Assembly (NCBI RefSeq): GCF_964194025.1
Contig: NC_134473.1
Coordinates: 73,036,001 to 73,100,000 of the forward strand
From: Convolutriloba macropyga
Taxonomy: Eukaryota
Length of the DNA: 64,000 nt
Direction: 5' to 3'
In this document: positions 1-64,000 of the stretch, piece after piece
How the letters are laid out: each line of letters begins with the position of its first letter
Numbering within the stretch: position 1 is the stretch's first letter
Translations under genes and position numbers: made by a program
Notes under the pieces: model-generated
Seen by the model: only the letters and a program-made list of their open reading frames with translations
Databases searched by the model: none
What the model was told of the DNA's origin: nothing

Positions 1-842
1 CCATCTGAGATTTTAAATTCTTATAGAATAGATTTCGCGCATGGTAAGTACATTTTTGTCCTCAGGCTGATCTACGAAATGGTCCACATGAAAAAACTAA
101 GGTCTAAAATGCAAGACTCAGAAAAAATAGATCCACTTTTGTATGGTTACAAAACAAAGTTTGATTACTAAGGCACCTTGCCACAGTCCTACTAAGGATT
201 AATATGTTAACGTACTAAACCGGCACAAGATAATTATTCTGACGTTTTCAGGACGTATCAAGGCCAATATTAACGGAAGCAAATCGCGAGAAAACTGTCG
301 GATAAATCTCAAGTCAAGATAAACGGAAATTAAAATTTTTCCAGTGTAACGTTTGTGGTTTCTCTCATTTTTTATTTCTTTCTGGGATTGAATTGGGATT
401 ATAAAAGTTTCCGAAATATTCGAAAGAGTACTGCAAGAGCAAGGAAGAAGCCCAGTCCACCTGGCTGTCCGAATGAACAAATATATTAGAAACAAAAACA
501 ATTAAAATAACATTGATAATTATTGCTGATGAAGTTAAAGCCAGGTTATTTTGTAATCATTCAGCACTGTTGTTGAATGGCCGTTGCCGCAATAAGCCAC
601 TTTTGAAGTACTTGTAAAAATGAATGTTTGATGATGTCAGAAAAAGTGCAGTGATGATGTCAGTGAATGAGAGTGGGAGAATATAGGCGTAAGTCAGCAA
701 TGAGAGAGGAAGATTTCAAAATCTCAAAAAATCAATCGAATCACTGCAATGCCCTGTGTTTCTGCTGACATTTGAAGCAGAAACATTCTAAAATCAATTA
801 AGATATCAGACGAAAAAAATCTCAAAAAATTATTGCAAACGT

Positions 843-1266
843 GTCCTGACAAAACAGTCCCAGATAAAACAGTACCATTTTGCAAATATTCCCAGACAAA
901 ATGGTCCAATAAAAGCAGACAAAATAGTCCCGAAAAAATATCGAAACAATTGTAAATATAGTCTACAAACAATTAACAAATGTAATCTATGAGTTAAGCT
1001 TCTAAACGCATTGTTTTAGTTGACATAAATTAAGAATAAACCAAGACTTGGTTCAAAATGCACAATTTGGTTCAAAATAAAAAACTTTGTAATCAGCTTA
1101 ATATGTGTTCAAAGAGACATCGTTATTTGAATGACTCAACGAATTTGTGTGTTAATTGGTGTGCTTATGTTCAACTCTGTGCTTAAATGGGATTATTTTG
1201 TCTGGGACTGTTTTGTCTGCTTTCTCGGGGACTATTTTGCCTGGGAATATTTTGCTATTCAGGACT
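843..1266. repeat. Fold-back/MITE-like element with internally repetitive inverted arms
   Basis: GTCCTGA.. and (GTC/TTC)CCAGAYAAAA units at 843-935 are mirrored by TTTTGTCTGGGAC units and ..CAGGAC at 1187-1266; no TSD resolved. Confidence 0.5.
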
Positions 1267-1502
1267 TTTTGTCTGTTCTCCATGTCGTTAATCTCTTATG
1301 TCGTTTATCTCTGGAAAACAGAGCGGTATAGTCAAACATTGGATTTTTTGGGTGATTTGAAAAGTTGTGTATTTTTGTAGGGCACCGTAAGTTTCCAAAA
1401 TCAATTATTGTACTTGGGTTAACACTCGCTCTTACATTGACGAAAGCGAGTCACTGACTATCCGATATGCGTTAAGTTTAACTGGATTGAAATCCTACTC
1501 AC

Positions 1503-1578
1503 CTTAAACTGGTCTCTGGCTCTCTCGTAGGCGTCTGATTGATAACCGGGGACTTTGCCTATCGTTACATCAGCATAA
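1503..1578 (-). CDS. CFAP96: CFAP96/C4orf47 (UPF0602) coding exon 3; gene continues left, later exons not located
   Basis: Acceptor TGTTTCAG|T and donor AAG|GTGAGT. Encodes YADVTIGKVPGYQSDAYERARDQFK, continuing the family motif GTGYG-YANxTIGK. Phase 2 entry matches the end of exon 2. Confidence 0.8.
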
Positions 1579-2390
1579 CTGAAACAGTCAAGATTGCAAA
1601 CAAATTTCAGAGCCATTAAGATCAAATTCAGTTTATCTACCATAGTAGGATGTAGCAATTGTACTGGATTGAGATACTGGTCAACTCAGTAATTCAATAT
1701 TATATCTGATAAGATCTTTGAGATTTTTATAATTGGATAGGATAGTTAATATTGCAAAATCGTATATGACTTGTATTATTATCCAAGATTTAATAGGACG
1801 CTTATAAAATACCCCATCTCATTATTGTAAGAAATTGTAAGGTTATCACAAAAATTTTAGTAAACTTCTAAATTATGCAATGATCTAACAAAAAATTTTG
1901 GGAAATTAATTTTTCGATGAAACCTGTACCTGAAACTATGCACTATAAGTAAGATTTGGAGTACCTGTAAGAACGTACCTGGAGTACTTTTTTATAGCAT
2001 ATTATGAGATCTTAACAAGAAAAAGTAATATGAGCAAAATGCATCACTGAAAGAAGTTCTTTGAAATTCAAAAAGTTACTTTGAAATATATTAGAATTAA
2101 CTAGATGCGAAGTTCAATAAAAATAAAATGCCGAGAATTAAGATTTGGAGATTATGCTCTAAAAATATAAAACATGGAAAGTTCTTGATTTTTCTAGGGT
2201 TTTGTCCTCTGAAGGATATTAAACTTACCTCAACTTGTTTCAACTTATCCTGTTGATAATAGCTCGCTTATTGTATGCCGCATTATTATTTTTAGTTGAA
2301 CTGAAGTTGCTAAATATTTACTTCGGACTCTTCAAAAAATTGATTAAAAACTAGGACGAACATGATAAAGGAAAATGCATCAAAATTTAT

Positions 2391-3628
2391 TGTAACGGCT
2401 GCTCTCCTATCAAAGTCAAGGAAAACTTTACACCGCCCAGTTCGTTTCAGCGGTTTCAAATCTGTCCGGATATTGTGTTTTTGCAGTTAACTTTTGTGAA
2501 CTGTATTATCTGCTATACTGTAGAATACCGTTGCATTACTTGTTGCTCAATTACTCCTGTTAACTAATCGCTCAGCTTTGCTGTATAACAAACTTGTTTC
2601 TCTCAGAATAACAAAATAATTCAAATTGAAACAATCAAATTTTTGTTGAGTTTTCGTTAATAACTCAAGTTATAAACCGAATTCAGGAATTCCCGTTCCT
2701 ACAAATTGTAGCCCTATAAGTTGGCGATAACTACGCGAAGTTTCAACCTGCTGCAGTTAGCAGTTGTAAAACGGGCTGTCTTACCAGTTGCAAATCTGAT
2801 AATAATAATATTTTTCAAAATTCACAGTTAACAACTCTCTATTGGTTTCAATAACACCAATGTTGAACAAGAGTAGGCTTCGTTAAAGCCAGTAAGAGAA
2901 ACTGACTCTATGCTTTGCACAAAGTTTCTCTTACTTAGGAACTTCGCTCCTCAGAAAGAAAATTTTGAGAATATCAAAGTTAATTCTCTTTTCACAAGTC
3001 AAGATAAAATTAAAACTGTACAATCACTAATATGATCTACAGAAACAAGACACAGTAACAAGTATTTTACCGCTCAAGAAAGTGTGCTTCAATACGCACT
3101 GTATGTCAGTTTAATAAGACAAAATTCACAAGTTCAACTGATTTTTGGTAGTTTTTCAAGCTCCTTTTATGCTGCTAGTCACGTGGATTTACATGTCAAA
3201 TTCAACTGTTGATTGGTTGTAGATAATAATGTCGACAGAATGTGAACACTTTTCCATAACGTCACTTTTTCAGTGTAAATTTGATGTCATGGGAAATTTG
3301 TTAACCATGTAGAAGTTTTGTCGAATATTCTGTATCAATAACAGGTTGACTCGCAATCCAATCGCAAAGAATCTGATGCAATACTGTTAAGTCGCAGTAT
3401 TGTTTTGCTGGTAGTTCGAGTTTGAATTATAGTTTGACTTCATGAATGACGATTGTGTACTAATAATAGTTGCTAAATATAAATGTTGAACAAAATTAAC
3501 AAATCCGTTTGGCTTCGATAGAATGTAGCATTAAATTTCGCTTGTCGCACTATTCTAGCTTTAAGGCTTGAAATGGCCTTGAAACGCTATTCAATTTGAT
3601 TTCTGAGTTGTTCAGCTCAGCCGCAATA
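2391..3628 (-). repeat. 3' LTR of BEL/Pao element
   Basis: Direct repeat of 9583-10820; on the minus strand it is preceded by the purine-rich tract GGAAAACAGGGCCGGCGA. Confidence 0.95.
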
Positions 3629-6600
3629 TCGCCGGCCCTGTTTTCCAACGCGAAAACATCTTTTCCAGGTAGTACTGGGGCGAGCTTCACTACTGGTCTC
3701 TTGTGCACTCCGTCGTTCGTTCGAACTATATCTGATCGAATCACACCGTCAGACCCATCGATGGTCTCCGCAACTCGACCTAGATTGTAATATCCACGCT
3801 TATCGCTGTCTTCGATCAACCAAACGAGATCGCCTTCTTTAAGGGTTTCGTTTGCCGTAGATCGCCATTTTTGCCGATTATTCAGAGTTGGCAGATATTC
3901 TTTACGAAATCTGTCCCATATGAGATTTGCATAGGCTTGAGTTTGTCGAAAGAGCTTTCGATGATCAACAAATTCTTCTGCGCATGGTAGATAGGGTAAG
4001 CAAACGTTCTTATTGCCAAGCAAGAAGTGATTGGGGGTCAATGCTTCCAAGTCATTAACATCTGAACTGACTGGAGTCAAAGGTCTTGCATTCAATGTCT
4101 GCTCAACAATACACATCGTTGTTGAAAGAACGTCTTCGGTGACTGATCTGTTCCCCAACACTGCATACATTGCGTTCTTGCAACTTCTCACCAACCGCTC
4201 CCATACTCCTCCAAAGTGAGGTGCTGCGGGTGGGTTGAACTTCCATCTGATCCCTCGTTGAATTAGATGTTCTTCGATCCCTTCTTTGTTCCATGCCGCA
4301 ACGTACTCTGCAAACTCTCTTTCAGCTCCAACAAAATTTGTCCCATTGTCGCTGATGATCGTATTCGGTTTGCCTCTTCGTGCAATAAATCTCATTATTG
4401 CATTGAGACAACTATCTGTGTCCAACTTGGGTACCACTTCTATATGCACCGCTCTCATAGTTAGACATGTAAAGAGACAACACCATCGCTTTTCGTTCCT
4501 TCGCCCAATCTTCACAATGAAAGGGCCAAAGTAGTCGACTCCAACATTTGTAAAGGCTGTAGAAGCATCTAACCGTTCTTCGGGTAGACCTGCCATTACT
4601 GGTGCTATCGTTTGTGCTCTGCCTTTTCTGCAGGTAATGCACTTGTTCTTGATTGATCTTAAGGCGTTCCGTATGCCTAGTATCCACATCTTCTGCTGAA
4701 CAATGTTTCTCACATGCTCAGTGCCTTCGTGTTGATTGTCCTTGTGCTCATATCGCAAGAATAATTCAACCGCATGATGTTTCCAATGTAGCAAAATTGG
4801 ATGCTTTGCATTGAAGTCCAATTGACTTTTGCCTATTCTGCCTTTGGCTCGAATAAGTCCTTCTTCATCTATGAATGGTGAGAACTGTAGGATTTTGCTG
4901 CCTCTTGGAATTTCCTTTTCAGCTTTGAGAGATTTCATCTCTTCACCAAACTGTTCTTGTTGTAGTAGCTTGAAGATTGTTGCTTTTGCTTTTCTTCTTT
5001 CTTCGATGCTAACTATGAGTGTTGCTGGTCTGTGTTTTTTCAATGCTCGCTGTACGTATGCCACTGTATTTACTAGTCTGTTGAAGTTACTGAATCGTTC
5101 CCACTGGATAACAGCTTTCTTCTCTTCAGCCTGTATCATGAAGACTGACGAGGGTATAATCTCTTCATCTGAGGCAAATATTAGGTTCACTTGCTGTGGC
5201 CATTCGCTTTTTGGTTGTGTCAACCAAGCCGGCCCAGTGAGCCACTCACTTCTCTTGAGTTCTTCAATGTTGATTGCTCTCGTGCCAATGTCAGCTGGGT
5301 TGTTGATACCGCTCACATGTTTCCACTGCGAAACATCGGTTGTATCTAGTATCTCAGCCACTCGATTGGCCACAAACACTTGTTGTTTACGATGGGAACT
5401 GTGTATCCACTGCAATACGGTAGTTGAGTCTGACCAAAAACTGCAACTTTTTATCTTCATTTCATGTTCCTTGACTATCTGTTCTTTCAACCTCACTGCC
5501 ATGACTGCCGCTTGCAATTCCAATCGCGGTATTGAAAGATGCCTCATCGGTGCCACTCTGCATTTTCCAATGACAAATGCTAAGTCAGCTGAGTATTCTT
5601 TTGGTTTTGAGCGTAGATAAGCCACTGCACACATCGTGTCTTCAGATGCGTCAGCAAACACATGAAGTTCGGCTTTATCCCTCTCTCTGTTGAAGTACCT
5701 TCTATCGATGCTTGTCTCAGCCACTATTGGGAGTTGTTCTTTCCATCTCAGGAATTCTTCTTCTTCACTGGGCTCGACTTCGTTGTCCCAATGTTGTCCA
5801 TTCTTAGTCCAGATGCCTTTCAGAAGTCGTCTCATGTGAACACTGAACGGAGCAAACAATCCGATCGGGTCGAATACTGAAGATACCAGTGACAGAATCT
5901 TCCTCTGGGTTATAGGTGCTTCAACTTTTTTGTTTGTTCCTCTGCATACTTGAAGACTGTCATCAGTAACGGTCCATTGTAGTCCTAGCACTGAGGATCC
6001 CTCCGTACTGGGTTCCACTTCGACTTGCTTCGTGTTGCTGATTGACTTCAAGTCTTCTGGGATTGCTTTGGCAACTGCGTCGTTGTTGCTTATCCACTTC
6101 TTCAATTCGAATCCATGTTGCGAGAGAAGAGGTTGTAGTTGATCGAAGACTTCAATTGCTTCTTCCGGGGTTTGTACTGATTTGATGAAATCGTCCATGT
6201 AGAAGTTGTTTTGTATTGCTTTTGCTGCAATCGGATACTCTTTTTCGTTGTCCAGTCCCACTCGCTTGAGAGCATAGTTTGCGCAAGTTGGAGAACTCTT
6301 AGCTCCAAATACGTGACGCTGATATTCGTATATCTGAACAGGTTCGTTTGTTCTTGGACGCCATAAGAATCTCAAGCAACTTCTGTCCTGTTCGGGAACT
6401 TGCACTTGTAGAAACATCGATTCGATGTCAGCTGTCAGGGCTATTGGCCCTTCACGGAATCTGAATATTGTTCCAATCAACCCATGTAGCAGATCAGGTC
6501 CTGCTAGTAGCTTATCATTTAGGCATACTTCTTTGTACTTTGAGGCAGCATTGCAAACACGTCTTACTTTGCCAGGCTTGTTCGGGTTTAGCACTGGATG

Positions 6601-9534
6601 GTGTGGCAAATACCATTCTTTCCCGAAGGTGCCTTTCACTTCGGACTCGTCCAATATCTTTACGAATCCTTTTTCTACATCTGTATCTATTGACTGTTGA
6701 TACAAATTCTTCAAGTTTGGTTCCCTTTGGAATCTTCGCTCCAGTGAGTAAAGCTGACCCAAGGCTGAGCTGTAGTTGTTCGGTAGGTTTGGCTCTGGTT
6801 CACTCCACAGCATTCCCACTTCGTACCGCTCGCCTGTGAACTTTGTCGTACTCTCTAGCATCTTTTGTGCCAGCAGTTCCTTCTTTGACTGACTGACGAC
6901 GTTGATTTTGGAAGCATAGGTTTCTATGTCCCACCAGGTTTGGATATTCTCAGCCACTTTCACATCTTCAGTGAAGGCGAAATGACAAACATTTTGTCTT
7001 CTTTTGCCCGTCATGGGTCCACTGACTACCCATCCTAGCTCTGTTAGAACGGCGAAATGTTCACTTCGTGTTCCTATCTTATAGTCCAATGGGCGTTGTA
7101 GCTCATAAGCATCTTGACCAAGGATGATGCCAACTACCATCATGTTGAAGCTTTTGTTGGGTAAAACACTCAAGTGGTTGAAGCTTTGCTTCAGCTTGTT
7201 GTAGTTGTAGTTTGTGTTTCCCAAGGAGATTGACGGGTGTGCAAACGCTTCGATTGAATGCACCTTTGAATGTAGTCCCTTTATTTTGAGCTGAACCTTT
7301 TCTGTCTTCAGATCCTTCGTTCCGTGTATGCCAGCTATGTTGAGCGTCACATCGGTGCCTTGGGCCCGTAACTTCTCTTGCACACTTTGATCGATGAATG
7401 AAACCGTTGATCCACTATCGAGGAAAGCATATGTGTTCAGCCTGTTGCCACCGCTCTGTATTGAGACAGGAACTATCTGAAGAAAGGTAGTAACTTCGTT
7501 ACTCTGGTTGATTGTTGCTGCGCTTACGTTGACTGCATGATTGCCCTCGTCCATTTGGTTTTCTGAGTGTAACAATCGGTTGTGCTTCTTGATGCATCCA
7601 TTGATGCCGCACGCATTGACTTTACAATCTTTGATTGCATGTCCTTTGCCTAGACATCCGTAACATAAGCGTTGCTTTCTCACTGCTGCGTACCGATCAT
7701 TCACACTCATGTTCCTGAATAGTGGACAGTTCCATATTTTATGAGTGCCATCAGCTAGCGGACAGAGATCACTTTGCGTTTCCTTCGTTTCTTTCACGTT
7801 GGAACTTGCACTGAAGTTCGACGTTTTCGAGAACCGTTTGTCTCTATTTGTGCTTCTTCGGTCTTCTTCTCTTCGCTCTCCCTTGAAAGCTGAAAACCCT
7901 TCGTGCACTAATGCTATCCTTGATAGCCATTTTTCAAACATTATCAGATCAGGCCAATCTTCATCCTTATCATCAACATAGAACCACCACTTCTCTTTGA
8001 GAACTTGGGGTAGTTTATCTACTGCCATATACAGTGTCGAGCTTGATTGCAGATCACCAATCTGCTTGTACTCTTTGAGCACATTCACAAAATTCGAAAC
8101 AATAACTGAGAAACTGATCAGACCTGTTGAGTCGTGAGGTTTCACCTGACTTGCTTTGCGAAGACTCTCCAGTTGTGCATCAATGATCACATGAGGCCTT
8201 CCAAATTTCCTCTCCAGAATACTCCATGCAGCACCATAGAATTGTCCAGAATAACCCATTCCAGAGATTGCTGACCTTGTCTTGCCTGTCAGTAGAGTCT
8301 TCAGATGGCTCATCTTCTCTGAGTCTGGTATTGGTCGTTGATCCACTGTAGCGATGAACATACTAGACCACTCCGGCCATTCCAGAGGGTTTCCGTCGAA
8401 GTTGTTCCACTTCAGCTTTGGTAGGTTACTGCTACCTGCGTACCCACTGTTGTATCGTAGTAGACCATCTCTGGGGGAAGCGTCTCGGTCTTCAACACTT
8501 GAGGAACGGTCTCGTGAACTGCGATATCGTGAGAAGTGACTTTGCCTGTTCACTTCAGGGGTCACTTCGAAGCGAGCTGTTGATCGATCTGGTGTTAGAA
8601 GGTTGTCGATTCTGCTGGCCCAGTCAGAGACATCTCTCTTCTTGGGTTTCCAGTTGAAGGGTGATTTGTCTCGAGCACTGGTTGATTGGGAACGTGCATC
8701 ATCGTTCTCTAATGCTGTTCTCTTCACTTTGCGCTCTAGCTCGCGCTCTTCCTCCAGTAGTTGATGCTTGGTTTCCAGTTCCTTCATTTGCATTTCCAGC
8801 TCTAGCCTCCGCCGCTCAAACCGTGCTTGTTCGAGTCGCATCTTGGTTTCGAATTCGATATCGAATTTCTTCATCCTTTCCTCTCGCCTTTGCTTTGCTG
8901 ACGATGTTTCCGAAACATTCTCCGTTTCTTGGCCGCTTGCTGTTGCTCCGTTTCGCACTGTTTGAGCAACTGGGTTGTCCCTTGGATAGTTGTTGTTGCC
9001 CTCGCTGTCGATCATTGCTTGGGTTGCGTTGCTTTGCTCTGCATTCATTTCTGGTTGCGTGCCTTTGCTTATATATGCAAGCCAATGATAGTCCAAACTT
9101 GCTTTGCACTTCCTTGCTTCTTTCAGATGTTCTTCAACGAAATTTGCTTGGTAGGGCACAAGCTTGTTTCGACGCTGCAGTTGCTTGGGTATTTCTTCCT
9201 CTAGAAGGTGAACAGTCTGTTGGTAGAGGACCTTTAGTTTGTTGGGTCGATCTGAATCTTCAATTATTTTGTAGCCAATCCCTGTTTTGGTGTTGACTTC
9301 TTCCCGTAAATCTTGGAGCTTCTTGTCGTACCTTTGAGCTGTCGATTGAAGCTCCTCTCTGCTGATTGTGTTAGGATTGCCTGATTGCCTTTTGCTTTGT
9401 TTGCTCCTTTTAAGCGAGGTTAGTTCTTCAACGTAATTTGTGAAGTGCACTCGCAACTTTCGCTCTGCCTCACTGGCCTTGCGCTGTTGATTTGTTTGAT
9501 TCTCTTTGGGAGGTACCTTCGGCACTCTCTTCAT
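3550..9534 (-). CDS. BEL/Pao Gag-Pol polyprotein (~1994 aa from the first ATG after the PBS): Gag with CCHC knuckles, aspartic protease, RT, Pao RNase H, integrase
   Basis: FDGNPLEWPEW gag, CPL..H..C / CYGCL..H..C / C..GC.KKHNRLLH knuckles, FLDSGS protease, YMDD RT, HVFADAS RNase H, HHCC plus VDYFGP / SDNGTNF / WERLV integrase. Confidence 0.95.
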   Translation of the reverse strand: MKRVPKVPPKENQTNQQRKASEAERKLRVHFTNYVEELTSLKRSKQSKRQSGNPNTISREELQSTAQRYDKKLQDLREEVNTKTGIGYKIIEDSDRPNKLKVLYQQTVHLLEEEIPKQLQRRNKLVPYQANFVEEHLKEARKCKASLDYHWLAYISKGTQPEMNAEQSNATQAMIDSEGNNNYPRDNPVAQTVRNGATASGQETENVSETSSAKQRREERMKKFDIEFETKMRLEQARFERRRLELEMQMKELETKHQLLEEERELERKVKRTALENDDARSQSTSARDKSPFNWKPKKRDVSDWASRIDNLLTPDRSTARFEVTPEVNRQSHFSRYRSSRDRSSSVEDRDASPRDGLLRYNSGYAGSSNLPKLKWNNFDGNPLEWPEWSSMFIATVDQRPIPDSEKMSHLKTLLTGKTRSAISGMGYSGQFYGAAWSILERKFGRPHVIIDAQLESLRKASQVKPHDSTGLISFSVIVSNFVNVLKEYKQIGDLQSSSTLYMAVDKLPQVLKEKWWFYVDDKDEDWPDLIMFEKWLSRIALVHEGFSAFKGERREEDRRSTNRDKRFSKTSNFSASSNVKETKETQSDLCPLADGTHKIWNCPLFRNMSVNDRYAAVRKQRLCYGCLGKGHAIKDCKVNACGINGCIKKHNRLLHSENQMDEGNHAVNVSAATINQSNEVTTFLQIVPVSIQSGGNRLNTYAFLDSGSTVSFIDQSVQEKLRAQGTDVTLNIAGIHGTKDLKTEKVQLKIKGLHSKVHSIEAFAHPSISLGNTNYNYNKLKQSFNHLSVLPNKSFNMMVVGIILGQDAYELQRPLDYKIGTRSEHFAVLTELGWVVSGPMTGKRRQNVCHFAFTEDVKVAENIQTWWDIETYASKINVVSQSKKELLAQKMLESTTKFTGERYEVGMLWSEPEPNLPNNYSSALGQLYSLERRFQREPNLKNLYQQSIDTDVEKGFVKILDESEVKGTFGKEWYLPHHPVLNPNKPGKVRRVCNAASKYKEVCLNDKLLAGPDLLHGLIGTIFRFREGPIALTADIESMFLQVQVPEQDRSCLRFLWRPRTNEPVQIYEYQRHVFGAKSSPTCANYALKRVGLDNEKEYPIAAKAIQNNFYMDDFIKSVQTPEEAIEVFDQLQPLLSQHGFELKKWISNNDAVAKAIPEDLKSISNTKQVEVEPSTEGSSVLGLQWTVTDDSLQVCRGTNKKVEAPITQRKILSLVSSVFDPIGLFAPFSVHMRRLLKGIWTKNGQHWDNEVEPSEEEEFLRWKEQLPIVAETSIDRRYFNRERDKAELHVFADASEDTMCAVAYLRSKPKEYSADLAFVIGKCRVAPMRHLSIPRLELQAAVMAVRLKEQIVKEHEMKIKSCSFWSDSTTVLQWIHSSHRKQQVFVANRVAEILDTTDVSQWKHVSGINNPADIGTRAINIEELKRSEWLTGPAWLTQPKSEWPQQVNLIFASDEEIIPSSVFMIQAEEKKAVIQWERFSNFNRLVNTVAYVQRALKKHRPATLIVSIEERRKAKATIFKLLQQEQFGEEMKSLKAEKEIPRGSKILQFSPFIDEEGLIRAKGRIGKSQLDFNAKHPILLHWKHHAVELFLRYEHKDNQHEGTEHVRNIVQQKMWILGIRNALRSIKNKCITCRKGRAQTIAPVMAGLPEERLDASTAFTNVGVDYFGPFIVKIGRRNEKRWCCLFTCLTMRAVHIEVVPKLDTDSCLNAIMRFIARRGKPNTIISDNGTNFVGAEREFAEYVAAWNKEGIEEHLIQRGIRWKFNPPAAPHFGGVWERLVRSCKNAMYAVLGNRSVTEDVLSTTMCIVEQTLNARPLTPVSSDVNDLEALTPNHFLLGNKNVCLPYLPCAEEFVDHRKLFRQTQAYANLIWDRFRKEYLPTLNNRQKWRSTANETLKEGDLVWLIEDSDKRGYYNLGRVAETIDGSDGVIRSDIVRTNDGVHKRPVVKLAPVLPGKDVFALENRAGDIAAELNNSEIKLNSVSRPFQALKLE

Positions 9535-9563
9535 CAGATTGGACAGCAGTTTGCCTTCCACTG

Positions 9564-9580
9564 TCCGGGTCGGCGGACCA
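9564..9580 (-). promoter_or_regulatory. Primer-binding site of BEL/Pao element (tRNA-Tyr-like)
   Basis: TGGTCCGCCGACCCGGA lies 2 nt after the 5' LTR end and resembles the tRNA-Tyr PBS TGGTCCTTCGAGCCGGA common in BEL elements. Confidence 0.7.
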
Positions 9581-9582
9581 AA

Positions 9583-10820
9583 TGTAACGGCTGCTCTCCT
9601 ATCAAAGTCAAGGAAAACTTTACACCGCCCAGTTCGTTTCAGCGGTTTCAAATCTGTCCGGATATTGTGTTTTTGCAGTTAACTTTTGTGAACTGTATTA
9701 TCCGCTATACTGTAGAATACCGTTGCATTACTTGTTGCTCAATTACTCCTGTTAACTAATCGCTCAGCTTTGCTGTATAACAAACTTGTTTCTCTCAGAA
9801 TAACAAAATAATTCAAATTGAAACAATCAAATTTTTGTTGAGTTTTCGTCAATAACTCAAGTTATAAACCGAATTCAGGAATTCCCGTTCCTACAAATTG
9901 TAGCCCTATAAGTTGGCGATAACTACGCGAAGTTTCAACCTGCTGCAGTTAGCAGTTGTAAAACGGGCTGTCTTACCAGTTGCAAATCTGATAATAATAA
10001 TATTTTTCAAAATTCACAGTTAACAACTCTCTATTGGTTTCAATAACACCAATGTTGAACTAGAGTAGGCTTCGTTAAAGCCAGTAAGAGAAACTGACTC
10101 TATGCTTTGCACAAAGTTTCTCTTACTTAGGAACTTCGCTCCTCAGAAAGAAAATTTTGAAAATATCAAAGTTAATTCTCTTTTCACAAGTCAAGATAAA
10201 ATTAAAACTGTACAATCACTAATATGATCTACAGAAACAAGACACAGTAACAAGTATTTTACCGCTCAAGAAAGTGTGCTTCAATACGCACTGTATGTCA
10301 GTTTAATAAGACAAAATTCACAAGTTCAACTGATTTTTGGTAGTTTTTCAAGCTCCTTTTATGCTGCTAGTCACGTGGATTTACATGTCAAATTCAACTG
10401 TTGATTGGTTGTAGATAATAATGTCGACAAAATGTGAACACTTTTCCATAACGTCACTTTTTCAGTGTAAATTTGATGTCATGGGAAATTTGTTAACCAT
10501 GTAGAAGTTTTGTCGAATATTCTGTATCAATAACAGGTTGACTCGCAATCCAATCGCAAAGAATCTGATGCAATACTGTTAAGTCGCAGTATTGTTTTGC
10601 TGGTAGTTCGAGTTTGGATTATAGTTTGACTTCATGAATGACGATTGTGTACTAATAATAGTTGCTAAATATAAATGTTGAACAAAATTAACAAATCCGT
10701 TTGGCTTCGATAGAATGTAGCATTAAATTTCGCTTGTCGCACTATTCTAGCTTTAAGGCTTGAAATGGCCTTGAAACGCTATTCAATTTGATTTCTGAGT
10801 TGTTAAGCTCAGCCGCAATA
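9583..10820 (-). repeat. 5' LTR of BEL/Pao element
   Basis: Direct repeat of 2391-3628; followed by the PBS on the minus strand. Confidence 0.95.
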
Positions 10821-12583
10821 TTTATAGAACCATACCAATAATATTATTTTCGATTGAAAAATTGAACCAAAAAATAAAATTTTATTTATTTCTGTTTTCG
10901 GCCCTCAAGAAAAAATATGGAAAATTTCGAAAATTTACGTCATCGAATTTTTGAAAGCTACCAATTTATCAAAATCTTATCAATTGTTGATACAGATGAC
11001 CTCAAATTACTTCTTATACAAAATATCTTATTGACAATTTTTGCAAAACTGTTGAGTCGAAGTATAGTTTTGATTCATCGATTGCAATATTATATGATGT
11101 TTTCGTTGGTAGCTCTCTAGAATCAAATCCCTGAAATTTCTATCCTAAATCAAAAACAAAAACTTCTCGGCACAAATTGGCTTCTACAACACTTTTTTTT
11201 CACTTTTTCCGAAAATAATGACGGTAAGTGGACCAAATGAATAGCGCACCTTTGAAGATGTCTAATTCAAAAAAGCTAATTTAAAAATTGCGATATTGTT
11301 AAAAACAATTTGAAAATACCATCAAAATTTCAAAATTAAACAAATTGAGTCGAATTTTTTCCTCATAATTAAACAGAAAAAATGAAAGACTAATAATGAA
11401 AGTTTTGCACAAATAATTTGTTGATTGCCAAAGGTACAAAAAAAATCATTTTTAGGAGTGCATTTTAGGTATCTGTGGATAAGTGATTTGTACTATTTTC
11501 ATACTCTATTGAAACTCCTTCAATATTTTTTCAAGTTCTCATAAATAAATTTTCCATCCTAAATTAAAAAATGACCATTAAAACCCCATCAAGATTTGCT
11601 TTCGAATCTAATACAAGTATTCAAACTTGACACCTTTGACCACGATAGCTGATAACAGAGTAAGATGAAATAAACTTAAATGGTAAATAATTGCTCACCC
11701 ATTTTTCATTGCGGATTGAAAAAACGATTTGCAGCAATTCAACATTTATTGAATTTCAGCTTGAGAAAATTTGTTTCTTCATACGATCTCAAGCGTCAGG
11801 ACAAAATGCCCATTGCTAAAATCGTCAACCTGCTAAAAAGTATTCAAAAGAGACCTCAGATTTTACTATTTTACGCTATCGTCACTCCATTGTTTATTTT
11901 ACCTTTTGTTTACCCTTTGTTACTCATTGTTAAGGTTACCCTTGTTTAGAACAATACAGCCTAATCAGATAATTTATAATTTGTTAAGTATATTTACCAA
12001 GTTTTAATTGTAAGACTTTTAATATGAAAAGATAAAAATCTCCAATTAAGTATGATAAACATGCTTGTAATATGAAGTGTTTGTTTCTAATCAGATTATT
12101 TAAATCTAAGTTTACTCGAAAATTTTAAAGGTAATAAAATGGGTATTGCCATAATTGGCGTTGGTCATTTTGGCACATTGGGTAAATTTTCATTTAACCA
12201 ATCTTAAGTAACTTTATTTAAAAAAATGGATCAATCAGTTTCAAACGAACCGAAAACAAGGCCATTATTATGTTCAAGAAGTCCCAAAGATTACATTTTG
12301 AGGTAAAAAACAGCCCTTTTTGCGGAGTATAAAAACCTCACTCCAAGTGTGAGAAGACCTTAATCGTGATCAATGATTTTAAACGTTCGGTTTCTGTTCT
12401 TCTGTGTAATTTTGGTCAATATCAACCCTAGCCTCTTGAGTTTGTGGGTCTTTCCGTATAGTCTAGATCTCGACTATTAACTATACTGCTCGGACTAAAT
12501 GAGGGCGATTTTCAGAGTCTGGAGAATCTAGCAACGATAATTGACATATGATCTGGGCTCAAGCAACCGCAGGGTTACCTTAC

Positions 12584-12721
12584 CCGTATCCTGTGCCCTG
12601 TTTTCCCGGACGTGTAGTAAAGTTCCTTGGGGGCGCAGTGTGTGCCTTTCCTGACCTGACAGCGGGTGAGAAATGGTCCACTTTGCCACCAAGGGTTCCA
12701 ATGTGGCTACCAGCACCTGGC
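12584..12721 (-). CDS. CFAP96: CFAP96/C4orf47 coding exon 2
   Basis: Acceptor TTTCTAG|G and donor GG|GTAAGG. Encodes PGAGSHIGTLGGKVDHFSP..RNFTTRPGKQGTGYG, matching the family GSxxGTxGG..NxYTxPGKKGTGYG; phases fit exons 1 and 3. Confidence 0.85.
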
Positions 12722-13009
12722 CTAGAAACCATTTGATAAGAAGTTACCCGGATGCGAGTCTGCTTCCAATTCAGAAATGAAACATAGAATTTCAATTATG
12801 GAAAAAGGTTATGATCAGAGACTTTTCATGTCAAAAATAGGGATGTGCAGCATGCTTTTTCAGAACAACGCTATGACTCAAAAATTGAGTTCTGCATTTT
12901 CTATAAGCATCATATTTTACCGCCTAATTATTCACTTAACAGCGCTTTATTCAGTCGCATTTTACTATGCACTTCTTGATTTTACTATTTTTACCTTAAC
13001 TAAAAAGGC

Positions 13010-13182
13010 GGATCTTTTCCGTTTGTGCCCCCCCCCCCCCCGCAGTACGTTATGCACCCCTAGTTACAGAGCACGTGTCATTACATAGTAAGTCAATATG
13101 TAAAAATGTGGCACGTGCGTCTGGGGGTGCAAATGATATGCACCCACTAAGCCGGGGGGGGGGGCACAAACGGAAAAGACCC
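13010..13182. mobile_element. hAT-type MITE (GGATCT.. TIR, poly-C/poly-G arms)
   Basis: GGATCTTTTCCGTTTGTGCCCCC...GGGGGCACAAACGGAAAAGACCC; same family as the copies with 8-bp TSDs at 18043 and 58190. Confidence 0.75.
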
Positions 13183-13488
13183 AAAAAATAAGGCTAAATA
13201 GTTCTGCTAACTTCTTGACGCATTAACACTTAACAATGCAAATGCACGTAAGCTTTCATTAGCATAGATTAGTACTCTGCAAATAAGGGAAATGAATCCC
13301 CTCCCGTGAACACAGTTATATTCATCAACATGGGTGAACAAACAACTGCACGTTGTTTTTCTACCGATAACGGTTTGTAGAGATTGTTAAGAGTTACAAC
13401 TGTCCCTTACAAGTCACATGTGAACGATTGTAAAGATGCTTCTTGAGTGAGGGGGAGGGGGGGGGGGGCTTCCGCTTCAGCAACTCAC

Positions 13489-13793
13489 ATTTTGGGGGGA
13501 TAGCTACTAGGAGTCCACGCTTTCCCGATATTCTTTTTACCAGCTATGATCCGGTCCAGCCTCCTCATTTTTATGTAATCATTATACGCTTCCTTTTCAA
13601 ACACTCGTCCGAAATCTGAGAAGTACCCATCACGGTGGGCTGACTTTGATTTGCTTCCTCCGGGTAGCATCTGTTTGCCTTTCCCGGCGGCATCGTTGAA
13701 GCCCCCTTTAGAAGGGTTCTTGTACTTGTCGCCCAGAAGGTATCCCATTTCACTGAACACCCCGATTCTCTCCATATCCGTTTTGGCCGCCAT
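13489..13793 (-). CDS. CFAP96: CFAP96/C4orf47 (UPF0602, ciliary) coding exon 1
   Basis: MAAKTDMERIGVFSEMGY..GDKY..FNDAAGKGKQMLPGGSK..GYF..F.RVFE.EAY.D is the recognisable C4orf47 N-terminus. The ORF 'stop' lies inside the donor AT|GTGAGT at 13488. Confidence 0.88.
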
Positions 13794-14252
13794 TCTGTCC
13801 CTGTTATCAGAACGCTAGATAAAAGTACCGAAATTTTTTTATCTTACCCTACAGTGATGGAACCATTAAAAATCTAGAAAGAAATCGTGCAAAGGAATAC
13901 AACATTTGTAAATATAATAAATATCTTACTTTTATATATAATTTTGCGATTTGCTGTTTATGAAGTTGTTTAAGAAAAGACCGCAAAATTCATTACGCAC
14001 AGCGAGCACCATAATTGCCCCGCTGGTGCTTCAAGCCCATTCAGTGAAATTAAAACCTTTCGGGAATATCTTAAATATATTGCTTACAAAATCAATCAAA
14101 TTTGCTAGTTCCAAATCATTAATTTTTTAGTGCCTGCTCGTCTGACTTCGAACGAAAGGAAATTTTGCTTTGTTTTTTTTTTAATTCTGTTGAAATACTA
14201 CAGAGAAAAATAAACGCGTACGCTATGTGTTCTCATCATTTAGTTCTGGTTA

Positions 14253-14971
14253 CCCCAATCAACACCAGATGGTTATCTTGGAAGATCTTCCAAGACGATG
14301 GTTATCTTGCAAGATTCTTGCGAATTCGTTTTGGTTGAGCTCTGCTCTCTATCACTTTTATAGAAAAACTATCGTCCATTTAGCGCAGAAATTTTCAAGA
14401 AGATACTTGAGTTGCAAGGGAATTTAAAGAATTTTTTTTTTCATCTGATGTCTGCATTTTTTTGGCTTTTTATGAGGCTGCAAGTGCAATAGAAGTTAAA
14501 CAAATTAAGATTAAATTTTAAAGGTTTTTGTCAGTACAGAAGCAAGTAGAGAACTTCTTAAAATCTTCAAAATCTTCATTTTGTAAAATTATTTTTCCAC
14601 AATTACATAATTCAATTATATTTCTTTGGAGAAATTTATTGTATTTGACATTAATACCTGTTATCAAATTTACCCTGTTCATATTTTACAATTGCTATTT
14701 TACAAAAAAGTTATCTTTTTTATAATTGTTTGATATTTTAGTTTGCGCAGAAAAAGGACAATACTGAAGCCATCTTTGTAGTAAATGTTCACCATACTGA
14801 ACAAGAAGTATTAGGAAATATTTTTCCACATTCTGATCAAGTTCGATCCTGTTCCATATATTTTCATATTTGTAAGACCAATTGTTATCCTGCAAGATCT
14901 GCAAAATTTTGGATAACCAAAATAACCAAAATGCAAGATCTTTTAAAATAACCATTCGAAGTCGACTGGGG
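14253..14971. mobile_element. CMC/EnSpm-type non-autonomous DNA transposon
   Basis: Ends CCCCAATCAAC..GTCGACTGGGG, 2-bp TSD TA, subterminal GGTTATCTTGCAAGAT-like repeats in inverted orientation at both ends. Confidence 0.6.
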
Positions 14972-15014
14972 TACTTTCCGTCAACAAGATATTATCGCTC
15001 AATTTTTATCGATT

Positions 15015-15245
15015 AAAACGCTAAATTTTGAGCTAGGATTAATTAAAACTTCATGGCATTCAATGTCATTGACAAAAAGAATTGAATGACCAAAATTCTA
15101 AAACTTGAGCTAAGATTGATTAAACTTTCATCGTATTCAATTTCATTGACAAAAGAGAATTAGAGGACCAAAATGCTAAAATTTGAGCTAGGATTTATTA
15201 AAATTTCATGGCATTTTATTTCATTGACAAAAAGAATTAGAAGAC
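15015..15245. repeat. Tandem repeat, ~80-bp unit x3
   Basis: TTGAGCTARGATT..TTCATGGCATT..TCATTGACAAAAAGAATT recurs three times. Confidence 0.8.
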
Positions 15246-17254
15246 CTCATTTTCACTTTATTTTAGAAAAATAGACATTGCTAAATGCAATTGTTAAATT
15301 CAAAATTGTTCCATCTACTGGGGAAATGTGCTTCACTTTGCAATGCTCGAGGACTGGTTTTAGCAAACGTTTGGAAAGTTCCAGAGAACCTGAAATACGT
15401 CAAAAGAAGAACGGTGAAAAAACATATAACCATTAGGTATTAAAAAACCCAATTTGATTAGTTAGATTATAATTCTTTTGATGTGTCATTAACATTAAAG
15501 CATCTAAAAAAATATCCAAGTTCCTTTTTGATCAACGATCCAATTGTTTCCGAATATTGTTAATCGGATATTAATCCAAATGATATTCAATATATTGCAA
15601 TAAAATGTTTAAATTTGAGATGATATTAAATGCGTTAATCGTTCATCTTTCGCTCAACAAAAATCTATGATGAGTATGAAAATGTTGAATGTCGTTTTAG
15701 GTTTCTACATCTTGATTTTTTGTCATCGTATTGTTTTTTGCAGACAAATTGGTAAATATCAATTGAAAGCGAATTATGGGAAGGAATACAGTTGTTTTTG
15801 CCTCAATCTCAGCGTTAGCTGTTTACAAAGTGTTTCATTTACATTTAACACATATAACAGATTTATGATTCTCCATAAAGATTTTAAACTCTGGAACGAT
15901 ATAGTTTGAAAAATAATTAACTGGTTAAAAGTTCAGATTTTTTGAAATAATTTTATCAACAAAGACAAACTGGTACATATATCTATCGATCATTGAAATT
16001 TTTCCCCGATATCCGTAAATGGTATGATTCTGTTCCTTTTTAATGCTTTTCAGGTTAACTACTCTACCTCATTCGGTGCAATTGATGTTTTAACAACTGC
16101 TTATTCCAATAAAAAATAGACAAATAGCTTATCGTGACATATTTCCGAGTGGTCTTTAAAATGCTTAGCAATTTAATCCGTCAAATCTAATCTTAACTCT
16201 ATCATTATGGTGATTCTTTCCGAGTAGATGAAAAAAAGTCGCCCACCCAGCTGAACGGGACTGAAATGATGATCTGATGTTACAATGATTCTACTGATGA
16301 AACGTAGCCTTACCTTGACCTCACCATTATTGTTGACCCCAATTCTAAGAATTTCAAATTATTGTTAGGATTGTCTACGGTTGGAAATTAAGCCAACTCA
16401 CATAAACACTGCCATTACTTTTAAATGTTTCCAAAAAATATCCCAGTTTTCAGAGCCTGTATAATGACAAACTCATAAAAAATGGGACTTTTCTAATTAT
16501 AGCATCCAGCTTAGTAGGCCAAATTACGTTTATCCCCGCCCCCTCCAATTTACGTAGCTACTATAAGTTTCTATAATTTCCAAGCTACAATAATTTTGTG
16601 AGGAAAAAACCAAAAAATCTAAATAATAAAATCAATAAATCTTAAAAATTGAATCTTTTATTGATTTTTTTCGCAATCGTAGTGTGGAGGTAAAAGGAAA
16701 GCTTTAGTTAGAAAGAATTAAAGTATCATAAACGGAATAAAAAGAAAATCATGTCGAGTAGGTAAATAAACGTGGTCAATTTATTGGCATTTAGTTCTTA
16801 AAGTCTATTTACGTTTCCTTACCTGTTGTTTAGTTTGCGTGATGGCCAACACCGTCTTTTCCACTAAGTAAACAAAGACACAGTGAAACAAGAAATAACA
16901 GCTTCCAGGTGTTTAAAAATGCAGAGATCTGCAATCAACCGGTTATAGATAGAAAGTACGGCACGTGCTTAAATTTGATTATATTGGTTGCATTATAATG
17001 GTGGTGGCATATTATTTGAAGCGCTGTTTAAAAATTTAAATCTTCGTTTAAAAGAGATGAATGAAGATAAAGTAGTTATGTACCAGTCAATTTGAAACAA
17101 TCGTGCTGGTAAAAATCAACAGAAAATTGATTTTTCAACTGTTTCGTTGTGGTTTCAAGATGTAAAAGCTTTTTCAATAACAGACCCCGCCAAAATTGTG
17201 CCCCTTTTTGCGAGGTGTCTGAAACAGGAAATGTCAACAAAAGCAATGAAATAA

Positions 17255-17591
17255 GGATCTATTTTCTCCCCCCCCCCCCCCCCCAGTGTTTTTTAAGCCC
17301 CCCTCCCCCCCCCCCCCAGTTACTATTTTTGGGTCTTTCCCATTATAGCCCCCCATAAAATTATAGCCCCCCATTATGGTATAAACACCATGTTTGGGGA
17401 GGGGGGGGGGGGCTATAGGTTATCTTACCAAGAAGCTGGGGGGGGGGGGGGCTATAATGGGAAAGACCCAGTTTTTATGTTGTTATATAGCATATAGCAC
17501 TTTACAATGTACAAAATGGCACGTGCGCCTGGGGGGGCGTAAAAAAAATAAGCCCACTAAGCTGGGGGGGGGGGGGGAACAGAATAGATCC
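17255..17591. mobile_element. hAT-type MITE containing a nested related MITE (17331-17469)
   Basis: Outer ends GGATCTATT..AATAGATCC; inner ends GGGTCTTTCCCATTATAGCCCC..GGGGCTATAATGGGAAAGACCC. Confidence 0.75.
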
Positions 17592-17685
17592 AGAAATTAA
17601 TTATTGAAATCAAAGGCCACAATTATGTTAGAGAATTCTCAAATATTGACAACAAAGATTAGGTGGCAATCAGATAAAACAAAAT

Positions 17686-17982
17686 GGATCTTTTCCGTTT
17701 GTGCCCCCCCACATTAGTGGGCACATATTATTTGAACCCCCCAGGCGCACGTGCTATTGTCTTACATAGTGAAGTGCTATATAGCAACAACTAATTTGTA
17801 ACTGGAGGTCTTAAAAAAACTGGGGGGAAACAGAATGGATCAGGAATGTTTCCTCGACCCGGGTAAAATTTACTCCCCCAGACGCACTTTTACATAATGA
17901 TGTAGTACGTAATGGCACGTGCTCTGTAACGGGGGGGGGGGGGGCATAACGTACTGGGGTGGGGCACAAACGGAAAAGATCC
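17686..17982. mobile_element. Composite hAT-type MITE
   Basis: GGATCTTTTCCGTTTG..CAAACGGAAAAGATCC with flanks AACAAAAT/AACAAATT (7/8); contains an internal MITE end and a CCTCGACCCGGG remnant at ~17852. Confidence 0.7.
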
Positions 17983-18042
17983 AACAAATTTAATAAGAAA
18001 AAAACTTTGGGATCTATTGACAAAAATCTAAAAAAATAACTA

Positions 18043-18210
18043 GGATCTATTCTGTTTCGCCCCCCCCCCCAGTGTTTTTTATGACCCGCAGTTACAAATT
18101 ATATGTTGTTGTATAGCACGTTACTATGTAAGAAAATAGCACGTGCGCCTGGGGGTCATAAAAAATTTATGGTCACTAAGCTGGGGGGGGGGGGGGAACA
18201 GAATAGATCC
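18043..18210. mobile_element. hAT-type MITE with perfect 8-bp TSD
   Basis: AATAACTA|GGATCTATTCTGTT...AACAGAATAGATCC|AATAACTA. Confidence 0.88.
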
Positions 18211-18504
18211 AATAACTAAAACAGAACGAAGATTATGAAGATAATTGCCTGTAAGAGTGAGGGAACAACTTTCTAAAAAATAAATATTTTTCTGATTTTC
18301 TTTCGAAATTAATATTTACCAAAAGATCTATTTGTTCCATAGTAAACATATTTAACTATTTAAAAGCTTCTAATTGTAACTTTGACAATCAATTCAGTAG
18401 AAAAATTTTAGAAAGAAACAGTTTTTTTTTAATAGATTGTTTGTTAAAGTACGTTTCGAATCATACACTTTCCACAAGATCACTGATTTACCATGTGTAC
18501 GGTA

Positions 18505-19158
18505 CTACTGTTGAGAAACTTAAACGCACAAATTGCATTTCAAAAGGGTAAACCGCCTGTTTTAGATGCCATTTTGTCATCATAACTTTGCCCGTTTCGT
18601 TCGATTTTTTATCAATTGTCGCATAATCATCAGTTTTAATAGATCTGTTTTTGGATAACTGACAAGTTTTCTCACAGAAGAGATCCTGATAAAATTTGGT
18701 CAGTTTTTAATCAGCCGCTGTACTTTGAGTTCTAAGTGAAATCTGTTTAAATTGCTCATAAAATTCACAATACAAAATGTTGCACAAATTGCGCAAAATC
18801 TTGTGCACAATTTTGTCAACCTAGTTAAGGTTTTATTTCTAAAAATGTATAGAAGACTTTGCAGTTGGGAAAAATATGGAGTCATGAGCAAGTGGAACAA
18901 ATTTCACGTGGGACACAAACTACAGCTGTTTGTGAAAACTGGCCAATTTCGATCTGGATTTCCTCTGTAAGTAAGCTTGTCAGTTTATCCAAATATTGAT
19001 CTATTAAATATTTGATGATTATGCGTCGATTGCTATAAAAGTGAAAAGAAAAGGTGAAAGTTAGGTAAGCTGTCTGTTTTAGAAGCCAACATGGCTTCTA
19101 AAACAGACAATCTACCACGTACATTTGAATTTTGTGCGTTTACTTTTGTCAACGAGTG
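18505..19158. mobile_element. Tc1/mariner-like MITE with long degenerate TIRs
   Basis: CTGTTGAGAAACTTAAACGCACAAA.. pairs with ..TTTGTGCGTTTACTTTTGTCAACGAG; inverted similarity runs ~200 bp inward; TA at both flanks. Confidence 0.65.
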
Positions 19159-20508
19159 TATTCTTTGTGTATAAAGGATTACACTTTCTTGACTTTTAAT
19201 TTTATTCATTGGATTGCGGCTAGAGCTTAAAGCGGAGAAAAATCATCAACAACGATTGTATGAAATATTGATATCATAAACTAAGTTTTTAAACGTATTT
19301 GTGGACACTTTTTAAATGTTGGAATCGTTCAACAGTATTTTTGTTAAAGCAAATAAAATATATATTGGTACAAAAATCAAGGCAGTCCGAGGGATTAGTG
19401 CACTTACACGACTTATTGCGCTTTAAAAGGCGAATGGTGGATTCATGTCATGTATGGTCTTTGGAATTATAAATGTGGCGTCTATTCAACTAATACTGCA
19501 CTCCCAATGTATGTTCTAATGTATTTCCAATTTATATGACATTTGCTGAATCGTTCTTCTTTTTAAAAGAACTTCTCTTTTAGTCAACAATGAAAGCTAA
19601 TCTAGAGAGGACGGTTTGCTCCACAATTTTAGAATATTTGACCATAAAAATTTCAAACCATGGCAGATTATTTTAATTACGTGCTATTTTTTAGTCTGTT
19701 TTCACCAAATTAGCCATGGTTAATTTGGTACATTGAGTGGATCTATCTTGTTCAGCTTTTACCGCCCTGTTAGTTTTGAATCTGGATTTCTGTGTTGAAG
19801 TATATGTCAAAACAGAAATCTTAGTCGACCGAGTGCTGGGCATAATATACGAGGAGACTGGGTTTTAGTTTTTAAGTATTTTGAGAATAGACAAAAATAT
19901 GGCACTTTTTAAAAAAATTAGACGAATGTGCTGTAAAAGCGTATTTGAAGAAGAAAACTTTTCTTTCACTAATATGCAAAATTAACATAACTTCACTTTT
20001 AAATGAAAATCAACACTGTCGTAACTATTGGTTCTCTAAATATAACAAAATCTAAGTCCCTCTTGGGCTCGTGCCCAGCTACTAAGATTCTTGACAATAC
20101 CTGTTGACAGCGAGAAGTCCCTACTGTGACTAAGATTTTGATCTAACATATGCAAAGTGAGATTTTACTAGTGCGAGATGGCAATTAGGTAGGGCATCTA
20201 AGTAGGGCAGGCAAAAATAGACTTAGGAGTGCTACTAAGGGTGCAGATAACGCAAACAAATGCTCTGTAAAAATATATGTTGATAGCTTACGCTTTGCCA
20301 CATGTGGTTCTAAGGTTACGTTGCAAATTAGTAGACTAATATGAGCTGCCACAAAGTTTCAGTGCCTGACTATTTTTCAAATATAGTGATTCTCTAAATG
20401 GACTAATAGACTAATGCATTTTTGCATTTAGGTTTTAAATGGGTAGAAATGATGCCTCAAGAAACAATTAGTAAAAAAGCCAAAAGCGGTTGTCTAATGT
20501 ACTAATGA

Positions 20509-20863
20509 ATATTACCGCACGGTTGTTATCGCCACCGAGAAGTTATCAAACTCCGAGGCGAAGCCAAGGTGTTATGATAACTTCGAGGGTGATAAAAACC
20601 GTGTGGTAATTTTTTCAATCAACACCTGTTGCAATCATGTTTGTTTTTTTAGACTACTAGTTTATCAAATTGTTTCCATCATTAGACTACGAGTTTATTA
20701 CCACTCTTTTATCGCCACTGTTTACTTAGTAACAGTGGCGATAAAAGAGTGTGATAAACACGTAGTCTAATACTCAAGTGTTTTTCCAGTGTCGATCGGA
20801 CATTAAAATTCATTACGCTGGCAGTTTATTTAACTACTATTATCGCAACAGGTGTTGATTAAA
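20509..20863. mobile_element. Double-hairpin element, Crypton-like non-autonomous candidate
   Basis: Hairpin 1 (20509-20615) has a CGAGGCGAAGCC loop. Hairpin 2 is bounded by ATCAACACCTGTTGC / GCAACAGGTGTTGAT and has a near-perfect inner stem at 20681-20772. Confidence 0.5.
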
Positions 20864-20965
20864 TTAATAAGTGTGTGTTTTGGCATGCGTTTATGTAGCT
20901 CTCCTGCAAAGAAACTTCTCATTATCCTGCTCAATTGGTCGACTACAAGGAGCAACAGCAATAAA

Positions 20966-21109
20966 ATGCAGAAAAACTCTTTAACCAAGTATTTGACTAC
21001 ATTTCCTTATGGAGGCTACTCTTTTTACGAATACATCAATTTTATCAATTTGCTCAAAATAGTCTACATAGTTTGCATTCCCATGGAGATAGCTGGAATT
21101 GTTTTCCAG
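20966..21109 (+). CDS. Putative first coding exon of a four-TM (claudin/PMP22-like topology) protein
   Basis: Upstream acceptor TATGTAG at 20898, ATG at 20966, 48 codons ending in hydrophobic LLKIVYIVCIPMEIAGIVFQ, consensus GC donor CAG|GCAAGT (phase 0). Confidence 0.55.
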
Positions 21110-22124
21110 GCAAGTTATAAAAACAGAAGGGCTACTCTTCGACCGATATTAGGTACCGAAAAGAGGGTCCTCAATAGATAATTGGGATCTTTTCCGTTTG
21201 TGCGCTCCCCCCAATGTAACGCCAAAACAGCCCTCCAAAAAAGCGATGTTCCTTAAAGATGGGAGATTGCTGTTGTAATATCAAGTGAACAATTGTCTCT
21301 ATGTTCATTTTCTGTCTATTGGGTTATACCGGTGCAAAATTATGTTTCACATGAAGCAGAAAATTACACTGTGCAGACAATTGATGTGCGTTTCTCATGT
21401 GAAAAAAGAAAAGTCGTTTTTTTAAATTTTTTTTTACAAAACACTTGCCCGCTTTTCTGAGAAAAAGAAATTTTATAAACTAGATGACAACATTATACAT
21501 AATGCAATAAAATTTTTTATGCGGGTAGACTTTCCGTATATGACGGCTAAGAAGACAAAAGTTTGATATTTGTTATTGAAGCCCAAAAAAAGTGATCTTT
21601 TTTGACAACTTCAGGTACTCGCTAAAGTGCGATGCGACGTTTGTTATTCTAAGATAGCTGAGGTAGTTTGTCAGTATGTTTGTTAGTATTCAACAAAACC
21701 ATAAATGACTTAGTATGATTACCAGGAATAATAAATGACCTAGTTTGTTTATTGACACTTTTTTATGCTGTCCAACCGTAGAAAAGAACTTGGCTCGACT
21801 TTTACATGTCTTCGACTTAGACTGGAATTAAAAGTACTCTACTCAAAGTTGGCTGGACAATAAACGCAGTCCTCAAATTATGAAAATTTTGAATGTCAAC
21901 GTACAATGTTTTTCATATAAATGAGTCAAAATGTTGCTTATTTTTTCATCTTTTCATTGCGTCAGAAGCTTCCGCCATGTTAAGATTTTTAAAAACATCA
22001 CTCCGTTATAAATTCTTTGAAAGCACAAACTTAAAAAACTAAGTAGTCGCACTGGTTATCCTTGACAGGTATAATGTCTCTGCATGAGGAACTTTTATAA
22101 TAATAAATAATAAATTAGTTCTCG

Positions 22125-24170
22125 AGTTTATTCCATTGCTTGCATTTATAAATTTACAAACAACAAAACATAACCCGAAAGGACATCAAAAGGTAGTTAG
22201 ACCTGTCAGTTGATGCCTTTTAATTCTTCTCAAAGTCTACTTATTTGTTAATTCAAACCCTCTTAAATCATATTTTACCCTGGTAATACCACTTTCCAAT
22301 CAAACTTAGAAACCCCTAAAAAAAGGTTTAATAAGAATGCCAATTTTACAAAAAAAATGCAGCTCGCTTTATTCCTTACCAAAAAAGGTTAACAAAAAAT
22401 CTGTTATCTATATTAAATGAGTCTCTAAAACAATGTAAAAAGTTTGCTAAATCCTGTGCACTAAAATGAGCATAATTTTGAATAATACTTTCATCCATTT
22501 TAGTAAAAACATTATATAAGCGCCTTAATCTATTTATGAGTGACTTGTTTCTTTGCTTCGTTTGCAAATATTTTGTTTTGACTAGATGAGTTCTTTCATT
22601 TATTTGGATATTTTCTTCAATTAATTCCGGAAATGAGTTATTTAATAATTTGCTTGGATGTTCATGGCGGAGAATTCTTGACAGTAATTTTATCAGTTCA
22701 TATATGTGTAACTCTTTAACAGAAAACAACTTGTGTTTACATCGCAATTCGTCAATGCTTCAGAATCTCTTAGCTGAAAATAACAAACGAAAAATTCTGC
22801 TTTGCCGCCACTCTAATTTTCGAAGATCGCTTTTATTGGCAACTCCATACAACAAAACCCCGTACTGTAATACTGGTTGAACGTAAACTTTGTATAATCG
22901 GACTAGTATGTGTCTTTTGAAAAAATTTTTATACTGATAGATTGCCGCTGTTAATGAATTCGTCCGACTAACTATTTTCTCAATGTGTGATTTGAAGCTC
23001 AGTTTACTATCTATGTATACACCCAAGTACATAATGTGGGCGACAAATTCGATGCTGTAATCATAAATTTTTATTTCAGGTGTCTCATTAGTAGCACCAA
23101 AACTTATAGCCTTGCATTTATCTCTATTTATTGCAAACTTATTTGATTCCATCCAAACTGACACAATTTCTATTGTATCATTAATTCCATCATCCACCTT
23201 TCCGTAAATATTTGTATCATCAGCAAATATAATTGAATTACAGGTACACCGCAAAAATGCTTTCAAAGAATGATCGCTGCTTGCTAACTGAAACACATTG
23301 TTGTCTGTTGGTCAAATATGAATTAAGAATGTCATCAATTTTCCCCCTCAAACCATACGCAAAGCATTTTTGGAGCAAAATTTCATGACTCACAGTATCA
23401 AAAGCCTTCGATAAATCAATAAAAACTCCATATTAACTTTCTTTCGAACACAAAGAAATCCATATTGTTTCAACAACCTCCGACACAGCATCAATTGTGT
23501 TTTTCTTTGCCTGATATCCAAACTGAGCCTTGTTTATTACTGAGTATTTGGACAAAAAAGAAATGAGCCTTTTCTGTAGACATTTCTCAACAATTTTTGA
23601 AATAACTGGGAGCAGTGATATTGGACTGTAATTACCGAACTCGTTTTCGTTACCATTTTTGTACAGAGGTATAACATTGGCACTTTTCAGAGTTCTAGGG
23701 AAATGGCCCTCATCAAAGCGACGATTAATTAATTTTGCAAATGTTTCACACACGCTTGGATTGATGAACTTAATCAGTTGATTTGAAATGTTATGCAAAT
23801 CAGAGGAAGTCTTTTTGGGCATTTGCTTGATAATGTCGAAAACTTCTTTGGCTGTGACGTTAGTTAAGAACATGGAATTTTCTAACTTTCTGAACCGGCT
23901 TAGATCTGACGGCAGACTACAACTTTCAGATAGTTTCTTTCCTATTTCAACAAAATATTTATTGATTTCATCAGCTTTCAGATTGTCAATATTTTTTTTA
24001 TTTTCGTTCCCTTAATATCGTCTATTATTGAGAACAAACTTTTAATTATGTTAGCCTTTCCTTCAATTTTTTGTTCGTAAAATTCTATTTTTGCTTTTTT
24101 CGTTAGGTTTTTTAAACGATTACGCAGCTTATTATATTTTTCTCTATTTTCGGCAGACTGTTCGTTCTTT
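22125..24170 (-). mobile_element. 5'-truncated, degenerate CR1/L2-group LINE (RT region and 3' UTR)
   Basis: Fragmented ORF2: YSPISLLPVISKIVEK, QFGY, FIDLSKAFDTV, FADDT, YLGVYID; the PQGS motif region is deleted. 3' stem GGACATCAA..TTGATGCC and AATAAA near 22130. Confidence 0.88.
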
Positions 24171-25154
24171 TATGAAAAAATAATTCCAAATGCATGCATA
24201 GATTTAACTTCGACCTATTTGCTCCCAGGAAAAGAATTAGTCTCGAGTGGGGAAAAATGGGTTGGAGTTATAAAAAAGACTTAACTTGACTTATGAAAAG
24301 ACTTATGCACAACATATGAAAGGAATTTGGCTCGACTTTAAATATGGTCTTCGATTCGACCATTTAATATATACCACAATCATCGACTTATTAAGTCTTT
24401 TCATGAATCGAGACCTCAAATAGGGTTGTTTACAGTTAAGAGTGACTACAAATTTGTCAAGAGACTGCTGGAGTTCAACAATGCCCAGATTTAGAGGTCG
24501 AACAGATGAAAAAAAAATTAGAGATTAAGTGGGGGCGCAATTCCCCCCCCTTAATAACCTGGTCTAAATCAACTAAATATTCTAGCAAAATGTATTGTGA
24601 TATGTCAACCCATTGTTTTACCATAGCAATATTATTGGTCGACCACAATCCCTTTACAAAATGAAAACTTTCATCATTTATTGCCATTGAATGAAATATA
24701 AATAGTTCAAAACATCATTGTAGAGGGCTATTGATTATAGGTTGAAAAAAAAATTGTCTTTGAAAGATTGTTAGGGAAAAAATCAACAGATGAACAATGA
24801 AACAAAAAAATGACCAACAACATTGCAAGGTTACTGGAAGTAAAGCTCAGTTCGAAATTGTATCTTTTGTTAAAACACTCACGTACACATTTTAAAAAGC
24901 CGAAAGTCTGCAGTGCCAGAAGTCAAAATGCCAGAAGTTTCTACTTAGCCAGAAGTTGAGTATCGTTGACTTTCGTCATTTTAAAAGGTGCGCGTTTCGT
25001 GTTTTAAGTGTGGTTAAGTGACTCTGCAGAAGTCACTTCGAAATTCTGACTGAATATCTCGAATCGCTTCGCGGTCATCGATAAACGCCAAAAGTTCTCA
25101 GTGACTTTAAGCAGAGTCACTTAACCTTTACGTAAAGCCACGATATGTTTGCAG

Positions 25155-25221
25155 ATCTTATGTTACATGCCAATGGAGAGAGGCATCACTTTCTTCTTCG
25201 GATCAATCAGAGGCGGCTCAA
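25155..25221 (+). CDS. Putative internal exon of the four-TM gene
   Basis: TTTGCAG|ATC..TCAA|GTATGT; encodes ILCYMPMERGITFFFGSIRGGS; phase 0 in and phase 1 out, matching both neighbouring exons. Confidence 0.55.
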
Positions 25222-25596
25222 GTATGTATACTTTGGGTAAAATTGACCATAAGAGAAGTTATCCGGAGCTCATTTTGCAACAAAGGAGGTCATTTTAGAG
25301 GAGCTCATATTGGTGCCTGACCAAAATCCGGTATGCCCAGATTAAAATAAACGCATCAGAGCTCTTGGACGGTCTGGAGGTGCCGTATTTTGGTCTGGTA
25401 CCACAGTCTGGGAGGGCACCCGGCGTTCAAAATTGCTGTCAGGACAGTTTATCCAATTGGATTTTACCAAACGCCACTATTCCTAATTCCATTACGCCTA
25501 CTGCACCTTGATATTTTCATTTTCGTTCAATAAACCGACTAAAAATTAGTAGTCGCTTTTACACGTGTTTTGAACAAACTTAATGACCCCTATGCT

Positions 25597-25857
25597 CCCA
25601 GGCCGAGGATTTTACCCAAAAATAACGTGGAAAAGAGTGTAAAGAGTGAATAAATTAAAATATACACACCGATTTCTGCGCATAATTTAGGGTGGAAGAG
25701 TGTAATTATAGAAGTGTAATTTAAAAAAAATAAAAGTGGAAGGAGGTAGTGAGGATTGATCTTCCATCTTCCCTCTGTCGTACGTGATACTTTTTCCACT
25801 TCGTGCAGGTAATCCCTTCTAATTAGGGGTGGATTAAGGGTGAAACCTCGGCCCGGG
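25597..25857. mobile_element. CMC/EnSpm-type MITE
   Basis: CT|CCCAGGCCGAGGATTTTACCC...GGGTGAAACCTCGGCCCGGG|CT. Confidence 0.7.
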
Positions 25858-25983
25858 CTTCAACGTGACACGCTTTGACGCGTATGTTTTGAACAAACTT
25901 AATGGCTTTGGCCTTGTTTCAGCAGGCGGGACTTTATATGAAATTATCACAACCGAATTGAGAGTTTTTGAAGTTGAAAACCT

Positions 25984-26783
25984 CCCGGGTTGAAGTTTCT
26001 TTGATTTCATACAAGGATCATATATGATTTCATACTGTCCATACTTGATTTCTTAGTACGATCCTTGTATAAAACCAAAGAAATCATATATGATCCTTGT
26101 ATGATTACCAAAAAATCATATATGATCCTTGTATGATTACCAAGAAATCATATATGATCCTAGTACGAATACCAAGAATCAAACATCTATTTTTTGAAAA
26201 TCTTTAACCATTTATGTTTTTTTTGTTTTTATTTGGTAGGGAATCACCTATATGATACCCCGGCATCACATACCCCGGAATCACAGACCCTAACGGACCC
26301 TAAAATTTTTGAGATACTCTGAAGCCAGTTTATACATATAAATGCTCATTTATAAAAAAAATTAATCAAGAAAAAAACTGGATATCAGGTCAAATTCGTT
26401 TTCTGAATACATTTAAACCACAAAGTTATTCTTTTAGCGCACACAAAGAATCAAATGTGGAGTGCAAATGCGATATAATAATTCAATAAGTCCTCTGACT
26501 ACATTATACGAGAATTTGTGGCACGAGTCAATGTATTATGTGTCATATATGACCTTGTATGAAATCAAAGAAGTTTTTTCAGCTTCAATGGAAAATCAAA
26601 ATTATACAGTTTTTAGTCTTTGAATTTTTTTGTATGATCCTTGTATGATTTCTAGGAAATCATATATGGTCCTTGTATGACTACCAAGAATTCATACAAA
26701 TCATATATGACCTAGTATGATTACTAAGAATCATATATGACCTAGTACGAAATCAAAAAAAGTTGTATGATCGTTGACCCGGG
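25984..26783. mobile_element. CMC/EnSpm-type non-autonomous element with subterminal tandem repeats
   Basis: CT|CCCGGGTTGA...TTGACCCGGG|CT; arrays of ~31-bp AAATCATATATGATCCTTGTATGATTACCAAG units near both ends. Confidence 0.78.
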
Positions 26784-28979
26784 CTTTGTTCACTCGAGTA
26801 CAAAAATGTCTCATTTTCCAACGAAGAAAGGGTTTGTTGCATATTGAGATAAGTCTGAAGATGAAAGCGCAAAACTCTAGTGATTACACCGAAATATAGA
26901 AATTCGAACTTTTGAACGCAAGATGAATGTAAGGATTTTCAGCCTAGTCGCGTAACCTTGCTTGAAATATGCAGTTTGAAGTTTTAAATTTTTGGTGCTC
27001 CAGAATCTGACAAGGTCCGGAAATGAACAGTTTGATGCCTAATTTTTCGTAATAAAAAAGTTGTTGCCCTAGTCGAAATCATTCCTTGAAAAGTTTCATT
27101 GTTGACCAAATTGGCCCTTTTTGAAGACCCCTCTTGAACGAATATGTTTTTAAAAAAGGTGTACTAGGAACTAACGACGTTCTAGTTTTTTGCAATAATT
27201 TTACAGCTAACAAGGTTATCTTCTAATCCAAACTATTAATATGAATTTTTTCCGATATAGAGAATCAATTTTACGGCTGAATGTTTCCACTAAAGAACTT
27301 TCAGGGTAAAAGCGGGATAGTAGAGGGGCTGAGGGGAGGGGGGGGGGGGGGGGGGGTTGAGAGGGGTGAGGCGGAGGTAACAGTCCGTTCCCTCTAGTAA
27401 TAAAGGTCCAATCTTAATTTTGTTTCACATTAAGCCCTATCGAAACTCCTGATAGAAAATGCTTGATCAACTTAACATATGAAATATCCAACATTGAAGA
27501 AGTGAACGTTTTATCCTATTTTTAGTTTTGTTTCCCCCATTGTAATGAAAAAAACATTAACTGTTTTATTTATTAATATCTTTATCCATCTAGAGCTTTC
27601 ATCACAGTTGATCTAACACCGGGACGCAAAATCTTCCTCACGGAAAGCAGGTCACTTTTGTGTGGAGATACTACTAATTAGTTTGACCAAAACTTGAAAG
27701 GATTGCTCCGAAGAAAGAAAGTTTTTTCAGTTCTAAGTAAAACACGCTCTTGCAAGTTATAAAATACCAAAAATTTGAGTGACAGAAGGATCTCTTTCAA
27801 AAAGTACCTATATAATTAGTTAGAAATTGACTTCCATGTTTTTTTTTGTTCTGACAATCGACATTTTAATCGTAAAGAGTTGAGACTGGTATCATTAGAA
27901 AGCTCGCCCAACGTAGAATATGAAATTTAAAATGATATTTTTTATTTTCGTTTTTTTTCAAGGAGTTATCGAGGTTTGAACTTCTGAGAAAAATAGTGTG
28001 AATTCCGTTGTTTTTATTCACATTTTCCGGAATTTTTGCCTGAGAAATATAGTGTGAATTCCGTTGTTTTTACTAACATTTTCAGGTTTTTTTGCCTAAA
28101 ATTCCGTCAATTTTGCTAAGATTTTTTAAAACTTTTAAGAATAGTGTTGTTGATTTTATTTTTGAAGACAAAAAAGCATTGTTGATTATTTTGATTTAAA
28201 TTTTTGTAAAAAGTTTGGGCAAAATGTTTCAAAATTCAAACTTTTTCTTCAAAAACAGCACGAAATAAGCATCTTTAGTCCTTTTTGATCAAGTTTGAAG
28301 GAAGTATAACCCCAAACACCGCTAATACAATCTTTTTAGAATCAAAAGGGAGCTATACCAATTTCAATCTACGTTGAGAATGCTCTGTAATTGAAACTTT
28401 TCCTCTATTTGCTAAGTTTAATCGTTGATTATCAAAACACAGCATTTATTTTTGATTTGTTAATTAACAAATTATCTATATCTATAACATTCGAAAAATA
28501 AAGTGTTTCTAATGGACGAACAACATTAGCAGGGTTGGTTTTGGACCAATCTTGGACTGTTACAATCCAAAAAGAATTTGGATTGTAATCAGTCGGCCTT
28601 TTTTTTGAAAAAGATCTTTTTTACTTTAATTAAGAAACAAAACACTTCAAAACAAAGCTCAGTAATGATAGGCTCAATTGGCTTCCTAAGCAGCTCCAAA
28701 TTAATATATTTAGTTTTTTACTTGAAAGCATATTGGCGTTTTGACTTTTAAAAATATTTGATTCCTAAATAGCTAATGGCTTATTGAACTTTGCTTCTGT
28801 TATTTTTCTTGATTTAGTTTCAGCAAAGAAAAATGCTTCTTGTTTCTACTGATTTAAAATTTCATCTCTATTGCAATTCTACGTCTTAAGTTGTAGTTTT
28901 CTGGCTTTGATACTATTAAGTTTCACAATTTTAGATAATTGCCCATTTTTTACGTTTTCTAGTTTTGTCACATTATCAC

Positions 28980-30030
28980 GTTATTGAAGTTTCACATATC
29001 ACAATATTGGCGTTTAATGTCAGGCCCAGTTGAACATACTAAGATTCTGAAAGACTTAGATTTTGGTTTTAACGGCTTCGACATTACTTGCTTGAGGAAT
29101 TTAAATGAACTTTTCAAATTTTGTCTTTACCTGTGGATTTTACTTTGTCGTTTTAGTCGTACGAAATTTCTTGTATAATGGAAGGTTTCCTTGACTTTTC
29201 AAGAAAAAATAGATGGGCCGATATTCTGATCTTAGTAGATAGCTTATGGTTTTCCTGACTTTGAAAACAATTGTTTTCCAGAATAAAAAAAAATCGTTTT
29301 AACTTCGCAATTTTGTTCTTTTTATTATCTATTTGTTATCTAATCACTTTAATTGCAGGTCGAATATGACATTAGTGGTGTCAAAGGAAGGTATCTAAAG
29401 AATTCGTTATGACTTTACTGGCTTCGACACGGGTTTTTCAGAAAAAATGTAAATTAATTTTTGATTTTTGTCATATTTGACGTTCTTTTTGTAGACGTAA
29501 TACATATTCTGGATCTTTGCAGGTATCAAGGTCCTTTTTGGACCGATAATGGAACCTGTTTAATTATTTCATTTTGTATAAAATGGCCTTCAAAACTTTG
29601 AAAATAATTTTGTTTCGGGAAAAAAGGTATTACCTAAGTCTGACATTTTATTTTTTGTCTACTTGTGACCTTGTCTTTGTAATGAAAGGTCACATACTAC
29701 AATATTTGTTTTCGAAGCGCAATGAATTTTTTTGAGGGCCAAAATATGAATTCACGGCTTCGACAGCGTTTTCTGCCAAATTTCAATTGAATATTAATTT
29801 GTTTGTTGTCTTCTTGTTGCTCTTTTTTAACCGCACCAAAAAATTATTAGGGACAAGTCTGAATGCCCGTCCCGTCAATAGAAGCATTGGTAATTGTAAA
29901 TCTATGGGATATTTTGGTCGATTTTCAATGGTTTTCAATACTTGGGAATTAGTTGTTTAAAAAAAAATTTAAGCGAAATTTGTAACTTTCCTTTTTTTGT
30001 CTAATTGTTTCCTTGCCCTATTATGGACTT
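28980..30030. repeat. Highly degenerate tandem array, ~340-bp unit x3
   Basis: GGCTTCGACA anchor at ~29074, 29420 and 29756, each followed ~190 nt later by an ACTTTGAAAA-like motif and a T-rich ..TCTA(T/C/A)TTGT motif. Confidence 0.55.
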
Positions 30031-31769
30031 GTCTCATATCAATTGTAGTGAGATACAATTTATTTTTTGTTTAGTTTCAATTTTATCTTACGCTCTGTTG
30101 ACTTTGTTATAAAGTTTTGTTTTTTAAAACGGACAAAGTTTTTGATGTAATTATTAATGTTTGTTGTTGTTGTTTGATTTTGCTGTTCGTCTTAACTTGT
30201 TTTTTTAATATTAATGTATCTCATCAATCTAGTGCATCATTTTTTAATCCGATGAGTTATTTGCTGTGGAGGCTATCTTTTCGTTGATACACTATTTTTT
30301 TGAAAAATACTTGAATTTTTGGAATTTTCTATCTGTTCCTCATTTGATAAACAATTATACCAAAAATGTGGATGAGTGAAGTCTGAACTTTATATGCGAG
30401 CGCACATTACTACCAAACCTCCCTGTTATGATTAGTTAGAAATTGACTTCCATGCTTTTCTTAGCGGTTTTAATTTGCATGTTTCATATGCGTGTTTCAA
30501 GGAAAGATATGGATTTGCCTCGCAGGTTTCGTTAAACGATTGAAGTCAATGTGATTTCCAGAAGCATTACAAAGTCTATCCATGAAGCTATCGCAAAAAG
30601 TTCGCTATGGAAGTGCTTTGTTCTAGGTCGGTTCTGTTTCGTTTGCTGTTTGAGAGTTGTTTCAATATTTTGAAATACCACACCAACACACAAGATTTTT
30701 TGCATTTCACGCCAGCACTTGCCGAAGCCGCAGCAGCTTATCGATATTGTTTTTTCGGAACAACAATCTGATATTAGTTCGTTTTTACCCAGTACATTTT
30801 ACAATGACCGAAAATCTAGTATCTACACAAATGCGTGAAAGTGCAACGGATATAAAATTGCGGATTATCAAGACTATTTGAAGATCAGCGTTAACGTATA
30901 TCAGGGCTATCAAGAGAATCAGTACCTAAATGATGTCTCAATTTATTATCAATTGCTCTCTATCGAAGTTTGCATTAATTATTCTTTTTATGCAATATTT
31001 CGCTTGACTGATATTTGTCCAAGCCTTTTGACATTTTGTCCTCAAAAGTGGGATGTACAGGAAACGCCCGTAGAGCATTAAGTTCTCTTGAAGCCTTTCG
31101 CTGTACTATAGTCTCTAATTATGTGATTTTTGGAAACTGTTTAAGATACTTGAATTCATGGCGTAAACTGCTGATCTTAGAGTTTGACCCCTACCACTTA
31201 ACCCCCCTGCCCCTCAAACAACCCCCACCGTCCACCTTTCCAAGTCCAGCCCTCCACCTCATTCTAGCCGTAACACCCCACGCCAGCTCACTGCTGCGCT
31301 CACCACAACCCACCCCTTCCCTCAATTAAAATAAAGCTGGCCTCCCTAAGCCGCAGCTAGTTAATGATGAAGCCAAACGCTCGACAGTCGTTTCAGGTTA
31401 AAGTTAGTCGGTTATGGACTTCGTCTGTTCCCGCGGAAAACAATGGCTGCCTTGAAGCAAGCTATTGGCTACGAAATTGATTTTTTTTGTGGTTCCTTAA
31501 ACATCTTTTTATAAAATTTGGGCTTTAGTGTGGCGTGATAGATTTTCATATAGGAGTTTCGGTTTGCTATTCTTGATATAAAATCTGAGATAAAAAAAAG
31601 AACACTGTATTTCTCCTAATATCTGTAAATGTTTCATTCATAGTAAAATTTACAGAGATAGGCAGTGTAAAATATTGATAATTACAAAAGAGAAACTAAT
31701 AATTTATAATAACTAAAATATCGATCCAATGAGAAGTCATTTGTATTGGAGGGGAGGGACGACATAAAT

Positions 31770-34692
31770 TTAATGCAAAACAGAAAGAAATTTAATTGAA
31801 TTTAAAATGTTTCCAAGTAATTGATCCATGTTGGGTTTTATTTGGGTCCTTCTTGTATTCATTAAGAAAAAACAGCTTATATTTCTTCTTTGCAAGACTG
31901 TATGACATTGACAAATAATTTCTTGGGAAAGAATTGTGCTGTAGAATACCTCTTTTAATAATACTTTTTTCATGGAAATTGCATTTTGAAATTGTCTGGG
32001 AAAAAATTTTTGAGTTCGCTCGTGTATATAAAAACTTGCGGTTGGTAATTTCAAAGTTGAGCTTGAGAAGGCAGGCTTCTTTTTATTCATGATACTATGG
32101 CAGTAAGTGGCAGCCCTGTAATCAAAAAACAAAGAAATAGATAGTATACCAAGGTTCATTTTAAGATCTGAGGATGAGTTAAATTTCTGTCTGTGAAAAC
32201 AAGCTTTGATGGCTCAATTTAACTGCTTTTCTAATGTCGTTATAAGATTTTGATTGATGGTTGCAAGTAAAACAGAAGAATTTTGAACATGACTGAGAAC
32301 AAAAGCGTTCAAAGTAATTTTTTTGTAACCAGTGGGTATTATGTTCCTGAGTGCATATATGCATTTAATGCCCTGGGCCATTTTTGACAAAAGAATTTTT
32401 ACTTGTTTTTGATATTTGAGGTCTTTGTCAATATTAACACCGCGATATTTGATTTCCGCTTTCGAACTTATTAATTTGTCTCCCACTTTTAATGTCGTTT
32501 CGTCATGAGGATTAGAGCTACCAAAAATAATAAACTCTGTTTTATCCGGATTGGTCTTGAGGTGATGTAATTTAAAAAATTGTATGCATTTTTCTATGGC
32601 CTTCTCAAGCTCGTCTTTGCATTTGAGAACTTCATCATGAGAGCTTAATAGGACTGTGTCATCTGCGTATTGTATTGTTTCACATGACAAAAAGTTGCTA
32701 AGATCGTTAACATATAGATTGAACAAGAGTGGACCTAAGACGGTTCCCTGCGGAATTCCTTGAGCCACTTCAATCCAACCCGATTTGACATTATTGATTA
32801 TAACTCTTTGTGTTCTGTTTGAAAGATAGCTCGTAATTAGATTTTGAGCTGGTATCGAAAATCCAAGAATGGAAAGCTTTTGAATCATGAGCTTGTGATT
32901 AATGGAGTCAAAAGCTTTTGATAGATCTAAAAACGCCGCTGCAGTAATTTTTTTTTCGGTTTTGTTGCATCGTATTTTTCAGTTAAATAAACGAGAGCAT
33001 CTGTTGTAGAATTTTTTTTTCTGATTTCAAACTGTGTTTTAGAAAGCAGGGCATTCTTATGAACATATTCATCGATTTGTTGTTTAATAAGAGATTCAAA
33101 AACTTTTGCTAATGCTGGTGTTAACGAAATTGATCGATAGTTTAGAGGATCCTCAAGGTCTCCTTTTTTAAAAAGTGGAGTGATGTCGGCTCTTTGGAGT
33201 TCAGCAGGGAATGTTTCTGTTTTTTTGGTGTTTTTTTGCCTAACCAAGGTGTTTTGTTCCCTAACCATAGGCAGATCTACAGTATAGTTCCTACTTTCAA
33301 AAAATTGTCCTAATTTGCTGAATTTTAAATTAAGTAAGCTGGCTATTTTAGTTTTTTCTGTAATAATTTCATTGACAGAGTTTTTTAAAGAGTATACCGT
33401 AGTTGTCGTTTTCACGGAGTTTCATACTTCGTTGATCAAATTCCATTTCTTGCGCTCTGAAGTTGAGCTTTCAATTAATTGATTATGAAATTTCATAGCC
33501 AGCGCACACTTCGGCTTTCAATTTGAAAAACTCGTGGGTAGATTCTGAATTGAGGTATTGCTCTCTAAGCAGATTTTCGTTACGTGTTTTTTGAAATGAA
33601 CCGTTTGGCAAGGGAAAACTATGATTTGTTGTTTCTTATAAAAATTGTTTTGATTGGCGCATGAAGGAGTATTTGCTGTTCAAGATTTTGCTCAAATGTA
33701 CGTAGCATTTCACTTGGAACTGTAGAGCAGTAAAAAATTTCCCAATTTAGTTACTTGATAGAATCTTTAAAATCTTTTGAGCTGTAATTCGTTTTATCAT
33801 AAATTTGTTTTTTAATTACTTTGTTCTTGCTAAGTTTTGTGGCAAGAATATAAATTGAGCAAAATGATTTAGATCATACGGTTGAATGATTGTTTCTAAA
33901 TTCTGCTTTTCTTTGTTTTCCAAATAATTTATATTATAGTCTCCCATCATAATTATTGTTTTGTTCTCAGTAATTGCTCTATCAATTGATCTAGCAGACT
34001 GCTCGACAAAATTCTTCGTAAAGAAGTTTTTTGGGTTATAAGAAAAGTTTATTAAGTAAACTTTTTTGATCTTTGTCAAGTTATTTCAACCCACAGAGTA
34101 TCAAACAGAGTACTTTTGAAAGCTAGATCAACGCGTAATTTTGGGTTAGGTTTCCTAGGAACAATTAACAATACACCTCCCCCTTTTGAACTCACCCGAT
34201 CGTTTCGAAAAACAAGACAGTTTTTTTGTCCGGGTTTACCAAATAAGTGTCAATCTTTGTATCTAGCCATGTTTCAGACAGACCATAGATGCAGTTAGCG
34301 CTAACATCATTCATTAGGCTTTTTAACTGAAGTTGTTTTCTTGTTATGCTCCGTACATTTAAATGAAGGAATTTCAAGTTGTCTGAATAAGTTTAGCAAT
34401 CAAGGAATATGTCTTTTATCGATTTGATTGGCCCAGGGTTGGTTTCAATATCTCCAGACCTCAAAAATAGCAGCCAAATACTATTAATGTAAAGCCAAAA
34501 ATATAAGTTAATTAAGACAAAAGAAAATTTTAGTGATATTAAAGCTTGCTTCTTGCTCCTGGATTTGGTCTCCGACCAAATTCGAGTAGGAACTGCTATT
34601 GAGTTAAGTGACGTGGGAAAAGAGGAAGTCACTTGAGAACTCAACAACATTAATCCTAAGATTATTAAACATATCTTGTTAGAAAACATTAT
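31770..34692 (-). pseudogene. LINE ORF2 (leader-2A-APE-RT), frameshifted
   Basis: Track fragments 34393-34716, 34192-34377, 33816-34079, 32927-33415, 32214-32888 and 31770-32159 join into one ORF2. Confidence 0.85.
34429..34455 (-). other. 2A-like ribosomal skipping (StopGo) motif GDIETNPGP
   Basis: LLFLRSGDIETNPGP fits the D(V/I)ExNPG-P consensus and lies immediately before the APE domain. Confidence 0.85.
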
Positions 34693-34776
34693 TCTTAACA
34701 AACAGTTGAGACACAATTCATTCAGTACAACAGAAAATTACAATTTATTCGGCATTTTTTTTTGAATTTATTATTA

Positions 34777-35463
34777 CTAATATGCTTGATAACGGTAATG
34801 ATTATTCAAGTTAAAATTAGGGTTTTCACTTGTATTCGGCCAGTACTGCTCTTGAAGTTTTTGAAATCTATTGTTCATTTTATAGCTCCGGTTGGTGAAT
34901 TTATCAGTATCACATATGCCAGTAGATGTTTGAAGTAAAAACATTAGAAGATGATTTTTAAGGAAAGGAATGCCATGATTGTAATTCAAATGTACATTGT
35001 CATGATAAAAGAAATTATAATGGTTGATTTTTGGATTGAAGGAGGGAATTGATCGTATTAAATCATTCATCTTGAGCAAAACAAAATTTTCACCAAGAGA
35101 TGCCAATCTTTCTTTAAGTGCAGCATTAACTTCATCAATTAATTTGTTTTTAGATCTATTGTAGTCAGTTTCTTTGAACGGTATTACCTCCATGACTACA
35201 AACACATCAGGCTGGAACTTCTTTTTACCGGCTTCAATAAGGTTGAACATGTCATCTAAAATCTCATCGCAGCTTTTTTGAAATTTTGAAACAGTATTTG
35301 TTCCGTCTTGAAGAATTAGAGTTTTAAGTTTTTTACATTCATATTTTTCCACAACTTTTATTTTCTCTTTGATGGTTGACCCACGGTAGGCATGGATTGC
35401 TGTATCCAGTGGAATTGTTGCATCACGTTCTAGTTTACCAATGATGCTGCTACCCAGAACCAA
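34777..35463 (-). CDS. LINE ORF1 C-terminal SGNH/GDSL esterase domain (the N-terminal coiled coil up to ~35810 is disrupted)
   Basis: Blocks VLGSSI, AYRGST, LQDGTN and HDNVHL supply the S-G-N-H residues. Confidence 0.8.
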   Translation of the reverse strand: MVLGSSIIGKLERDATIPLDTAIHAYRGSTIKEKIKVVEKYECKKLKTLILQDGTNTVSKFQKSCDEILDDMFNLIEAGKKKFQPDVFVVMEVIPFKETDYNRSKNKLIDEVNAALKERLASLGENFVLLKMNDLIRSIPSFNPKINHYNFFYHDNVHLNYNHGIPFLKNHLLMFLLQTSTGICDTDKFTNRSYKMNNRFQKLQEQYWPNTSENPNFNLNNHYRYQAY

Positions 35464-35920
35464 ATTTGATTGTTCTTATTTGAGGGGGATTAAATCAAAA
35501 TCTCTGACCTTCTCTGAAAAAACCTGGTTTTTTCGAGATTTTGATTCAGGGTTGGTTGTGCCCTCCCCTTCAGTAGTTGACTGTTCCAATGATTAGTCCT
35601 GCAGTTGTCGCTGATAAGTAACGAGCACATTTTCAATAAATTTTTCCTTTTTTTGTAATCTTTGATGTAAGTCAAGATATAATTTGTAGGAAGTTTCCTT
35701 TTTTTAGTTGAACCCATTCAGTTAGGGAAAGTAATGAAGGATCAGTTTGTTCATTTAGATTGAAATGCTCCTGGCTTTCTAGTTGAATGTTATTAGAGTT
35801 TGTCATAGACATTGCAATTTCTGTATTTTTGAATGAAAAAGGTCAAGTTTATTTTTGCTGTGTCTGCATAAGTGTAAAATCGATCAATGTTTCAAAAGAA
35901 GAAAGGTCAACTGTAATATT

Positions 35921-36038
35921 TGAAAGTTATTCGCTTGTCTGAAAATTATTCGCTTGTCTGAAAGTTATTCGCTTGTCTGAAAGTTTTTCGCTTGTCTGTG
36001 AAAGTTATTCGCTTGTCTCAAAAGTTATTCGCTTGTCT
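35921..36038. repeat. 19-21 bp tandem repeat x6 in the LINE 5' UTR
   Basis: (GAAAGTTATTCGCTTGTCT)n. Confidence 0.9.
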
Positions 36039-36271
36039 ATTTAATAAGTTTATCACAACAGTTAGGCTAATTAGGCAAAAATATAAGCACTAGATTTTTG
36101 TGGTTCTGAGAAAGTTGACTGACATTGTGTTCAGCCGACCAGAAAAAAATGGGAAACTTAGTCGATAGCATAATTTTTATTTGCCGAAAAATCTGAATAG
36201 TTTTTTTCCTCCTGTCAGTCAATATTCGACGATCTGTTGATCTGGCTGAATCTAAAACTGATCTGTTTCAG

Positions 36272-37158
36272 CTGGCGCTGTTTATGTGAGCGAGAGCACA
36301 CTCAATACGTACAGATACACAAGTCTAATATTTCTAATTTTCACTCACATATTATCATTTTCTGCTCTTGTAATCTTATGCTTAAGCGTTGCCAAACGTA
36401 TCAAAACCAGGCCACAATTTTGCCTTAAATCTGGAGTCATAGTGATAAATTTGAAAGTTTTCACAATATTGGTAGCCTACAATGTTTACGTTGCTATGAC
36501 GTCAGCCTTCACTTGGACTGGAATTATGATAATAATGGCATTTGTCTTGGCTTTAATCGAGTTATGCTTATTGAACTCTGTTGTATACGTTTATGCTATA
36601 CAGAGTTTAGGAGTTCAATACAACAGAAGGTCGACACTTGGACGCTCATTTGGCCGAAAAACCGAAAATTTGCCAAATAGCCGAATGAAGCAAAACGCTC
36701 GCTTTGCAGAACCCTTGCAAAATTTTGAGGAGAACCCTTCTTTTACCCGCTATGAAAACAACACGGAATTTCAGCAAGAACCGCGACGATTCACAAAACG
36801 ACGAGTTTCAACAAAAAGTTCCTCCGAATCAGTAAAAATTGTTGTTCCCATGGAATCCGTTGCAGATCCGGTTCAAAAAGCCGAAATTCAACCAGCCGAC
36901 GATTTTGAGCGATCACGAGCAAATGTTGAGAAGCCCGACTTGCGATTGCCATCTGTTAGTCCAAAAGTTGCGCCAAAACAAGCTGTTAAAATTGACGCTC
37001 CAGAATCGCCGGAGGGCGCTGACGTCCCAAAGAAAAAGAGAGTAAAAGTTAAGAGGAAGAAAACACAAGGACACGAGGAGTTGAAAAAGGCACTCCGAGA
37101 ATCAAAGAAAGTAGGCAAAAATAATGCGAATATCAAGAATCACCAAGATAAAAAGTAA
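36272..37158 (+). CDS. Terminal exon of the four-TM protein: three TM helices and a long basic, low-complexity cytoplasmic tail
   Basis: Acceptor CTGTTTCAG|CT (phase 1) and an open frame of ~295 codons; hydrophobic YTSLIFLIF..CLSV, GVIVINLKVFTILVAYNVYV and FTWTGIMIIMAFVLALIELCLL; K-rich tail. Confidence 0.75.
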
Positions 37159-38282
37159 CTGAATCCTTTCAATCTTTTTAATGTTTTAGAGTTTCGCCAT
37201 ATCAAATTGAAATCTTTGATAAACTTGCTTTGCTGCAGCAATGAGTTTCTGAGCTACAGACGCCTGTTGATTTTTTTTATTAAAATTCACCTCAATTCGG
37301 ACTGTTAGTTTCACGAGGAAACCTTTTCCTTTTGGTGACTCTCATCACTATTTTGCGTCTGAACTTGGCACCATCATTGCAGCCCATATAGGTCAAGCTA
37401 TGGCCAACTTGCAGCTATAGTTCACTGCAATCTCATCCTCACACAGACAGCTTCACGAAGGCAGGTGACTAAACCCTTAATCACTGAACCCTTTAACATC
37501 TCAAATTTTGGCATGGAAGGAACTCAAAGATTTAGTGACGCTAGTTGGCAACGGTTCCTACTACAGGTAAATTTTTGCCCTGTACAAAATTGATCAAAAC
37601 GCAGATAATATCAAAAATTGTTATTCTGTTTCGTGGAGTTCTCAAAACTGAATTTTGGACCAATTAAATAGTTTCCGAAACATTTTTGTTCTGTGTTTTT
37701 TTTTCTGGGACTCGCATGCAAAAAAGCGACATGATCTGAAATTTCCTCTGTATAAAGATTTAGAGAAAATAAAACTATTAATTAGATATATTTTATTAAC
37801 TGAAAAAAAATTTCCGTCGGAATATAACCCAAAATCGGTAATTAAATCTAAGAGATTTAATTTTTCTCAATAATTTGTAATTCTGTTTCCAATTTTTCGG
37901 TTTCCAGTTTTCTTAAATGAATTTTCATTTTTGTTTTTAATTTATTTAATTACATTAAGAGTAGAGCTCCCGAAATTTCAAGGGCCTAAAAAGTCAAACA
38001 AAAAACGTTTGAAAAAAAAATGTAATTTCAGTTTGCTTTCATTTTGCATAAAAAAATTCATTTCAAATTTCGAAACTTCACTCCAATTACCAAGTTCTAT
38101 TTGCTAAAACAGTTGTCGGTTCTCTTACGTAACACTTCCGTATCCTCAAACTTTCTTGTGGTAGCAAACATTTTAAGTAATTGATGCAAAATCCTTGCCG
38201 TTTTTAAAGATCAGAGAGTTTGAGATTGTTCAGGACTCATGAACACATCACAGCAGTCTGCTTTGTAAGAGACTGGTCAGAA

Positions 38283-38785
38283 CTCTGTGCCGTATGTAAT
38301 CCCAAGAATTTCAGTTTTTGCATCAAATATATGCTATTGTTCAAAGCTTTTTACATTTATTCTACAAAGATGTCATGTTGTAACTTACCTTGCAAACTAA
38401 TTCCGAAATGTAAAAAATTATTTGGAAAATTCGTTAGATTAAAAATATCTTTCGCGTTATTAAACTTTTTGTTCTAATTTTTCTTTCAAAAAGGATTCTA
38501 GGCCCTGAAGTTAAATTCCAATGAGTTTTTGCGTTTCTGTGCCGTATGTAATCCCAAGAATTTCAATTGTGCATCAAATAGAAGCTATTGTTCAAAGCTT
38601 TTTACGTTTATTCTACAAAGATGTCAAGTTTTAACTTACTTGGCAAACTATTTCCGAAATGTCAAAAATTATTGAGAATATTCGTTAGATTTTTAAAAAA
38701 TCTTTTGCGTTATTAATCTCTTTGTTCTGTTTTTTGTTTCAAAATGGATTCTAGGCCCGGAAGTTAAATTCCAATGAATTTTTTT
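38283..38785. repeat. Tandem duplication, ~250 bp x2
   Basis: TCTGTGCCGTATGTAATCCCAAGAATTTCA..GAAGTTAAATTCCAATGA occurs at ~38284 and ~38536. Confidence 0.9.
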
Positions 38786-39565
38786 ATGGCTATCGGCTAA
38801 CTTTGCGCGTTCACATGTATTCACTTTTATCATTACAGCTGCCTAATCAATTGCACTCAACAAAAATTTTGACACGCTCCTTAAACGAGCTTGTATTTTT
38901 TAAGCGATTACTGTACTATCATAGCTTTTCTGATCGTTTCCATTTCTCACTGACATATTTCGTTTCATCTGTTATGAGAAACAGAGTCAGTTAAATTGCT
39001 TCTAATGCCTTAATTTCCTGAGCAGTTATGAAAAAGCTTTAATAGCATTTATTTGTTGTCTCAGATTTAGTTTATTTTTTTGTCAAAACTTTGTTTTTGA
39101 AAAAAATTTGTTTTAAGTCTTGGTAACACTTTTTGGTTTTAATAGTTTGGTTGCTGAATTTGAGATGATTGAGATGAGTACTGGGCCAAAAATATGTATT
39201 CAATCAATTTTTTAACTGAAACCTGGTTGATCTACTTCTTCACCCTGTAATATTAAGGAAAAAACTCTACTTCATTTTTTCTTGGGGATTTAAAAAAGAA
39301 ATTTAAATGTCGCTGATAACTTTAGACTAGTTTAACAAATAAATCAATTAATATGGCCAAACACTGAATTCCAGTCCCATCTATCTGGATGCGTACAATC
39401 ATGTTTCAAAGCTGTGTATCCTTGTTTAGCTCCCATCAACTCGGGTAACTGAAATTTGAAGAAAGACTTTCATCATTCCGTAACAGCTATAATCAAAATT
39501 GGAATATAACTCCACTTTATTCGGGTCTAAAGATGCCACTGATCTGACATTCAGACAGTTTGTAA

Positions 39566-39804
39566 CTCGGGTTGAGACGGAATGATTAACTTGTAAGAAC
39601 TTGCAAGTTTCTTTCAAAAAATGGTTAACTTGTACGAAATTTTAAGTCGAATGGTTAACTTGTAGGTCTTTGTAAGTCGAATGGTTAACTTGTAAGAACT
39701 AGTACGTTTTTGGACGAAAAACTTGCAAGGCGATCCATCGCCTTGTAAGAATTTGAAAGAAACTCGCAAGTTCCTACAAGTTAACCATTCAAATTCGACC
39801 CGAG
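39566..39804. mobile_element. CMC/EnSpm-type MITE
   Basis: AA|CTCGGGTTGA...TCGACCCGAG|AA, with internal AATGGTTAACTTGTA repeats and an inverted copy at the right end. Confidence 0.72.
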
Positions 39805-40627
39805 AACACAGATAGTAAAACTAGAATTTAAATTCGTCAATTTTCCTGCTGCTTCTAAACAATCCCAAATTTACCATTATCATATGAATCGGACAGGAAT
39901 TTTTAACAATAATTAAACTTTTCCTGTCCAAAACCAACAGTATTAGACCATTAGAATTCTGGGCACAAGGACTATAATTTAACCCTCTTTTCTATTTGTG
40001 TAGCGGACTTTTGTCAACTTTAACAATTTTGATTTCCTAAAAATAATGGGATTACAAACTATTTCTTGAAATTATTTTTCTGATGATCCGTGTGTTATAT
40101 CCCGATTTAGCGTGAGTGCACAACAAAAGTTGCCTGATATCAGATTCAGCTTTTACGTTTGACCTCTAACCGGCTTCCTCTCTACCGTTTTTCAATTCTG
40201 GAAAAATTTGCCAGAAATAGGCTCCATAAATTTTTTCTTGCCGAAAAGCAGTTTTAAAGAAATTGTTTGAACATTCTTGAATTAGTATTAAATGTTTTCT
40301 TAAAAAAACAAAATTCTCCAAAAGCTGGATTTTGTTACATCTGATAATCAGGAAAACGCTAAGACTACCCATGTCACTGCAAATCTTTTCTTATTATCTT
40401 ACCAAGATTCTCTTTCTATCCTGCCCACACCCATGTACATCGAGCAACTAATATAAATATACAGTGAAAATTTTTATCAACAACTTGACCAGATTAGCCA
40501 TTTTTAAGCTTATGTCAGGTCGAAGCTATCACATTCAATGGCAGTTGGCCACTGATCACCCGTGATCTGAACCCTAGCGCGACCTCAACGGTAAAATTTA
40601 CAAAAACTAAATGTCAAGCGTTGCGGG

Positions 40628-43600
40628 TGTTTTCTACTTATTTACAAGAGATTTCCAGTTTACTATGAATTGCTAGGTTGCACAAGTGGGTAAAACATAA
40701 AACCCGCAAATTTTACAAATCAAAACAAATCGGAAGTCATCAATCAATCAAAACAAATTAAGGAAATCAAGCTTGTGCTTGAACACTCCGGGCCACTTGC
40801 ATGAAGGTTAAACAGAATACTCTTGTTGTATGTTACAATTTAAGATTTCGACAATCAAGTTTTCATGATTTTTTTGCTAATTTGTATTTTCAACATTGTT
40901 TTGTAATGTCGAAGGTGTAAAGACGATCTGTTGTAATAATTAAGGGCATTTTTGTTTTCCTGAGTGTGTGTGTGTGTAAAATTGTTCTACACTCTTCCAG
41001 GGCAGCATATACACCCGCTATGTGTTGGTGAAAGTTGGTGATCATACGTTTGCATCGACGTTTTAATTTGATTCGTGGTAATCGGAATATTGTGTTGTTG
41101 AATGACATGGATGTGTGAAAGTAGTTAATAGGCTTCATTGGGGCTACTAAATCGCCTTCCAGACTAATAACCAGACTAAATCGCCTTCTTTCAATCCCTC
41201 TGATTCTGTTCTCCACTTTGGGTGGCTGATAAGATCTGATGTGTACTCCTTTTGCAAAAGTTTCCAAAAATGATCCAGTAATGTTTGTGTGTAAGAAATA
41301 TCCTTTTTACTGAATTTTTGGCTGGTTGATGTCAGCGGTGCTAAAGGGCTGTAAGGGCGTCTTAATAAAAAATGATTAGGTGTTAGTGCTTCCTCGTCGT
41401 TTGTGTCTGAGGAGACATATGTAATTAGCCTGTTAGGAAATCCTTCAGTCTCGGCTACAATTGTCTGAAAAATTTCGGCTATCAATTGTTGGATGCCTAA
41501 ATTTATAAGGAAAGTGCGTTTTGGCAGACTGAATTAGCCTTTCCCATACGCCAACGAAATAAGGGTCTAGAGGTGGATTCAGTTTCCATGTAATATTTTT
41601 TCAAGCACAAGCTTGATTTCCTTAATTTGTTTTGATTGATTGATGACTTCTGATTTGTTTTGATTTGTAAAATTTGCGCGTTTTTTGTTTTACCCACTTG
41701 TGCAGCCTAGCAATTCATAGTAAACTGGAAATTTCTTGTGAATAAGTAGTAAACATTGGTGACGTTTTTTAACGACAAACACATTGAAAGCAACCAAACT
41801 TCTGAAATTGAAAAAAAGTTAACAAAATCAGGGAGTACTTCAAAAATTTTTCTCAATACTATTTCCATTGTTCCTTTAATTCAAAATGTTTGCTGTATTT
41901 TAGAACCCTTTAGAAAGGAGCCGTCATTTAGCGACAGTAACGAAGAACCATAATAAAGATGATAGAGATTTGAAAAAAAGAAGAAAGAAAGGAAAATAGA
42001 TAAAAACAAAAATGTGTCACAAGAAATGACGTCTACAGAAGATTGTCTCTCCGCAACCAAATAGTCCTTGTTTCATTTTCAAATTATAACGAAGAACAAA
42101 GTTAACAAAAAAATCAAAGGGTCTTCATCCGAAGTAACATTTATATAATTTTATACCTATAAATTACCTACTAATATCATATTTATTTATTATAAGACAT
42201 TCATATCGTTTTTCCAATTTGCGATTTTGGTGCTCGATGTAAAAGCGTCCGAAAAAGTCTAAGCCAACATTTAGAAAATGATATTGTTTTTGTGCTTTGC
42301 GAATTGGAAACTGGGAAGGTCAGCCAGGGAAGGGGGGTAATAATTTGTGCTCTCCATCGTCGGCAACTGAAGCATGTTTTGCTTAGTTGTTTCAAAAATC
42401 GTCTTAATCCTATGATAATGAAATCTTGCTGCAGGTGTGCGCGCACAAACTCTGTTCCAAGATGTCTACAGTCTTTCTGGGCTTGCTCAATTATTAATTT
42501 GGTAATATTATTCTTACTGTCAAGAATAACTGGATGTTTCGGGCTGTAGGGTATTTTAGCGTGCTTTAATCTGCCTCTTGCTCGTATTGAACCATTTTTG
42601 TCCCGGAAGGGAGTGAACTGTAATAACTTGTCCTTTTTGTCTAGTTCATTCAAGGTTTCTTATGGTTTCAGAAAAGGTTTTATGCTGTGATTGTCTCAAT
42701 AGATGGTGTCTTCATCACTGTTTGTGACTGGTCGTTTTTGGAAGATATTGACTGCTTTCATTACTGTTTCGGTTCGTCGCATAAGTTTTTTCCAACTAGA
42801 AAAATCATTAGTGTCAATAACTGTGTTTGAAAATTCTGTAAGCAAAACTTTTGTCGTTGTAAATTGCTGGTCTATTTGGAAATTTGGAAAGGGATTTTTT
42901 AGGAGAATGACTGCCATTTTTCTTTTCAAGTCTGTTAAAGAAAATCCTCTTGTTCCGTAATCTGCTGGGTTGATTTTACCGGGTACAAAATTTTATTTTC
43001 CTGACTTAGAGTTTGCTAAATTTTTTGCATTTTTATTTGCTACAAAAATTTTTGGTGCTTTGTTGATTTAATCCAACCTAATGTAGCCATACTGTCATCC
43101 AGAATTGAATTTTGTCAAAGTGTGCTGTCATTTGGCTTCGCACAAAGGAAGCAAGTTCTGCTCCCATAGCTGCCGCTTCAAGTTCTAACTTGGGGATGGT
43201 TGTTGTTTTAATGGGTGCAACTCTTGCTTTGCTAACAACATATTGAGTTGTTATTTCTTCTGCGCTGCTTGATCTGATGTATACTGTCGCTGCTATTGCT
43301 GTACTTGATGCATCGCAAAATATGTGAAGTTCATGCTTAGCATCTGGGTTGGCGATCAGACATCTGCTAATAGAAATTTCTGGCATCTGCTCATATTCGT
43401 CGACCCTTTGCTGTAAGTCGTGTTGGATCTCTCTTGGAATCTGATTGATCCAGTTGTTACATTATTTCACTACTGATTGGAAAATGCATCGTACTCTAAT
43501 GGAAAACGGCGTGATGAATCCAAGGGGATCGAACAATGATGCGGCGAGTGACAGCAATTGACGTTGTTGCAAGCTCTTGACATCCAGTTTTTACTCTGGT

Positions 43601-46600
43601 TTTTTGAAGATGAAAATATCGTCCTTGGAATTCCACATTTGTCCTAAAATACGTTGCTTTGTCGCTGTGTCTGCACTTTGTCCAATTATTTTCATGACGG
43701 TGTTTGGGTCGTTACTAAAAATTTTGGAAGCTTAAAGCCACCTTTTTGTAGTGTATCCTTTACTTCTGTTGTTGTGATTGCTGCGTTTTCGGTTGTCTTG
43801 AAACTTTGAATGTAATCATCCAAGAAGAAATTGTTTCTTATGGCTGAGTAGGCTTCAGGACTACTTATTTTGTTATATTCCGCACATCTGTTGAGTAGGT
43901 ATATTGCAAATGAAGGGGAACAAGTTGCACCAAATATTAGTTTCCTAAACTTGAAAATTTTTTCTTCTCCATCTTTGTTCCAGAAAAATCGTAGTGCGTC
44001 TTGATCTTCTTTTCTTATGGCAACTTGCATGAACATCGCTTCGATATCACCAGTTACTGCAACCTTGTACTGCCGAAATCTCAGAAGAAGTCCAACAAGG
44101 CTGCATAGTAGATTTGGCCCGGTCAAAAGAGCTTTGTTATGTGAATGTCCCTTGTATACTGAAGCTGCATTTGTGACTTGTCTTATTTTTTTCTTCATTT
44201 TATGTTCAACGGGGTGGTGTGGGAGATACCAAAGTTGTGAATTTATAAAAGTGGGTTGACATTGTGTCTCTTCAATAAATCCTTTTTCGATGTCTGTTTC
44301 GATGGTTTGGTTGTAACGACAAAATAGTTTTGGTTCCTGTTGAAGTCAGTTTCCAAGTGACTGTAATTGTGCTTTGGCAAGAAAGTAGTTGTTCGTTAGT
44401 TTAGTTTAATCGTTCCAAGGTAGTCCTATCTTATGACAAAAACCATTGTGGCATGTCGTTCTTTTTAGTGTTTCAAGAGCTTTCCTGTCATCTGCAGTCA
44501 ATGTCTTTTTTCTACTCACTAAATTTTTCCCTCCATTGTCCAAAACATTTGAAGCATGTCGTTCTCTATATCCTGTTCTGGGTTTTTTATCCTGTTGTAA
44601 AGCGTGATGTTGTAATTGACTTCTTGTTTATTACTGGTTGGCTTGTATTTCTGTGGTATTGGTCCTGTAACGGTCCGTCAAAGCTGGGTCAAGGCTGGTT
44701 ATGGGGTTCCTGGTGGGCCATTTGTGAATTTGAGTGGTACTGTTGCTATGAAGGCATCCGCTCCGATTAAAGATCCTATTCTGTTATCTCATATTTGTGG
44801 AAAAGTAATGTTGTTAAGATGATCGTATTCGGCGCAGATAGAGTTCAACATCTCAACGGGTACATTCGGCATTTGAAAGTCAGATGCTGACTTGTTGTAC
44901 ACCGGTAGGTTGAAAAGAGGTCGGGTGCTGTTGAGTGATCCAATTCCCAGAAGGACTTCAGTTGATGTTATGATGTGATCTCCATGAAGTGAAAAAATTG
45001 GTACTGCAATGTGATCTATGATTTTTATTCCGAGTGCTTTTGCCGTTGAGTTCGTTATTTGTGTGTTGTCGCTCCCGCTATCCAAAAGAGCATATGTTTC
45101 TATTGATACGTCTTCTGTGTAAGGGATAACCGGAATGGCTTGAAGTTGAACTTGAGGTCGTATCCATGAACTGATTTGGTTGTTACGGCATTTGTGATTT
45201 TCTGGTCGTGGTTTGCTGTTGTTTTTGTTAAAGTTTTGTTGCCTTTGGCTTTGATTTTGTGTGTCTGTTTGATTATGAGAATGTCCGGTGTTGTGTTGTC
45301 TTTAATTTGCATTTAGCATGAAATTGTTCGGATTGTTATAATTTCTATTGAAGGTGCTTCCATTGTTGTTGTTGAGATTGTAATTCTGATTGAAACGGTT
45401 AGTCTTATTGTTTTGACCAAGAGAGTTAGGTGTGTTGTTGTTATGATTGTAACCAACCACTCTTCCATAGTTGAATCCATGTGGTTGAAACTGTGATCTG
45501 TTGGCAGTTATCGGTGTGTGGTATCCGATATTCTGTTGACCACGATTGTTGTGACAATTGTTTGCAAAATGGTTTTGAACCTGGTTGTTTGTTTGTTGTT
45601 GATGTTGTTGCTGTTGGTTCTTTTGCTGTTGCTGAGTTGGTGAAAAAAGACTGTGGACTGTTGAAGTTGTTTCTGTGAATTGTTGAGTGATGAAATACGT
45701 TGCAGTTTTCGATGCGACATCGGTAGTGACTGTTACACTGTCCTTTTGGCTGTTCGATGAGGCAATTTTTGCAAATTTTCAGTTGTCTTACTGTTAAGTG
45801 TCTTTCGTTAAGATCTTTTTTGAGGAATTGGTTGCGTTTTCCTAAGTTGTGGCCGTATCCACATAGTGGGCATCTTTTGTTACTTCGCTGTTGGAAGAGT
45901 CTCATTGATCTTCTAGATGAACTGTTTTCTTGATTGATTGGTCTTTGTGATGTTGACAAATCTTCGCAAGCTTCAGCGTAATTATCGATCCAGTCCTTAA
46001 AATGTATTAAATTAGGTTGAACAATAGTGTTCCAACTTATCAAGGTAAGCTGCTGTAACAAGTTGTGGTTTCACGAATCGTTTTTGTAATTCTTGCATTG
46101 CCTCATTATAAAACTCTCCGTTGTATGCGTATCCACTGATGCTATCTTTGGCTCTGTCTGTGAGTGTGTTCTGAAGATGTGTCATCGGTTGGGAATTTGT
46201 CAGTGTTACATTGTCTTGTATTGTGGCTTTGAAAAAAACTAAACCATTCGTGCCATTTCAAGGGATCTCCGCTGAAAGATTTGAGTTGAGTTTTTGGAAG
46301 ATTAATGCTGGATGTGACAGTTTGTTGCTGTGCTTAACGTGGCAAAAAAATTTTTTCTGTTGTCTGTGTATGTTGAAACTGTCTGTCTGGTTGTTGGTCA
46401 GCTCTGTTGATGTAATTTGGTAGTCTTTGGTCTTTTGCGTTGATATTAAAATTGCAAAGATTGTTGTTCGTTTATGGGATTAGGTTGTTGACGGTTTTTC
46501 TGCTCAAATCTCTCTCATTTGATTGGTTACTTCTATTAAAATTGTTCGCATTTCGATAGAAATCGATGCTTTGAGGACATTGCCTCTTGATTTTAATTAT

Positions 46601-49098
46601 GTTCATGAATATTTGAAGTTCTTTGACCTTGAATCTCCTGAAATTGGGTATTTGTTGAGGCAAGGTTCACATCATGGATCTTGTCTATTTTTCTTTCTCT
46701 ATTTCTGGCTTGTTGTCTTTTTGGTTGCAGTTCATACCGTGTTGGGCTACTTCTTAGTCTGATATTGTCGATTTGTTGATGATCGTCACTTTCATCTTCT
46801 GTTGATTGTCGATCATTACTGTCGTAGTCTGTTGTCTGTTGATTTCTTCTGTGTAAAGGCATAATATTAATTGATGATTGTTTCCTGCTAAAAGGATATA
46901 AATTTTGTTGCCTTGATTGTTGCTGATTTGGCTGTGTTTTTTTTGTGTTTTCCGTTGGTCTGGGATGTTAGTGCCAACTGTCTGATTTGAACTGCAGTCA
47001 GATTCAGTACTTATATCTGATTGGTGTCTTTTTTGTTTTCTTTTAGCGTGTTTATAGGATTTGGGTTTTTCGTTTGATGTAGTGGTACCAACATCGCGTC
47101 TTATGGTAATTTTTTTGGTCGATGTTTTGCTCTTTGTAGCTAACGTCAATTGCTTCTCGGGATTTTGTCCAGCCCTCATCAGCATTGCTTTTTCTTTGTT
47201 GTACCTTCTCAAATTGTTGTGCTCTTCTTTGGCGCTAAGACAATTGACTGTCGGATTCTGTAGCAATTTCTGTTGATTCGTCTTTGCCATATTTTTTCCA
47301 CTTCAAGATAACCAGACTAAGTTCTGCTGATCTCTCCATTATTTCCTTCAGTTCATTTTGTGTGAGGTTGTATTTAAAAAGGTCGTCGCAGAAATTGTCT
47401 AACTGCAGCTTTTGTTGAGAAAGAGACTCATAGGACAAATTGATTTTCTCAAAATTTTCCTCTTGAATCATTGCCTCCAGATAGTCGTCATTGACTGTCC
47501 ATTCTGCTTCTCTCTTCTGCAGCTGTTGTTGTATCGCCTTTTTCTTATTGTTGGCGCTTGGCATATTGATACAGGTGCTTAATGCAACAGTTTTGAACTT
47601 TGTTCTTGTTTGATCTATCAGTTTGTCAGTTTTGGTTTTTGTTAAGTTTTTGTAATTGCTGAATGAAACAAGTATTATCAAAAGCAACTTCAATGGACAC
47701 GCGTAAGAAAATTCAGTTTGTTTGCTGCAGTAAAACATCTGCTCTGGACGCTTTTTTCTTGTTTTCCTGTTAATGTGTTGAGGGTGTTATTGTTCTGTGG
47801 CAGGGCGATATGATTACTTTTATACGAAAGCTACAGTATTAAGTGTTTTTACCTTTTCGATACAAAACTCCTTTGTTCTGAAATTTGAGTGAAAAAGCGA
47901 TCAGACCTGTTTTTTAATGAAGTGAGGTGTATTGTGGTCTATTTTTTTGTCTTTTATCCTAAACTTTTTTGGGTCTGTTGAACTTTGCAGATAGTCAGAG
48001 AACGTCAATTTATATCAAAACATGTTTATATAGTCAGAGAACGGACACATGATATCAAAACATGTTTATTATCGTTTTTTGATGCTGCAGGTTACTACTT
48101 GAACTTTAAATCTTTTCTCCACCGAACAAACTAAATCCGAAGTTTTTTTAACGTGCCTTCTGAAGTAGAAAGCGTTTGACTGTAATTGCTGTGTTCTTTC
48201 TTGCTTTACATTCTTTTTGAATCAAAAAACCGGAAACTTGATTATTATCTACGATAAAAACAAATTGCGAGTGTTCTTTATCTTTTTAATGTGTGTGTAT
48301 GTGTATGAACACTATCTGCTCCAGAGTTGAAACAATGTACACGCTTGCTGAAAAGTAGAAAACGTTATTGAACGCTAATCTCATCTAGAAATATGGAATA
48401 TTCTGTTGCAAATCGAAAAAGTGCAAAGCTTGTTCTTGTTTTTTTAACAGGAGCGTGGACAAAGTTTTCTTATATTAGATACAAGGTATATAAATATGAT
48501 ATTAGTATATAAATTTGATATTAGTAGTATTTTATAGTTATACAATTATATAAATGATACTTCGGATGAAGGCCCTTTGATTTTTTTAAACTTTGCTGTT
48601 CGTAAGAAATTAAAAATGAAATTAGGACTATTTGGTTGCTGAGAGACAAGCTTCTGTAGACGTAATTTCTTGTTACACATTTTTATACTTATCTATTTTC
48701 CTTCCTCCTTTTTTTCAACTCTTTATCTTCTTTATTCTGGTTCTTCGCTATTGTCGCTAAGTGACAACTCCTTTCTAACGAGTTTTAAAATACAACAAAC
48801 CATTTGAGCTATAGGAACAATGGAAATTGTTTTGAAAAAATTTTTTAAAGTGCTCCCTGATTTTGTTAACTTTTTTTCAGTGTTTCAATTTCAGAAGTTT
48901 GGTTGCTTTCAATGTGTTTGTCGTTAAAAAAGGTCACCAATGTTTACTAATTATTCACAAGAAATTTCCAGTTTAATATGAATTGCTAGGCTGCACAAGT
49001 GGGTAAAACATAAAAGGCGCAAATTTTACAAACCAAAACAAATCAGAAGTCATCAATCAATCAAAACAAATTAAGGAAATCAAGCTTGTGCTTGAACA
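40628..49098 (-). mobile_element. Older degenerate BEL/Pao LTR retrotransposon with short LTRs
   Basis: 158-bp LTRs at 40628-40785 and 48941-49098 (TG..CA, about 10 mismatches), TSD GCGGG, PBS TGGTGACC (tRNA-Trp-like). Fragments DSGS, LLTGPNLL, GDIEAMFMQV, HIFCDAS, TIPKLEL, KHPVIL and ALTPNHFL. Confidence 0.92.
41598..42195 (+). mobile_element. Inverted 5' end (LTR + PBS + 5' UTR) of the same BEL family, inside the integrase
   Basis: Reverse complement of ~48490-49098; LTR at 41598-41755 followed by TTGGTGACG. Confidence 0.88.
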
Positions 49099-50345
49099 GC
49101 GGGCGTCCACGTACGGAGCCTGAAACCAGCCTGTTGCAGTTGAGGTGTGCTTCAATGCAACATAAAAAGGAACAGTTATACTTTAAACTTTGGATTTCTA
49201 TCATGCCACGTTACACGTTGTTTTGGGTTTTGATTCTAAGCTCACAAAAATCTCGATATTTCAAAAAGTTGACCGTAGCAATCAAATTAGCTTCTCATTT
49301 ATTTTGGGGCAGTTCTAATATTTTTATTGCCTTAGTGGCCGAAGAATCAGTTCGGATCCTTTATTAACTTTGATTGGCATGCGAAAAGTTTGCGATTAGT
49401 TGTGATAATTTTGTATAAATTTTTGTGAGAGTCCTTTTTGTGATTTTTTTCTGTCATATTGGTTTATTGAAAAACTTTTGAACTGAAAACATTATTTGAA
49501 TGAATAACTATTGATAAGAAAACTTCACTCTCTAAATATATATAGTTGAAGTTTATTTCTTGTCGAAATGCGAATAATAGTGAACTTTCCTTAGAAATTT
49601 TGTTGGAAACCCATGAAGAAAAAAACTACAAAAAATCCGGGTTTCTGAGTTCAAAATTTTTGCAAAGAACCAATATAATTTTGTTTTAATATAGCAGAAT
49701 AAATCAAGAAAAATGTGATTCCTTTTGTCAGCTAGAACTTATCGTTTTGCCCCAAAACCTAACAAAAACGGTTTAAAAATTGATGTGTATCTTTTTAGTT
49801 TGTGCCTGCTTTGTGGAGGATAATTTCTGAACTTCATTCTGATTCAGAGCTATTTCAGAAATGCATTTTGAATCTTCCTCTGATTCAGAGAAATACATAG
49901 GACATTGTTTCTGAGTTTTGCTTTGACGTAGAGAGATTTTAGAGCCTGTCGTACGCAAGTTAAATTGCGTACTTAATCTTGAGTCGCGAGTTGCGTTTAT
50001 GTTTTATGTCCTACTTGCGCGGCGAGTGCGCTTTACACAATTTCTAAGTGAATCCGCTTAGCGAATCGCTTGGTGATTATTCGTCTACTTTACTTGAGTC
50101 GTAAAGACAGTTAATGAAGAATAAGTTAAATTGAGCAACTGTACGCGAAGTGCAAAACTAAGAGAATGAAAATTAAGGCAACTGGTATTCTAGAAGTCAT
50201 AACAGACGTGAACAATAATTTCCAGCTATGGGAAATGGGAACAACAGACTGACATGTGAAATAACATTGACTTGTACACATGCCCCTCAGGAATAAGTAC
50301 ACTAAACAAATTAAGTACATCGTATAATAAATTTACTGCACTGAA

Positions 50346-53300
50346 TTAATTTATGATGTATGACATTTCTCCCGTTAATTTGTTAAAAGAAAAGAGTACT
50401 CGCGATGCGGGATCGGAAGTGGTAGTAAATAATTTAGAAGTGTTGACTTTTGAAGTAGGATATGTATGTGCGAATACGGAATCATTTTGAGTTGAATGTA
50501 CTCGCTGATCATGTGCACTAATACAATTAATACTATAAGTGGGATGAAGAAATGAGTTATGTTTTTGATCTGCGAATGATTTAGTATTATCGGTTAAGTG
50601 TACGCGCGAGGCGTGTTTACTATACGGATGATTGAATTTAAGGGAGGTTACGTTAGAGTTGTATTTTCGCGCCGCGAGATTTGAACTAAAATTTGTTAAG
50701 CGTACACGCTGGGCGGACTTTATGTCTAAATTAGAAGTTTGTTTTGAACATAATTTTGAACTATTGTTTCGCGGGGCGAGTAATTCATGAATTTTTGTTT
50801 GAAGATTTGGTGTTACGTAATCTCTAATTAGAACTTGTTCAGTATTAGTGGTGGAATTTTTATTTTCACCATCAATATCAATATATAATTTATGAAGTGA
50901 ATGAGCAAAGAGGTTGTGTTTTCGTTGAAGTGATTGAGCATCAGAACGTATGCTTGATAACGTTGCGACTAAAAATTCCTCATCATATTTGGAACCACTT
51001 TTTGCTGGTTGATATGGATTTCGAGATATGTAATCAACTAGTCCCTTTTTCGCGCCAGGTAGATGCTCTATGGAGAATTGATAAGGCAAAAGACGATCAA
51101 CCCATCGTGATAATCTACTATGGTAACTTTTATTTGATCGATGTTCTTTTAAAATGGAAAGTAATGCGCGGTGATCAGTGATAACAGTGAATTCTTTACC
51201 ATACAAATAATTTTTAAAATATTCTATGGACCACACTACCCCAAGAAGTTCTAATTCGTTAATACTATAACGATCTTCACTACTGTTTAAAAATCTTGAT
51301 GCAAAAGAAATCGGCTTCCAACCGTCAGCTGTTAGTTGTTCTAGTGCTGCTCCCAATCCGGAGCGAGAAGCATCACATTTGATTCGTGTTTCGAGTTGGG
51401 GGTTATAGTGAATGTTTTCTGTATGATTTGCTATGCGAGTTTTTATGGCATTAAAATGTAGCGTCTGAGTGTCAGTCCAAATGTATTTAGTTGACTTACG
51501 AAGTAGAGGTCTTAAAGGATGGCAGAGTTGAGCTACATTGGGAATGAATTTACTAATATAGTGGACTGAGCCGAGAAATGAGCGTAATTTTTTAAGTGTA
51601 TTAGGTGGTTGCAATGACATAATAGAGGATGTTTTAGATTCGAGTGGCGATATCCCAGATTGAGTTATATTATATCCTAACCAGGAAACTTGTTGCTTCG
51701 CAAAGTGACATTTAGGAAGGTTAATTCGAAGATTATCTGCGTCCAGTTTTTTAAGACAATCTAACACAAGTTGGAAGTGATCATCTTCGGAACCTTTACT
51801 TACAATTAGGATGTAGTCTAGGAAACAAAATGTATTTTTAAGACCAATCAAGGTGTAATCCGTTGCCTTCTGAAACTCGGCAGGCATGTCTGTTAGACCA
51901 TAAAATCCCGTTTTGACGATATGTGCCTGTCATGTCACCACATTCAATATCAAAATTACAGTGTTTAGCAGTTTAAGGATGTAAGTTTAGTTGGCTGTAT
52001 GCATATTTAAGATCTATAGTAGAGAAAAATATTTGTTCCGCTGGTTGTGTTTTGTAGTTTGTTATTATTTGTGATATGGAATCCATAAGTGTTTCAATAT
52101 TTGGCATCTGATATTTGTTCTTGTGTATTGCTTTGTTAAGAGTTTTAGAATCTAATGCTAACTTTATGGTTTGATCTCGTTTGACTGTGATTACAATAGG
52201 TGAAATAAAGTATTGGTCAGAACAGTTATTCAGTTTTTCTATATGTTCCTCTTCAAGAAGTTTTTTTAAATTCATTATTTACTCATTCTTGTAAATTAAT
52301 GCGTACTCTTCTACCCTTTTGGTGTTTTGGCTGAAAATTTCGATGGAATTTAGATTTAAAAATGTATATTTTTGAACGACCAATACGTGTAATAATTTGA
52401 GGAAATCGTTTTGCAATACGTGTTTTAAATGGACATTGAGATGTGATAGTGTTGACCATACTACCTTCATTTTTTGGAATTTGAAATTTTGATATTCTAA
52501 GAGCGTCAAATAGATCTCTACCCACTAGTGGTTTTAGCCCGTCACGGACTACCACAAATTCAGCTTCTTCAAGTCGCCATCCATTGCTCTCAATTGGTGC
52601 CTGTATCATACCCGTCACGTTTATGGGTTCGTTTGAAAATGTTTTGAGTTCCTGGGGAGGCGCTATCATCAGCCAACGAGCAAGAGGAGAATTTTCCACA
52701 ATCTCCGAAGCAAGAGACTCGGGTAAAATACTGCATACACTGCCTGAATCAATGAGAAGTCCAACGTGGGTATCACCAATTTGTATGGTGGTTTTCTTTG
52801 GTTCGATCTGTATTGCGTTACTTGCGATGCTAGCGACCATATTGTCATCTGAGCTATCGTAGTCTGATTCGCATTGCGGGTTATAATTCATATTTTGTAT
52901 GGCGTTTATCGTTTGGTCAGTTGGAATTTCTTCAAGAGAGTTAACATTGGATTGGGTGGGTTTATTTGATGATGACTTCGGTTTCCTGCACACTCGCGAA
53001 AAATGGTTTTGGAGACCACAGTTATTGCAAGCCTTGCCTCTCGCAATACACTTGACTTTATGATTAGCTGACCAAGTTAAACCACAGTTCCTGCAGAGTT
53101 GATTTGGTGATCGAGTAAAACTAGATGTAGTCGGCCGTTGATTCGGTGGTCGAAAAGATCGTTGAGGAATTATTGCATTAATTTGCGGAGCAGATTGCAA
53201 GTTTGTAATCCGTAGTTGGTTTCTTTGACCCAATTCCATATTTATGGCCAAACGTAATGCTTGGGCTGGTTCTAGAGTTTCTCGCAACAATTCCCGTTGA

Positions 53301-53962
53301 ATTTCCGGATCTAACATATTTGCAATAAATAAGTCTCTGATAAGAGTATCTTCTTGACTCCCGAGCTCACAATTTTCAGAAAGTTCTTTCAATTTTCCAA
53401 AGAAATGTTCGATAGACTCTCCTCTTGTCTGTTTTGGGTTGAGAAGTACGTACCTATCAAATGTGATATTGCGCTGACGAATAAATGCTGCTTCCATAAT
53501 TGTCCAAAGTTCTGCTGTTGAGAGGTTGTCCATCTTGAGGTGTGGATTTTGGCTACAAACAATTCGACGTCCTTCAGTGCCCAAACTGAGATATAGCATT
53601 GACACAGTCTTTCGATTGGCCTGTGCCCATGGTTTGTCTCTGCACATTATTCCTATCTCCAGTTGTCTCTGACACCGATTTTCTCAGTTCATTTTTGATT
53701 GAGCATTCCTCGCCAATCTTTCCCTCTCCGACTGTGCCGATGATCCTGTTATCGTGTCCTCATAGATCGGTTCAAGTGGTAGTTGCACTGTTTTGGGTTT
53801 TGGTTCCAACAAAGTGTCTATTGTAATATTTTCCTTCGCAAGAAGAGCTAACTTGGCCTGCATCTGCCACTTTTCCCATTTCAGCGGAGGGTCTACATTA
53901 GGTTTATCCCAAAATGGCTCAATGCCAAGTGGGGTCCGCTTCTGAGCTGCTGACTGCGCCAT
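50346..53962 (-). pseudogene. Gypsy gag-PR-RT-RNase H with frameshifts, a stop and a mutated RT motif
   Basis: Two CCHC knuckles (CRNCG..H..C, CNNCG..H..C), LIDSGS, IDLKYAYSQL, FLDYILI (DD->DY), CDASRSGLGA, YSINELELLGVV, TDHRAL and VDYISR. Confidence 0.9.
53947..53961 (-). promoter_or_regulatory. Gypsy PBS (tRNA-Ser-like)
   Basis: TGGCGCAGTCAGCAG abuts the LTR and is complementary to a CTGCTGACTGCGCCA tRNA 3' end typical of tRNA-Ser. Confidence 0.7.
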
Positions 53963-56539
53963 GTCGTACGCAAGTGAAATTGCGTACTTAATCTTGAGTC
54001 GCGAGTTGCGTTTATGTTTTTTGTCCTACTTGCGCGGCGAGTGCGCTTTACACAATTTCTAAGTGAATCCGCTTAGCGAATCGCTTGGTGATTATTCGTC
54101 TACTTTACTTGAGTCGTAAAGACAGTTAATGAAGAATAAGTTAAATTGAGCAACTGTACGCGAAGTGCAAAACTAAGAGAATGAAAATTAAGGCAACTGG
54201 TATTCTAGAAGTCATAACAGACGTGAACAATAATTTCCAGCTATGGGAAATGGGAACAACAGACTAGCATGTGAAATAACATTGACTTGTACACATGCCC
54301 CTCAGGAATAAGTACACTAAACAAATTAAGTACATCGTATAATCAATTTACTGCACTGAATTAATTTATGATGTATGACAGAGCCGATGCAGAGACTCTT
54401 CTGATAACTTTCTGAATCAATACTGAAAGTTAAAATTACTCTGAGAAAGATCTGTATTAGTTCTGATGTTCACTGAGACGGGCTGTTGGTTCAGTACTTT
54501 CAGGCATATATGGCTTTTTTCTGCTTTGGTTAAATTCAGTTGTTAGTTAATTCATAATGAACTCTTTTCTGAGCTTACTTTTCTGTGCCTCAATTTTTTA
54601 TTATAAAAATTTGTTCGCAGCCCGGCGGCAGTCTTTTTTCTCATAAAAAACACAGTATCTTACCTTTATCTCAACTTTCTTAACCGGAGCAGCTTTAATT
54701 TTGACAAATTCATAACAATGGGCACACTAAAGTACAAAAATACTATGAATGAGAACTGAAATAAAATGCAAACTCTGTCATGGAAACTTAGCAAAATCAA
54801 ACTAGTCTTAGTGACCATTTTTATTAAAAAAATATATGTGTTCTGCTCTACGGAGTCGTTTGTGAACCATATCTACAATTGTCGAGTATTTAACTGAGAT
54901 TCAATTAATAGTAAAACTAAGCCCTCCCTCATAACTTTCAATTAGCCTAAAACTTAGTTTCTTGAATTTTCTATCGTAATTCAAGCCAGATTTTAGAAAT
55001 TAAATATTCTTAAGAGACCAGTAAGTTATGAACTACAATGTAGCTTTTTTAATCAGCTACTGGTAATGCGATATTTTCTATGCAAGTTTTTAAAAGTTGA
55101 ACCTTGTTTAATTTCTGTCTAATTGGCTTGTTGTTATCTGATATCGCAGAAAACAATAACAAGATAGAGTAATTTTAATCGAGTAAAAGGTACATTCTGC
55201 TGCGTAATGCTTACGACTCATTTTCAAATGTGCCATCTACTGAATATTTTTGCAAATAGAAAAAAGAACTATTCTCATGTTTCTTGTTGATCTCTGTGAC
55301 CAATAAAGTGCAGGTTGTTCTCTTAACTTTGCGTTGCTCTCTTAATCAGTGTACCATTTAATTCGTATTAATTACGAAAAACTACTGAATTTACTGCAAG
55401 ACAGAAAGAAAGAAAGAATAAATTTCTCCTTTTTATGATAAAATAAATCAATTTAAATTGTTGATTTAAATTGCAGAATATTCTGCATTATTATGCAGAA
55501 TAACCATTAATGATTACTTTCAATCATTAAAGTGATTCAATTCAGAGAGAAATTAAACAAGTTCATTGCTCTTATGTTGTTACAAATTATCACTGCGGAA
55601 AATACACTACTTGTTGTTTATCGTACATTCTAAAAGTCGAGTTCTTTCACGCGTTTTGCTGATTTAATAATTCATTCATTTTTTTTGTTTAATGATTGAA
55701 GTCACGATTGAAGAAAAGAACAGAAAAAAGCTTAAACTGATCACACTCGACCCGCGCTAAGTTAATTAGATTCGTGACTTCTCCACTTTAATTGAAATAC
55801 GAAGTTAAGAAAAAGCTAAAAGTTACTTTGTTCAGTTATCAAACTTTCTTCCTCTCAAAAAAGTCAAGTTCTTAAAAGTTCATCGAAGGATTGGCGTTGA
55901 ACTATCCTTAAAAATAAAGGTGTGATTTATTTATCCTAGTTAAAAAAAACAAACCTTCAGTGACTTCTCTTCAGTTTCCGATAAAAATAACTTGACTTCT
56001 TTTACCGTCTTCCGTTCAAAATTTTGATTCGTATCCTATCAGTAAACGGAGGAGAGAATGAACAATTCTGAAAGAAAAGAACATGTTCACACGTTATGTG
56101 CTATGCTGGTTGTAATGCAATTTTGTAATACAATCTGCCAGGTAGGAATATTATGATCTTTCCAATTAAACCATCATCACCCCCCCCCCCCCGCAAAATT
56201 ATAACCCCCATTATGGTTTAAAATAATGGGGGAGGCTGATCTTTTCCGTTTGCCCCCCCCCCTCCAAGCCGCATAACATTTTATTTTGCAATGCACCCGG
56301 GTTGAACAAACTTACCAACCATAAAAAGTTCCATAATGTTCCAATAAAGTTCCATAAAAAAATTTCTTTCTATGAACTTGCTATGGTTTGTCACAAACAA
56401 CGCTTAATATTTGGAATTCAGAAAACATCGTTTTATTTCAGGTCTTGATGCACGTGGTATCTGCTACATGTACGACCACGACCAACATTGACAGCCAATT
56501 AGGTAACAAGATTGCATCTGAAATCTGAACCCCCGCCCC

Positions 56540-57188
56540 CCTTACACACGCACAAACTTACAAAAACAAATGCGAAACACACAAACACCACATATGTACA
56601 AACACTAAACATACAAACGCACATATATTTGCTCAACAGCGGACTAAATCAACAAAAGACATATACACACGAATACAAAAGCAGAGGTAGACAAAAGCAA
56701 CAAAATACACACAGACACCACAACTCACACACGCATACACACACACACACACTCACAGGTAAAAGAATGAAACAAACACGCACGCATACACAGAAGCACG
56801 CATAAACAAAACGTGCACGCACAAAAACACAAGCACACACACACACACACATACACACACACACACGCGCGGACACACCCACATGCACACACACAAACAC
56901 ACACAAAAATCCCACGCACGCACCTGTACACACACAAACACACAACTAGACATACAGACACCAAAAACACACACACAACGCATCCTCACACACATATACA
57001 CACATACACACGCACGCGAGCACACATGCACACACACAAACACCCACAGAAATAAGCTTAAATAATTCATACAATCGCACAGATGCTAACAGAGATACAA
57101 AAAGGCAAAATCACGCATACAGGATACTCATACGCACGCACAAAAACACACAAACACACAGACAAACACAACCAGACCCACCCACCAA
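56540..57188. repeat. Degenerate (CA)n-rich microsatellite region running into the assembly gap
   Basis: Interrupted CA/CACG/CATA repeats; these account for the HT- and VC-rich spurious ORFs. Confidence 0.92.
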
Positions 57189-57388
57189 NNNNNNNNNNNN
57201 NNNNNNNNNNNNNNNNNNNNNNNNNNNNNNNNNNNNNNNNNNNNNNNNNNNNNNNNNNNNNNNNNNNNNNNNNNNNNNNNNNNNNNNNNNNNNNNNNNNN
57301 NNNNNNNNNNNNNNNNNNNNNNNNNNNNNNNNNNNNNNNNNNNNNNNNNNNNNNNNNNNNNNNNNNNNNNNNNNNNNNNNNNNNNNNN
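57189..57388. other. Scaffold gap (200 N)
   Basis: Run of exactly 200 N, probably a placeholder length. Confidence 0.99.
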
Positions 57389-57942
57389 TTCAGAACAGGA
57401 GTTACGCTTATTGCGAAAAACAGATACGTAAATCGTGCAAGAAAATCACTGACAGCGCGTAAAAAAATTGGATAAGAAGTTTCCATCTAAATTCCCTGGT
57501 CAAAATTTGGACACTTTTGCAAACGCGGGTTGCGCAATTCCCTTCAGTTACGCCTAAATTTGCGAAATAATCTGCTTTTCGTAACCTTGTTCCATTTTCA
57601 ATGTATTAACAAAGGAAAAGCGAACAAGAGATACACAGATCGGACAGATGTGGATTTTGTCCGATTTGTCAGGATTGGTCGTTTCAAAAGGACTTTCAAA
57701 CGAGGACATGAACCAACAGAACCTTTGAACAACTCAAAGTATTGATCATAGGAAAAGAGGAAAGAGGTCTGAATGGAACGGGCCATTTGGACCAAGGACC
57801 TCAACTGGGGCAGCATTTTGCATTTTTCTCTTATTGTGTTGTTTTGGAACTTTCTGTTCCACAAAGATTCATATCAGCCTCCCTGTTTAATATGAATCAG
57901 AGAAGTTAAAGACAATTGAAGAAGACGTCCAGTTTGATGCTG

Positions 57943-58082
57943 CCCCCCCCCCCCAGCTTAGTGAGCATAAATTTTTTATGACCCCCAGGCACACGTGCTA
58001 TTTTCTTACGTAGTAACGTGCTATATAACAACTGTAACTGGGGGTCATAAAAAACACTGGGGGGGGGGGACAGAATAGATCC
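57943..58082. mobile_element. Left-truncated hAT-type MITE
   Basis: Reverse-oriented relative of 18043-18210, ending GGGGACAGAATAGATCC. Confidence 0.7.
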
Positions 58083-58189
58083 GAAATCTTTTTCAACCCA
58101 CGTGCAATTTATAATCGTTCACGTTCTTCTGAGTCGTATTTTGAGGTCTGGCCGATTATAACATCCTCTCCCCGAGCTTACTGGGCATG

Positions 58190-58370
58190 GGATCTTTTCC
58201 GTTTGCGCCCCCCCCCCCCCCAGCTTAGCGGGCGCATAATACTTGCAACCCCCAGACGAACGTGCCATAATTTTTACATACTGATTTACTATGTAATGGC
58301 ACGTGCTCTGTAACGGGGGGGGGGGGGGAGCATAGCGTACTGGGGGGGGGGGCACAAACGAAAAGGATCC
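58190..58370. mobile_element. hAT-type MITE with perfect 8-bp TSD
   Basis: TGGGCATG|GGATCTTTTCCGTTTG...CAAACGAAAAGGATCC|TGGGCATG. Confidence 0.88.
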
Positions 58371-59072
58371 TGGGCATGTAACACATACCGCCAGTTACTG
58401 TATTTATACCATTATTGTGGGTTTATAGTTTAGTTAGGTGGGAAATAATGGAAAACACCAATTTTTTCAATTTTGGACCCTACAAGGTCAATTAGGCCAT
58501 GTGAACTTCAATTGTGAACCAATGTTAACCACTAGAACTTTTGTTTTGAAAGAAATACCAAATGGACTAAGTAAACGTTTATCCAACTCTTGGAAGTTCA
58601 ATTTAGAAAATCTTGTCCAGACTACTCCACTCAAAAATGTCAGTTTCGACAACCACCAGCTGTAACTTATTGGTCTTTGATTTAATTTTAGTGCTCTTCA
58701 GGCAAACGTCAATATTTGTTTTATTGGAGCTCTAAAAAATTTGCCGAAGAGACTCAAAAATGATCATTAGAATTGGCGCTACTGGTGACGTAACAAAAAT
58801 CCAGCCTATAAAAATGGGAAAAGAAGAGGTGAGCTATTTTACGAAAAAAGGTGAAAACGCGCCTTTTTCGGTTTTGGTTCGAAAACCTGCCCTTATAGTG
58901 AAAACCATAAATAAACGGCTGTGCCTGTTATCCTCGTTTCCTACAGGAAATATTTTCAAAAATGAATATTAAAAAAAAAACAAAAACATTCTCTGTTTCG
59001 AATATAGTGGGCCATTATTTCGAATTTGCACTGCTTCGATAATTGTTTTTGTGACAAATAGTTGGTTGGGAT

Positions 59073-61709
59073 ATTGTCTGGGGATTTTTTTGCATTTTTG
59101 TATAAATTATTAAATGGATCACAAATTTTTGAAAAAGGTCCCAAATTGTTTGCAACGTCGGAGTTGAAACATAAATGGAAATTTATATATTAATGGAAAA
59201 TTTGTAAAATCATTACAATTTTTCCAAAAATTGTCCATAAAACTTTATATACAAAGCATTTGTTTTTTTATATATTTACATCCCATATTAAAATTTAAAC
59301 AAATTAGTTGTTTTTATGATTCTTTTAAAGCTCCCCCAAAGCCGTTGCAATAAGCCGTTCTTTGACTAACTCTTGAGGAATGTATTTCAATTTGCTAGGT
59401 TTTGCCATTTAACCGAGATCATCCATAGTTGAGGCGAATCAGTTCAATTGCATTCTTCAGTAATGGAGCATGTTTTCTACTGACTTCTATCTGAAGGTTT
59501 TGAATACTTCATAAACATTAGGAAAAACAATCTAAATTTTGGGAAAAAAGGGTTTTTTAGCCAAATAGAGGCGTTTTTCGCTTTAATATCCTGATTATTT
59601 ATATAGTTTGCTATTTTCCAATTAACTTTTTTGTTTGTTATTCGATAACACGATCAGTTGCAAAGTTTTGCGTTTATCAGATTCTTCATATGAATCGAAG
59701 AATTAGAGCTCATTCTATCAGGTATAGTTTTGAAAGGCATACTTCAGTAATAAAATTATCAATAAGTCTCATTTTCTAAAATATCGACTAACTCATACAC
59801 ACTAGAAACAAAAACGCATATACAAGGAGCAAAGCATAATTTTGTGCACAAAATAAAAACGAAACTATCAAAAGTTTAAATAAACGTTTAAACGTGATTT
59901 GAGTTTTCAACCTCCTACGATCTGTCTCAAGCTGTCCTCTGTCAACAACTACGTCTGATCAAAAAATTTGTTTTGAAGTTTTGTACTAATTCAATTGAAA
60001 TACAATAAAAAGGTGCGTTTTTGACACAAGAAAGATAGTTATTTACAGAGCATAAGAGGTGTTGAGAATATCAATTAGATAATACTTATCAGAAACAGAT
60101 AGGTAAATCGGAAACAAGGAAAAGTTTGCGCTCAAAATCAAAAGGAAATGTAGTGATCTCTATAGCACGTATGATAAAAAATTACCAAGAGGAAATTGAA
60201 TTAAAATATTGGTTCTGAAAATGCTCAAAAATTGAGCTAGTGCTTTTTGCAATTATCCATGCAAAATTTTGAGAAAATTTAAATTAACTCGAACTATTTT
60301 ACTTGGTTGACAGGTGAAATTTTGGGTCCTCTTTTGGTGGACGCTTTTTCTAAATTAAGTTACTTTTTCATCATGATGGTTGTGATTTTGTCTGGGGATT
60401 TTTTTTGCATTTTCTGTATAAATTATTAAATGGATCATAGATTTTTGAAAAAGTTCCCAAATTATTTACAACGTCGGAGTTGAAACTTAAATGCAAATTT
60501 ATATATTAAAGGAACATTTGTAAAATCATTACAATTTTTTCAAAAATATTGTTAATAAAGCTTTATATACAAGTCAATTTTTTCTTATATATTTACATCT
60601 AATAATAGAATTTAAACAAATTAGTTGTTATTTATGATTCTTTTAAAGCTCCCCCGAACAAAATTTTCAATAACTTGCTAGATTTTGCGATAAGCCGTTC
60701 TTTGAGAAACTCTTGAGGAATGTATTTCAATTTGCTAGGTTTTGCCAGTTAACCGAGATCATCCATAGTTGAGGCGAATCAGTTCAACTGCACTCTTCAG
60801 CAATGGGGCATTTTTTTTAATGACTTTATCTGAAGGTTTTGAATACTTCATAGACATTAGGAAAAACTAGCTAAAGTTTGAGAAAAATGGGTTTTTTAGC
60901 CAAATAGAGGCGCTTTTTCTCTTTAATATCCAGATTTTTTATGTAGTTTTCTATTTTCCAATCAACTTTTTTTATTTGTTATTCGATAACTCGATGGGTT
61001 GCAAAGTATTGCGTTTATCAGATTCTTCATAGGAATCGAAGAATTAGAACTCATTCTAACAGGTATAGTTTTGAAAGGCATAATTCAGTAATAAAATTAT
61101 CAATAACTATCATTCTCTAAAATATCGACTAACTCATACACACTAGAAACAAAAACGCATATACAAGGAGCAAAGCATAATTTTGCGCACGAAATCAGAA
61201 CGAAACTTTTAAAATTTTAACGTGATTTGAGATTTCAAACTCCTACGATGTGTCTCAAGCTGTCCTCTGTCAACAACTACGTCTGATCAAAAAAATTGTT
61301 TTGACGTTTTGTATCAATTTAAATGAAATACAATAAAAAGGTTCATTTTTGACAAAAGAGAGATAGTTATTTACAGAGCATAAGAAGCATTTAGAATATC
61401 AATTAGTTAATACTTATCAGAAACAGAAAGGTAAACCAGAAACAAGGAAATGTTTGCGCTCAAAATCAAAAGGAAATGTAGTGATCTCTATAGCACGTAT
61501 GATAAAAAAATTACCAAGAGGAAATTGAATTAAAATATTGGTTCTGAAAATGCTCAAAAATTGAGCTAGTGCTTTTTGCAATTATCTATGCAAAATTTTG
61601 AGAAAATTTAAATTAACTCGAACTATTTTACTTGGTTGGCAGGTGAAATTTTGGGTCCTCTTTTGGTGGACGCTTTTTCTAAATTAGGTTACTTTTTCAT
61701 TATGATGGT
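59073..61709. repeat. Tandem duplication of a ~1.3-kb non-coding unit
   Basis: TTGTCTGGGGATTTTTT.. starts at ~59074 and ~60388; both copies end ..TACTTTTTCATYATGATGG; scattered SNPs and indels distinguish them. Confidence 0.93.
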
Positions 61710-62426
61710 CATAATCCTCTAGTTTAGGTTGAGTTGATAATTTGGAGGAGGTCAATGGCTGTAACAGTCAATCTTTTTTGCGAGACAGAAATTTAGATAT
61801 GACTTTCTGAGATAAAACCAACCTATTTTCCATAGTTAGATTTAGAAAAGAGGTTGGTTTTACACCATTATTTTTAACTTGACATCAGAATTCATCAGGT
61901 AATTTCTCCTCTGGTTTTGTAGGTTTTCAACCGTTTGAACTTTCAAATTTTTTGATGTCTCTACAAAATCCTCACAGGAAAGGTTTCCAGCTTTTATCTG
62001 AGATAGATCTCAGAAGTGATCATCATAATTAGATGGGAATCTCTGGCAGATTTCAACAAGCAGTTACCAGTTATTCAAGTTTCCAAGAGTTACCAGGTGT
62101 CTGCTCTCGGAGGCCCTAAAAATTATTACGTAACAAATGTTTTCCGACGCTGAATACTACCAAATTAATTACACAGGTTTCCATTTGCGCGCAGAAGCGG
62201 AAATAATTTTCTAATTCTACACAGTTGGTTGATTGATTTGATACAAATTAAAGTATCCGTTATAATCAATCTAATATTTTAAAACTAACAAGTGTGATCT
62301 GTTCTTAAAATAATGTCGACTAAATTTGAAAAGCTATTGAAAAGCGTTTCCATTGACAGTTCGCGCACACGTTATGTAACTAACGTTTTTGTACGTGGAT
62401 GTGTGCAGTAAAAAGAAGGGCAGAAA

Positions 62427-62716
62427 TGATTACTATCAATTCGGCTCTCAAAATTATCATTTGTTTCGCCGTTTTTCAGGCCCTGCAAACGTTAAATGCA
62501 GCTATTTACTGTCAGTTGCGGACGAGATTGTCCATTTTTAATAATGTGAGAAGCAAAACAGAACTGAAAGGCTACATCATTTCCTCTCTGTGGGCCACAG
62601 ACTTAAAACAGTGTGCAAATTTTTGTCACGGGACGACGTACAAATGCCAGTCTTTCAATTTTTGCGGAGGAAAAGTTTGCCAGCTAAACTACGCGGCAGC
62701 TGGAGATATTAACAAA
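62427..62716 (+). CDS. Secreted PAN/apple-domain protein, N-terminal exon (3' end uncertain)
   Basis: Signal peptide MITINSALKIIICFAVFQALQTLNA, then C-x3-C..CQSFNFC..CQLN typical of PAN domains. Possible donor AAA|GTGCGT at 62717; otherwise the frame runs into the transposon at 62799. Confidence 0.7.
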
Positions 62717-62802
62717 GTGCGTGGGAAAATAGTGAGCGGTGCGAGTATTCAGGAACACCCGATGATTGTGTACAATTCAATCCTGAAAGTGAACCTTACC
62801 CG

Positions 62803-63433
62803 CCCGGGTCGAGGTTTTGACAAAAAATAATGTAAGATTAGCGGTGAATAGCGGTGAAAAAAAACTTTTTCACCGCAAAGCGCCCGCATCTTTTAGCGTT
62901 GAATGCGCTGAAAGCGGTGAATTTTTGTAAGAATAGCGTTGAATTTTGCGGTGAAAAATTTTTTTTCACCGCATTCACCGGAATTCTTACAAAAAAGAAA
63001 CTGCCGTACAAGGGTTCGAACCTCTACCTCATGCGTGTGACCATGAGTAATCCACTGCGGCATCTGTCACTTACTTCAATGATATTTCCTGTGAATATAA
63101 GATAAGCGTTGAAATTATAGCGGTAAATTTTTGTAAGATTTGCGATTTTAGCGGTGAAAAATTTTTTTTCACCGCATTCTGCTGGTAGCGGTGAAAAATT
63201 TTTTTTCACCGCAATCTGGTGGTAGCGGTGAAAAATTTTTTTTCACCGCATCCTGCTTGTAGCGGTGAAAAATTTTCTTTCACCGCTTAAGCGCTGAAAA
63301 AAATTTTTTCACCGCTTAAAAGTTTTTTTTTCACCGCATTCATCGCATTGAACGCAAATCTTACACTTTTACTCAAATTCATCGCAAATCTTACATCTTT
63401 TAGCGGTTTTTAGCGGTGACACCTCGACCCGGG
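62803..63433. mobile_element. CMC/EnSpm-type non-autonomous element rich in GCGGTGAAAA repeats
   Basis: TIR CCCGGGTCGAGGT...ACCTCGACCCGGG; flanks CG/TG; many GCGGTGAA/TTCACCGC palindromic units. Confidence 0.85.
63003..63070 (-). other. tRNA-like cassette inside the CMC element (degenerate second copy at ~63712-63780)
   Basis: A-box-like TGCCGCAGTGG, stem CTCATG-N8-CATGAG and B-box/T-loop AGGTTCGAACCCT; imperfect acceptor and D stems. Confidence 0.5.
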
Positions 63434-64000
63434 TGGGTCGAGGTTTTGTCGAAAAAATAATGTAAGAAATGCGGTGAAAAAAATTTTCACTGTAAGCGCC
63501 CGCATCTTAGAGCAAAGAATGCGGTGAAAGCGGTAATATTGTAAGATTAGCGGTTTATAGTGGTGAATTTTTGTAAGATTTGCGGTTTCTAGCCATGAAT
63601 CTTTGTAAGAGTTGCGGTTCTTAGCGGTGAACTTTTGTACGATTTGCGGTTGTTAGCAGTGACATTTTTATTTTCACTGCAGTCACCTGAATTCTTACAA
63701 AAAAAAATTTGACGTACAGGGTTCGAAACTCTCAGCTCCTACATGTCAACAATTTCGTTTTCCACTACGCAATCATTCACTTATTTCTATAACATTTCCT
63801 ATGAATTTAAATCAGATTCAACGTTATGGGAAATAATGCGGTGAAAGTTTGTAAGATTAGTGGTTTAGCGGTGAATTTCACCTAAGCGATAAAAAAAATA
63901 ATTCACCGCTACCAATGGGAAGCGCTGAAAATAAAAATTCACCGCTAAAAAAGTAATTTTTCTCCGCAAAAAAACTACTGTGATTTCTAGCAGTAAATTT

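Follow-up and report, generated by a model that had tools for sequence, protein, structure and literature searches.

A signal-peptide-like segment ahead of the 2A motif at the ORF2 N-terminus of an APE-type LINE family and related families

The window, a stretch of 64,000 nucleotides analysed as a whole, carries on its minus strand a near full-length but broken copy of a young two-ORF LINE family of the APE type. Its features are listed below, with the basis of each in brackets.

31590..36050, minus strand: near full-length broken LINE copy (sister-copy alignment)
35922..36039, minus strand: ~19-base unit repeated in tandem ~6 times, at the LINE 5' end (direct reading)
34777..35812, minus strand: ORF1, SGNH/GDSL-esterase-like, with an upstream helical segment (motif blocks; Pfam on family members)
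34624..34689, minus strand: signal-peptide-like ORF2 N-terminus, residues 1-22 (heuristic scoring on sister copy L077)
34519..34623, minus strand: spacer with a basic patch (net charge +5 in L077; sequence unconserved between families)
34462..34518, minus strand: second hydrophobic stretch, residues 58-76 (19-residue Kyte-Doolittle (KD) value 1.87)
34429..34455, minus strand: canonical class A 2A motif GDIETNPG/P, with the skip site between 34432 and 34431
34393..34395, minus strand: premature in-frame stop specific to the window copy (next open stretch, 34192..34392, in the same frame)
31770..34392, minus strand: fragmented APE- and RT-coding parts of ORF2 (Pfam; APE via sister copies)

Sister copies align with the LINE from 31590 to about 35860-36050 with ~89-97% identity and share a 3' boundary near 31590, and the tandem ~19-base units are covered by matches of L033, L034 and L043-L045. 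A DNA search of the same genome found the family to be multicopy and dispersed, with at least 41 matches, spread over many contigs, from the 40 candidates scored out of 74; an exact 33-base pattern, too strict for copy number, matched the window copy alone. The open stretch 34737-34393 of the minus strand has its first ATG, the ORF2 start, at 34689-34687 and ends at a stop 12 codons past the 2A skip site, where most sister copies read through (34395-34393); more frame breaks lie downstream. Furthermore, ORF1 is split into pieces, being 344 aa long in L039, and the copy is short of ~280 bases relative to sister copies through two deletions, near 33868 and at 33224-33246. Because of the in-frame stop after the skip site, the split ORF1 and the lost bases, the window copy is a dead insertion. 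The first-pass annotation had recognised the anatomy of the ORF2 leader and overlooked this broken state.

ORF2 has the LINE arrangement of an N-terminal APE followed by RT (Pfam Exo_endo_phos(_2) and RVT_1): RVT_1 matches the window at 32217-32978 with E 2.7e-27, and the APE was scored on sister copy L032 as Exo_endo_phos_2 (E 8e-5). Two related families, L120 (1253-4555, plus strand) and L124 (284-4644, minus strand), show an uninterrupted ORF2, and L124 also an uninterrupted ORF1. The best PDB matches of the intact L124 are the R2 and L1 ORF2 proteins. An esterase ORF1 and a 2A are both known in CR1 and L2, which is only a lead to the clade of the window LINE.

The window also contains a BEL/Pao LTR retrotransposon at 3550-9678 (minus strand), apparently young, with an uninterrupted frame of 2042 codons (Peptidase_A17, DUF1759, RT and integrase). 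Broken LTR-retrotransposon frames at 40890-47786 and 50346-53683 (both minus strand) hold integrase and RT pieces and a 527-codon frame for RT-RNase H, and weak RT fragments of another element are found at 22760-24011 (minus strand). On the plus strand, opposite to the LINE, a 298-codon frame (36262-37158) opens ~200 bases beyond the LINE 5' terminus and encodes hydrophobic segments followed by a basic tail; it matches no Pfam family and is possibly an exon of a host membrane protein. Elsewhere in the genome (G000:C1, ~43.343-43.351 Mb), L069-L073 are five tandem units with a spacing of ~1.82 kb. All of them contain a leader-2A fragment, and in four of them a different endonuclease fragment adjoins it.

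ORF1 of the family contains the blocks G-S-S, GTN and D-x-x-H (alignment A1), which bear the Ser, Gly, Asn and His of SGNH enzymes. Pfam analysis of ORF1 from seven family representatives gave OSK in 5/7, Lipase_GDSL in 3/7 and Lipase_GDSL_2 in 2/7 (best E 1.5e-9), one member matching strongly and the others weakly; neither GDSL nor OSK was matched by the window family's own representative, and the window piece alone had no esterase match in Pfam. Profile searches gave weak matches to a GDSL enzyme and to the ZfL2-1 ORF1 esterase 4c1b (E 0.7-0.9; 0.88 for 4c1b). Of the earlier description of ORF1 as a lipid-binding esterase, the motif blocks and Pfam thus speak for an SGNH-esterase-like protein; in the text of Schneider 2013 (PMC3905857) available to us, phospholipid binding and hydrolase activity are shown for ZfL2-1 only, whose ORF1 esterase binds liposomes. 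An esterase-like ORF1 lies upstream of a 2A-type ORF2 in at least seven families of this genome, and in the window family it ends ~90 bases upstream of the ORF2 start. TAATG-type stop-start overlaps are seen near several leader ATGs of the genome's families. In L003, ORF1 is in the same frame as ORF2 and ends with four tandem in-frame stops, and a five-codon ATG-started micro-frame lies between the two.

The ORF2 leader has 86 residues up to the skip site and ends in the 2A motif directly before the APE domain, so that the layout given by the first-pass annotation (signal-like start, basic spacer, hydrophobic stretch, 2A and then APE) was found on the minus strand. Residues 1-22 show a short basic n-region, an uncharged core of 11-13 residues (13 in this family) and a c-region of small residues, with -3/-1 sites after residues 17, 18, 22 and 23 and candidate signal cleavage after residue 22 or 23. 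An n/h/c layout of this kind is that of a cleavable signal peptide. By heuristic scoring, the segment shows the basic n-region, short hydrophobic core and small -3/-1 residues of a Sec signal peptide. In L077 the best 10-residue Kyte-Doolittle window reaches 3.27, with p=0.014 against shuffles and 0.027 against local nucleotide shuffles. The window 2A fits the -GD(V/I)ExNPGP- motif of PMC3708506, and its Leu-rich region (-19 to -10) has three Leu in the window copy and four in most sisters. A Pfam match of the leader to Cornichon was below threshold and was put down to generic hydrophobicity, and an ESM Atlas query with the leader returned no usable match and was uninformative.

By eye, the leader can be read without interruption from its start position through the 2A in 14 of the 16 most similar copies (the ATG being kept in 12) and in 16/30 of all fetched copies; closure of the leader in other copies, which would have told against the earlier proposal, was thus not the rule among the closest ones. 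Changes found in single copies are near neutral (leader pN/pS 0.88). Those common to at least three copies give a pN/pS of 0.46 for the leader (5 synonymous, 8 nonsynonymous) and 0.15 for the APE (21 and 12), and the signal region alone has one synonymous and two nonsynonymous shared changes, too few for a ratio. The dN/dS check that had been proposed for the leader therefore points to weak constraint there and stronger constraint on the APE, and within-family evidence for selection on the leader is weak.

A back-translated 2A pattern gave 591 matches in the genome against 0 for a reversed control, and 90 of the 2A places (30, plus 60 of 70 further listed) were examined and fell into 28 clusters. 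Thirteen APE-adjacent families were tried, of which ten have an open ATG-started leader and three do not, the other clusters being unscored. Leaders of the ten families extend 67-82 residues ahead of the 2A motif. Their start ATGs were picked by eye; in 8/10 no earlier ATG occurs in the open stretch, and in 9/10 the frame is closed by a stop 0-16 codons before the ATG. Scoring used hydropathy windows (Kyte-Doolittle values), taking the best 10-residue window near the N-terminus; shuffles were confined to the first 72 bases, which preserves the local T-richness. The mean best window is 3.18 in the ten families compared to 1.79 +/- 0.20, with a maximum of 2.47, in 400 shuffled sets; singly, seven of the ten have p<0.05 and one p=0.05, and the windows of the remaining two, L124 and L116, are no better than their own shuffles. 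In codons 2-22, a fixed and unselected range, the T fraction is 0.53 in second codon positions and 0.37 in both first and third positions (p=1.6e-4), and the bias was absent from the spacer and from the DNA before the ATG. The uncharged core has 11-16 residues, in none of the ten families is its N flank less positive than its C flank, a -3/-1 site follows it in 9/10, and small residues are enriched directly after it (33/70 vs 59/209, p=0.005). The spacer has a net charge of +1 to +7 in 9/10 families and is unalignable between them. Between eight families the initial Met and the 2A motif are the only invariant positions; nevertheless, the layout repeats. The signal-like ORF2 start noted in the first-pass annotation thus recurs in ten diverged families and exceeds local T-rich shuffles, which supports the N-terminal signal-like segment as a conserved protein-level feature of 2A-bearing ORF2s. 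Five 2A sites of this genome that are followed by a PHD-like finger (L052, L053, L095, L064 and L089) show, by eye, no signal-like start.

Outside proteins were collected with queries consisting of the 2A region and APE, the signal region being left out, and their start codons are those of automatic gene callers. From the 160 proteins of set 1, 50 fragments, 32 with a leader shorter than 45 residues, 12 more than 60% identical to our own loci and two without an initial Met were dropped, and the 64 kept were sorted by profile-based placement and by recognition of variant 2A motifs. An N-terminal window of at least 2.0 was found in 26/42 proteins with a 2A or variant motif and in 0/22 without. 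Set 2 comprised 95 proteins, of which 41 were dropped and 54 kept; a signal-like window was present in 21/36 with a 2A and in 4/18 without, and three of these four have a variant 2A by eye. Clustering the 36 2A-type leaders of set 2 at 50% identity gives 22 groups, of which 14 are signal-like. Among the proteins examined, the signal-like start was in this way confined to 2A-type ORF2s, and it is absent from 16/42 and 15/36 of the outside 2A leaders. In a quick APE tree 19 of the control rows lacking a 2A form one clade, so the link between 2A and signal comprises few independent contrasts and is overstated by its Fisher p-values. Within-leader shuffles place the hydrophobicity at the leader start (2.03 vs 1.15 +/- 0.12 and 1.92 vs 1.12 +/- 0.12 in the two sets), and enrichment of small residues in the c-region was not significant in the outside leaders (p=0.09). 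The signal-like layout is kept over APE branch lengths of ~0.5-1 change per site, though the leaders are unalignable. This persistence over deep branches without sequence conservation is a stronger point than the association itself, and the signal-like start with a 2A is a widespread variant of the known layout of 2A-bearing LINEs.

Named signal-bearing proteins come from Exaiptasia diaphana (P0090) and Hydractinia symbiolongicarpus (P0295), both with degenerate motifs. Variant motifs are lineage-wide in P0215, P0218, P0090, P0077, P0149, P0155 and P0104, and most of these keep a signal-like start; NPG is followed by Y or F in the first three, and N is replaced by C in P0077, P0149 and P0155. 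To judge by their sequences, the NPG-Y/F and N-to-C motifs probably cannot skip. A second type of 2A leader shows a conserved Y-R-x-x-(I/V)-G-x-F-like motif near its start and internal hydrophobic segments, with no N-terminal signal (P0130, P0264, P0265, P0270, P0272, P0278, P0288, P0293, P0296 and P0304). PF28493 and PF27108, which are listed on several homologs, had no match in a local Pfam scan.

The ORF2 N-terminus is probably a working SRP signal. As the main reading, to which we give a probability of about 0.45, the signal-like start and the 2A would together be a targeting switch that places the LINE RNA and its RNP at the ER. SRP would bind the ORF2 signal and carry the ribosome with the LINE mRNA to the ER, and skipping at the 2A would then drop the 86-residue leader, so that Pro-APE-RT would be synthesised unattached in the cytosol, close to both its own RNA and the membrane. 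There the esterase ORF1p could assemble the RNP, and unskipped chains would be lost into the ER. With Gly86 in the P site, the second hydrophobic stretch would lie inside the 30-40-residue tunnel and the signal would have just emerged; 65-70 residues span the ribosome and translocon according to De Felipe 2010 (PMC2978324), and the same source reports that an upstream signal can inhibit a 2A via the translocon, which here would cost the element its enzyme. When the skip occurs, the nascent chain would measure 61-105 residues in 40/42 proteins of set 1; in set 2 its length is 59-304, and just 22/36 have 112 or fewer, a spread that weakens the argument for length tuning. The targeting-switch reading leaves unaccounted for the retention of a signal in lineages whose motifs are probably non-skipping.

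Hydrophobic residues extend from about 50 to 76 in the leader, and the second stretch proper, residues 58-76, covers positions -29 to -11 relative to the skip site. According to PMC13405545, eukaryotic 2As normally have as their active part a Leu-rich helix that occupies -19 to -10 and begins between -25 and -20, and the stretch is largely an ordinary exit-tunnel helix of the 2A. The first-pass annotation had taken it for a TM segment, and on this basis had proposed a stop-transfer anchor tethering unskipped ORF2p to the ER with a cytosolic APE-RT, and/or a leader acting as a functional third, membrane protein, both of which we consider improbable. The stretch is long here, passing the usual 2A helix by ~5-10 residues and being TM-like (19-residue KD of at least 1.6) in 9/10 families, and a tether would account for lineages with a signal and a degenerate 2A. 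Outside this genome, though, it is TM-like in just 18/42 and 14/36 leaders, and in 12/42 a signal-like start occurs without a TM-like second stretch. A stop-transfer TM anchor would have ~19 hydrophobic residues, conserved and with the more positive flank on the C side; here the N flank is the more positive in 9/9 own and 23/23 outside leaders, a bias partly forced by the invariant D/E of the 2A, which argues against an anchor with the APE-RT in the cytosol. The idea of a third product is countered by the lack of any conserved residue in the would-be mature peptide across the eight compared families.

A rather unlikely alternative, though one that sequence does not separate from the targeting switch, is a dosage sink or sensor, in which a real signal sends unskipped ORF2p into the ER, translocon pull sets the skip rate, RNA localisation is incidental and the active enzyme is kept scarce. 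Down-regulation is a published proposal for LINE 2As (Odon 2013, PMC3708506); the translocon alters 2A outcome via the region 28-48 residues before the skip site (PMC2978324), which here corresponds to the basic spacer, and 59% of the ORF2p-linked 2A-like peptides tested in PMC13405545 lowered protein output, the class responsible having 3-6 Leu in the N-terminal helix, a range that includes the Leu counts given above for the window copy and most sisters. A Leu-rich 2A lowers output by itself, however, and a separate signal kept across many families then seems superfluous. The hydrophobic N-terminus might instead be a translational or stability element unrelated to the ER, such as a duplicated 2A helix left as a relic, or a hydrophobic degron that clears the leader once released. 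It is found only alongside 2A-type motifs, several cores end in L-L-L-S-S, like the L-L-L-S-G start of 2A, and signal and 2A sequences are a few mutations apart according to PMC4981915; the three-part n/h/c arrangement right where the frame begins and the in-frame stops shortly upstream of the ATG in nearly all families make such a role quite improbable. Very improbable is a by-product of T-rich DNA, in which stop-free frames look hydrophobic and the leader is a mere spacer for the 2A. The leaders are 35-43% T, shuffles already score ~1.8, one off-frame reading (L060) scores 3.08, and ATGs were picked by eye, two of the ten not being the first of the open stretch; at the level of the set, this explanation is rejected by the local shuffles, the codon-position bias and the positional shuffles.

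It is doubtful, but would reach furthest, that a signal and 2A module serves a large group of 2A-LINEs including the cnidarian ones, with the mRNA docked on the ER translocon, pull being read to decide the skip, APE-RT freed at the membrane and the lipid-binding ORF1 esterase assembling the RNP. If true, this would amount to an ER-based LINE life cycle and provide the missing reason for LINE 2As lying 60-100 residues into ORF2. The purpose of LINE 2As and of the stretch ahead of them has been a question since 2013, and the site where LINE particles assemble is a question too; a conserved signal-like start makes both addressable by reporters and connects them with the hypothesis that esterase ORF1 proteins work at membranes. 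Since an upstream signal can alter skipping, 2A activities obtained with 20-30-residue peptides in cytosolic reporters may miss the native outcome.

LINE 2As have been described ~40-80 aa into ORF2 in Rex1, L2, Crack, CR1 and Ingi (Odon 2013, PMC3708506; Luke 2013, PMC3894237), and PMC3708506 bears out the earlier background statement that 2As occur at the ORF2 N-terminus of APE-type non-LTR elements; it also reports that several LINE 2As with a near-canonical motif are inactive. The window LINE resembles these elements in its canonical 2A near the ORF2 N-terminus, directly before the APE as in CR1-26_BF and Ingi. A signal-like character or targeting role for the leader is not given in the available text of Odon 2013 and Luke 2013, and a paper describing a signal peptide on a LINE ORF2 was not found among the accessible texts, which included PMC4120745 (Metcalfe and Casane 2014), PMC12338488 (Rao 2025) and bioRxiv 10.64898/2026.09.24.754024; subscription papers, theses, Repbase reports and supplements lay mostly outside this scope, and relevant detail may stand in the sequence figure and supplement of Odon 2013 or in the PMC13405545 tables. 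Both the 2A and the leader's length have precedents (Odon 2013), while the N-terminal signal-like segment is apparently unpublished. Elements with both an ORF1 and a 2A are given as exceptions in PMC3708506 (CR1-26_BF, CR1-53_BF and CR1-1_LG), whereas the combination is common in this genome, as shown by the families with an esterase-like ORF1 described above.

Three other systems share parts of the proposed scheme. In sea-urchin NLR genes a combined signal/2A peptide gives dual targeting (Roulston 2016, PMC4981915). There, as predicted here, an N-terminal signal and a skip site divide the product between ER and cytosol; however, one ~26-residue peptide of host immune genes acts as both signal and 2A, whereas in the LINE the signal-like segment is a separate element, 40-70 residues ahead of the 2A, and the protein concerned is a retrotransposon enzyme. 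ZfL2-1 likewise has an SGNH-type ORF1p, for which membrane-based RNP assembly has been proposed (PMC3905857); an ORF2-encoded targeting signal is not given in the available text of that paper, and the window ORF1p resembles 4c1b weakly, as noted. In yeast Ty1, SRP gathers the retrotransposon RNA at the ER (Doh 2014, PMC3945221), similar to the co-translational delivery by SRP proposed here; Ty1 differs in being an LTR element whose Gag itself enters the ER, with no 2A mentioned in the text available.
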